Shown here in pieces: positions 1-64,000 of a DNA stretch of 64,000 bases (position 1 is its first letter; every line of letters begins with the position of its first letter). The stretch lies in assembly GCA_043228905.1 (NCBI GenBank), contig JBHGNT010000010.1:9548001-9612000 (forward strand). Reading direction: 5' to 3'. A program made the translations under genes and the position numbers. The notes under the pieces were generated by a model. That model was not told the DNA's origin. It saw nothing but the letters and a program-made list of their open reading frames with translations, and did no database searches. The stretch is from Azolla caroliniana. Its lineage: Eukaryota; Plantae; Polypodiophyta.

Positions 1-902
1 GACGGAAGGTGACGGAAGCAAAGTGGGTGACCGAAACGAGAACGAGGAAGATTGTAGCGGATGGAGGAGAGACCCCTTGACACCGAGACCAGAGACTACG
101 GCAGTTGCGCCCGAGTGCGGACATAAGACCGGAGAGGTGGGCAGTGGCCGTGAGGAGGCGTGGCCCGGAGCGGGCACATATGAAGAGGATGCGAGGCCCG
201 GAATGGGCATATCCAAAGGTACTAAATAAGAGGCCGGGAGTGGCAAAGAGGAGAGAGTTGGGAACCGACCCGACCGAAAGACGAACTGGTCGATAATCCG
301 ACACGACTGGAAGACGACGCGGAAGAAGTTTGGAGCTGGGGCTGATCAACCGGGCCTGACCGGAAAGGCAGCAGACTCGGCCGGAATTGTTCGGCCGAGC
401 CCGACACGACCGAATACGAATGTGGAAGTAGGCCGACCAAGCCAAAAACCGAACGACCAAGACCAGTCCCAAAAAGGGCTAAGCTGGCCTAATTGGAGAT
501 CATGGCGAGTGAACCGCAACACTCGGTGGGAGGCGGTGAACACGAAGAGGCCAAGCATGCACGAGGAGTACAACTCGGCGGGAGACCGAGAGCGAGAGGA
601 ACCCTCCACACCTATCCTTCAGACTTTGGCGGTTGCGGGTCGACGTGAGACCAAAGAGATGGTGGGTGGCAGCGAGGAGTCGGAAGTCGGAGCGAACAAG
701 GATACTAGAACGGGCATCCGATACGGAATGACGGATGAGCGGGGCCAAGACGATAAACCGGAGCCGGAAGGGGCTATGGCAACGAAGGGAGAAGAGGCTG
801 ACGCGGAGGTCAGGACTACGGCGGAAGAAGCGTGTAACACGAACCATGCATTATGGCGTAAAACGAAGCATGCACTACGGCTGGCGAAGGGCCAACAAGC
901 AC

Positions 903-2243
903 CTAGTAGCTAATTAGCTACTGGCAACTAATTAGCTATCCTACTAGCTAATTAGCTATCATAGTAGCTAATTAGCTACTGACATAGTTGTGTAAAGTAG
1001 CTAATAAGCTATCCTAGTAGCTAATTAGCTACTGGCAGCTAATTAGCTGTCCTAGTAGCTAATAAGCTATCCTAGCTATTGCATAGTTGAGAAAGTAGCT
1101 AATTAGCTTTCATTGTAGCTAATTAGCTATCCTAGCTACCACCATAGTTAGTAAAGTAGCTAATTAGCTATCCTAGCTACTACCATAGTTAGTAAAGTAG
1201 CTAATTAGCTATCCTAGCTACTACCATAGTTGAGTAAAGTAGCTAATTAGCTATCCTAGCTACTACCATAGTTGAGTAAAGTAGCTAATTAGCTACCATA
1301 GTAGCTAATTAGCTATCCTAGCTACTACTATAGTTGTGTAAAGTAGCTAATAAGCTATCCTACTAGCTAATTAGCTATCCTAGTAAGTAATTAGCTATGG
1401 TACTAGCTAATTAGCTAGTACTATAGTTGTGTAAAAAAGCTAATTAGGTATCCTACTAGATAATTAGCCACTGGCAACTAATTAGCTATCCTAGTAACTA
1501 ATTAGCTACTGCCATAGTTGTGTAAAGTAGCTAATAAGCTATCCTAGTAGCTAATTAGCTACTAGCAGCTAATTAGCTATCCTAGTAGCTAATTAGCTAT
1601 CCTACTAGCTAATTAGCTAGTACCATAGTTGTGTAAAAAAGCTAATTAGCTATCCTACTAGCTAATTAGCTACTGCCAACTAATTAGCTATCCTAGTAGC
1701 TAATTAGCTATCCTACTAGCTAATTAGCTGCTGGCAACTAATTAGCTATCCTACTAGCGAATTAGCTATCCTAGTAGCTACTGCCATAGTTGTGTAAAGT
1801 AGCTAATAAGCTATCCTAGTAGCTAATTAGCTACTGGCAGCTAATTAGCTATCCTAGTAGCTAATTAGCTACTGGCAGCTAATTAGCTGTCCTAGTAGCT
1901 AATAAGCTATCCTAGCTACTACATAGTTCAGAAAGTAGCTAATTAGCTATCCTAGCTACTACCATAGTTAGTAAAGTAGCTAATTAGCTATCCTAGCTAC
2001 TACCATAGTTAGTAAAGTAGCTAATTAGCTATCCTAGCTACTACCATAGTTGAGTAAAGTAGCTAATTAGCTATCCTAGCTACTACCATAGTTGAGTAAA
2101 GTAGCTAATTAGCTATCCTAACTACTACCATAGTTGAGTAAAGTACCTAATTAGCTATCATACTAGCTAATTAGCTATCGTACTAGCTAATTAGCTATCC
2201 AAGCTTCTACCATAGTTTAGTAAAGTAGCTAATTAGCTATCCT
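903..2243. repeat. Complex tandem array built on the palindrome TAGCTAATTAGCTA (approx. 20-bp and 42-43-bp units)
   Basis: Directly visible repeats of ctagtagctaattagctatc and ctagctactaccatagttgagtaaagtagctaattagctatc. Confidence 0.97.
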
Positions 2244-2266
2244 AAATAACTGTCATGTTATTGTAG

Positions 2267-3520
2267 AATCTTGTGGATTAAGGACGGCACATGATGTGTC
2301 TGGTGCTGATGATGCTGCAACAGATGAGGATACTACTGCCAATGTGGCTAAAAGTAAGAGTCCTGCTATCACATCTCCTTCAGATCAGCTGCACCCTATT
2401 CTTTTGGAACAGTGTACTGAATTAGGCAACGATGTGAAATGCCATGAAATAGTGGAAACAACATGTAAAACTGAGGTTCACAACAACAGTGTTTATGAAC
2501 ACTTGATGCAACATTTCTTCGAGTCTCAAGACCTTGATTCCACCCCACCGAGCCCAACTACTGAAAATGTCCAAACAGATCCCTCTGTACTTGAAAAGCT
2601 AGTTCAAGAAACGGTTGATGTGCAATTAGCTGCTGAGGCGATGGGAAGGTTGTCGGAGGAGGACACACTTGCGCATTGGGTCCTAGAAGCAAGGCTAAAT
2701 GGGGAACCAACCAGAAAAAGGCTGAAGAAGGGGCCACGATCGGGAACAAGACCAGTTACTCGGTCAAGGGGCCCAGACGTAGTGGAGCGAAATACTGTTT
2801 AGTTGGATATGATTGTTAGCTTAGGGATTTTGCTAGGGTTTTATGAAGTTTTACTATCCTGTTGGACAAGTAAAACCTCAGATTGGTTGTTGCTTGATCC
2901 ACATTATGTAATGGAACTCTATGATGTTTTTCCAAGATAATTTGAAGAGTGTTGTTCTATGACTGAAACTCTTTGATGTTCAGGATATTGTTTTGTGAGA
3001 CTATTAGTTACTTTGTGAGTGTGAATATGTTGGTGTTTTCTGATGTTGCAGAGTCTAAAGGGTTTGATTCTATTGCTCGTAAGGCCAATGGCAGTGTGGA
3101 TATTGTTGATGTTGCGGCATGTTTAAAGGGCCCCATCTTGAAAGTAGATGTAGCAACTGACACAAGTGATCTGGTCACACAAGTTGATCAAGCATGTAGC
3201 ACGGATGACTTGGTGTTGCAGGTAGATGCAGCATGTAGCACGGATGACTTGGTGTTGCAGGTAGATGCAGCATGTGATACCAGTGGACTGATATCAAGCA
3301 GATCAGTAGCTACATGCACTGAGGTAATCCAAGGATTGATAACTAAGTCGACAAAACAAGAGCACCAGAATGTGAAGCTATGCCCAACACAGTCGACTAG
3401 GGGTTTAAAGAGGAAAAGGACACCAGTTGTGTCAGCCGAACCTGAGCTGATTGAGATTGATCGTATCCTACCAGAAAATGGTGTAACAGCGGCTCAGTTT
3501 CAGGAATGGAAACCTAATGT
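2267..3520 (+). pseudogene. Captured gene or transposon fragment with two exon-like open frames; product unknown
   Basis: ORFs 2296-2802 and 2973-3530. Acceptor-like ttgtag (2266) and gttgcag (3051). T-rich spacer between the frames. 39-bp coding repeat (AACSTDDLVLQVD) and KRKR motif. Confidence 0.4.
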
Positions 3521-4007
3521 GGCCGCGTAAGGGCCGAGCGACGGGCACGAGGATGATCGACGACGAAGCTCGGCGCGTGACAGTGTTGAGTCGAGGAAGC
3601 GGCCGAGGCAAGACAAGAGTGGACGAAGAGCACACTGTGCAATATCCGGCAAACAGTCGGGAAGAACGAGGACTCAGTCCAAGGTCTCGCGTGGAAAACG
3701 AAGGAAGCCAAAGAGAGGTGTGCGAAGACCAGGTCTGGCGGATCGGGCGGAGACGGTGGTTCGGCGAACTCCGTCGAGTATGGTGGATCGGATGGAGCCG
3801 ACGGTTCGAGAGCATACGGCGGCGGGTATGGCGGACCGGGAGGCTACAGTGGTCCATGTGGGAAGGATGGGCTTGCTCGAAGTGGAAGACGAAATCGGGC
3901 AAAGTTGACAAGGACGCTAAGGACTCGGTAGATCACCACGGCCAAAAATCTCACCTCTTTCCCCTTCTTGGCACATACCGGTGGATGTGCGGTTTGGTGG
4001 GGGCGGA

Positions 4008-4717
4008 TGTCGTGAAGATTTTCGTCCATAGGGGGAAAACCGAGCGGAGTGAGCAAAACCGGGGTGTGCAACGTTGCACACGCACATGATGTATTTGTAA
4101 AATATTAATAAGAACAAAATTGTAAGAAATGCACCACAAGATTCCTAAAATGTGAATGTGATGTGCACTTACGTGCACATCCACATGAGAAAGAGAGGGG
4201 TACGTAGGAGTACGAGGTGAGTAATGGGCATAGTAGTATGTGCGAGGAGTGGGAGTTAAGGCCCCATCAATCCCTCTTCCAAGAATCTAAGCAAATATCC
4301 CCCATTGAATGAAGGGGATATTTAGTTTCTCTTTTTTGTAACGGCTTCCTCTCCTTATGCTATAAAAGGAGAGGAAGGGGCACCATTGAGGGGTTGCCTA
4401 TTTTGAGTAAGAAGAGGTATACCACTTAGGTCGAGAGTATCTATTCGGTTTAGGGTTTCTTCATTTCTTTCTTTACTTATCCTATTAGGGTTTACATTCT
4501 ACTCATGTCTTAAGTCCGGCCCACGCGGCCGCGGTTGTAATATCATTGAGGCTTTCATGTCCATAATATACATAACTTCTTGAATCTTGTCTCTTTCTAC
4601 TTCCTCTACCGTGTTAATCTCTTCCGCTTTGCTCATACCCGTCTTCCCATCTACTCCCTAGTCCAAGACCCCCGTGGTCCCGCCTTATTCTACACGCACG
4701 CGCGTAGTAACGCGACA
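4008..4717 (+). repeat. 3' LTR
   Basis: TGTCGTG...CGCGACA termini, PPT upstream, tataaaa near 4361, conserved clade U5 motif. Confidence 0.9.
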
Positions 4718-5395
4718 ACATAACTTGAAGTTCGCAAAAGGACTCTATCATATGCCTCCAAAGATCCATGTCGCGCATCAACTGATGCTGCTAGCTGAAG
4801 GCTCTCTAGAGTTCCTTGTTCTCTGGTTGGAGTTCGATGAGCTCGTCATTTCGAGTGCAAAGCACTTGCGTAGTGTTGCGGCCGATTCTTCCTTTGCTGT
4901 CCAAATAATTGTTGCTGCCTGCTCCTTTGCCAGAAGCGCTTTTGGTTGTATTCCTCCACCTTCACTTTTAAAGTCGTTTCAAGCTGCTCCCGCAATTCGA
5001 CTTCTCTTTTCTATGATTATTGTAGGGCTTCACGGAGTTGATCAAGTTTGGCTAGGACCTCCTGTTGGCATTTTTGGCCTTCTAGGTAATCATCGTCTGT
5101 GCTTCCAATTCTTCTGCAAGGTTGTCAGGCGAGGGCGATGTCGTGGTGGTGGTGAGGGGTGTTTCTTAGCTGGGGACGTTAGCTGATCTTGTGAGGAGGT
5201 TGTCTTGACTATGGATGTCGCTCTCATACCATGTAAACGGAATGATGCAGAAGCTTAAACAATAGACACTGAATACAACTGGCTCAACTGGACAACGGGA
5301 AACAAAACTTAAGAAAATACATAGATAGGTTTATAGTATATAGGAGCGGGAGAGATAGAGAGAGTTTTGGGAAACAAGTCCTTCTAGATGGGACC
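4718..5395 (-). mobile_element. Fragment of an older LTR element (PBS-Met, decayed coiled-coil ORF start, partial LTR)
   Basis: The reverse complement of 5220-5231 is tggtatgagagc (PBS-Met-like) and abuts an LTR end at 5232. Confidence 0.55.
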
Positions 5396-5800
5396 TGTTG
5401 TACAGCCGGCCTCGTCCGGATCGGTCGGAAGACATGAGATAAGCATTCGGAATTCGGATCCAGAAAGCATCTAGAAACCCGATCGAGCCGTAACTTATTA
5501 GAGGCTATATTTGTAAATAACCATTACAACGTATAAGTATATATATACTTAGGGCTAACATGTTAGTTGTGTCATTGTAAAGTTAGTTATCACTATACTG
5601 AGGGAGAGACTGAGAGTGAGTGAGAGTAAACTCTGGTTTGACGAAGAGGAGCATAAGGTTGTTGCCTTATAGTCTCCTGTGTACTTCTTCTCCCACCCTA
5701 GTGATTATTTGGAGTTTGTGGAGTCCCATGGTTTTTTCCCTTTCAGGGTTTTCCACGTTAATATCTTGTGTCACTGTGTCGTATCATCTCTGTGTTTAGA
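5396..5800 (+). repeat. Copia-type LTR fragment (right boundary uncertain)
   Basis: TGTTG start and the motif ccatggttttttccctttcagggttttccacgt shared with the Copia LTRs at 19114 and 23068. Confidence 0.45.
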
Positions 5801-6472
5801 ACTTTTTTTTGTGTGCTTGAAGTTCGGTTGTGGTTGAACCCATTTACCTTTGAGAGAGCAAAAAAGATAAATTCAATTCAAAATAATCAAAACTTTGTAC
5901 ATGCAAATGTGCTTAGAGAGCACTCTTATAAATGAGCTATTGACACTGACTCCTAGAATTATTCCTATCTATTAAAAGGGGACCGTAGGCTTCTAATGGC
6001 TTGTCGGCTCCCAACTTCTCCAACCGATCTGGGCCTAGCCAATCGGTCTTCATCCGATCAGGCACTCAACTTATTTGGACGATCTGGCCCATGTTGAACT
6101 TGCTTCTCAACGACGATGATCAACACAAAACAAGGATGGAAGGTCTTAGTGGAGTGACAAGAGAACTTCATGGAGCTTGCACAAATATGAGAGTTTAGAT
6201 CGGTGATGGCTAATTGGACCAACAATTCTTTGTGTAAAGTTCAACGACACATTTTGTCATTCTTGTAGACCCGTATATCATGACAATTCGTATGGTTACA
6301 ATAACAATTTTCTTTTTGAAGCCTTGAATTAAAATGGACGAGAAAATTTTACTTGGTCCTATGGATATGAGATCTCCATACGAAGTTAATGATGGAGAAC
6401 TATTAACAATTCCCCATAGATGCAACCCTCTTACTTATGTAGGTATTATGGTACTATGTTATGGTGTTATAC

Positions 6473-7162
6473 TGAAAGGATAGGATCATAGATCTATGAG
6501 AAATAGTAGGCAAAGACTTTGCACAACGCGGAAAAATAGAAATATAATAGAGCACAAAGATTGCACAGAGTGCACAATATTTTACGTGGAAACCTTAAAA
6601 CAGGGGAAAACCATGGGCAACAGAGAATCACTATAACAGAGATATACAAGGGAAGAACAGATTACAACACTCACGTTATAGAGTGTATGAGCCACACAAG
6701 GCTCTTGGCATCTCGTATCACACAACTATGGCGCCGCTCACACTCTCGCGCCTCTCTTCCTCTTGCTTTGTTACTCTCACACTTCTTCTTCACCCATATG
6801 TAGAAGCTCTAACTTGCATACATACCATGAGGTTTGCCCTAGGTGTATTTATACTCATACACAATATGGGCTATTTACAGATATAGCTGTTATTATTATT
6901 AGACAATAATAATAATAGTCCTTAATCAGTTAACTGACTGGCCCGACTAGCCTACTCCCATGTCGGCTATCCAGTCAACCTGATCTAGCCAGTCTTGTCT
7001 TCTACTTGGATCATCTATCCAATATTGTCAACTCTCCGCGTCGACTCTCCCAATCAACCCTCCATGTCGATTTTCCTAGTCGACTCTTCCTTGGCCCAAC
7101 TAGTCGGCTATTCCTTGTTTCCGACTGTCGACTTCTCCCATAGGAGGGACATATTCCTAACA
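6473..7162 (-). mobile_element. Solo LTR of the Copia family seen at 19114, 23068 and 57430
   Basis: TG...CA ends with perfect 5-bp TSD TATAC (6468-6472 and 7163-7167). Reverse-complement start tgttaggaatatgtccctcc. Confidence 0.92.
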
Positions 7163-7962
7163 TATACTTTGTGATGATGTTCTTGAGATCTTAACATAAG
7201 AAGCTAACATGTGTAATACTAAAACAAGTCGGAAGAATTGTTTTGTCTTGACAACATGTCTCCACATTTGGGGTGAATTCACCAGAAAGCTTTGTTAACA
7301 TTTATACCCTAGAATCTATTACATTTGGTATGATGCCTAAATCACAACATAATATGTAACTTATATTCCTAGTTTATTAAGAAATTATGTCATACTCTAT
7401 CTAAATGCATTGATGCCTAAATCACTATATATTATACAATTATACTAAGAACATATTAAGAAATGATATTGTACTTAAGGTCGTATATATTATTTTGGGG
7501 CCCACTCTACTTTAAGGATCAATATATATAGGCATGTTACATGTGACAAATGGTCATGTAACTAAGTCACCCTTGAGCTTCACACATGGTTGGAGTGCTT
7601 GAATACAAATATATCACATTGAATATAATATATATATCCAAGCATAAGATGCACACAATCCCATTTAATACGTAGGGTAAGTGTTGGGACGAGGGTCTTG
7701 TAGTGTTTGATTGACCTTGTAGAGAAGTTTTCCTACCACAACATCGCTGACCCTTAACATAGGTACATTTGCACAAAAATAATTACCAACATGTATCAGC
7801 TGAAAAGGCTAACGAGATGTGCATGTATGTTATTGCTTTGGAGACATGAATTGAACATTGGAATGACAACGAGCGTGTTCACGTCCGAGTTATCCCGGAG
7901 AGACAAACATACTCAAGATTCCGTTCGGTTCGGGGAGGGATCGCAAGAGCTGCTGAGTGGGT

Positions 7963-7968
7963 TATAAA
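7963..7968 (+). promoter_or_regulatory. Possible TATA box of the host gene
   Basis: TATAAA about 200 bp upstream of ATG 8172, followed by a GA-rich leader. Confidence 0.35.
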
Positions 7969-8114
7969 AATCTCGATCAAATGGACGGCATGTTTCGGGC
8001 AAAGACTAGCCGAACCCGGACGATCCGGGTTGGTTTGCTCCCCATGGTTCTTCTACATGTGAAGGGGCCATGATATACAGATATATATGTGTGCGTCTGC
8101 GTGAGGAGGATAAG

Positions 8115-8117
<3 letters not shown>

Positions 8118-8159
<42 letters not shown>
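8118..8159. repeat. (GA)n microsatellite in the putative 5' UTR
   Basis: Directly visible. Confidence 0.95.
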
Positions 8160-8165
<6 letters not shown>

Positions 8166-8171
8166 AGGGCG

Positions 8172-8810
8172 ATGGATCCTATGGACTTGCTGCTGATGAT
8201 GCAGCAACATGAGCATGAGCATGAAGAAAGGTCTTATGGTGGTGCAGAGGGAAGTAGAAAGTCTCCTTACATCATGCCCCACAACCTCTTGGGCCTCAAC
8301 GGCCTCACCGCCATGGAAGGTGCCATGGATACTGCCACTGCAGCCACAGCCCTGATGCTCATGGACCAAGCAGTGCAAGAAGAAGAAGAAGAAGAAGATC
8401 AAAGCATCTCCATGGCCCGCCGCCATCTCCTCCACTTTCAATCATCCAGCTCCTCCTCCTCCTCCTCCAGTGGCCGTGCCAAGGTGGCCCGCCTCGAAGC
8501 AGCCCTGGAGGCCAAGGTCGTCCAAGTCATTGTTTCCGGAGAGTTCGAAACCCTACTTCAACCTAACTCAGGGAAATCTGTCCCCGTCGCCGGCCACCAT
8601 GTATGTGTCTCATTCCATGATGATGCCTCCACGGGCCAACGCGTGTGGGAGTGGCATGGCCACATCCTTTCCCTCCATGATGATTACCATGACCATGAAG
8701 ATGCCTCATATTCCCCTCAGTATGTCTATGGAAACTTCTTTCAGCCTTTGGCACAGACATGCACAACCAACAAGGTGAAGAAGGTAAATAATGGCAACAG
8801 GATAGGATAG
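8172..8810 (+). CDS. Probable host gene: uncharacterised plant protein with a low-complexity N-terminus and a C-terminal PNSG...HHVCV.FH...RVWEWHGH...Y.P.YVYGNFF domain
   Basis: Intact 212-codon frame with no TE motifs and a GA-repeat leader. The C-terminal motif resembles conserved uncharacterised land-plant proteins (recollection, not a search). A possible splice donor near 8784 cannot be excluded. Confidence 0.75.
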   Translation: MDPMDLLLMMQQHEHEHEERSYGGAEGSRKSPYIMPHNLLGLNGLTAMEGAMDTATAATALMLMDQAVQEEEEEEDQSISMARRHLLHFQSSSSSSSSSSGRAKVARLEAALEAKVVQVIVSGEFETLLQPNSGKSVPVAGHHVCVSFHDDASTGQRVWEWHGHILSLHDDYHDHEDASYSPQYVYGNFFQPLAQTCTTNKVKKVNNGNRIG

Positions 8811-9515
8811 ATCGGAATGCCGTTCCTGATAGTTCAGCATCACAATGCTGGCCTCCCCTTCTTTTGAAATGACATGCAATGGGGAGTCATAAATCTCGGA
8901 AAGCATGTGCTGCTGGTCTGTGGTACCTAATCAAAACAAGTTCAATATATATTGCTCTGTGATGAGGCAGTCAAGGGAGAAGTCCGGCTATGTGATGAGA
9001 CTTGCCTTGCCTTTGTAGTAAAAAAATATGTATGGCTTGGATTTCTGTGAGTAACTCTATAATTTGATCAAGAGTGTCTTTTGTGAGAACCTTGTAATTG
9101 TGTTTGCTGTGTGAAGGTGATATAGATTGTTGACGCATTGCATTGCGACACGGTTCTGGCTTCTGTGGAAGCTTTTTCAACAACTCTCTATGTTTTATTG
9201 CTTTGCATGACTCTGCAAAAATCCACAAACCAACCGGGCATGCAACTTTGTTGTCCGGCATCAGCACTATGATAATCATTGTCTCATCAACAGCTAACAC
9301 TTTCTTATCCAAGGACAAAACTAAGTGTATTTGGCGGAAAATGTGCTCTAGTGTCATACTACCTCTATGGCCAATTACTCGGTCACAACTACACCTCTGT
9401 TAGTATTATGATCTTTACATAAACATAGTGTAGCTTTTATAAATATAAGTTCGTATTACAAGAAGGTGATAATACAAAACCACGCAATCTCAACTACTTC
9501 ATTAGTGGCGATTTG

Positions 9516-9784
9516 TAGGAATCAATGATGGCTCGGGTCAAGCCTAAACTGGACCGCAGTTCAGTTCGGTTTAGGCTTGAGCTTCGTTAACCGGTTTGAG
9601 CTCGGTTTGGTATTGCTCAAACTAGTTACCAAGCCGGTTAAGGCTTAATTGGCTAACCTAAACCGGTTTAGGCTTAACCGGTTCGTTTCAGGTTTTGAAA
9701 CCCCAAAACTGGTTTAGGCTTAACTGGTTTGGTTTGGACAAGGCCAAACTGGTTAAGCCGAAACCGAACCGTTGTCGATTCCTA
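9516..9784. mobile_element. MITE, hAT-like non-autonomous element
   Basis: Imperfect TIRs taggaatcaatgatggctcgg / ccgaaccgttgtcgattccta and dense AACCGG/CCGGTT subterminal motifs. No TSD recognised. Confidence 0.7.
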
Positions 9785-10539
9785 GTACTAGATGAAATAA
9801 ACCTATCTCTTCTTGGGAAAATTTCCAAATCCATCTCAAATGTTGTAATACTACAATGTCCCCATACAACATAATCATGAAAATGGTAAAATCAACGTTC
9901 ATTTCAACCTCCGTATTTGTTGTTGTACCCCACAACGTCCGTTAGACAAGAACCTATTTCTCAGGTTGCAATTATACTACATGCCCCAATACCTAAGATA
10001 GTCAAACACTACCTAACTATATGATGGGGTAGGTAGTGTTTTACACCATCTACGGTGACGAACTAGCGGCATTAAAGATGATGTGGCAAGATGCTAAAAT
10101 GTCAAAATTGAAATATTACATGGCAAATATTAACCCCCAATACAAGGAAAATATGCTAGAATGTATCCAATCGCATCTCACTACCCCCATTAGCATAGGC
10201 TCTCAGAGAGTCGTAACAATTCTTTGAACTCACTCATTCAAGTAAGGTGTGGATGTAGCAGCATGGCCTGATCACACAAACATGAAGATATTCAAGGTAT
10301 GCCATGAAAACCTACCTAAGGATTAATATCACTTCCTTATGTATGATTTAATTGCATGTGAAAGCATTGTTGATATCCCAATTACAATGTAACTCCCAAA
10401 AATGTAAGAACTCAATTTCATTACACTCCATCTTTCCTTTATTTTAGAGCTAAAGGGATGAAACCATGCAATGATGATATAGTATTTGTGGTGACATGTA
10501 GCAAACACATACCACCTCTCAAAACCAATATAACCAAGG

Positions 10540-11572
10540 GGTATTACTACATGTAGCAAGCATATACCTGCTTCCAATGTTGGCATTGATAAAGGAGTAT
10601 TACATGTTGGCCTCAATAGCTATGTCTTGCAACTTTTCCAAAATAAACCCATAATTTCGGGGACCAAATAACAATATTTTAGCATCGCAAAGGAATACAT
10701 CTCAATCCAGCAAAGACATGAGTTGTCTCGGAATATCTGAAACCATCCAACGTCAAGTCCCTATAGAGTTTTCTAGGATTAGTGAATTTTTCACCAAGGT
10801 TTGTTCCTTGTTTAACAACAATTGCAACTCCTTTGTGAAACCTGTTGAGGAAGGACCAACAATATCAGTGGATGAAGGAGTGTAAGAAAAGTTTTCAAAC
10901 AATCAAACAATTACTTACCTCAACAACAACGTTGGCATTCCTTGATTTCAACAAGATTTTCAACAGACAAATACTTCCAATTTTGGAATTGGCGCAATCC
11001 TTCTACAACAAGACGTCAATGATAATTGGCACCTTGTTGTCTATATCAGTCGCGCACTGACGAAATCAGAGCAGAATTATTAAGCAATTGAAAATGAGTA
11101 TTTCGCCGTGGCATGGTCATTCCAAAAATTCCATCCGTACCTATACGACATAATGGGGCAGGTAGAGACTGATCATCTGCCGTTGATATCACTAATTCAA
11201 AAGACACAACCACCGGTATGACTGCATCGTTGGGCTCTTGCTCTGCAAGAATATAAATTCACAATGATTTATAGGCGTGGCCAATCAAACATAGTAGCAG
11301 ATGCACTCTCACGGATTGAATATCAAGTTGCTCAAGTACGGGAGGAGTCAACTGATCTCTCACTACATCAACATCAAATAAAACAAATGCAATAGCAAGA
11401 TCCAACAATCAAAGAAATTATCCTATGAATTCAGGCAAGTCGTGATGCACAACTAGGCCAAAATTTTATCATGATTGATGATGTTCTCTACTATGTAAGT
11501 TACGTAATTCCACCACAGTTGTATGTCCCCGCAACATTGCGAACGACATACCTCAAATTCTATCACAGTCAT
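10540..11572 (+). pseudogene. pol: Decayed Ty3/Gypsy pol (RT end, RNase H, start of integrase)
   Basis: SFLGLVN, GIGAILLQ, TDHLPL, HRWALALQEY and NIVADALSR motifs with stop codons. Confidence 0.85.
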
Positions 11573-12256
11573 TGTTATATGTACATCTAGACATGTACAT
11601 GGTGTGGAAAGGCCAAAATGGTCGGTGCTCTTATTTTTTGCTTTAGTTTTCTTTTGTAGCTATAGGGTGAGATAGAAAACCTCTTTGTTGTATACAGGTA
11701 GAAATGTATTGCAACCATCGTTTTTCTGTTTTTGCTAGCTATCAGAGTTTTTTCCTATCCATTTTTCCTGCCTTTGAATTCATACCCTTGGAAGAACAAT
11801 GGATCTTTGCTCCATTGATTTACAACAATGGTATCAGAGGGAGGTTGGAGATTGGAGCCGCTTGGTTGAAGCATCGATCTGTTGTTGGGCATCTAAACAT
11901 CATTTTTCCCTCGACAGGAAGAAAACAACTTGCTATTAACAGGTATTCCTCTTGTTTAAATTCTCAAGCTTGCTCAAAATATTTGTCAGAGGAAATAAGT
12001 TGTGGTGGGAGACCTCACTACATTCGGCAGAGAGTTGGAATCAATTTGGAAGCATAGCAGATGCCTAAAACTTGTGATTTTAGAAACATATGCTAGCTAT
12101 AGTTGATATTTGGAAGGTGCATGCATAGTGATGCGTGTTATATGCACTCATTGCTATCATTTTGAGATTTTTGGGCAATAAGTGGTTAGTTGCTTTCTTC
12201 TATTATTCAATTGCGAAGTTCTTGTGCTTAGTTGTTTGATACTTTTGTTCACTCCC

Positions 12257-15200
12257 ATGGAGTCAGAAACGTTGGATGCATCTAGCAGCACTTCTGTTGG
12301 TCGTAATAGTTCATGTAAGAACTATTCGTTTCTTGGAAAAGATCATATTGAGATTCTCAAATTTGATGGATCTAATTTTGCTTTGTGGAAGAATCAAATG
12401 CGTGATGTACTTGTTCAAAGAAAGCAAACGAGACCTCTAGGCGGCAAAGCAAAGAAGCCGAATGAGATGGATGATGATGGTAGGGAGGAACTTAATGCTT
12501 TGACCATGTCTACTATAAGACTGCACTTGGCGGATAGTGTCTATTGGACATTGTTTTAGACAGTAAAAATTCCGAAGAACTTTGGAAAAAATTATGTAAT
12601 ACATATGAGAAGGAAATTGCAGCAAACAAAGTGTTTTTGATGAGAAAGCTCTATGACCTTCGCATGAAGGACACCGATAGTGTTGCTTCTCATCTAAATG
12701 AGTTTGATGCATTATGGTCTCAGTTGCAAGCTCAAAAGATGACCATGGATGATGAGCTAAAATCTGTTTTTTTGTTATGCACGTTGCCTGCCTCATGGGA
12801 CACTGCCATTAGTAATAGTGCACCAAAAGGCAAATTGGTGTATACTTATATTTGTGGAGCCTTGCTAAGTGAGGAGATTCGTAGGAAATATATGGTCACC
12901 TCACAAGTTGGAGAGGCATATAATGTACGAGATTCTCGTTATGCCAAGAACCAACAACGTGGTAGAAGCCAAACCAGAAACAACCATGGAATGATAAGAG
13001 CAGAAGCAAATCTAGAAAGGGACTTGTGGAATGCCATTATTGCCACAAGAAGGGTCATATGAAAAATGAATGTCATGCCTTGAAGAACAAAGAAAGAGAA
13101 AAGGAAAAGGGCAAAACCCATGGGGATGGGCATGTTATGCAAGTGACCAGTTCATCATCCTCAAAGAAAATAGATGAAATAAATGCTACATGTGATGATG
13201 ATGTTGACATTTTGGTTGTGGATGATGATGCTACTTATGTTGAGGTCAATATGGCTCACTCACTTGCTCATACATTGTTGTTGGACTCTGGGCTTCATTT
13301 CATGTGACCCCACATAGAGAGTGGTTCACACGATATGAAGCTAAACCACTTGGTACAGTCTACTTGGAGATTCACGTCAGTGTGATGTGGTTGGCATTGG
13401 AGATGTTTTGGTACAGTTTTCTGATGGTTCTCAGTTTCTTGTATAAAATGTACGCCATGTGCCTGAGCTAACTCGTAGCTTGATGTCTATTGGACAACTT
13501 GATGACATTGGATATAAAGTGATATTTGCTTCCCAGTGCTTTCCTATTACAAAAGAAAATATGGTTATTGCCAAAGGGAACAAAGTTTCTTCACTTTATC
13601 CCTTGTCCATAAGAAAGAACATCTTTTGACTGTCACAGAACAACCCATGACTTGTATTTGGCATGGTCTTTTAGGTCATATGTCTTGTAGTGGAATGGAA
13701 GCTCTGTCTCGTTTTGGCTACTTACCCGTGTTATCTTTTTCTAATTTTTCAATTTGTGAGAATTGTCAATATGGTAAACAAACGAGAAATGTATATCAGA
13801 TTCATTCTAACTCTTCTACTCACCCCTTGGATCTAGTTCATACAGATGTATGTGGACCTATGCCTACTAGATCATTGGGTGGAGCTTTGTATTTTGTTAC
13901 TTTTATCAATGCTTCCACAAGAAAAATGTGGATGTATTCCATAAAGGGAAAGGGTGATCTATTATACCCCATTTTTAGAAAATGGCTTGCCTTAGTTTAG
14001 ATTGAAGAAGGAATAAAGCTTAAGGCGTTACGTTCCAATAATGGAGTGAATATACCTCTAATGAGTTCAGGATTGTTTATGAGTCTAGAGGCATTCGTAG
14101 AGAATGCATTGCCCCTTACACTCCTCGTACAAAATGGTGTAGCAGAAAGGATAAATAGAACCATCCAAGATAGAGTTGTTTCTATGTTGCATCATGCAAA
14201 CCTTCCACAAGGTTTTGGGCAGAAGCAGTTCAGACTGTTGTTCATGTGATTAATCTATCACCTAGTACTGCCAAAGGCTTGAAAGTGGCACAAGAGCTGT
14301 GGACTGGAAAAAATCTCACTATGATCATCGTAGAGTGTTTGGATGTGAAGCATATGTTCATGTTCCAAAACAGTTAAGGTAGAAACTAGATTTCAAAAGT
14401 AGAAAATGTATTTTACTTGGCTATGGTATAGATGGTCTATTTGGATATTTCTTATGGGACCCTAAAACCCACACTATAGTTGGTAGTAGTGATGAAGTTT
14501 TCAATGAAAAGATTATGCATAAGCAACCAATTAAGGAAGTGGAAGTGAGGAAAGTGGTATTTCAAGATGTTAGACCCTCTATTAGTGTGTAAAAGAATAA
14601 TCTCAGACCCATGCCAGACAGTTCTGCATATGTTCACCCATATGAGGATGTTCAAGATGATGGCACATGTGTACAACCTGAGAACATTACGACTCCAGTT
14701 CAGCAACTAGTGTGATGATCTACTCGGGTCTCTAGGCCACTTGGTAGGCTCACAAACTATGTGATGTTAACGGATGCAGGGGAACCCTATTGCTATAAAG
14801 AAGCTATGTTGGCTAGTGATCATGCAAAGTGAATTGGATAGTATTCATAAGAATGGTACTTGGGATTTAGTAACTTTGCCAAAGGATAGGAAAGCATTAC
14901 CATGCAAGTGGGTCTACAAGTATAAATATACATCTGATAAGATTTCTCCAAAGTACAAAGGACGCTTGGTAGCGGAAGGTTTCAAGCAAGAACAAGGAGT
15001 TGACTTGATGAAATGTTTTCTCTTGTAGTTAAGATGACTATATTGCACATGTTGCTTGCATTAGTTGTGAATCAGGACTTAGAATTAGACCAAATGGATG
15101 TAAAGACTACTTTCTTGCATGGGGATCTTGATGAGGAGATCTATATGGAACTATTAGAAGGTTATGAAGTCTCTAGCAAAGAACACTTGGTATGTAAACT

Positions 15201-16730
15201 CAAGAAGAGCTTGTACGGTCTTAAGCAGTCCTCAAGATTGTGGTACCAAAAGTTTGATACTTTTATAAAGACTTATGGGTGCACTAGAAGGAATGAGGAT
15301 CCTTTACTTTATAAGAAAAAATGTTCAGATGAGACTTCTATTATGTTGATACTCTATGTTGATGACATGCTTATCGCTGGTAAAAACAAGGAGGAGTTAT
15401 CCTTGTTGAAGAAAACTTGAGTCAGACTTTTGACATGAAGGATTTGGGAGACACAAAACATATTCTTGGTATGCGTATTACTCGTGATAGGAGTAAATGA
15501 TGCATTTACTTGTCTTAGGCTGCGTACATATCCAAAGTACTCAAGAGGTTTAGTATGGAGAATGCAAAGCCGTTGAGCACTCCATTGCCTACATATGTAA
15601 AGTTGACAATGTGTGATTGCCCCACATTTGATGAGGACAAGGAATTCATTACCAAGGTTCCTTATCAATATGCTATTGGTAGTCTTATGTATGCCATGGT
15701 GGCTACTAGACCAGACATTGCATTTGTCGTGGGAGCGGTAAGTCGATTCATGTCAAATCTTGGTAAGAAACATTAGGATGTACTCAAGTTGAGATTGAGA
15801 TATCTAAGTGGCACTAAAGATAAGTGTCTATGTTTGGGTAGAGGTGATGTCTTTATCATCGGATACACAGATTCAAATTATGTTGGATGTGCTGATAGTA
15901 GGAAATCTACTTCAAGGTACATTTTTCAAATTCTGGGAGGTGCCATTGCTTGGAGATCTCATCTTCAAGAATGTGTCATATTGTTAGCTACAGAGGCTGA
16001 CTATGTTGCAACAAGTGAGGCATGTAAGGAAGCAATTAGGTTATCTTGGTTAGCTAGTGACATGGGTATACCTCAACACGTACCCAAATTGTTTTATGAT
16101 AGTCAGAGTGGCATTGTGTTGAGCGGCAAGCTCAACTGGAGCCGGATTGGCTGAATAAGCCTGAGCCGGCAAGCGAGACGAATCGGTAAGCCGTGAGCAA
16201 CCGAGCCGGCAAGCAATAGAGCCGGTGAGCTGGGGAGCCAGTTAGCCGGATCCAATCGGTAACCGAAAGCCTAGTATTAGTTTAGACTACTATGCAATTA
16301 TAGTCTCGTATTAAGTGTCAGAAGCTCGTGTAGCATTGAAGTACGCGGTACTTCTGTCAGTCCCATGAGGACTTGTATAAATAGTGCTACTGAGCACAGT
16401 TGTATGATATAGAGTGATTATATCGTTTTGAATATAGCTCTTACGTTCTCTCTCTCTGTCTCTCCCGTGTACTCCTTCTATTCCCTACTTTCTCTGTCTT
16501 CTAACGCTTCCGCAAGTAATCGTTCACACATTGCTTTGGCTAAGAACCCAGTATATCATGCAAAGACCAAACACATTAGAGTACGATAACATTTCATTCG
16601 TAAATGCTTAGCTAATGGTTGCATTAGCGTTAAGAAGGTTGTGTCTTGAGAAAATGTCGCAAACACATTGACCAAGGCCTTACCACAAGATGCATTGGGG
16701 CATTGTTGTCACTTGATGGGGATCACCTAG
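12257..16730 (+). pseudogene. Copia gag-PR-INT-RT-RH polyprotein, frameshifted
   Basis: KFDGSNF, CHYCHKKGH zinc knuckle, LLDSG, LVHTDVCGP, LYVDDML, TRPDIA, KNPVYHAKTKHI. Confidence 0.92.
16117..16528 (+). mobile_element. Solo LTR inserted in the Copia RNase H
   Basis: TG...CA with perfect TSD CATTG (16112-16116 and 16529-16533). Removing it restores DSQSGIALAKNPVYH. Confidence 0.92.
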
Positions 16731-17034
16731 TGCCTTATGTAACATGCCCATCAGGTGGGAGCTATAGGCCTTGTATGGTTCAACCTTCTATTGTTCACAC
16801 TCTTGGTTTAGGCCTTTTAATGGGAGATTGTTATATGTACATATACACGTACATAGTGTGAAAAGGCCAAAATGGCCGGTGCTCTTATTTTTTACTTTAG
16901 TTTTCTTTTGTGGCTACAAGGTGAGATAAAAAACCTCTGTTGTATATAGGCAGAAATATATTGCAACCATCGTTTTTCTGTTTTTGCTAGCTATCAGAGT
17001 TTTTTCCTATCCATTTTTCCTGCCTTTGAATTCA

Positions 17035-17250
17035 ATCCACGGGCGGATCATTGACACCTATCATAGTGGAGGAACCCTTTGAGATGGTCGGTTGGGACAT
17101 CATGGGACCATTCCCAGTTTCAATATGACGCAACAAATACATATTAGTGATCATGGAGTACCTGATGCATTGGTGTGAGGTTGTCACTCTACTTAATTCA
17201 ACAAGTACAATAGCTAGTGCACTATTGCAAAGCGTCATTTTTCCCCACGT
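17035..17250 (+). pseudogene. pol: Continuation of the host Gypsy integrase core
   Basis: EEPFEMVGWDIMGPFP..NKYILVIMEYL. Confidence 0.8.
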
Positions 17251-17544
17251 GTCTATTGGAAGAAAATTTTGAATTCGGTTCTAGACGTGTATGTCACAAT
17301 AATGATAATAAGTTGATAATAGAAATTATAATTATTAACCAAATAAATGCTCAATTAATTTAGCAATAGAAATTAAAATATAAATAAGATATTAATAATA
17401 AATTTACCATATAATTAAATAAATTATTATTTTTAATTAAAATTAATTACAATCATAATAATAACATCGACAAATACATACATTTACTAAAGTCGGTGAG
17501 CACATAAAAACATACACACACATCTAGTTATGAGTTGTGCTCAA

Positions 17545-18500
17545 AGTTACACTCCCCCTAAAATTCTTTAAGATAATTTGACTTCCTCAAGTATACTAAC
17601 AAAGACTTGCCAACCCATCCTCCTTGATTCAAGTCCCCAATGGTCCTCGATTCAAATACATGCTTAACTTCATGACACCGCTTTTTGAATTCTTGTAGCA
17701 CTTGGTGGTGCATCTCCCCTTCCTAGGTCATTCCACCCAATCCATTAACCCTTCCTTTGTCATCCTAATGGAGTTATCGAAGCCATACTCTACTAGTAGA
17801 GGTCCCAATCACAACTCTTTGTTAGCATCTCGAGTATCCCAACATGGAGACTCGGGACTACCACCCTTGCAAAGCCACTCAACTGATTTGCCTGCGGGAT
17901 GATTCTCCTTAGCATCTTAGATTTGTAAGACCCCAAATATCAAGATACATATTTCCCATTGAATTGTCTAGATATTCCCATGACCATTTCTATGGCTTTG
18001 TCAAGCCCGATCATATTCTCTCTTTTTTGCACCATTCAGTCCGTGGTTACAACCACCCTCACAATGAGGTCTTCTCCTTGCATTTTTACATCTCCCTTGC
18101 TACTCTTTAACTTCAAGCTCACCAAAGATGTCGTGTAAACACGCGTGCACGTGCTACTCGAGTGGAACCATTGGGGACCTGAATAAAGGAGGATGATATG
18201 CCATGTGAGAGATTCTTCAAGCTGCCTTGTAGATCTCCCTATGTGAATCCCCTTATATATAATTGGTTCACAAACATCTCATGCAACGAGAACGTTTGAG
18301 GAGTCGAACGCTCAAAGGATGCAAACATTCCAAGGATGTGAATGCTCCGAGGAGGCAAACACTACTATGACACGAACATTTCGAGGACGCGAACATTCCC
18401 ATGATGGGAAAGATCGGAGAACACGAACGTACCCAAAAGGAAAATGGAGGAGGCGAATGTAGGAGACAAGGCAAAGCTCACCTTGCCAACAACCGCTTAT
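17545..18500 (-). mobile_element. Highly decayed gag-only element of the TGTCGTG clade (boundaries uncertain)
   Basis: On the minus strand: LTR end cacgaca at 18129, degenerate PBS tggtgagc, gag remnant QFNGK..RVVVP..WD homologous to 42840-43200, and PPT agggggag plus TGTAAC near 17551. Confidence 0.55.
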
Positions 18501-19113
18501 CCCATCATACTCACATACACTTGCACAAAAGCATAGGGTAGTTAACATATGATTAATGTTAATCATGCATGATAAGCACAATTGCTCTTGACTAACACTA
18601 GGACACGATAATCGGTCAAAACAAACGTTTAGTTAGAGAAATGTCTCTTTCTTATGACAAAATCAGTTTTGACAATAATTACCATGAATACGATGCATTT
18701 TACAAAGACCCACGTTTGGGGTTTAAACAAGTCGGGGAAGTAATGGGACAAGGTGGCCCAACTTCGGTGTGGATCTGAGCTAAGCAATTGAGGCCTCGCC
18801 TATGTTCAACGAAAATGACACTTTCAAGTTGAAGTAGTGTCCTTGAGTTAGATAAGCTCCCGTCAACAACCAAAGAGCTTATTCCTATGAATCACCTCCA
18901 CAATAGCTGTCCATGGTGAAAAAGAAGACCAAAAAACTCTCAAAAGAAGTGGAGATGGAGAAGAAGAACTAAAGAATAACAAAAATGTATACCTTTGTTG
19001 CAAAACCTTCCAAAATGTGAGGGCAAGTTGAGTGGACTGTCAAGACTGCAACCACTCTCACAACAACTGCACCTCAACGTCAGTGTACTGTTCTCGAGTT
19101 ACCTCGTACTCCC

Positions 19114-22100
19114 TGTTAGGATATGTCCCTCCTATGGGAGAAGCCGACTGGTTCGACCGAGAGCCGACAATCGATGTCATAGAGAGTTGACATGAAGAGT
19201 CGAAAACACACGATCCAAGTTGAAGATAAGAATGACTAAGTCGGGCCGACTAGAGGGTTGATGACAAGGTCGACTAGTCGGGCTGACTGGACAATCGACA
19301 CAGGAGTCGGCTAGTCAAATCGACTAGCTGACCAATCGACTGATTAATTGTTACTGTTATAAGTATAATAATAGGAATAATAGTAGCAGAGGCGATAAGT
19401 GTAAATAGCCCATACAATGTATAAGTATAAATACACTTAGGGCAAATGTTGAACGTGTGATGCAGTGTAGAACAGAAAGAGCTGTTGCGAGCCTCTGTCA
19501 TATAGTGATATAGAGCATAGAGAGAGATAGAGGGACAAGAGAGAGCGGTGCCATCTATGTGAGCTTAGACGCCAAGAGCCCTGCATGGCTGATACACTCT
19601 GCACGGAGTGGTGTATACTGTCTTCTTGTATTCTCCATTGTATAATGGATGTTTGTTCCTGTGGTTTGCCCTGTTTAGGGTTTCCACGTAAAACTCTGTT
19701 TATCTTCTATATATTTGATGGCTTTTTTCCCTTTGTCTTTCTCACGAATCATAGGGAATGAAACCCCACAAATTGGTATCAGAGCGCTGAGGTGAAAGAT
19801 GGAAGGAGGTGTGAGTGACCTCCCAAGCATGATAGTTCTAAACTCTCAGAACTATGCAAACTGGAAGATAAAGATGGAAGACCTGCTCATTGTCGAAGAC
19901 CTGTATGAGCCCATCGGCAGAGCAGAAATACCCATGGGGATATTAGAATCTGAATGGAAACTTCTGAACAGAAAGGCGGTGGCCACCATCAGCTAATGTG
20001 TCGATATGAGTAACCTTCAACATGTGGCGAACAACAGAAATGCCTACAAGATGTGGTAGATGTTGTCAGGTCTATGTGAGTGGAAGAACGCCCTCAACAA
20101 AACATATTTGATGAGAAAGGTTGTGAGGTTGAAATACAGGGACGGAGAAAGCGTAGTCAAGCACATTAGCACATTAGCACATTCATGGGGTATGTGAACC
20201 AACTTGCTACAACCAAGTTTCCCCTTGAGGATGCAATGTAGGCCATCCTGCTACTGTGTACCCTGCTGGACAACTGCGAGAATCTGGTGGTGACTCTCAG
20301 CACCTCATGTCAAGAAGAGAACTAGTCTCTACAAGCGGTAGAGAAAAGCATCTTTAACGAGTAGAAAAGAAGGAAAGACAAGGGTGTCTTGTCCTAGTCG
20401 GAGTTAAACTTCACTCAGCATACCGGTAGAGGAAGGAACCGACAAAGGAGTCAACCAAGGAGAGAAAAGTCCCAAGCCAGATCCAAGTCAAGAGGTAAGC
20501 TAACAGGCTTCTATTGTGGAAAGATTGGACAATTTCAGAAGGACTGTTGACACATGAGGAAGGACAAAGGTGTTGGGAATGGTGTCGAACCCATGAATGT
20601 TCCTGATGAAAAGGGTACTTCAGCTGTTGCTACAAGTACAGATGAGATCTTGTTCATTTGTAAACTAGGAAGCACAAATCTTGCAAGTGAAGAGTGCACT
20701 TGGGTAATCGACTCGGGTGCATCTTTCCATATAACTTTGTTGAGAGAGTGTTTCTCGACTTACACAACTGGGGATCATGGCTATGTAAAGATGGGAGATA
20801 ATGGGGAGTGCAAGATAGCCATCATAGGAAGTGTATGCCTGAAGAAGTCGACTGGTTGTTGACTGATGCTGAAAGAAGTTCAACATGTCCCCGATATCAG
20901 ATTGAATCTGATATCGACTGGAAGGTTGGATGATGAAGCCTACAGTGGTAGCTTCCGAAACGGCAAGTGTAAGTTCTACCAAGGAAACCTCAAAGTGGAC
21001 CGAGCACAGAAAGAGAGCACACTGTATATGATGTATGCCCGACTGTGCAAATCAGGAGTGAATGTGGCAACCGACTAGAGTGGAGAGTTATGGCATAAGA
21101 GGCTTGGCCACATGAGTGAAAAATGAATGCACATCATGGCCGACCAGGAACTTCTCCCAGAAGTGAAAGGAGTACACTTGGAGAAGTGTGTTGACTGCTT
21201 AGTCGGAAAGCAGAACAATACAAAATTCCACACAAGACCACCAAGAAGAAGAGAAGTTGGACTGGAACTAGTGCACACGGATGTGTGCTATGTAGATGCT
21301 CCATCACATCGAGGTGGATAGTACTTCGTAACGTTTATTGAGGACTATAGTGGAAAGACATGGGCCTTCGTACTGAAGTTGAAGGATCAAGTATTGTCAA
21401 TGTTTAAGGACTTCCAGGCAATAACCGAACGGGAGTCGGGTCGGAAGTTGAAGGTTGTTTGAATTGACAACGGTGGCGAGTATAGAGGGCAACTCGAGGA
21501 ATACTACAAGTGCCAAGGTATTCGGATTGAATACACAGTGCTAAAGACCCCAGAGTTGAACGAGCTTGTAGAGAGGATGAATCGAACAATCATGGAAAGA
21601 GTAAGGATCATGCTCTCCCATCCTAAACTGCCAAAATGGTATTTTGGGCTAAGGTGATGTATACAACTGTTTATCTGATCAACAGGTTTCCCTCAATGCC
21701 ACTAAAAGGTGATGTCCCACAGAGGGTGTGGACAAGAAAGGATGTCTCCTACCGACACCTAAGGGTGTTCGGATGCTTAGTGTATATGCATGTGGCTAAT
21801 GAGCAGAGGTCGAAGCTTGACAGTAAGTCGAAACCATACATATTCATGGGATACTTAGAGGACGAGTTCGGTTACAGGTTGTGGGACTAAGTTGATAAGA
21901 AAGTACTGAGGAGTCGGGACGTAGTCTTCTTGGAAGACAAGAAGATTGAGGACTAAAAGCAACGGAAGTCAGAATCGACATCCCAGTCGACTCCCACTAC
22001 CACTAACTTAAGGCCAAGTGAACCAACACAGTCGACTGTTTGGAGATAACTAGTCGACACAGCCGAATCCAAGTCAGTCGACTCGGAGCAACTGCCCAAC

Positions 22101-23067
22101 ACAGATGAGTCGGAGTTAGCGAACTTATTGAAGTTGATCGAGAACTATGAGTCGGAATCGGAAATCCCTCAACGACCGATCGACACATATGAACCTAAGC
22201 CAAGAGAAGAGTCGACAGAGACATCCGAACCGGAGCTGACAATGAGTGGAAGGACATACCCACTCAAACAAAGGAGAGCATTGACAACATATGCCAATCA
22301 ATACATCCTCTTGACTGATGAAGGTGAACCAAAGTGCTATGAAGAAGCCATAGCTAATGAACACAAGGAGAAATGGCTAAGTGCAATGCAAGACTAGATG
22401 GACTCCTTGCACGAAAATTACACCTACGACTTGGTAGAGTTACCTAAAGGTAAGAGAGCACTCATGCATAAATGGGTCTACAAAGTGAATATTGGAGACG
22501 TCGACAATGCACCCAGAAGTCGAATAGTGGTGAAGGGGTTCCAATAGAAAAAGGGTGTCGACTTTATTGAAATATCCGCACTAGTCGTGAAGATGACATC
22601 AATTCAAATTGTTCTGAGCATAGCTGCCAGTATGAACTTGGAGATCGAATAGTTAGATGTCAAGAAAACATTCTTGCATGGGGAGTTGGATGAAGAGATG
22701 TACATGCAGTATCCCGAAGGCTTTGAGGAGAAAGGGAAAGAGAACCTGATGTATTGACTGAAGAAAATCTTGTATGGATTGAAACAAGCTCCACACCAAT
22801 GGTACAAGAAGTTCGAATCCTTCATGATGGAACTTTAGTCCAAAAAACACAAGTTGATCAATGTGTGTTTGTCAAAAGGTATGATGAAGGCGACTTCTTG
22901 ATTCTCTTATTATATACATGTGGATGACATGTTGATAGTCAGACAAGACACGATGAGGATCGTGAGCTTGAAGAAAGCACTAGGCAAGTTGTTTGGCATG
23001 AAAGATCTTGGACCGGCAAAACAGACATTGGGGATGCACATAGTTCAGGACAAAACTAAGAAAGTGT
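19114..23067 (+). mobile_element. Decayed Copia copy A, truncated in RT
   Basis: LTR 19114-19770, PBS-Met 19774-19785, gag from 19799, WVIDSGAS, ELVHTDVC and RT VDDML. Confidence 0.92.
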
Positions 23068-25155
23068 TGTTGGGAATATGTCCCTCCAGTGGGAGGAGGA
23101 GGGGACTGTTCGGAAGTAGTCGACAGTCGAAGAGCTGATGGAACCGACTGTTCGGAAATAGCCGACAGTCGAAGAGTCGACAATAGAGAGTCGATTATTC
23201 AAACCGACGATTCATTATTATTATAGTAATAATAATAGTAATGATATGTCGTAGTGGCTACAATTGTAAATAGTCCATACGATGTATAAGTATAAATACA
23301 TCTAAGGCAATTAGACGGATGATGATAAGTGTGAGTGTTATGCGCAAGAGGTAGTGAGAACAAAAGTAGCATGTGAGCGCGTGAGATAGAGAGTGAGTGA
23401 GAGCGGCGCCATAGTTGTGTGCGCAACAACAGACGCCAAGAGCCCTGCGTGACTGATACACTCAAAGGAGTGTTGTAATCTCTATGTTGTATATCCACTA
23501 TACATAGTGAAGCTCTGTTCCCGTGGTTTTCTCCCGTTTTAGGGTTTCCACGTTAAATCTCTGTGCACCATTGTTGTCCTGGTTTCTCACATATCTATGA
23601 TTCGTATTTCAGAACAAACGATTTCTCAACAATCTGGTATCAGAGCTGGAGGTGCAAGCATGGAAGGAGGTGTGAGCGGTTTCCCAGGTATGATAGTTCT
23701 ATACTCACAGAACTATGCATACTAGAAGATAAAGATGGAAGACCTTCTCATCGTGAAAGACCTATACGAGCCAGTCAACAGAGCAGACATACCCAGGGGG
23801 GTATTGGAGTCAGATTGGAAACTTCTAAACAGAAAGGTAGTGGCCACCATCCGATAGTGCATCGACGTAAGTGTTCTTCAACATGTGGCGAACGACACAA
23901 ATGCCCACGAGATGTGGCAGAAGCTGTCGGGTCTGTATAAGAGGAAGAACGCGCTCAATAAAAACTCACTGATGAGAAAATTCGTAAGGCTAAAATACAA
24001 AGACGGTGAGAGCATCGTCAAACACATCAACACGTTCATGGGCTATGTAAATCAACTTGTTGCGACCAAGTTTCCCTTGGATGATGCAATGCAGGCCATC
24101 TTGCTGATGTGCACACTATCGGACAACTGGGAGAACCTGGTGGTTACTCTCAACACCTCCTGTCAAGAAGGGAACTTGTCTTTACAGACGGTGAAGACAA
24201 GCATCCTAAATGAGGAGGCAAGGAGGAAGGACAAGGGAGTCCTGTCCCAGTCAGAGTCAAATGTAGCACAACATTGGGACAGAGGAAGGAACCGGCAAAG
24301 AAGTCCACCAAGGAGAGAAAAGTCCCAAGCCAGATCGAAGTCCAGAGGTAAGCTAATGTGCTTTTATTGTGGTAAACCTGGACACTTCTAGAAGGATTGC
24401 CGACACATGAAAAAAAACAAGGGTGTCGGAAACAATGTCAAACCCAGGAAGACTCCTAATGAGAAGAACACTTCTGCCATTGCTACGAGCAATGAAGAAC
24501 TGTTGTTCATCTGTGACCAGACAAGTGCAAATCTTGCAAGTGAAGAATGCACTTGGGTGATCGATTCGGGGCATCGTTCCACATAACTCCATCGAGAGAG
24601 TATTTCTCGACTTAAATAGTCGGAGATAGTGGAGAGTGCAAGATAGCCAGAGTCGGAAGTGTCCGCTTGACGATGTCGACAGGGTGTCGACTGACTCTGA
24701 AGGATATTTGACACATCCCCGATATAAGATTGAATTTGATATCGACTGGAAGGTTAGATGACAAAGGCTATAGTGGTAGCTTTTGGAATGGCAAGTGGAA
24801 GTCTGCCGAGGAAATCTTATAGTGGCCTGAGCACAGAAAGAAGGCACATTATATGTGATGCATGCCCGACTGTACAAATCAGAAGTAATGGTGGAAGCCG
24901 ACTTAGAAGGAGAAATATGTCATAAGAGGCTAGGCCACATGAGTGAGAAGGGAATGCACCTGGAGAAGTGCATCGAGTACTTAGTCGGAAAGCAAAATAG
25001 AGCAGCATTCCACACAAGACCACCGAGGAGAAGAGAAGTGCCACTGGAACTAGTACACACGGACGTGTGCTATGTGGATGCTCCATCACATCGAGGTGGA
25101 CAGTACTTTGTGACGTTCATTGAAGACTATAGTCGGAAGACATGGGCCTTCGTAC
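23068..25155 (+). mobile_element. Copia copy B of the same family nested in copy A, truncated in integrase
   Basis: LTR 23068-23631, PBS-Met at 23635, gag from 23660 with CFYCGKPGH, ELVHTDVC. Confidence 0.92.
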
Positions 25156-25797
25156 ATATTTTACCAACTTTACAATCCTTGATCGCAAACTGAACACATT
25201 CTCTATCGACCCTTGATTTGAACCCACGACCTCAACTTCGAAACGAGAGGTTCTCCACCCAATGACCTAGTCTTCTTTACTTGATTGTATTATTTTCTCA
25301 CTCTCTCTTGATTATCCCTTGTTTTCCTTGCCCCTCTTTATATAAGTGTTGCCATGCATATGGTACTGTATGGGAGCATGGCATGCATGCAATGCATGAG
25401 TTACATGTAATGCATGATCGCCATTTGGCGCACATGTATTGCACGTGATGCATGGTAGCCATCATGCTCACTTGAGCTCCCATGTATGAAAATAGATATG
25501 GGATATGTATACTGATGAAAATGCATTTTAAAATAACTAACCTAGCTTAGTGGTGTATACTTTGTGTTTGGCATACAAGGTTGAGAGTTCAAGTCTCTTA
25601 ATTTTACTTAATACAATATATAGCTTCATTCTTATATCATCAAGCACATTTATTACACACTTTTAAAAATAAATAGCCTAGCCTAGTGGTATGTACATTG
25701 TACTTCGTATATAAGGATGTGGGTTCAAGTCTCTCAAATATTATTAAATACAACATTTAAGCTCATTTTTATATCGTGAAGCACATTCTTCACGACA
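25156..25797 (-). repeat. 3' LTR (left end truncated) with a duplicated ~135-bp unit and tRNA-like boxes
   Basis: The reverse complement starts TGTCGTGAAG after PPT agagggggtggg (25798-25809). Confidence 0.75.
25543..25599 (+). promoter_or_regulatory. tRNA-like Pol III A-box/B-box cassette (second copy at 25679-25735)
   Basis: TAGCTTAGTGG (A-box) and gagag-TTCAAGT-ctctt T-arm at tRNA-like spacing. Confidence 0.6.
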
Positions 25798-27182
25798 CCC
25801 ACCCCCTCTGAGCTTGCACATTGGTTGTGCAGAGTTCATCCAACACTTCTTCCGATTCTTTTAGTTCTTCTAGTTCTTCATAAAATTCGGGCTCTAATGA
25901 CTCCCTCCTTTTAAATATTTTAATCCTTTTTCTTGCAATTGGGATACGAATTTCTGTCCCATCTAATTCATTGAGGAAATATGTGGCTTTATCTGTTATT
26001 TTCCTAACTTCATAAGGTCCAAACCATCTTTTTGCAAACTTCTGAATAGTACTGTATTGATTATCTAGGTTACTATCATATACTAATACCCAATCTCCCT
26101 CTTGCACCTTTCTTGGTCGTATTCTTTTCATCTTGTCAAATCTGTCCTTATTCTTCATTCTTGCCTCTTTTAATCTAGTAGCTGCTTTTTCTATGTCTTC
26201 TGTCCTTGATTGAAGTTGTCGTATTCGAACCGCAAATAAATCTTCCCTACTCATTTCCGATTCCCAAGGCAACACAGCCCATGTAGTTATCTTTTCTTCA
26301 ATTGGCATTATTGGCTTCTGTCCTGTGATTAATTCTACAGTCATATATCCAGTAACAATGCTGTGAGTTGTCCTATCAACCCATAGTGCATAGGGTAAGG
26401 CTTTTGGCCAATCATTAACCCGTCCTCTACATGCCTTTGCCAAAGCTTTGACTATTGGCCCATGTCCCCTTTCTACCTTTCCATTAGCTTCTGGATTGTA
26501 TGCCGTTGTCAAAGAAAGCCGAATTCCTATTTTGTCGAAAAAATCTTGAGCTTCCGCAGAATTGAGTTCTCCCTTATCTGCCACTATCTTCCCGATACAT
26601 CCATATCTACAAACAATGTCCTCCAAGATGAATTGACATACTCCTAATGCCCCTTTTGTTTGCAATGAACGACCTTCCACTTGATTTGTTAGATCTTCTC
26701 TAGCAAGAACCAAGTATCTCTTTTGTCCTACTCCAAGTGGCATTGTTACCAAATCTATCATCCACTTGTAATGCACCCCCGGTGAGTATGTTGGGTGTAA
26801 TTCATCACAAAATTTTACGTTTGAATAATATTGACAAGTGGGACAAGTTTCCACATACTTTTTTATTTGCTCATAGTATCGAGGCCACCAAAATCGTTCT
26901 TTAATCTTACTGAAAGTGGCCCACACTCCTCGATGACTAGCCCATTCTTTGTCATGCAGCTCTCTGATTATCTCCTTTCTTTGCCCTTCAGAACCTATTA
27001 CTCTTTGCGGGTTTCCAGTCTTGGTTTTCGGATGTCGCCATAGATATCCTTCATGCAGGAAGAACTTATGGGCTTTCTTGCGTAACTGTGTGAACTCTTT
27101 TCCAGATCGACCTTTGTACTTGACAGGGGTTTGTAGGTATTTCCCTATTTCCTTGAATTCTTCTTCATACTCCTCTTCATAC
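25790..27182 (-). CDS. pol: Uninterrupted non-chromoviral Ty3/Gypsy integrase domain (5'-truncated pol)
   Basis: HHCC (H..H..CPTC), D-D-E core (IDL, ADKG, ERGH) and GPY motif. Confidence 0.88.
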
Positions 27183-28207
27183 GGGCTATTGAAGAAAGGG
27201 CGTGGGTTTGAGTGGAGGACGGAGCACACGGAGTCAGTCCGGAGACTAAAGGAGGCGTTTATGGTAGCGCCGGCCCTCCGTAAAGCAGTTTACGGCAAGG
27301 GTGTTCCCATCTGCGTGACGGTGGACACGAGCCCGACCGATCGGGTGGGTAATCAGTCAGGAGGACAAGGACGGCGTACGATTCCCGATCCGGTTCGGGG
27401 CGAAGGTATTGAGCGAGCGGTAGCGAGGATACACCCAAGTTAAGCGCGAGTTTTGGGGTATCGTTTTGGCAGTTAAGGCCGACAAGGACTATCTGATCGG
27501 GACGGAGGTGATCATCGAGACAGATTGCCTGCCGATAATCGGCATGTTTTCCGGATGTGCGATGCCAGACCTAGCAATGCTCCGGTGGATAGCGTACATT
27601 AAGTCCCTGAACCCGGAGATACGGCACATCTCCGGAAAAGACAACCCCATGGCCGACATGCTTTCGAGAGCAAGGTTCAACGATGAAGATGGCATGGTTT
27701 CGGATGACGAAGAAGTCGGCGAGGATTTCTTCGGGTCGGCTAACGTAACGACTGTCAAGACTGAGAGAGAGAAAGAGAGAGAAAAAGAGATAGAGAGATA
27801 ATTGAAAGAGAATTATTATATTGAAGCATAAAATGGATTACAAAGAGTAGGCTACAAAATGGCGTTGAACCAATGTAGGTTTGGGATGGGTGGTAGATCC
27901 CTATTTATAAGTAATAGAGAACACTCTAGAATATTCTAGGTTATCCTAGAATGTAGAGTAATCTAGAAGATCTCTAGAGTATTCTAGAAGGTTTTAGTGG
28001 TATAGAACACTCTAGAATATTCTAGGTCATTCTAGAATGTAGAGTAATATAGAATATTCCTATGATATTAGATTTCATATTCTAGAGACTATACATATAA
28101 GAATATTAATACAATGGTTAAGGATTTGACATGTGTACAACAAGGTCGTGGGTTCAAATCCTTTCGAGTGAGTGTCATGATCCTTTCCATGCATGATGTG
28201 ACTGTTA

Positions 28208-30025
28208 TCATGACACTATCCCCCTTCTTCGACAACACGTCTCACGGGTCGTAGGGTTTGTATTAGGACCTGGTTTACAAGGATATTGGCGATGAAATGC
28301 ATTGACGAGTTCTGTAGCATTGGAAAGATTTGTGGCAGGTTCCCAAGTTCGATCATTGGGGGTATAGCCTAGCCAATCGACTAAGTAATACAACTTGTTG
28401 CGCAGGATTTTAGAATCGAGAACGGCAACAACTTCAAATTCAGGCCCGTCCAAGAACTCGACAGGTGGTGGGGTTGTCGTAAGACGGCCCGGAATTGAAC
28501 TTGTAGTATAAGGTTCCAAAAGGGATACATGAAACACCGGATGAAGATGCATGTGCGGAGGGAGGTCAAGACGAAATGCAACATCACTTATCTTACCAGT
28601 GATCATGTAAGGGCCAAAACGTCGGTAATCCAATTTACTGCAAGGTCGAGTGGTCTTGATGTTGTGTTGGAGAAGCCATACATGATCCCCAATGCGGAAC
28701 TTTTTTGAGGAGTCTAGACGATGACGATCGGCAAGCCTCTTGTGTGTAAATTGAGCATCGTGCAAATTGTGGAGAATGTTAGCTTGAATTTCTTGGAGGC
28801 GACTAAGACAATCCTCGGCAGCAGGGTTGGTAGGAACTTCTGGATGCGCATTCATCGTCCACCGAGGATGACAGCCCGTATTTGCGAAAAATGGGGAATA
28901 TCCTGTAGAAGAATGGGCTGAGTTGTTGTAAGCAAATTCCGCCAAGTGCAAAAAAGCAGCCCAATCATTTTGTTGATAGTTGATGAAACAATGAAGATAT
29001 TGTTCCAATGTCTGGTTGGTACGCTCTGTTTGGCCATTTGTTTCAGGATGATAGCCCGAAGAAAGCTTAACTGAAATGTGGAGAAGTTTGAACAGGTGCT
29101 TCCAAAACTTTGAGATGAATTGTGGACCACGATCACTAATAATATCATCCGGCAAACCATGATGCTTACATACCTCCCGCATAACGAGATCAGCCGTCTC
29201 TTGACTAGTAATCGACTTTGTACATGGCAAGAAATGTGCCATTTTGGTAAATCGATCAACCACTGTGAGAATTGCATCAAAACCTTTTGAAACTGGGAGA
29301 TCAGTAATGAAGTCCAAGGATATAGACTTCCAAGGAATTTCCGGAATGGGAAGTGGTTGTAGTAAGCCATAGGGTCGGTGACGAGGATTCTTTGATCGAC
29401 AACATATATCACAACTCCGAACATACTCCTCAACAAAATGACAAAGGCGAGGCCACCAATAGCATCGAGAAATTAATTCTAGAGTCTTGTGAACTCCAAA
29501 ATGACCAGCCATTGGTGAGTCATGGCAATGTTGCAAAACTTGTAGCCGTGGGGGACCATCAGGAACATATAATAAATTTTGTCGAAATAGAAAACCATCA
29601 TGCCAATAGAACTGACAATAGTCATTACGAGGATTTTTCGACTCTGAGCAAGAAGCACGATCCGGGACGATATGATCCAAAACATCCTTGGCGAAATCAT
29701 CAGTGGCCATATGATCTCGAATGGAATTTTCAAGAGTTGTTATGGCGTTAACTACCAGTAATCGTAATCTATTAGGACCCAAAAGGATTTGTTTTTGATG
29801 CTCAAATGCAGGTTCCCCTCGACGAAGTTCCATATAAGAGCGCCGAGAAAGAGCATCTGCTTTGCCTTGCTGCATCCCAGGGCGATATATGATGATAAAG
29901 TCGAAGTGAGTCAAAAATTGCGCCCACCGGGCTTGTCGCCGACTCAAGACTCGAGCATTTTGGAAATAAGTCAGGTTCTTATGATCATTGTAGACAATGA
30001 TTTGTTGAGAAGAACCTTCTAGGAA
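28208..30025 (-). CDS. pol: RNase H C-terminal part, integrase and chromodomain
   Basis: GKADALSR, H..H..CDIC, SLDFIT, SDRGPQF, GPY and FEV..LDS..YLVDWLGY...TWEP. Confidence 0.92.
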   Translation of the reverse strand, partial: FLEGSSQQIIVYNDHKNLTYFQNARVLSRRQARWAQFLTHFDFIIIYRPGMQQGKADALSRRSYMELRRGEPAFEHQKQILLGPNRLRLLVVNAITTLENSIRDHMATDDFAKDVLDHIVPDRASCSESKNPRNDYCQFYWHDGFLFRQNLLYVPDGPPRLQVLQHCHDSPMAGHFGVHKTLELISRCYWWPRLCHFVEEYVRSCDICCRSKNPRHRPYGLLQPLPIPEIPWKSISLDFITDLPVSKGFDAILTVVDRFTKMAHFLPCTKSITSQETADLVMREVCKHHGLPDDIISDRGPQFISKFWKHLFKLLHISVKLSSGYHPETNGQTERTNQTLEQYLHCFINYQQNDWAAFLHLAEFAYNNSAHSSTGYSPFFANTGCHPRWTMNAHPEVPTNPAAEDCLSRLQEIQANILHNLHDAQFTHKRLADRHRLDSSKKFRIGDHVWLLQHNIKTTRPCSKLDYRRFGPYMITGKISDVAFRLDLPPHMHLHPVFHVSLLEPYTTSSIPGRLTTTPPPVEFLDGPEFEVVAVLDSKILRNKLYYLVDWLGYTPNDRTWEPATNLSNATELVNAFHRQYPCKPGPNTNPTTRETCCRRRGIVS

Positions 30026-30029
30026 AAAA

Positions 30030-31452
30030 TCATTGCTGAGTAAGCGGAAGCACAACCTTGGAATAATCTTTAATAAATTTTCGATAAAAATTTGCAAACC
30101 CGAGAAAACATTGCACATCACGCACTGAAAGGGGCGTTTGCCACTCTAAAATTGCTTGTACCTTCATGGGGTCCATAGCAATACCATTTGACGATACAAC
30201 ATACCCCAAAAATTCCACTTGATTCTGGCCGAAACTACACTTTTCTAATTTTGCGTAGAGACCATATTCTCGGAGTCGACGCAGTACTTGACGAACATGT
30301 TCATCATGCTCCTCTTGGGTCTTTGAGTAGATTAAAATATCATCTAGGTAAACTATAGTGAAGATATCAAGAAAATCTCGAAAAATATCGTTCGCCATAT
30401 GTTGGAAAACAGCAGGTGCAGTCGTGAGACTGAATGGCATCACTGTATACTCAAAATGTCCATAGCGAGTGCGGAAAGCTGTCTTCCATTCATCCCCCGG
30501 GCGAATCCGAACTAGATTATATGCTCCGCGAAGGTCTAACTTCGTGAAATATTTTGCACCACTAAGACGTTCCAAAAGATTCAGGATTAATGGTAGAGCA
30601 TATCTATTCCGGATAGTCACTTTGTTTAGCCTCGATAATCCACGACCAACCGAAGAGTCCCATTCTTCTTCTTAACGAAGAAGGTAGGTGCACCAGCAGG
30701 GGATCTAGAATGCCGAATGAATCTGTTTGCCAAATTCTCATCAATATATTCCCGCAAAGTCTCTAGCTCTACAGGGAGAGATTATAAATTGGGCCCCATG
30801 GAGGTTCTTTCCTTGGTTGTAAGTCAATAGGGCAGTCGTATGGCCGATGCTCCGGCAATGTATTGGCCTTCACCTTATCAAAGACATTTGAAAACTCCTT
30901 GTATTTCTCTGGTAGTTTAATATCCGCTTCACATGAAGTGGATGATGGAGTTGCTATTATTGCGAAGACGAACATGGCCTCGTTCTCCCCTTCCTCCCAC
31001 AATTGTCGTAAAGTGATGGGCGATAACTCCGGGAATCTATTATCACATGTAGGAGAGAGGGGTTCGGGATTTGTGCTTTTTTCCCGGGTCTCCTCAATTG
31101 TTCTTTTCATCCAATCAATCTTCGGGTTATGGAGTTCAAACCAGGGGAGACCTAGAACTATTGGGTGTTCCGGACTACGAATAATGTTGAAAGAGATTAT
31201 GCTTGCCAAATTGCCAAGAACTATCCTAATTGGCTCGGACTCCTCGACTATATCTCCTGATGCTATGGGACGTCCATCAATGACTCCTACGGCTACTGGG
31301 CTGGGAAGCATATTCAAGAGGATGTTTTGTGACAAGGCAAATTCACGATCCATGAAACAAGAGTTGGCTCCAGAATCTAGAAGGGCAGAGGCTAGGACTT
31401 GATGACATGTAGATGTGGTAAGCTCGACTTGTGCTGAAAAAACTTGACTCAC
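30030..31452 (-). pseudogene. pol: Aspartic protease and reverse transcriptase (frameshifted)
   Basis: [23 protein letters not shown] and YLDD. Confidence 0.92.
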
Positions 31453-31537
31453 TTGATTTGATGAAATGGAACCACGACTAGGAACTAACTCTACATAGCT
31501 AGGATGGTCCAGCCAATGGCTCCTATTTTGGCCGGAC

Positions 31538-32202
31538 TTACTCGTTTAACACATCCTCTAATTGACTCAAGACATCGAATCTATTCTCATGACATGGACT
31601 ATGAGGCTTATTTATGTTATTAGAAGTAACAATAGAACTCGATGTAGGGTTTTCATGGGCACTTACTTGGTATACTTGACGCCTAGGTTTATGTGGACAA
31701 TTTACAACTATATGTCTTGGACCGCCACAATACAGGCAGAGGCGATGCGCTCGACGTCGTTGCTTCTCAGCATCTGATAACGGCCCACGACGTTGTGTTG
31801 ACTCTATTTCCATCGGAGTTGGGCCATCCCTTGTAATGGGTCTAGATACTTGTGGAGGCGTTGCGACTACGGAAGCGTAAGTCTGCTCAGGTTGGCGTAA
31901 CATTTGTTGGCGCTCAGAACGTCGCTCAAATAGGCGATTATCACATCGCACAACTCGACTAATGGCTTCTGTAAGTGACTTCGGATCTTTAGGGAAAGTA
32001 AGAAGAAGATCTTTGACATCATTTCTCAAACCTTGACGGAATTGATCCATTAAAGCTGCCTCATCCCAAGGAATATCGCATGCCAAGAGACGGAAATCGG
32101 CTGCATAAGACGACGCGAGACGATCTCCTTGTCGGAGCCTTCGAATCTTGTTTATCGCTGTCCTAGTGCTGTCGGTGTCTCCGAAACTAGCTTGAAACTC
32201 TT
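31538..32202 (-). pseudogene. gag: Gag, 5'-truncated
   Basis: LRQG, FRQGLRNDVKD, PMEI and CLYCGGPRH...C knuckle. Confidence 0.88.
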
Positions 32203-33557
32203 TAACACTCTATTTATAAGTACCAATTTAGGTTTGGGATGGGTGGTAGATCCCTATTTATAAGTAATAGAGAACACTCTAGAATATTCTAGGTTATCCT
32301 AGAATGTAGAGTAATCTAGAAGATCTCTAGAGTATTCTAGAAGGTTTTAGTGGTATAGAACACTCTAGAATATTCTAGGTCATTCTAGAATGTAGAGTAA
32401 TATAGAATATTCCTATGATATTAGATTTCAAATTCTAGAAATTATACATATAAGAATATTAATACAATGGTTAAGGATTTGACATGTGTACAACAAGGTC
32501 GTGGGTTCAAATCCTTTCGAGTGAGTGTCATGATCCTTTCCATGCATGATGTGACTGTTATCATGACACTGACGAGGAAAAGGGACACTCCGGCGCTTAA
32601 CGAATTTGACGAAAGTAGGTACGATGGGGAGTGGCTCCAAATCGGGAGGTTCCTACGGACGATGACGACGGATGCAGCATGGACGAGAGAGGAGGTGAGC
32701 CGGGTACGGAAGAAGGCGTACCAGGTGGAAGGACGCGCACTGCAGAACAAGACAACCGCGGCAGTATGCTGGTTCTTGATCGAAGAGGTAGTGTGTCGGT
32801 ACGGGTGCGTCGGGAGGATCGTGGCGGACCGGGGAGAGTTGGATGTGAGGGAGGCTGAGGAGTTGTTCGAACGACTGGGGCGGATGTCGTGAAGAAAACC
32901 GGCCATAGGCGGATTCGGGCAAAAAGGCGCATGAACCGGCTCTTACACGGATGGACGCATGAATTGATATTTTGATATTGATTCATAAATGGATCACCTG
33001 ATGTAAATACTAAGTAGTGCACGTTTATTAGGGGGGATTGTGCGTATCTTTGTCAGAAGGGACAAGGAATAAAACGATTTAACTAGGGAAAGGGGCACCC
33101 CTTTTTGGGAACTATTTAAGGAGAGGAGACAAGGAGGAGAAGGGGATCACGCATTAAGGAGGACGAAGTGCTGCAGGACCGAGGACCGAACTCTCTCTCC
33201 TCCTCCGATCGTCATTCTCTGTGGGTACGAGGAGTTCAACGCCTCTGCTTCATGGGCAGCTCGTGCGCTGCCAGCAGAGGCTTTTTCTTTTGCGTTTCTC
33301 TGGGTCCAGTGTGTTCCGTCTGTGTGCGTGAGTAGGGTCCCCATGTCGGGCCCATCGCCGCCTTGCCAGTTGTAACCATTAGAGTTTGTAATCTCTTGTT
33401 ATTGTAATCAAGTGTTCCGTTCTATATATCTCCTTCTCGCTTCTACGTGTCTGTGAATCTCTCGCTCTCTCTCTCCCTCTCTCTCTCTCGCTCCTCGGTC
33501 CAAGACCCCCGTGGTCCCGCCCCTTCTACACGCACGCACGCGCGTAACAACGCGACA

Positions 33558-34528
33558 CTGGCGCCGTCATCAGTCCCCCTGCTTGCAGAGGGTTCGGAAT
33601 TGCTTCCACAATCTTGATTATGCCGTACATTCTGCTCTTTTCGGCCGCCTCCATTGTGCGCCGATCCACCACGACCGCAGGGCTTTATTATGCTCCGTGT
33701 AAAGCATCTTGGCATCGACGTGTGCACTCGTCGACGCACTCGTGCGGTTTTCTTCTATGAGCAACATTGACTGAAGCTTGAAAAAGGAAGGCGTAATCTC
33801 CCTCGTGCAAACCGCTGTTCGGAAGGGTCCGAACTTTGATGCCAAGCCACCAAGACAAACCTGCACCATTTCATCTTCCTCTACGTTCACGTTGACGGAG
33901 GTGAGAGAGTCGTAGATTTCTTTGATCTTGGTGGTGTAATCAGTCACCGAAAAATCTCTTTGTCGTACATTGCTGAGCTCCTGTCTGAGTTGTAGCTGTC
34001 TGGCCGTTGTGCTGGCGGCGAAAATCCTTTTGAGATTCACCCACGCGTCCTTCGGCTACTTGGCATCCCGAATATAGCTCACAAGCTGATCGCTCACAGA
34101 GGACGCGAAGCAATACAACACTCTGCTTGCTGCTTGTTCCCAAGCTGGGTAGTCCTTGTGTGTTGACTTGGGTGCCACATCGTTTGCTCCTTCGACATAA
34201 CTCCAGTAACCATGGCCGAGCAGGTACTGGTGCATCTTGTAAGACCAAGATGTGTAGTTGCTTCTGTCAAGCTTTTTAGTCGGAAGTGAGCTTCCCATTC
34301 CTCTGTCCATAGTAATGTCTTTTTCTTCTCCGAAAGAGAACAACTTCAACTTTGTTTCGTCACAAACTTTTCTTGTCGGCTGAGAGGACTTCAACCCTCG
34401 CACTCTAATACCATGTAAAAGAATACGTTGTGCGGAAGTGTGTGCGTAAATACAGAGTACACAGTTCAGAGGAATAAGGCAGTTCGGTAAACACAGAAAA
34501 TGCAGAGATGGAGATGGAGATTGAGATA

Positions 34529-34562
<34 letters not shown>

Positions 34563-35039
34563 AGACAATAGAAAAACTCAGATTCAAAATAATGACTCTC
34601 TATACATACACGATGCTCAATGAGCACCTTTTATACAAGCCCTGAAAATCGGGCTGACACAAGTACTGACAGTACTTGACTGCTCATAAATGAGCCTCGA
34701 CAGTCACTCCCAAAATTATTCCTTACGAGGAATATCTCTCTAACGGCCTTTCGGTTTACGCACCGATACGGCCAGGTTGTGCATACTTTTTCACGCACCC
34801 AGTCTAGGCACTGGGTTACGCTGCGTATTACGCACTCAATGTTGAGCTTGTAACTCAACAATTGTGAACTTGTATATATTCTAGAGTCTACTATATAGTA
34901 CATTCGAGAATATTCTAGTCATTAGTATATTCTAGAATTATTCTATGGTATATTGTGAACGGGTATATTCTTGAGATTATATTTCTCGAGAATATTCTAG
35001 AGATATTGAATCTTAGAAATTGTATAAATACTTGTAACA
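33558..35039 (-). mobile_element. 5' part of a Copia element: LTR 34414-35039, PBS-Met and gag
   Basis: Reverse-complement PBS tggtattagag. Gag KLDRSNYTSW..., LRQELSNVRQ with one in-frame stop. Confidence 0.85.
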
Positions 35040-36191
35040 TCCTTGGTCCCTTTCAAAGGATTCAACACCAGTCATTGACACATCAATCTAGTATTCTTGT
35101 TTCGCCTCATCTTTGTCTCCTTGATCTTTATTTCTGTCTTCATGCGCTCACGAGGCTCACAACATCTAGAGTTCCTTGCGTCATCACATCTAGCTCCAAG
35201 TGGATCCGTCGCCCGTAGCCCCATCATTTGTGCTCCATCCTAGTCCGCGCTTGGTGTGTCCGTAACAGTTTGAATCCCTTCCAACTAGGAGCATCACCCG
35301 TCTTCGTCATCGCCTTTGCTTCTAAACTTACCATCATCACTGTCCTTTCTTCCAGAGTTACCGTCATCATCATCCTTGTCTTCAACGTCATCATTTTCAG
35401 CACCTCTTTGCCCAACCATCGTCGTCATCAACACTACTTGTCATCATTTTTAGGTATCATTTTGCATCACGGTTTTGGTGAGGAGTGCTTTCGATCGCTC
35501 AACTTCCCAGTTCCGTTGGGGGTCACAACTGCTCACTTTCATGGTGGGGATTGGAACATTGCTCGCTTGCACTGCATTTTCGTTGGTAGGGTTAGAACCA
35601 CTCACTTTCCTAGTGGGGATCGCATGGGTTTCTCGTTAGCACTACCGTTTGTGTTGTGTCTTTAGTCAACCAAGACTATTTACCCTCTCATAATAGAAGA
35701 AGTCAAGTCGATCGCTTCACTTGCACTCCTTAGCCCATTGTTGTTCTAGTTCTCGGTGAGGGCTGCATGGTCGCTCACGCCCATTCGTGTTCAGTTCTCG
35801 GTGAGGGCCGCATGGTCGCTCATGTCTGTTCGTGTTCCAGTTCTTGGTGAGGGCCACATGGTCGCTCGCGTCCGTTCGTGTTCAATTCTTAGTGAGGGTT
35901 GCATGGTCGCTCACGCCCGTGCGTGTTTGGATGAGGATCACACATGGTCGCTGACGTTCCAGTTCCCAATGAGGGCCACACATGGTTGCTCACGTCCGTT
36001 CGTGTTCCAGTTCTTGGGGAGGGCAGCACGTCGCTCACGCCTGTTCGTGTTAAGTTCTCGGTGAGGGATGCATGGTTGCTAACGTTCGTTCGTGTTCCAG
36101 TTCTCGGTGAGGACCGCATGGTCACTCACGCCTGTTGGTGTTCATGTTCCAACTCTCGGTGAGGACCGACATGGTCTCTTATGATCGTTGG
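34857..36191. repeat. Copy 1 of a ~1.4-kb duplicated module (LTR end, D-rich segment, satellite); copy 2 is 48131-49619
   Basis: Long near-identical stretches, for example 35031-35480 versus 48299-48750. Confidence 0.92.
35745..36191. repeat. ~45-bp minisatellite (ggtgagggccgcatggtcgctcacgcccgttcgtgttccagttctc); continues at 47631-47715
   Basis: Unit starts near 35755, 35800, 35846 and 35891. Confidence 0.92.
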
Positions 36192-37143
36192 TGTTGTCCA
36201 TGGGCCAAAGTTGTAATTCTAAGAATTGTAATAGGAAGTAGGTCAAAGTAGGTGAACAACTGTAATTACGAACAACCGTAAGGAACGAAGACAACCGAAA
36301 TATGCGCAACCAAGAACGGGAAGAAGCAAAGCGCGCCGAAGCAAAGAGGAAGGGAAAAGCTATAAAAAGAAGACCAAGAGAATGAGACAAGGGGGGGAAG
36401 CAAAGAGAAGAAGGGAACTATAGCCCATGATTACGGGATTCTGAGGGTCTAGGTCATACTATTACTTTGTTGTTAATTCCAGCCGTGGGCCGTGTAACTG
36501 TATTCATGACATACTCGTAATACATATAGTTTTGGGTCTATTTCTTGTGTTGGTGTTATGTGATTGCTGTCCCTTATTAAATTGATTTGGTGAAACATTC
36601 TCTAGGAAGAGACCTCCCTTACGTAACGTATTTGAAATCTTGTTTTCCGGTAACGCCCTGACCACCACGTCACACACAATTTGGTCCGATTTCGGCTAGG
36701 AAATGGAAGGTGTTGCCTCCGGGAAGGAAGGCAACACAATTTTTTATTTGATTGATAAAGTGGCCTCCCTGATCACTCACTAGTTCGATTGGACACCTGA
36801 AACGGCACCATAAATTTTCGTAGATAAATTTTGAAGTGGACACAGCTGTGTTATCTCGGAGAGCTTTCGCTTCGACCCATTTCGTCTAGTAATTGGTTGC
36901 CAAGAGGATGTATTTGTTACCCGTGCGTGTTGTGAGGGGTTTAAAGGGACCCACAAAATCCAATCCCCAATTTTGGAAAGGTTCCAAGGGAAGGATGGGC
37001 TGGTGTGGCATGCGGTTGTGTTCGCTTGGCTATCCCATATGTTGGTAGAGGTCGCATTGTTTGCAAAAATTATGAGCGTCTTTTTTCGTAGTCGGCCACC
37101 ATAACCCGCTCTACCAGATTTTTCGTGTTGTGGCATCTCCTAT

Positions 37144-37977
37144 TGTGAAATTGTTTTTAGAAATCAAGCCATTGGACATTAGAAGACTATAAGGTATGGA
37201 GCATTCACATTTGGAGGCTAAGAACACGAACCAATATCTTAAGAAGAAGTCAAAAGTAAAAGTAAGATACACAGAGAAAAGTAAAAGGAGAAAAAGAGAA
37301 AAAGAGAAAAAGAGGGCCATAAAAAACAGTAAAAAAGGAATGGTCAGAACTATTTCGTTTGTAACCCAAATATCATGTATAAATATAGCTTAGAAAGCGT
37401 GTAAAGAGGGCTATCTATAGCTTTTTAAATCTATAAATTTGGAGCTCGGATGAGGGAGATATGATGATTAGAAGGTCGATGGGTCTTAGCTAAAATTAAG
37501 AGATAAAAAGCTTCTAAAAATAGCGTGAACGAGGAAGAAGAAAAAACTTATACAAGGGGAAGTGATACTCTTAGAAAAAGGTCCTAATAGAGAGGGGATC
37601 CTAATAGAGGAGGAGGAGGATTAGGGGGGAAGGTCTTAGTGGAAGGAGGGAATCCTAATAGAGGAGGAGGAGGATTAGGAAGAAGGGTCTTAGTGGAAGA
37701 GGAAGGGTCTTAATTGTGGGTTTGAGTGATTGGTAGTAAGAAGGTCTTTGGTTTCTTAGTTGAAGGTGGAGTTTATCTCTTTTGTATTGTCTTGATATTG
37801 GAATATCATAACAATCTTATCTCTTTCTCATCATCTCTATCTTTTTTCTTAATTTCTCGAGTCTCTCTCTCTAATATTTAGATACCTTGATCTATATAAT
37901 ATATTATGAGTCACAACTCCATCTAACCGGTTTGGTCAAGCCCTCATATAGTGTAAGATTACCCTTTGTCTTAAACA
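37144..37977. mobile_element. ~0.83-kb insertion (probable solo LTR) in the integrase
   Basis: Interrupts HYAGD/ATTRKIW. TG...CA-like ends and internal cctaatagaggaggaggaggattagg repeats. TSD unclear. Confidence 0.55.
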
Positions 37978-40900
37978 CTCTATCACCTGCGTAATGGTAG
38001 CTCGCAATTCCTTGATGCGCATCGCGGATCATGACATCCTTCTCGAATTGTCAAACCGTGCATCTCCAGATGCCGTCCAAGCTTTTGTAATACAGAGTAT
38101 TCAAAAGTAAACAGAAGTTTCAGCTTTGAACTGCTAGCCATTTTTTAGCATCAAGCATGAGATGGTCCGGTGGAAGGCCAATACTCAAGAAGTGTGTCAT
38201 GTCAATGATCCAAGCATCTTCGGAATCGGTGGACTTTGTGTCGATGGAGAAGAGGGATGTGTCTGGTAAGTCATCGTATTCCTGTTCCGCAGGTTCCCCA
38301 GATTCTAATTGGCTAAAGTAATCCAGCTACCGCATGTTAGACCCCAGGTCGGTGTTGGATATCGAAATCAAACTCTTGAAGGAGTAGCATCCACTGTGCT
38401 AAGCGACCAGTCAGGGCTTGTTTATGAACAAGATACAATAGTGCCGAATGATCCACGTGGAAAGTGAATTTTCGGCCGAGCAGATAGTGTCGAAATTTAG
38501 TGAGATACGATAGATCATGTGGAGCGCTTCACGTTTCATGGTGGAATCATTCCTTTTCACTGTCGAGAGATGTTGGCTAGCATAGTAAACGGGGCGATAC
38601 CAATTCGGGGGAGTTTTCTGCATTAAAGTGCTGCCAATGGCGATGTTGGATGCATCTACGAATACGCGAAAGGGTTGTGCCCAATTTGGAGGTTGGACCA
38701 CTGAAGCTTGGGAAAACATGACTTTGAGTGATTTATAGGCCTTGTCTTCCCGTTCCGTCCATCGAAAGGGAATCGCGCGGATGGCTATGTGTAAGGGGGT
38801 CACGAAATCAGCGAGGTATCAGAGCATACGGCTATGCCATCGTATTTGACCTAAAAATCTGCTAAGTGCTTTGGTCGTGGCTAGGGCCGGGGCATTCAAG
38901 ATGGCTTGAACTTTGTCAGGATCCATGGCAATGCCATCCCGACTGACAATGTGGCCGAGTAAAGCACCGCTTGTAACGTGGAAAGCACATTTTTCTGGGT
39001 TTAGGTTGAGTCGTGCCTATCGACATCTTTCAAGGCACAATCGTAAATGCGCAAGGTGCTCCAATTGCTGACCATACACCGCGAAATCATCAAGGAAGAC
39101 TTGCATGAAAGCTGGAATGAAGTCCTCGAAGATTTCGGAGATGATTCATTGAAACGTGGCGGGTGCCGTTTTTAATCCAAACATCATGACTATGGCTACG
39201 AACACACCCCATTCCGTTACGAATGATGTCTTTTCTTGATTGTCCGGGTGCAGTCATGGTTGTCTAAAAAACTATTGCAGTCATGGCCGACAACCGTATC
39301 GAGGACGCTGTCAGTGAATGGGAGTGGAAACACATCTGTAATCATGGTTGTGTTGAGCTTTCGGTAATCCACGCATACCCGGATTTGTCTGCTCTTTTTT
39401 GGTACAACCACAATAGGACTTAACCATGTGGCTCTTTTGACCGGCCGGATGAACCGGACACTGAGAAGTTTATCTATCTCTTCTCACTTTGGTCGCGTAA
39501 TGTGGATTCATTCAGTAATGGTGTTGCTGGATTGGCCGTGCATTCTTTTGGAGGAGAATTTGATGTTGGTAGTATTGAGGGTCGAGGCCCTTCATATTGT
39601 TGTACGCCCAAGCGAACACGTCCTAATATTCCGTGATCAATCCAAGTAGGGCTGATCGGTTGTTGATTGCCAGATCCTTGGCGATTTTTACTTGTCGTGG
39701 CTCGGAAAGGGAGCAGAGATTAACCTCTTCCAAGGTGGAGGCCTTTACTCTCTGTGAGATTGCTAATTCGCAGTCAACTGCGTCACGGGCCTGTTGTAGT
39801 TCTTTTACTGAATCCTGATCAGGCTCGTGAGGAGCTTCGTGGTTTATTGTGTTGGCTAAGTTTGGTTCTATGGCCGAAAAGCGGGACGATCGTGGGGTGC
39901 TCGTCCAAAAACGTGTTTATATAACATGTGGACTCCCTCCGCATATAGCGGGTTGTTGTCAGAAGGAGTTGAAGTACGTGCTTTCGTAATGATGCAGACT
40001 TTGGCTTTTCCTCGCCAAAATGAAATCATATTGCGCTGCCAATGTTGCTTGATGTTAGCCGTTCGCAGCCATGATGTTCCCAGCAGGAATGGGTAAGCGC
40101 CTAGCGCATCGAGGCGTAAGACAACTGTGGACACAATGAAGGTATGTCCTCCCAAAATAAATTCCAGGTTGCGTAGGAGCCCTATTGGCCACACCGATCT
40201 CGTATCTACCATTCGTAACCAAAATGGACACGACTCCCATTGAGTGATGCCGATCTTGTTGAATGTGGCTTCGCTAATGACATTTACACCTGACCCGCCA
40301 TCGATACTGCATCTAGGAATTTCGTGACCGCGGATGATGAGTTGTATTGCTGGATTTTAGGAATCCATAAGGGGAGGCCCTAGTGCCGAGGTCGTGAGAT
40401 TGGCGGAGGGGTGAGTCGGATCCAGACTGGTTGTGAGGGAATGAACCGTCTCCTTGACGCGCGGTAGCAGTTGTAGCAATTTGTGCAGTGGCATGGATAT
40501 TTGGGAATCTGCGAGCACCTGCCAAACTGGGTCTGGATTAGTGTGATCCGAAGTGTTGGAGCTGAGTTGATCTGGGTTTGTGGTTTGCGGTTGGACGGGG
40601 TTTCATTCCTTTGTTTCTGCTATTTCGACTTGCATCTGGACGATGTTGGCATTATTGGCTGCGTCGACCCTGTCCTTAGTGTGTTGTTGAACTGAGTCTT
40701 GGATATCCCACTGGGATTGCTGTGTCTTGCTGCGTGTAGTCACCTATTGCACGTCAATTGTAATCATATTTACTACCGATGCTTTTCCCCTAGTGTTGGC
40801 GGGGCACTGGTTGGTGTACTGGCCGGGTTGGTTATAATTGAAGCATGTGATGGTTGTCGAGGTACCAGGCTCATCTTGCTCGAATTGGGGTTGCGCTAGG

Positions 40901-42047
40901 TTGTGTGATTGGTCTTCCTGCTCCTGCTGGGGATATGCCTGTGGAGGGTTGCCTCGAGACTCGATTTGTGGGGTTCGCCAATTATCGGTGCGTTGATTAT
41001 CACGACGACGGTTGTCAAAGTGACATTGGTTCCCTGAAGCTTGGAAACCATTATTATTCCGTCAATCGTACCGTGAATGTTGAGGTGCATCGTAGTCATT
41101 GCGGCCATAATTCCTGCAAGAGTGGTGGTGGTCCTGATGACAGTGCCAACGATCATTCATGTGGTGTGATGGATTGGGGTAACAAGGGGGCTCCGACTGA
41201 TACTGGTTATCCTTATGGTAATAATCCATTTTGGAATTGCCCCCTTGTTGAAGTGGAGCCTGTCGTCTTCCCATGGCCGTGTCGCTTCTTTGTTCCGTGG
41301 AGGTGGTTGCTCATGAGATTGCGTGTGGTTGGCGAGGGGCTCAATTTGGTGGACTGCACAGTGTTTGTTCGGTTCAGCATGTTGTATTCACATTGCTCCA
41401 TCGTATGGACCCTTGAATGGCAGATGGGACAATGCGGTCGTGAAGGACAGTCAAGAGCGGAGTGGTCAGATTTGGCACATATCGTGCATTGCAGTGCTTG
41501 GTGGAACTGAGTTTCCTCGGTCGTTGGCAAGGCAGTTTGAAGTGTACCCATTGCTAACGAATTATTATGATGTGCCCTATCCAATGCAAGGATGCGGGTG
41601 ACCACTTCCTCGATGGTCTGCTAAGAAAAATTTGTAAGAGCCAACGTCATGCATAGAGGCCCACGGAGGCCGGCCAGAAACGTCTCTTTCAAATGATTCA
41701 CAGATACATCCTGTGTGAGTTAGCGGTACAGGTCTTGAAAGCGGCGAACAAACTGGGACACGGTTTCGGTAGGTCCCTGGCAGATCATATAAAATTGATG
41801 AAGCAATTCCCGCTTCGGATCTCTTGGTGGAATAATTCCAGAAACTGGGTTCGAACATCCTAGAACATGGTAAAATCCCCAGGATCGTGCCGGGAATACC
41901 ATTGTGCAGCGGGGCCGTCTAGGGAGAGAGTGAATTCGGCGATTTTAGAGGCGTCGACCTCCTCGGCGGTGGGTCGCTGTGTCGAATGGTTGCTTTATAG
42001 GTGTTGAGAAAGGAATGGATATAGCCATCGGCATCCGGGCCATCCGT

Positions 42048-45000
42048 TGTCGTGAAGATTCGGGGCTATGGTGAGAAACCGGGAGATATTGGAGGAATTG
42101 GCAAGGTGCACCATGTGCACCCACCCTTGTACAAAGGTAGCGTAGGGGCTAGGGGGTGCCTTTGTTGCGCCGAATAGGCAATAAAGTTGGGACAGAGGAT
42201 CCCATGTAATAAGGGATTTATCCCGCATTGTAACGTTCCTCCCTCCTTGGGCTATAAAAGGAAGGGAGGGGTGGGGTTGCCCATTTTGTGTTAGAGGGTA
42301 TACCGTTAGATTAGGGTTAGGCGGTTATCTTGGTAGTTTCTTCTTCTATTTTTTTTTCTTCTTCTTCTTCGTCATCGTGTGGGTGGAGAGTTCGTTTGCC
42401 TGTTTAGGGTTTGCATATGTTCAGTCTCTTGTGCAAGACCCCGCTCGGCACGACGAGCCCAAGAGCTACTCGATCGGCGGCTTGGCAGCAGGCTGCTGTT
42501 GTAACCTAACCTACCTTGATCCGGCTCGACGTTGGGGTTGTGTCTTTTTTTTCTTTATATATATATATATGTATATTCATGTCAGTTTGTGCATAATGGT
42601 GTCTCTGTTGGTGTCGGGTGCATAGCTCCCCTCCTTTGTTTCCTGTACATAAGAGTCGGTGTTGCGCGCTTGCTCCTCTCCTTTTCTCTCTCTCTCTCAG
42701 GTTCGGTTGCCTCCGGAGTCGGTTTCTTGAACTCCCTTTCTCCGTCGTCCGAGACCCCCGTGGTCCCGCCCCTTCCACACACACGCGCGTAGTAACGAGA
42801 CATATTTGGTGAACCCGACGTGAAGGGCGGCAAGGGAGAATGGAGTTGGAAGAGAATGACTTCGCGCAACTTTTTGTCGAAGCGGTGAGGGAGTTTGGAC
42901 GAGCAATAACAAGACGAGAGTCGGCGCAGAGAGCGGTTGAGCGAGTGGTTGAAAGGGCCGGTCGTTTCAACGGGGACAAAGTCCCATTCTACTTGGAAGC
43001 ATACAACACGGAAATGGAGGAGCAAGACATAGACGAGGCGTTGAGGCTGGAGTTCTTCTGTCGGGTCGTCGTCGTCCGTATGCACGCGGAAGTGAAGGAG
43101 CTCTGAGAAGCTCATAGTTCATGGGAGGCCTTCGAAGAGGCGCTCCTGCAGGCATATGGAGGACGGCGGAAGAGCCAGGGACGACACGGCTTCGACCAGT
43201 GGGTGGCATCGGCAAAGACCCGCCGGGGCGCAACGAAGGCGTTCCGAGAGTTCGAGCGACGACTTGCTCAGCTCCCGAAGTGGGAGCAAGGTTTGGTGGG
43301 GGTGGACGAAGTCCTGTTGTTCGTCAGGTCGATCGACAGAGCGGAACGGGAGTCCATCGGGATTGAGCTCGAAGATCAGGACGGAGCGAATGGCCTTACA
43401 GAGGACTGGTCGAACGTCGGAAGGGTATGCCAACGGCTAGATGACGAGCGAGCCGAGAAGGCTAGGAGGAAGGCGCGCGACGGCTAGATGACAAGCGGGA
43501 AGAGGTTGAACGGCAAAGAGAGTTGGCAAGGCTCGGCTTTGGGGCCAGGATAGCGAAGGCGTACGTGGCTCTCGAGGCAATGATCGAGGAAGAGGAAAGA
43601 TCAAGACCTCACGCCGACGCCGGGGAGGCGGACTTGCCCCACGAGATGGCAGAAGATCGGTACGACGATACCACGGGAGAGGGTGCGGAACAAAACGCCC
43701 TCTTAGCTTGCGGATATAGAACGGCCGAGGACAAGGCCGAGATACCGATCGCGGGATTGGAACATTGGGACCGGCGGTTTTGGGCATGTCAGCCCGAGGC
43801 TCCGGACATTGGAGAAGCAAGTCCAGGCAGGGTTTGCGTGATCGGTAAGGAGTGGACCACCGACCACGAGGAGCCGGTGGCTACGAACAAGGGCGCAAAT
43901 AGGACACGCGATTCTACGCGTCTTCCCACACTTGCTCCCAAGACAATGGCAGTCGGGCCCGAGTGCCCACGTGAGTCCCAAGAGGAGGAAGGCGGCGGTG
44001 GGAGACCGAGAATCACTGGAGAGATGATACGAGGAAGGAGTGGACAAAAGCCCTCGGAACCGATTCCGGAGAACTCGGCATACGGGCCCTTACGCCCACG
44101 TGAGACCGAGGAGATGGATGACGACGTCGAGGAGTCCTAGCACGATGCCAGCAAAGAAGGATGGGAAATGGCCCGTGAGAACGTCGACGAAGGAACCAAG
44201 AAACGACCCGACCGGGGACCAAACCACGTGGCACTCCGAATTGGGTGGAGCGCGATCTGGTCGTGGATTATTCAACCGAGGCTAGAATCGGCATGAAGGT
44301 GCCGATACGGAAGAGGGTGCGGAATGAGCCGCCCTCGTTTACATGGGGATAATGACCGACTGAGTGAAGGTCGGGAAGCAAAAGGGAGGTGATCAAGGGT
44401 TCAGAATGCATTCGGCAAGATCGGCATCGGAGCCGAAACTCCGAACATTGGAGAATCAAGCCCAGGTGGGGCGTGATTGATCACAGAGCGGATGCTTTCC
44501 ACCGACCCCACATCTTGAGTGGAGACTTCGGCAGTTCAGTCGGCGTGGCAATGTGAGACCGAAAGAGAAGGGAGCACAGTAAGGAGAGCGACGAAGAGTT
44601 CGGGAGAAGTACAAGGGACGAAGCAGAGAGCGAAGACCGATGCTATGGGTCACCTCACACCAGGCTAGAAACTCCGACGGTCGGCATTGGATCTTACGTA
44701 AGACCAAGATACTGATGGTGGCGGCAGGAGAACGGGACTCGACAATCCGGAGAGTGACGGATGGACCCGGACGAGAACTGGGCGGAGCGGACTTCCAAAT
44801 AACCGATCCGGAAGAGAGGAGAGAGCAGGCCTATGAAGAGGCCGGGAACACGGTACATCGGTACCATGAGAGAGGGTGTGGAGCGAGCCACCCTCTTGAC
44901 ATGCGGAGAAGGACAAACCGGGTGAGGGTAGGGGATATGACGAGCCCGAGGAGGATCCTTCACACCAGTTCTAGAGACTCCGACAGTTGGCCTGAGAGCC

Positions 45001-46752
45001 GGCGTGAGACCTAGAGTGACGAATGGTTGCGACGAGGGAACGAATGCAAAAGACCGCAGAAGGGGCGGTCTATGGAGATCCTCACACCGAACTGGCAGTC
45101 GGCCTGAGTGCCGACGTGAGTCCTATAGGAAGGGACGGTGGCGGCAGGTGAACGTGACCAACACAAGAGGCCGACACGGAGGTCGGACTACGACAAGAAG
45201 AAAACGGCAAGTGGTGCTGCCGCGACCTTACACACACCGGTTCTAGACACCCCGGCGGTCCGCCCGAGAGCCGGCGTGAGACCTAGAGTAAAGAACGGTG
45301 GCGGCGGCAAGGCGGCCAACTGAAGGCAGAGGGAGGTCCCACGAGATCCTTACACCGATCCGGTGGTCGGCCCGAGAGCCGGCATGAGTCCTATAGGAAA
45401 GGACGGTGGTGGCAAGAGAACGTGATCGGACGACGGGGCAGAGCATCAAGGATGTATTGGGCCGGCGAGGTGGCCACAAGCCGAATCGGACCTTCCGGTA
45501 AGGTCGAATGAGGATAAGGAAGACCCGATTCTATGGGGTCCTCACACCGCTCCGAAGACCCTAGCAACTCAAGTCGATGTGGCAGCGTGAAACTGAGTGA
45601 GAAGGACGGTGGTGATAGGAAACGGGACCCGACAACGCAGAAGAGTGGATAATGAGGCGAACCCTTACCGGCCAGTTACGGTTTCGGAAGTAGCTGGTAA
45701 GGGCAAGCAAGGAGCGGTGTGCTGAGTTAGGATGGCGAACTCAAAGCGGAACAAGAGACGTGCATATGGCCACCGAGGGCCAGTTCGAAGCACGATCGCG
45801 GGACGGTGTTCGGCATAGGCCAGTTCGAAGAACCGGAGCTGAGGGTTCAGACCGGCAAGGCCGACGCGGCAACTGGAGTACGGAGTGCGGATTACGGAAG
45901 ACCGGTTCCTCACCTGCTAGAATCCTTCACCTTCCCCGAATTTGGCACAGGCTGGTGGATGTGCAGTTTGGTGGGGGCGGATGTCATGAAGATTCTGGGC
46001 TATGGTGAGAAACCGGGAGATATTGGAGGAATCGGCAAGGTGCACCATGTGCACCCACCCTTGTACAAAGTTAGCGTAGGGGTTAGGGGGTGCCTTTGTT
46101 GTGACGAAAGGCAATAAAGTTGGGACAGAGGATCCCATGTAATAAGAGATTTATCCCGCATTGTAATGTTCCTCCCTCCTTGGGCTATAAAAGGAAGGGA
46201 GGGGTCTCTTGTATGGGGTTGCCCATTTTGTGTTAGAGGGTATACCATTGGATTAGGGTTAGGTGGTTATCTTGGTAGTTTCTTCTTCTCTTTTTTCTTC
46301 TTCTTCTTCTTTGTCGTCGTGTGGGTGGAGAGTTTGTCTGCCTGTTTAGGGTTTGTTTCTGTTCGGTCTCTTGTGCAAGACCCCGCTCGGCGTGACGAGC
46401 CCGAGAACTCCCCGATCGGTAGCTTGGTAGCAGGCTACTGTTGTAACCTAACCTACCTTTATCCGGCTCGAAGCTGGGGTTATGTCTTTTTTATCTTTTT
46501 ATATATATATGTATATTCATGTCAGTTTGTGCATAACGGTGTCTCTGTTGGTGTCGGGTGCATAGCTCCTCTCCTTTGTTTCCTGTACATAAGAGTCGGT
46601 GTTGCGCGCTTGCTCTCTCTCCTTTTCTTTCTCTCTCGGGTTCGGTTGCCTCCGGGTCGTGTCCGGAGACGGTTTCCTAAACTCCCTTTCTCCCTCGTCG
46701 GAGACCCACGTGGTCCCGCCCCTTCCACACACACGCGCGTAGTAACGCGACA
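42048..46752 (+). mobile_element. Complete non-autonomous gag-only (TR-GAG-like) LTR element with tRNA-Trp PBS
   Basis: LTRs 42048-42802 and 45982-46752, PPT, 4-bp TSD CCGT. Gag N-terminal region 42840-43490 and no pol motifs. Confidence 0.93.
42807..42824 (+). promoter_or_regulatory. Primer binding site complementary to plant tRNA-Trp
   Basis: TGGTGAACCCGACGTGAA is the complement of the tRNA-Trp 3' end TTCACGTCGGGTTCACCA (recalled sequence). Confidence 0.85.
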
Positions 46753-47798
46753 CCGTGTAGCGGGCATAGGGGTGGTATGGCATTGTGTCAAGCTCGGGAT
46801 CTTCCGGTAGGGCCGGGAAAGGGTTGAGCTCCGGTTGTGGTGAGACTTCTGGAGGACTTGGAGGGGTAGCAAGGTCAGGACTGATCTGCAAATGTGTGTC
46901 CGGGATTACCGGTGGCGAAGATTGCGATTATGGGGACAAGTAATGTGTGAGCAGGGAATCGGTCGTGTCCTCGGCATGCTCTGTGTGGTGGGGCGGCGGC
47001 TGAGAGCGAGTAACTCTGTTTGGTGACATAATGGCGATTGGATTGACCACCAATGTGAGTTCGCTGTGCTACACAATGTGAACCGGGCTTTCCAAATTGT
47101 GTTGCCTTCCTTCACAGAGGCGACACCTTCGATTTCCTAGCCGAAATCGGACCAAGAGTTGTGGTACGTGGTGGTCAGGGCGATACCGGAAAACAGGATT
47201 TCAAATACATTATGTAAGGGAGGTTTCTTCCTAGAGAATGTTTCACCACATCAATTTCATAAGGGACAACAATCACATAACACCAACACAAGAAATAGAC
47301 CCAAAACTATATGTGTTACGAGTATGTAATGAATACAGTTACATGGCCCACGACCGGAATTAACAACAAAGTAATAGTATGACCTAGACCCTCAGAATCT
47401 GGTAATCATGGGCTGTAGATCCCTTCTTCTCTTTGCTTCTCCCCCTTGTCTCGTTCTCCTGTTCTTCTTCCTATATAGGTTTTCCCTTCCTCTTTGCTTC
47501 GGCGCGCTTTGCTTCTTCCTGTTCTTGGTTGCACATATTGCGCCTGTCTTCGTTCCTTACGGTTGTTCACCTACTTTGACCTACTTCCTATTACGTTTCT
47601 TAGTATTACAATTTTGGCCCATGGACAACAGTTGGTGTTCGTGTTCTAGTCTTCGGTGAGGACCACACATGGTCGCTCACTCCAACTATTGTTCGTGTTC
47701 CAAATCTCGGCGAGAACCAACTTGTATATATCATAGAGTCTATTGTATAGTACTTTCGAGAAAATTCTACTCCTTAATATATTCTAGAATTATTCTAT

Positions 47799-48040
47799 GG
47801 TATTGCCTATGTGCATGTGCCCGATGAGAAGCAAAGGAAGCTGGACCCGAAGTCGGAGAAGTGTATTTTAGTCTGCGACTCACGTGAGTAAAAGGGGTAC
47901 AAGTGTTACAACTCCCGAAGAAACGAAGTTCGAGTGAGCCGAGATGTCGAATTCGACAAGTCGGCATCATGATACTCTCTACCGACTTCGACTCGGACCC
48001 CCGACAATTCCAACCACTCCATCATTGAAGATGAGGCCAA
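47799..48040 (+). pseudogene. Isolated Copia integrase C-terminal fragment
   Basis: GIAYVHVPDEKQRKLDPKSEKCIL..KGYKCYN..VSRDVEFD. Confidence 0.8.
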
Positions 48041-49082
48041 TGAATCTGTCACATTATAGACTCGAACCTCTGACTTTTAACACATAGTACATTGTGTTGT
48101 GTTAACCATATGGAAATTCTTATGAACTATCATTGTGAACTTGTATATATTCTAGAGTCTAGTGTATAGTACATTCGAGAATATTCTAGTCATTAGTATA
48201 TTCTAGAATTATTCTATGGTATATTCTGAACAGGTATATTCTTGAGATATTTGTCGAGAATATTCTCGAGATATTCAATCTCAGAAATTATATAAATACT
48301 TGTAACATCCTTGGTCCCTTTCAAAGGATTCAACACCAGTCATTGACACATCAATCTAGTATTCTTGTTTCGCCTCATCTTTGTCTCCTTGATTTTTATT
48401 TCTGTCTTCATGCGCTCATGAGGCTCACAACATCTAGAGTTCCTTGCCTCATCACATCTAGCTCCAAGTTCATCCGTCGCTCGTAGCCCCATCATCTGTG
48501 CTCTGTCCTAGTCCGCGCTTGGTGTGTCCGTGACAGTTTGAATCCCTTCCAACTAGGAGCACCACATGTCTTCGTCATTACCTTTGCTTCTAGAGTTACC
48601 ATCATCACTGTCCTTGCTTCCGAAGTTACCGTCATCAACATCCTTGTCTTTGACGTCATCATTTTCAGCACCTCTTTGCCCAACCATCGTCGTCATCAAC
48701 ACTACTTGTCATCATTTTTAGGTATCATCTTGCATCACGATTTTGGTGAGGAGCGCTTTCGATTGCTCAGCTTCCCAGCTCCGGTGGGGGTCACAACTGG
48801 TCACTTTCCTGGTGAGGATCGGAACAGTGCTCGCTTGCATTGCATTTTCATTATAGTTCAAGTCTCGCGCCACTTTTTGGTGGTGAGAACCGATTTCGAT
48901 CGCTCACCTTCTAGTTTTGGTGGGGGTCACAACCGCTCGCTTTCTTGGTGGGGATTGCATGGGTTTCTCGCTAGCGCTACCGTTTGTGCCATGTCTTGGA
49001 TCAACCTTAACTATTTACAGTCTCATAATAGAAGAAGTCGAGTCGATTGCTTCACTTGCACTGCTTTGCCCGATGTTGTTAC

Positions 49083-49619
49083 AGTTCTCGATGAGGGCCG
49101 CATGGTCGCTCACGCCCATTCGTGTTCCGTTCTCGGTCAGGGCCGCATGTCACTTATGTACGTTTATGTTAAGTTCTAAGTGAGAGTTGCATGGTCACTC
49201 ATGCTCGTTTGTGTTCCCGTTCTTGGTGACGGCCGCATGGTCACTCATGTTCATTCGTGTTCCAATTCTCGGTGAGGGCCACATGGTGACTCATGTCCAT
49301 TCGTGTTCAGTTCTCGGTGACGGCCGCAGGGCCCCATGGTTGCTCACGCCCGTGTGTGTTTTGTATGTGGACCGCACATGGTCTCTCACGTTCCAGTTCC
49401 CGATGAGGGCCACACATGGTCACTCATGTCGGTTCGTGTTCCAGTTCTTGGTGAGGGCCGCACGGTTGCTCATGCGCGTTCGTGTTCAGTTCTTGGTGAG
49501 GGCCGCATAGTCGCTAACGTCCGTTCTTGTTCCAACTCTCGGCGAGGACCGACATGGTCTCTCATGCTTGTTGGTGTTCATGTTCCCTATGAGGACCGCA
49601 CATGGTCGCTCACTCCAGC
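49083..49619. repeat. Second block of the ~45-bp minisatellite
   Basis: Same unit as at 35745-36191. Confidence 0.92.
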
Positions 49620-50675
49620 TGTTGTCCGCCGGAATTGTAACCGCCAGACATAACACATGGAAAATAGAGTATTATATTAGAAACGTTAAAGTAACGCGGG
49701 TAACGGTTCACGCAGGGAGCGTAACTGATTAGAAGCCTTGTGTATATAAGGGATGAAAGACCTTTGTAAAAAGAAGTGTATTGTAAGAGCGCTGTTTTAA
49801 TATAGTTTTATCTTCTCTGATCTTGGTATTCTGTCGATTGGTCTCTTGTTTTTGTTTCTCGTTCTCTGTACAAGAGTATGTTGCAGTAAACACAAGGTAA
49901 GTACGTGTTGGGTAACTACGCTTCTACGGAGGTTCGGTTGTAGCCATCCCCCCTTACGCCTTACAAATCACGCACTACACATCCCTATTCCATTGCACCA
50001 CGATCACCATGTAAGCTACCCTAAAGGACTGAGGGTGGATTGTGTTCCTAATTGGAAACAGTTTTGGCACGCATGGTGATCTGTGAATCCTCGCAACCGA
50101 GCAAGCAAGGAATGGATTTTTAGCTGCCGACGTATCAGAGAACCTATGCGACAAGATCGACTACTAACTAGATCCATCACCAGACAGACAAAAGAACGCG
50201 CTACCCGGAAACCCCGCCTCAACGACCACACCTCTTTTCAGGAGTATATGGTAGACTCCACTCTCACAGAATAGACCGACTTTGATCATGAAGTTTTATC
50301 GCCACACGACCAAAGTAGTGTGAACAAATGCCACAGTAGTCCACATCGTGGTAACAATAACCTTCCTTTGCCGACCCTCACCATCGTGACCGGAATGGCT
50401 TTTTCATATCCCCGCTTCAACGGAGAAATTGACGCTGCGAGCCACATACGATCACATGACCCTAAACCCTAAACCCTTCCTCAATGTTTGGAATGCTAAT
50501 CACATGGCGCAACGGTTTTCTGAGGCGGAAACCCATGCATCGAAGATCGCCGAATTCGGGTTAACTTTGGATGGTCGAGTTGCGTGCTGACATTCCCGAA
50601 TGGATTTGGTAGCAATCACAACCTTCGACCAATTGCAATCGGCGTTCTTGTGTTTTTTTCATCGGACGATGCCGT

Positions 50676-53600
50676 TATCGTGGAAATCCGCACGTGCGTG
50701 TTGGATAGGACGGGACCACGGGGGTCTTGGACTAGGGAGTAAGAGGAGGGAGAGAAGCTTGGGAGTTCAACCGAGAAGGAAGATAAAAATTAAGATTCAA
50801 GAGATTAAGATTCAAGAGAATAAGATCTAAACAAGACAAGATACATTATGGAAGGCACCACACTAATTACAACCGTGGCCATGTAGGATGAATGTAAACA
50901 CTCCAGATGAAAACCTAACCGGATAGGGGAAAAGAAGAAGAAGAAGAAGAAGAAGAAGAAGAAGAAGAAGACGAAGACGAATGAAACCCCTAAAACGAGA
51001 TCCTAAAACCCCAAAATTTCGAAACCCTAATGGCAACCCAAAGAAACCCAAAAAGTGGAAGCCCCTCAAAAATGGCCCCTCACTCCCTTTTATAGTAGTA
51101 AGGGGTGAGGCACATTACATAAACAAGAGGTCAATCCCCCCTCCTTTCAATGGGGGAATATTTGGCCTTGATCTTAGGAGGAACGATTGATGGAGCCTTG
51201 ACTCCCTCTCCTCACATACACACTATGCCCACTACTCACTACACCTGTACTTCTTGTACTCTCCCTTTAGTCTACATTTGCACGTGCACATAAGTGCACA
51301 TCACATTTACACTTTATGAATTTTCGTAGTGCACTTTTAACACCTTACATTTACCCTTCCTTTTTTTACATTTGTTTCTTTTACAAATCTTCGAAGTGCA
51401 TGTGCAATGTTGCACGTGCCCATTTGATCTATCCCACTTGGTTTCCTCACCATGGCCAAAAATCCTCACGACATCCACCCCCACCAATCTGCACATCCAC
51501 CGGTATTTGCCATGAAAGGGAAAGAGGTGAGATTTTTGGCAATGGTGATTACCCAAGTTCCGCCGCTTCCTCGTTGGCCTTGCCCGACTTTGTCTTCCAT
51601 TTCTAGCATGCCCATTCTTCCCATACGAACCATCATAGCCTCCCGATCCACCGTGCCCGCCACATGTCCCCAAACCATCGGCTCCATCCGATCCACCATA
51701 TACGATGCTCACACCTTCCTTCCCGGCTGGTCGTAGTAGACCTCCCGAACGATGTCGCCGATCCGATCGCTCTTCCTTTGTCTGCCGCGTGTGTCCTCTA
51801 ATTGGACTGCCGACCACTCCGATTGCATGTCGGATACTATCCCTCACGCACCTTGTATGTTCCTCCTTCGGCCCGATCGTCTCCTCCCCCCAAGTACATA
51901 GGCGTGCCGTCTCCCATTGTTCCACACTTGCCTTCCGTAGGCTCTACCCGCGCATCGATGTTGACCTCCGAATACGCGCTCCTTCTTAGGTCCTCATGTG
52001 ACCACATTACACGTTCCCCATTTCTCCCTTGCCCATGGTGCTCTCTCACGGTAGGGTGTACCTCCATCCCGATATCCATGTCGGGGATCCCCGCTTCGGT
52101 GTCCTCCGTGGCTCTCATTACCGCTTCGTCTTGATGCCCACCCTCTTGGCCCGCTCGGCCCCATCCATCCTATAGGATGCCGTGTTTGATCTTCCCGGTA
52201 CGTAGCCCTTCGTTCTCCACGCACCTCCTCCATTTCCCTAGACACAACCCTCCGCACATGCCAATCTCGCTCGGCTCGTTCTATTGATCTCGGCACCTCG
52301 CCGCGCCATCTTTCTCCCCGTACTTGCCGCTGAAAGGCTCGACCCGACTGCCATCGCTGGTCACTCGTTGCGGGTCCTCCAGGTGCATGCTTGTTTCTTG
52401 GCCATCGAGCGGCTGTAGTGCATGCTTCATTTTTCTCCCTTCACTCGTCGTAGTCCTGACCTCCGCGTCAGACTCTCACCCCTTCGTTGCTGTCATTCCA
52501 CACTGGATACATGCTTCCGCATCGTCATCCACTTTGATCTCCAACTCCTTGTCGCCACGCGCCGTCTCTTCGGTCTTATGTTGGCACTCGGGTGCAACCG
52601 TCGTAGCCTCCGGCACCGGTGTCGAGGGTCTCGCCTCCGTCCGGTCCAATCATCCTCCTTCTCCTTTTCTTCTTGTTGGTCGCCCGACTTGCTGCCGCCA
52701 CCGTCCGTCTCTCAAGTCTCACGTGGGCCCTCGTGGCCGACCGCCAAAGTCTCAAGAACCGGTGTGAGCAAGGTCCCTGCACCACCACTCGTCATGTTCG
52801 TAGCCACCTCCATCTGGACGTCGTTGTCCTTGGCTACTCCATCCCCGATCACGGAAGCCTTGATAATGCTTTCTTCCTCCCCGCTCGATGTTTCGGGCAA
52901 CCGTGTCCCGAAACTTCCGCCCACTATCGAAGTGGCGCTCCCCGCTCCGTAGTCTCCGGCCTTCTCCATGGCCGTCCCTTTTCCGCAAGATGAGAGGGTC
53001 GCTTGCTTTGCACCCTCTCCCATGTCGCCGTCATACGCTCTTTCAGCCTCCACATAAGCCCCGTCCTCCGTGCGTTGGGAGGCATCTTCCTCCACATCCT
53101 CCGATCCTCTCGGACCCGACTCCTTAATAAACCCCTCTTCGGCTTTGATCTTTGACTTCACGATGTCCCGTATCAATGCTTCTAGGTTGAACTCCTCCGA
53201 ACCATTACGCTTTGAGCTCTCTTCTGGCGATAGTGCGTAGTCACTCACCACCCTCTCTTCTCCGCCGCTCGCAGGCCGTGTTGTGGCTGACCGCTTCTCA
53301 TCGTTTTGCTGGCATACCCACTACACTTCGGACCAATCATTGGTGAGGCCGTGTTGTCCATGATCATCATCGAGCTCGAATAAAATGTCCATCATTTCCT
53401 CCTAATGGACCATCTTCAAAAATATGAGAACTTTGTCCGCCCCCATCGATCTCCGATCCCGCTCCGAGAGTTGAGCAAAATGACGCTCGAACTCTTGGAA
53501 TGCTTCTATCACGCTTCAATGGGCCTTCACCGATGACACCCATCGATCAAACTCATGCCGACTTCTCCCCTCCGGTTTCTTGTACCCGTATGCTTCCAAT

Positions 53601-54135
53601 GAAGCTTCCATCCTCGTCCTCCCTTGCCGCCCTTCACCAAATGTCGCGGAAATCCATGCTTGCGTGTCAGATAGGACGGGACCATGAGGGTCTTGGACTA
53701 GGGAGTAAGAGGAGGGAGAGAAGCTTGGGAGTTCAACTGAGAAGGAAGAGAAAGATTAAGATTCAAGAGATTAAGATTCAAGAGAATAAGATCTAAACAA
53801 GACAAGATACATTATGGAAGGCACCACACCAATTACAATTGTGGCCGTGGAGGCCGAATGTAAACCCTCTAGATGAAACCCTAATCGGATAGGGGAAAAG
53901 AAGAAGAAGAAGAAGAAGAAGAAGAAGAAGAAGACGAATGAAACCCCTAAAACGAGATCCTAAAACCCAAAATTCTGAAACCCTAATGGCAACCCAAAGA
54001 AACCCAAAAAGTGGAAGCCCCTAAAAAATGGCCCCTCACTCCCTTTTATAGTAGTAAGGGGTGAGACACATTACATAAAGAAGAGATCAACCCCCCCTCC
54101 TTTGAATGGGGGAATATTTGGCCTTGATCTAGGAA
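50676..54135 (-). mobile_element. Gag-only element of the tRNA-Trp clade with truncated 5' LTR
   Basis: LTRs 50676-51473 and 53642-~54135 are similar and both carry (GAA)n. PPT at 51474. PBS partly deleted. Confidence 0.9.
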
Positions 54136-55336
54136 TATAAGGATGTTTTCACATGGTCACACGAGGACATGAAAGGGTTGGATCCGAAATTTTATCAGCA
54201 CAAGATCAACTTGTCCACCGACGTGAAACCTGTGCAACAACGACGCTATCGAATGAACCTGAATTACGCGGCTCGCATAAAAGAAGAAATTGACATACTG
54301 TTGAAAGCAGGGTTCATTCGGCCGGTAAACAGGCCACGTGGCTGAGTCCAATAGTCGTGGTGATGAAGAAAAATGGGAAAATACGCGTCTGCGTGGATTA
54401 TCGTAAGCTAAATGCCGTAACAATTACGGATGCGTTTCCCATGCCTTTTACAGATAGCGTAGTAGACGTCATTGTAGGCCATGATAGGTATAGTTTTTTG
54501 GATGGCTTTAGTGGATACAATCAAGTACACATGCACCCTGACGACTAAGAAAAGACCGTGTTCGTCATGGATTGGGGCGTGTTCATTGCTGTAGTAATGA
54601 TGTTTGGTCTGAAAACGGCGCTCACCATCTTCTAGCGAATAATTACGGAGATTTTTGGAGAATATATACCTGCATTTATGCAAGTTTGTCTCAATGACTT
54701 TGTGGTGTATGGAACGTGAGGTGAACATTTGGGTCATTTACGACTTTGTTTGGAACACTACCGTACGTCACGCCTCAGTCTTAATCCGGCGAAATGTGCA
54801 TTTGGTGTGACCAACGGAGCACTCCTTGGACATAAAGTAAGCAAGGAGGGGATAGCAGTAGACCCTAACAAAATCACGACAATAATTGAAGCGAAGACCT
54901 CGACTAATGCCAAAGCCCTTAGCCATTTCTTGGGGCAAATACGCTGGCACAACCGTACGTTACAGTACTTGGCGGATTTTGCAACTCCATTACACGCAGT
55001 CGTAGATCGTACTCCTTTCAAGTGGACGACAATAGAAGACAAAGCATATGAGGCACTGAAGATAATGCTAACCCAAGCACCAGTCGTACAACCACCAGAT
55101 TGGACAAAACCTTTTCACGTATTTGTAGATGCCTCAGATATCACAATAGGCAGTGCATTGATGCAGCTCACAGAGCCTAATTGGTTCCGACCGGTTTATT
55201 ACGCTAGTTGTAAGTTATCAGAGGCCGAATGAAACTACTCCACGACCGAGCATGAGGCCTTGGGTATGATCTACAACATCAACAAATTCCGACATTATCT
55301 ACTCGGGCGGAAATTTACGTTTCACGTAGACCACGC

Positions 55337-57218
55337 TGTCACGAAGTTTCGCGCACGTGTGTTACTTGGGCGGGACCACGGGGGTCTTGGACTAGGGAGT
55401 ACTCAAGGGATAGAGAAGACCCGAGGTTTGCTTTACGACAATAATACTTCCCGACCCCTTCCCGAGCAAGGTCTCGTTGCCCTTTGTTTGATGAGGCCGA
55501 TGGCTCTCGTTGATCACGACTCGTCGACCTTCCGAGATCACCGCACGAGCCAAGTGACCAAACGAGTACAAGCAAGATGAGCATGCAACATGAACGCACA
55601 AGGGGACGATAACACAAACACGAATGTCCATACGTCTTTATGAGGTGCATGGGCACGCTCAAACGCTCCCTCGTCACAAGACGTCGAACGTACGAGGAAG
55701 ACACAAAACACGTGCACAAATGCTCGTACGCCTTTATGAGGAGGAGAGGTGCATGGGCAAGCCCGAACGCTCCCTCGTCACCAGACGGCCAAACGTACAA
55801 GGAAGACACAAACACACGCACAAAATGCTTGTACGGCTTTATGAGGAGGAGAGGTGCATGGGCAAGCCCGAAACAGTCGCTCGTCACGAGACGACCGAAC
55901 GTACAAGGAAGACACAAACATACGTAAAAAATGCTCGTACGTCTTTATGAGGAGGAGAGGTGCATGGGCACGCCCGAAACGCTCCCTCATCACAAGACGG
56001 CCGAACGTACAAGGAAGACACAAACACACACACAAATGCTCGTACACCTTTATGAGGAGGAGAGGTGCATGGGCAAGCCCGAACGGTCCCCTCGTCACAA
56101 GAAGGCCAAACGTACAAGGAAGACACAAACACACACACAAATGCTCGTACGCCTTTATGAGGAGGAGAGGTGCATGGGCAAGCCCGAACGGTCCCCTCGT
56201 CACAAGACGACCGAACGTAAACGAAAGACACAAACACACGCACAAAATGCTCGTACGCCTTTATGAGGAGGAGAGGTGCATGGGCAAGCCCGAACGGTCC
56301 CCTCGTCACAAGACGGCCGAACGTACAAGGAAGACACGAATAAAGAAAGAAGGAGAGAAAGAAACATGAATGATATCGACCAAAGAGATAAATACGTGTT
56401 CGATTCCAATGCAAGAGGACCCTTTATAAAATAGAGTTTTGTTTACAATGGCAACTTATAGTTAACCACAAGTTCAATCAAAACATAAATATTAAATGCC
56501 CTTAGAGACAAAAGCAAATCCGAACACAACGAAGATGAACACACGAGCACCAGCAAAATGCCAATCCCAACGAACCACGACCACCCGAACGGCGAGCACA
56601 TGGGCTCGCAACGACGAACGGGGTGGAGCAACGTCGAACCAATGAAGCTTGGGCTCACGAGAACTTCGAGTGCCGACGCGAAGAATACGAGCACGTGGCG
56701 ATGGGGGAATGAAGGGGTATGAGATGAAGAGAAGTGGTGAATAAGGAGATGAAGAGCTTTGAAGGAAAATTGGCGATAGTCTCCTCCTCCCAAAACGTCA
56801 TCCCGAATGAGCCCCCCTCGACCTCCTTTCATAGGAAAAAAAGAAGCGGGGGTCGCCAAATTTGTCTTCAATGAAAAAGGAATAAAATTCCTTAAATCAC
56901 ACTATACCATAAGTCCAAATTCAAACCATGCACCTCTAGCTAGTAGTCAATGTGACTATCCACTAGCCCACTAACTCTCTCTTATATAATATATAATTCT
57001 ATATCTATAAATTTATAGCCTGTTTCCCCTCTACCTTTTATCTCTCCTCTCTCTTACTTTTGCACGAGCTTCTATACCTCCTTTTCACCCTTTCTTTTCC
57101 TTTTTATTTTGCATATGCACAATTAATCGCTTTTGTGTGTACACACATTGCACATGCACATTTTTGTCCCCCCCTTTTCACCGGTTTTTCCCACTCTCGA
57201 GCACGCCACATCACGACA
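55337..57218 (-). mobile_element. 1.9-kb solo LTR of the TGTCGTG clade
   Basis: TG...CA ends, clade U5 motif and 4-bp TSD acgc/acac. Removal restores DHATLLYLV. Confidence 0.88.
55605..56340. repeat. ~105-bp tandem repeat (about 7 units) inside the LTR
   Basis: gaggaggagaggtgcatgggc recurs at about 55738, 55843, 55949, 56054, 56159 and 56265. Confidence 0.95.
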
Positions 57219-57429
57219 ACACGACATTACTCTACCTGGTCTAGAAGCAGACGTTGACAAGGAAGCTGGCCAGATGGATGTTGCTGCTCCAAGAGTTCAA
57301 CTTCGTGATTTAACATCGACCGGGTACGCAACATGCCGTAGTTGATTTCTTAAGTAGAGTAGATAACGGTGATAACGTGTTGCGACAAGATGATGACTTT
57401 CCGGACGTTTATATTCTACGGGTCACGAC

Positions 57430-60400
57430 TGTTGAGAAATAGATGCGGAATTAAATCACAGTAAGAACAGACAAAGCTGAAAATACGAATCACACTAGTA
57501 TGCAGAAAGACACATATGACAAGAGTGCACAAAGATTTACGTGGAAACCCTAAAAATGGGGAAAACCACGGGTGAACAGATTCTTCACTATAACTAGTGG
57601 ACATACAATATAGAGATGATTACAACACTCTGTTGAGTGTATTAGCCGCATAGGGCTCTTCGCGTCTGCTGTTACTCACACAGCTATGGCACGACTAACG
57701 CTTCTCTCACACATGCTCACTCCTACTCTGTTCGTCTCACTAACACTCTAACCCAAAGTTTGCCCTAGTTGCATATATACTTACGCAACTTTTTGGTTAT
57801 TTACATACGCAACCCTCATGGAGCACACACTTAGACTATTTACAAGTATAGTCTCCCGAGTTGGCTATTTACATGACTCTAGTTTCGGCCTTGGCCTATC
57901 AGCCTCGACCGAGTCCCTCATCAACTCGGCTTTCCGGACAGTCGGATCTTCCTCCCACTAGAGGGACATATCCCAACAAACTCTCCCCCTTCACTCCTGT
58001 GAGAGGAAATCTGTCAGTCCTGTATTCTGTCGATAGACTCTGAGTCTGTCCATAGGTAGGTTCTTCGTCAGCATGTCGGATCCATTGTCGTCAGTATGGA
58101 TCTTTTCGAGGGAAAACTCTCCTTCTTTGACTCTCTCCCGTAACCAGTGATACCTTCTCTGTATGTGCTTGGTCTGGGAATGGTATGCCGCATTCTTAGC
58201 TAGGTGTATGGTGCTTTGGCTGTCACAGTGAAGCAAGAACTCTTTTTGCTTCATCCCTAGTTCGGTGAGAAAATTTCTCATCCAAATTAGCTCTTTTCCG
58301 GCTTCTACTACCGCCATATACTCTGCCTTTGTAGTCGACAAGGCTACAGACTTCTGTGGTCGTGACTGCCACGACACTGCCCCCCCTACATAGGTCATCA
58401 TGTACCCTGACGTGGATCGGCTTGAGTCGACATCTCTTGACATGTCTGAGTCAGTAAAACCTTCCAGCACAGGTTTTCCGACACCATACCTTAAGCACAC
58501 TTCTGACGTGCCTCTCAAGTACTTGAGTATCCACTTCACCACTGCCTAGTGTTCTCTCCCTGGATTACTCATATATCGGCTTACTGCTCCCACAACAAAT
58601 GCTACGTCCGGTCTCGTATAGACCATAGCATACATTAGACTGCCGACTGTTGAGGCATATGGTACCTTCTTCATCTCAGCCTTTTCCTTCTGCCCTTTCA
58701 GACACTGCTTTGCATTCAATCAGTAGTTTGTAGGCAACACTGAGCCGATCGGCTTTGCATTCGACATGTTGAACCTCTCGAGGATCTTCATCACATACTT
58801 CTACTGTGACAACCATAGCACCTTCCGAGCTCTATCTCGAGTTATGTGCATTCCTAGGATTTGCTTCAGCGGTCCAAGGTCTTTCATGGCAAAGGATTTG
58901 CCGAGAGCTTTCTTCAAGCTTCCAATCTTCCTTGCATCTTGACCGACTATCAACATATCATCAACATATAGCAAGAGAATCAAGAAATCTCCTTCCTCGT
59001 ACCTTTTGACGAATACATAGTGATCGGCTTGTGTTTTCTGGAACCGATGTTCCATCATGAAGGACTCGAATTTCTTGTACCATTGGCGTGGAGCTTGTTT
59101 CAATCCGTACAAACTTTTCCTCAGTCGACACACCAAATTCTCTTTCTCGTTCTCCTCAAAGCCTTTAGGTTGCTGCATGTAGATCTCTTCGTCTAGCTCA
59201 CCATGCAGAAAAGCAGTTTTGACGTCCATGCTGGCCACTATGCTCAGAACAGTTCGTATGGATGTCATCTTCACGACTGGTGCGAATATTTCGTCAAAAT
59301 CGACGCCCTTCCTTTGTTGGAAACCCTTCACCACTATGCAGGCTTTATACCTGGGCTCGCTGTCAACTTCTCCAGTCTTGACCTTGTAGACCCATTTATT
59401 CCTGAGTGCTCTCTTACCTTTCGGCAGCTCTACTAGGTCGTAGGTGTAATTCGCGTGCAAAGATTCCATGTCCTCTTGCATCGCGTTCAGCCATTTTCCT
59501 CTGCTCTTGTCATCAATGGCTTCTTCATAGCAGTCCGATTCACTGTCATCAGTCAAGAGGATGTATTGACTGGCATATGTAGTCGGTGCCTTCCTTTCTC
59601 TGAGTGGGTATCTTCTTCCACTCGTTGTTGGCTCTATTTCGGATGTCTCTGCCAACTCTTCTCTCTCCTCGGGATTCTGCTCATCAATCGGCATCTCCAG
59701 GTTGGACAACTCCAACTCATAGTCCTCAATTGATTTTAGCAGATCTACTGACTCCGACTCATAGTCTGTCGGTCTTTCCGGGTTGACAGTCTCAGATTCG
59801 GCTCTGTCAGCCAACTGTCTCCTTACAACTGCCGGTGACGACACATTTGGCCTTAAGTCGATGGTAGTCGAGGTTGACTGGGGAGTCGGTTCCGACTTCT
59901 ATTGCTTCCAGTCCTCAATTGTCTTATCTTCAAGAAAGACTACATCTCGACTTCTCACTACCTTCTTGTCGACTAGGTCCCATAGCCTGTAGCTGAACTC
60001 ATCTTCCGAGTATCCCATGAATATGCATGCTTTCGACTTGCTGTCAAGCTTTGACCTCTGATCCTTTGGTACATGCATATACGCCAAACATCCGAACACC
60101 CTCAAGTGTTAATAGGAGACATCCTTCCTTGTCCACACCCTTTGTGGGACATCACCCTTTAGAGGTACTGAGGGAGACCTGTTGATCAGATAAACAGTTG
60201 TGTACATCGCCTCAACCCAATATGATTTTGCCAATTTCGCATGAAAGAGCATGCTCCTTACTCTCTCCATGATCGTTCGATTCATCCTCTCTGCAAGCCC
60301 GTTCAACTCTGGGGTCTTTGGCATTGTGTATTCGATCTGAATACCTTGGCACTTGCAATATTCCTCGAATTTCCCGTTGTACTCGCCACCGTTGTCGGTT

Positions 60401-61461
60401 CGGACAACCTTCAGTTTCCGACCCGACTCTCTTTCAGTTCTTGCCTGGAACTCCTTGAAAACCGACAGTACTTGATCCTTCGTCTTCAGTACGAAGTCCC
60501 ATGTCTTCTGACTATGGTCGTCAATGATTGTCACAAAGTATTGTCCACCTCGATGCGATGGGGCATCCACATAGCACACATTCATGTGTACTAGTTCCAG
60601 TGTAGCTTCTCTTCTCCTCGGTGTTCTCGAGTGGAATGCCACCTTGTTCTGCTTTCCGGCTAAGCAGTCGACACACTTCTCCAGGTGTACTCCCTTGACT
60701 TCTGGTGGAAGTTTCTGGTCAGCTAACATGTGCATTCCCTTCTCACTCATGTGGCCTAGCCTCTTATGCCATATCTCCCCTACCGAGTCGGCTGCCACGT
60801 TTACTTCCGATTTGCACAGTCAGGAATGCATTGTATACAATGTGCCTTCTTTCTGTGCTCGGGCCACTATAAGATTTCCTCGGCAGAACTTCCACTTGCC
60901 ATTCCGAAAACTACCACTATAGCCTTCGTCATCAAGCCTTCCAGTCGATACCAGATTCAATATGATATCGAGGATGTGTCGAACATCCTTTCAACGTTAG
61001 TCGACACCCTGTCGACGTCATTAAGCACACACTTCCGACTCCGGTTATCTTGCACTCTCCACTATCACTCATCTTTACACAGCCATGATCCCCAACTATG
61101 TAAGTTGAGAAGTACTCTCTCGACGGACTAATGTGAAAGGATGCGCCGGAGTCGATCAACCAAGTGCACTCTTCGCTTGCAAGATTTGCACTTGTCTGTT
61201 CACAGATGAGCAGAAGTTCCTCATTGCTCGTAGCAATGGCCGAAGTGTTCTTTTCATCCAGAATCTTCTAGGGTTCAACATTATTTCCGACACTTTTGTC
61301 TTTTCTCATGTGTCGGTAGTCCTTCTGGAAGTGTCCAGGTTTTCCACAATAAAAGCACACAGGCATACCTCTGTACTTCGATCTGGCGTGGGATTTGTCC
61401 GTTTGTTGCGGACTTCTTCTTCACCGGTCCCTTCCTCTGTCCATGTGTTGAGTCAGATTCG
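57430..61461 (-). mobile_element. Copia copy C (same family as A and B): 3' LTR 57430-57978, PPT, RH-RT-INT-PR-gag end
   Basis: LYVDDML, TDNGGEY, IDSGAS, CFYCGKPGH and PPT gaagggggagag. Confidence 0.93.
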
Positions 61462-61918
61462 TGTTAATCGGCTAATTACTAACTATTACCGATACAGAAG
61501 AGTGAACGTCGCTACTCAACGTTCTAACAAGGAATTGTGTTTTACGAACGGAATTATGCTATATTAATCGGTAATTACCGTGATCGTTACTTAGTTATAA
61601 ATTAGGAAGCTTGCACTTAAGATCATAGACAACAGAGAAACACAGAATCCGTACAAGATATTCCTAACTTAAACTTATATTACTAAATAAAACGACGTTT
61701 CTTACAATGCCTTTGGTTCCCTTTTATAGGTATACCGAAGGTCTTTTCTCATCAAGAACTATTCCTACTCCCTAACAAGATTTACAAAATTATCTAACTA
61801 ACTTAGTTCTCTTCGTTTTACTGCTGAGTCATTGATCCGAACAGTCGATCCGAACCGACTCTGTTTTCGACGCTTTCCCACCTGTTCGGTAAAACTGACT
61901 GTCCGGGTCCGGGTAACA
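61462..61918 (-). repeat. LTR of an element nested in the Copia C gag (orientation inferred from a minus-strand TATA)
   Basis: TGTTA...TAACA termini. Copia gag homology stops exactly at 61461. Confidence 0.75.
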
Positions 61919-61962
61919 CTTGGCACGACCGTGGGCCAGGACCTTGTCCGGCGAACCCACGC

Positions 61963-63999
61963 CTATTCCTGTAGCTCTTCATCCGAATCGTTCAGAAAAT
62001 CAAAAATCGAAGGCTCATCTGGCCTTGGATGTATTCCACCTATATCTTCCTCTTCATCTTCGTCTGTGTCACAGTCCTCCTTCGGAGCAGGTTGTGATTC
62101 GGTTGGCTGCTCTGGTTCACTTCTTCCGGAAGCTTGAATACCAGGAGTCTTGCTGGTTCTTTCGGCTTCGATTTTATCCAACTGGACGGAAGTGCCTATA
62201 TCATTTTTGTCGAATTCTTGCATAATACGTTGAATTTCTTCTCTGTAAAATGCCGCAATTTCATCCATATCTTTCATGATATCCTCTTGGATATTGTCAA
62301 TATCCTTTTGTGCCATTTTAAAAAAACCTGCACCTTGTACCTGACGGTTATTTTTGTCGGCACGCAATATCTGTAATTCCGCCGCTTGTGCTGTCCATAA
62401 CTTCCATCCTTGCGCAAGGGATTCATCGATCAGTTTCTTTGCTAGGTTTCGATGTTTACCTATGATGTGCTGCACTTTGTCCCTAGTGATGCTTGCGACG
62501 TATTGGGCGGTTTGCAACTCTTTCTGTAAATCCGTAATAGTGGTTCGGTTCTCACTTTCAGCTCGCATTAGTTTGGATTCGACTACATATATATCCAGCC
62601 GTCTTTGTTCCGCTATCTTCCGAATTTCGTCCAGTTGTTGTTCGAATGCCGATTTCTCTCTACTCCATTCCTCCTGCTGTTCCGTCATTCTTCTGTTGAC
62701 TTCTTCAAGACTCTGCTGTTTTTCTGTCAATTGACTTTCCTGTGACACTATATACCTTTCGAATTCTTCAATTTGTTCGGTATATGTATGATTGGCCGTC
62801 TTAGCTTCTTCTAGATTTTTCTGTAATTCGTTTATTACTTGATTTTTTTCTTCGAGAGCTTTGTATTGACCATTCTGAATGGTTTCTATTTGTTTTTCTA
62901 ATTCTGTAGTTCGAAATACTGCATTGTTGGCCCTTGTTGTTTCTGCTTGACGTGCTTTCTCAGCATCCTCTAATTTCTGTTGCCATTCTGACTCCGACAC
63001 CATAAGCCGTGCCTGTGTTTCCCATTTGTTTAGACTTTCCTTTAGTTCTTTATTTTCTGCTTGTATGTTACAAAACTGATGCTTCAGCACCTCCGCCGAT
63101 GCTGATACACTTTTGTATCTTTCAGCCATATCACTGGCTGCTTTGCGTGCCGTTTCATATTCTTTATGAATTTCGACCAGTGCTTCATGTAATGGTGGCA
63201 TTTCAATAGCCTCCCCTCTATGCTGTGCACTTCTTTTCCGGCCTATTTTCTCTATCTCTGCTTTTTCTTGAGGTTCCAACACTCCTCGTAAGGCTTTCTG
63301 TATCATTATTCGGTCATTATGTTCTTGAGCCAGCCGTTCTGATACTTCTGTCAGTCTTTTAGCCAACCATTCAACCAGTTCGTATGAAGTTCCGAACTGT
63401 AAAATGGCAGCTAATTCATGTGCTGCTGGTGGGATATCCAAGTATCCATGTGCTTCCCGAATGGCTACTTTTGAAGATTGTCCTTGGTGAGGTTGTGTCG
63501 AAATGCTCTCATTCCCTGGTTTTAGTACTTCTGTTACCACAGGCGTATTCGACTTTTCATTTGTGCGTTGCCTTTTCGGTGCTGATCCCTCACTGTTTTC
63601 TGGTTGGAATTGCCGATTAGCCTTTTGTTTAATCCTTGTTCTTTGTCTCATCTTCTCTGCTTGTTGTCGATTTTCTGTCGGCTGTTGCTTGTTTCTCAAA
63701 TTGTCAACTGTTTCTGGTTGTCTGTTTTCGGAATTCTCTGGTCTAGGTGGTTCTGACTGAGACATATTTGTTTGTATATTATCGGCATGTGCCGATTCTT
63801 CTTCTATCCATTCTTCATGTACTAGCTGTCGGTGTCTTCGTGGTGCTTGTATTATCGGTGGTCTTCTTGACTGAACAGGAGTTTCCGATTCTTGAATCGG
63901 AAACAATACTGATAACCAACGACCAAAAATTTGCTTCATCGGTTTTCCTGTTTTTACCCCTTGTAGCTGCTCTCTCAGAGCTTCCCCCGACAATAGTGG
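61963..63999 (-). CDS. Intact orphan coiled-coil protein (>676 aa, open to the window edge); retrotransposon accessory ORF
   Basis: 2-kb stop-free frame with a basic/disordered region, long E/K/Q-rich heptad region and acidic tail. The stop lies 44 bp from the LTR. Confidence 0.8.
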   Translation of the reverse strand, partial: PLLSGEALREQLQGVKTGKPMKQIFGRWLSVLFPIQESETPVQSRRPPIIQAPRRHRQLVHEEWIEEESAHADNIQTNMSQSEPPRPENSENRQPETVDNLRNKQQPTENRQQAEKMRQRTRIKQKANRQFQPENSEGSAPKRQRTNEKSNTPVVTEVLKPGNESISTQPHQGQSSKVAIREAHGYLDIPPAAHELAAILQFGTSYELVEWLAKRLTEVSERLAQEHNDRIMIQKALRGVLEPQEKAEIEKIGRKRSAQHRGEAIEMPPLHEALVEIHKEYETARKAASDMAERYKSVSASAEVLKHQFCNIQAENKELKESLNKWETQARLMVSESEWQQKLEDAEKARQAETTRANNAVFRTTELEKQIETIQNGQYKALEEKNQVINELQKNLEEAKTANHTYTEQIEEFERYIVSQESQLTEKQQSLEEVNRRMTEQQEEWSREKSAFEQQLDEIRKIAEQRRLDIYVVESKLMRAESENRTTITDLQKELQTAQYVASITRDKVQHIIGKHRNLAKKLIDESLAQGWKLWTAQAAELQILRADKNNRQVQGAGFFKMAQKDIDNIQEDIMKDMDEIAAFYREEIQRIMQEFDKNDIGTSVQLDKIEAERTSKTPGIQASGRSEPEQPTESQPAPKEDCDTDEDEEEDIGGIHPRPDEPSIFDFLNDSDEELQE

Positions 64000-64000
64000 C

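What the first reader, a model, noticed from the sequence alone, without database searches (positions are those of the whole stretch)
36192..47630. LTR retrotransposon with INVERTED LTR+PBS ends yet a perfect TSD
Seen: 36192-36742 and 47094-47630 are ~550-bp inverted repeats. Each comprises a full LTR, a PBS (tggtccga..., tRNA-Tyr-like) and ~40 nt of leader, with both U3 ends outward. GTTGG flanks both sides, and the duplicate satellite shows the empty site (ttgttggtgttc, near 49568). The minus-strand gag-pol breaks inside integrase (SDQGGHFINQ) at a T-run junction with the left leader, with no PPT or 3' LTR. Established: normal integration joins one U3 and one U5 end of direct LTRs. Inference: concerted integration of two U3 ends, either from two cDNAs later end-joined or from a fold-back cDNA, giving a TIR-like retroelement. 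Simple inversion or nesting would not keep this TSD.
Basis: partly seen in the sequence, partly recalled or inferred. Interest (0 to 1): 0.85.

Follow-up and report, generated by a model that had tools for sequence, protein, structure and literature searches.

The report
Retrotransposon inserted by two left ends
An old, broken plant jumping gene has its start-end repeat on both sides, facing inward, under one 5-base insertion scar; it is real and near single-copy, and is likely a one-off copying accident that the element's own integrase pasted in by two identical ends.

Summary
The structure is real. Arms 36192-36742 and 47094-47630 are 89% identical inverted copies of LTR + primer-site motif + leader, U3 ends outward, GTTGG on both flanks; a paralogous satellite has GTTGG once. 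Contigs of two independent studies carry the central junction without a difference, at about single-copy depth: neither misassembly nor an amplified form. The parent is a Ty3/gypsy family whose other copies continue leader and integrase normally; a 3' end (L001) has a direct-orientation LTR with no purine tract. Best reading: two plus-strand cDNA intermediates joined tail to tail and integrated by two U3 ends (0.42; 0.60 with the two-donor variant). Not excluded: double insertion at one site plus deletion (0.17; precedent in Drosophila), or a later template switch (0.15). It is a dead fossil, not a TIR transposon. The scan noted similar inverted-LTR insertions before on other DNA (two in this genome, two elsewhere; unchecked). 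I found no genomic U3-U3 case in five paper searches.

The parts
36187..36191 (+). left copy of 5-bp target duplication GTTGG, in a 45/46-bp satellite
36192..36678 (+). left LTR, U3 end outward; carries a 16-bp segment (about 36257-36272) that the right arm and L001 lack
36682..36689 (+). primer-binding-site-like motif TGGTCCGA (tRNA-Tyr match recalled, not tested)
36690..36742 (+). first 53 nt of the leader, ending in TTT
36743..36745 (.). central junction: three T that fit neither the leader continuation nor the integrase continuation of other copies; no shared letters
   Evidence: (tables 7, 8)
36746..37138 (-). integrase zinc-finger end and core, cut after SDQGGHFINQ
   Evidence: Integrase_H2C2 E=3.8e-4, rve E=1.3e-5 (both under the curated cut-off)
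37139..37985 (.). later insertion: high-copy solo-LTR-like piece (TG..CA at 37144-37985, flanking 5-mers match 3 of 5) inside the integrase zinc finger
   Evidence: table 5 (contigs in 4 of 4 runs skip 37138 to 37986)
37986..42047 (-). decayed gag, protease, RT, RNase H and start of integrase (Ty3/gypsy order)
   Evidence: RVT_1 E=3.8e-13, RT_RNaseH_2 E=6.9e-19, Retrotrans_gag E=0.0012
42048..46752 (+). later insertion: nested LTR element with direct LTRs (42048-42802, 45982-46752; 90.3%) and 4-bp TSD CCGT
46757..47146 (-). leader of the long copy; 47094-47146 is the part mirrored in the left arm
47147..47154 (-). primer-binding-site-like motif TGGTCCGA
47160..47630 (-). right LTR (5' LTR of the gag-pol copy), U3 end outward
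47631..47635 (+). right copy of target duplication GTTGG
49570..49574 (+). empty site: single GTTGG in the paralogous satellite array
   Evidence: monomer left of the insertion matches it at 37 of 41, the monomer before at 34 of 40

Best explanation
This is a decayed Ty3/gypsy insertion with a U3 end on both sides under one 5-bp duplication, likely made when two plus-strand cDNA intermediates were joined tail to tail during reverse transcription and the product was integrated in one step. Each plus strand starts at U3. One would have stopped about 50 nt past the primer site, little more than a plus-strand strong-stop DNA; the other would have run about 5.3 kb into integrase. A few untemplated A on the long strand, pairing with or jumping onto the TTT end of the short one, would let each copy the other and give a linear DNA with two U3 attachment ends, which integrase can use. 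Shown: the anatomy, the duplication, the empty site, the junction in independent data, low copy, later nested insertions. Inferred: the joining step, its timing before integration, and integrase as the agent. The product is predicted to be unable to copy itself (no 3' direct repeat for strand transfer, cut integrase).
For: Both outer ends are exact LTR starts beside a 5-bp duplication, the length of 93.4% of plant LTR elements (PMC6317226, passages), and the flanks join up in the paralogous empty site. The junction is in a 116-nt contig without differences in 2 of 3 runs laid (X2, X4; two studies, two organism labels) at 1.4x and 0.6x the depth of locus-private pieces. Arms differ by K2P 0.083 (0.058-0.111), the nested and necessarily younger LTR pair by 0.069 (0.051-0.090), so the arms can have been alike at insertion. 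The short copy ends 53 nt past the primer motif; a random break in a roughly 7-kb element would land that close about 1 time in 100 (inference; full length estimated). The filler is TTT after TTT (1 in 64 by chance). Ty1 integrase joins two identical ends concertedly in vitro and prefers U3 to U5 (PMC8487063, passages). RTs, Tf1 RT among them, add untemplated bases and join strands by 2-nt overlaps (PMC3035444, passages). The family looks small (arm depth about 15-42 times locus-private depth, a rough upper bound), which disfavours same-site double hits, whose rate goes with the square of copy number (inference).
Against: The end structure is the same as that left by two-donor integration plus repair, or by double insertion plus deletion; nothing here separates them directly. 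The junction has no shared letters, and the RT clamp needed a C or G in the overlap (PMC3035444 abstract), whereas this one is A:T only; filler of this kind also fits host end-joining (own knowledge). A related-lineage element begins at 49620 in the paralogous satellite, so these arrays take repeated hits. The arms differ by a 16-bp indel that is polymorphic in the family, which argues against fold-back of a single cDNA, though not against two templates. The TSD length of this family was not measured on another copy. The left outer junction is supported only by depth in its bin, not by a listed piece (24 of 558 pieces were shown).
Confidence: 0.42

Rival explanations
1. Two separate cDNAs were integrated in one concerted reaction, each by its U3 end; the resulting break was closed by host end-joining, with loss of most of one copy and the 3' part of the other, at once or by collapse of the long palindrome.
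For: Same TSD logic as the best reading. Two-donor concerted integration is the standard in vitro reaction (PMC8487063, passages). No microhomology plus filler fits end-joining. The polymorphic 16-bp indel suggests two templates.
Against: Needs a chromosome break to be survived and a breakpoint within about 60 nt of the primer site by chance. Aberrant HIV proviruses with one host-joined end show large duplications or deletions of host DNA, not a clean 5-bp repeat (PMC5041404, passages); that case differs, but no in vivo two-donor case turned up.
Confidence: 0.18
2. Two normal insertions of the same family hit the same site (or in-register monomers of the satellite) in opposite orientation; a deletion across the tail-to-tail centre removed both 3' LTRs and the inner TSD copy.
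For: Inverted same-site LTR tandems with a target motif in the junction are described (two Rover insertions; PMC5932611, passages). GTTGG recurs in register at 36134; two random satellite 5-mers match with probability 0.008, not 0.001. A related element sits in the paralogous array at 49620. After a first insertion the site would read GTTGG-TGT again. The indel fits two templates.
Against: Needs three events in a family of tens of copies. The loose ends before the LTR start listed are, by eye, unrelated to the satellite except for this locus's own right flank (4 rows, selected by the tool, 39 rows not shown). The arms share a minority allele at 36300 and one variant at each of three further sites near 50%, which points to one subfamily.
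Confidence: 0.17
3. A normal element inserted first; a later replication or repair template switch copied the start of the 5' LTR plus 60 nt in inverted orientation over the 3' end, entering at the LTR's terminal inverted repeat and returning inside integrase.
For: The U3 start and the reverse complement of the U5 end match at 5 of 6 letters, which would place the first switch exactly at the TSD. Needs only one template, and a short tract is natural.
Against: The left arm has the long LTR variant that other loci also carry, the right arm the short one shared with L001; this needs a later exact 16-bp loss in the right arm (possible between the 7-bp repeats). The ten letters before the primer motif differ strongly between arms.
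Confidence: 0.15
4. The inverted form is itself a replicating or transposing unit with terminal inverted repeats.
For: Shape only: inverted ends, TG starts, TSD. Ginger transposons show that gypsy-type integrases can serve TIR elements (PMC2836005, abstract).
Against: Junction depth is 0.6-1.4x single-locus depth; 5-7 contigs a run continue the leader normally; integrase is cut; no tyrosine recombinase or internal complementary region as in DIRS.
Confidence: 0.03
5. Assembly artefact.
For: No long read was available; no single piece spans the element.
Against: Arms are 89% alike, not identical. The junction is in contigs of two studies, and the right outer junction shows as a loose end in X4 matching the right flank at 27 of 30 letters by eye.
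Confidence: 0.02

Closest known systems
Plant non-chromovirus Ty3/gypsy elements (Phygy, Selgy, Athila/Tat; REXdb, PMC6317226, passages)
   Same: gag-PR-RT-RH-IN order, TG..CA LTRs, tRNA-type primer motif, 5-bp TSD; other copies of the family are continuous and have a direct 3' LTR.
   Different: LTRs inverted, two primer motifs, no 3' end. The family's normal 3' end (L001) has no purine tract. Lineage within non-chromoviruses not placed: no tree was built.
Template-switch complex insertions of Triticeae, rice and maize (Sabot and Schulman 2007, PMC1950507, first of two parts read)
   Same: Two element copies fused by aberrant reverse transcription and integrated under one TSD.
   Different: Those are head-to-tail with three direct LTRs and normal U3 and U5 ends; this one is tail-to-tail with two U3 ends.
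Inverted LTR tandems by double insertion (Rover, Drosophila; PMC5932611, passages)
   Same: Same-family elements in opposite orientation at one target site.
   Different: There the target motif lies in the junction between two elements; here the centre is a leader-integrase fusion, so a further deletion must be assumed.
Two-donor concerted integration in vitro (Ty1 IN, PMC8487063, passages) and aberrant HIV proviruses (PMC5041404, passages)
   Same: Integrase accepts two identical ends and prefers U3 (Ty1).
   Different: In vitro only; the aberrant proviruses have one host-joined end and large host rearrangements, not two integrase-type ends.
DIRS-1 retrotransposons (PMC7192593, passages)
   Same: Inverted terminal repeats around gag and RT.
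   Different: DIRS uses a tyrosine recombinase and an internal complementary region; here a DDE integrase remnant, a TSD and no such region.
Ginger DNA transposons (PMC2836005, abstract)
   Same: Inverted ends resembling gypsy termini, gypsy-like integrase.
   Different: Ginger1 has 40-270 bp TIRs, CCGG/CCGT TSDs and an intact transposase, without gag or RT; this is a single dead gag-pol copy with 550-bp arms.

Membership tests
Ty3/gypsy LTR retrotransposon (parent family) | gag, protease, RT, RNase H, integrase in gypsy order | tested here: met
   gag and integrase hits are below Pfam's curated cut-offs
Ty3/gypsy LTR retrotransposon (this insertion) | two LTRs in direct orientation | tested here: not met
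   inverted, no direct copy
Ty3/gypsy LTR retrotransposon (parent family) | a 3' LTR in the sense of the coding strand in other copies | tested here: met
   L001: open frames run into an LTR 90.6% like the right arm; one contig, its 5' LTR not seen
Ty3/gypsy LTR retrotransposon | primer binding site complementary to a tRNA 3' end | tested here: inconclusive
   TGG motif 3-5 nt after CA in both arms; tRNA identity recalled; no hit in the five supplementary files held
Ty3/gypsy LTR retrotransposon | polypurine tract before the 3' LTR | tested here: not met
   absent in this insertion; absent in L001 (60% purines in the last 15 nt) and before the LTR of a relative at window 61918, minus strand
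Ty3/gypsy LTR retrotransposon | 4-6 bp TSD | tested here: met
   GTTGG both sides, empty paralogous site; family-specific length not measured
Phygy lineage | NCGN target duplication | tested here: not met
   outer TSD is GTTGG; the nested element's CCGT does fit
Named non-chromovirus lineages (Selgy, Athila, Tat) | placement in an RT/RH/INT tree with reference elements | not tested
   no reference set was fetched
DIRS order | tyrosine recombinase instead of DDE integrase; internal complementary region | tested here: not met
   rve and Integrase_H2C2 hits; no third copy of the outer LTR sequence
Ginger / TIR DNA transposon | intact integrase-like transposase, no gag or RT, dispersed copies with the same TIRs | tested here: not met
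Autointegration product (inversion type; recalled) | LTR ends joined to the element's own internal DNA | tested here: not met
   both ends abut host satellite

The most novel reading that the evidence does not exclude
A plant gypsy lineage that lacks the polypurine tract and primes plus strands at a tRNA-like site makes two plus strands per particle often enough that they join and integrate by two U3 ends again and again: a recurring in vivo route from LTR retrotransposon to an element with terminal inverted repeats and a clean TSD, missed by all tools that look for direct LTRs.
Probability: 0.2. Interest if true: 0.75.

Novelty: new variant of a known kind. Interest (0 to 1): 0.42.

Why it matters
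If one integrase event made it, this is genomic evidence that an LTR-retrotransposon integrase uses two U3 ends in vivo, so far seen mainly in the test tube, and that reverse transcription can yield inverted-LTR DNA with a clean TSD. Such products are invisible to LTR finders and are the shape from which TIR elements with gypsy integrases could start. It makes one question testable: are U3-U3 insertions enriched in the PPT-less lineage? As a single dead copy with rivals that leave the same scar, it does not by itself show a new replication mode.

Tried and rejected
No whole genome is held, so the genome-wide count of inverted pairs and junction copies could not be run. Rfam gave no tRNA hit on the 47-nt stretches before the 3' LTR of L001 or of the window relative (one chance serC match, E=8.1); a fragment this short may be below its reach. 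The five supplementary files of PMC6317226 held as text had none of three primer-site motifs; its per-element table may not be among them. No relative of P0001 in viral contigs. The protein search gave one unnamed relative among 226 candidates, and the Atlas gave Streptophyta for three clusters on few records, so the organism is not identified; earlier notes disagree (moss or fern). The first read-laying was swamped by high-copy repeats. Site-by-site comparison of the arms with family variation did not settle one against two templates: of 21 sites listed, the right arm equals the left at 8 and differs at 13, and the differences at polymorphic sites lie mostly in CG or CHG context; three-way counts with L001 were star-like (8 left-only, 11 right-only, 5 L001-only, 1 all different, 230 columns). 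TSDs of neighbours (CATGG, CCTGC, CCAGC) hint at CC/GG-ended targets but are too few, and only one side is seen for two of them. Rejected: simple inversion of one LTR (cannot give two primer sites), ectopic inversion between two distant elements (gives direct LTRs), autointegration, DIRS, Ginger. Scan look-ups near this place, by sequence and in relatives returned nothing.
Full report
Observation. Self-comparison of the window shows one inverted pair at 36192-36742 and 47094-47630, 89.2% over 553 columns. Each arm begins TGTTGTCC at its outer end, runs through an LTR ending in CA (36678; 47160), a spacer of 3 or 5 nt, the motif TGGTCCGA and 53 nt of leader. GTTGG abuts both outer ends. The insertion lies in a 45/46-bp satellite of a host repeat that recurs at 48132-49620; there GTTGG stands once, at 49570, with sequence like the left flank before it and like the right flank after it.

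Interior. The minus strand holds decayed gag, protease, RT, RNase H and integrase in Ty3/gypsy order (protease by one homologue and Atlas clusters). The integrase stops at Pfam rve position 80 of 102. Two later insertions inflate the element: an LTR element at 42048-46752 with direct LTRs and a CCGT duplication, and an 847-bp solo-LTR-like piece that contigs of all four runs laid skip (table 5). Without them the insert is 5,883 bp. There is no direct LTR and no sense-strand purine tract.

Is it real, and is it amplified? Eleven of 12 listed runs hold part of 35600-39600. Laying three runs on 36168-36830 gave, in X2 and in X4 (different studies and organism labels, each with small differences from the window nearby), a 116-nt contig matching 36713-36825 without a difference: 30 letters of leader, the three T, 80 letters of integrase. 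No such piece was among the 8 listed for X1, whose identical piece ends at 36742; only 24 of 558 pieces were shown. Junction depth is 48 against 33-35 for locus-private pieces in X2 and 5.6 against 9.2 in X4 (1.4x and 0.6x), while arm bins are about 15-42 times deeper; the tool warns that summed depth is no copy number, so this says 'tens of LTRs, about one junction' and no more. Other copies continue the leader (5-7 contigs a run) and the integrase (3 contigs in X1) with other letters, and the three T at 36743-36745 fit neither. A loose end in X4 before the LTR start matches the right flank at 27 of 30 letters by eye; the left outer junction shows only as low depth in its bin. No long reads were available.

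The parent family. An exact 30-nt LTR pattern found one metagenome contig, L001. It carries open frames running into an LTR 90.6% like the right arm, in direct sense: a normal 3' end. No purine tract precedes that LTR; there is a short hairpin and CCA two bases before it, and a relative at window 61918 (minus strand) has the same layout. Earlier scan notes read this as a tRNA-Arg 3' end priming the plus strand (for example e1-10598439); I confirmed the lack of a purine tract and the layout on two sequences, but not the tRNA identity (Rfam blank), which is recalled.

Age and templates. The arms differ by K2P 0.083 (95% 0.058-0.111); the nested LTR pair, which must be younger, by 0.069 (0.051-0.090); a young chromovirus nearby by 0.012. 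So the arms may have been identical or nearly so at insertion. Evidence on one or two templates is mixed. For one subfamily: both arms carry the minority letter at 36300 and the same variant at three sites near 50%. For two templates: the left arm has a 16-bp segment that three listed contigs with 7-11 differences also span without a long gap, whereas the right arm and L001 lack it, though it lies between 7-bp repeats and could be lost twice; the ten letters before the primer motif also differ strongly.

Mechanism. In established LTR replication a U3 end forms where a plus strand starts (own knowledge). Two U3 ends mean that both strands of this DNA begin as plus strands. I therefore favour two plus-strand intermediates joined tail to tail, one barely past the strong-stop length and one reaching integrase, then integrated in one step (0.42). 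The short copy ends about 60 nt past the LTR, near a natural pause, which a random deletion in a roughly 7-kb element would hit about once in a hundred (inference). Ty1 integrase joins two identical ends and prefers U3 (PMC8487063, passages); RTs add untemplated bases and join short overlaps, but needed a C or G to do so (PMC3035444, passages), which this A:T junction lacks. Two-donor integration with host end-joining (0.18) gives the same scar. So do two routes without any U3-U3 reaction: double insertion at one site plus deletion (0.17), with a precedent in Drosophila Rover (PMC5932611, passages) and a related element in the paralogous satellite at 49620; and a later template switch entering at the LTR's terminal repeat (0.15; 5 of 6 letters). 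A replicating TIR-like form (0.03) and misassembly (0.02) are unlikely.

Known systems and novelty. The closest described case is the template-switch complex of Sabot and Schulman (PMC1950507, first of two parts read): fused copies under one TSD, but head to tail. DIRS (PMC7192593, passages) and Ginger (PMC2836005, abstract) share the inverted ends and fail the membership tests. Aberrant HIV proviruses have one host-joined end (PMC5041404, passages). Five full-text searches (listings read, most papers not opened) showed no genomic insertion with two U3 ends and one TSD; one search on PPT-less priming showed nothing relevant. The library lacks most subscription papers, and supplements were searched for one paper only, so absence is weak. 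The scan has noted like structures before: e1-10621211 and e1-10619871 in this genome, e1-9818888 and e1-10279157 in others; they are unchecked leads, not support.

Verdict. Observation confirmed and extended; interpretation partly supported. A real, old, dead, near single-copy inverted-LTR insertion: a new variant of aberrant LTR-retrotransposon products, interest 0.42. It would deserve 0.75 if U3-U3 insertions prove recurrent in the PPT-less lineage (probability 0.2).

Noticed in passing
L001:233-275 (minus strand) and window 61919-61963 (minus strand): Normal 3' ends of this lineage have no polypurine tract: a GTGGG...CCCAC hairpin, CCA, two bases, then the LTR. Fits earlier scan notes on tRNA-like plus-strand priming; tRNA identity not confirmed.
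   Followed up: partly
window 49620-50061 and on to about 57350: A related gypsy element whose LTR starts with the same eight letters begins in the paralogous satellite, one monomer from the empty site; primer motif TGGCACGC, gag near 50500, RT at 54118-55337, interrupted by other repeats; far end not found.
   Followed up: partly
window 42048-46752: Nested LTR element with gag-like frames and no pol hit, 4-bp TSD CCGT (fits the NCGN preference reported for Phygy), primer motif TGGTGAACCC.
   Followed up: partly
window 37139-37985: High-copy solo-LTR-like insertion in the integrase zinc finger, with a 54-bp internal tandem; depth in the thousands in all four runs.
   Followed up: partly
window 34861-36191, 47631-47830, 48132-49620: Host repeat made of a roughly 300-bp LTR-like head and a 45/46-bp satellite, in tandem copies (93% alike), with a short Copia-like coding scrap at about 47830-48000; may be a non-autonomous element.
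   Followed up: no
window 27869-32570: Young chromovirus (repeats 98.9% alike, chromodomain integrase, minus strand) next to an integrase frame without chromodomain at 25790-27289.
   Followed up: no
window 19334-25155 and 57519-61450: Copia-type elements: a partial tandem duplication at 19-25 kb and an inverted relative at 58-61 kb (about 78% alike).
   Followed up: no
window 900-2290: Complex 41/42-bp tandem array built of near-palindromic units (TAGCTAATTAGCTA), giving many inverted self-matches.
   Followed up: no
L001:292-1292 (minus strand): The family carries about 1 kb of extra coding sequence, coiled-coil-like by eye, before the 3' LTR; a diverged counterpart lies at window 62044-63185.
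   Followed up: no
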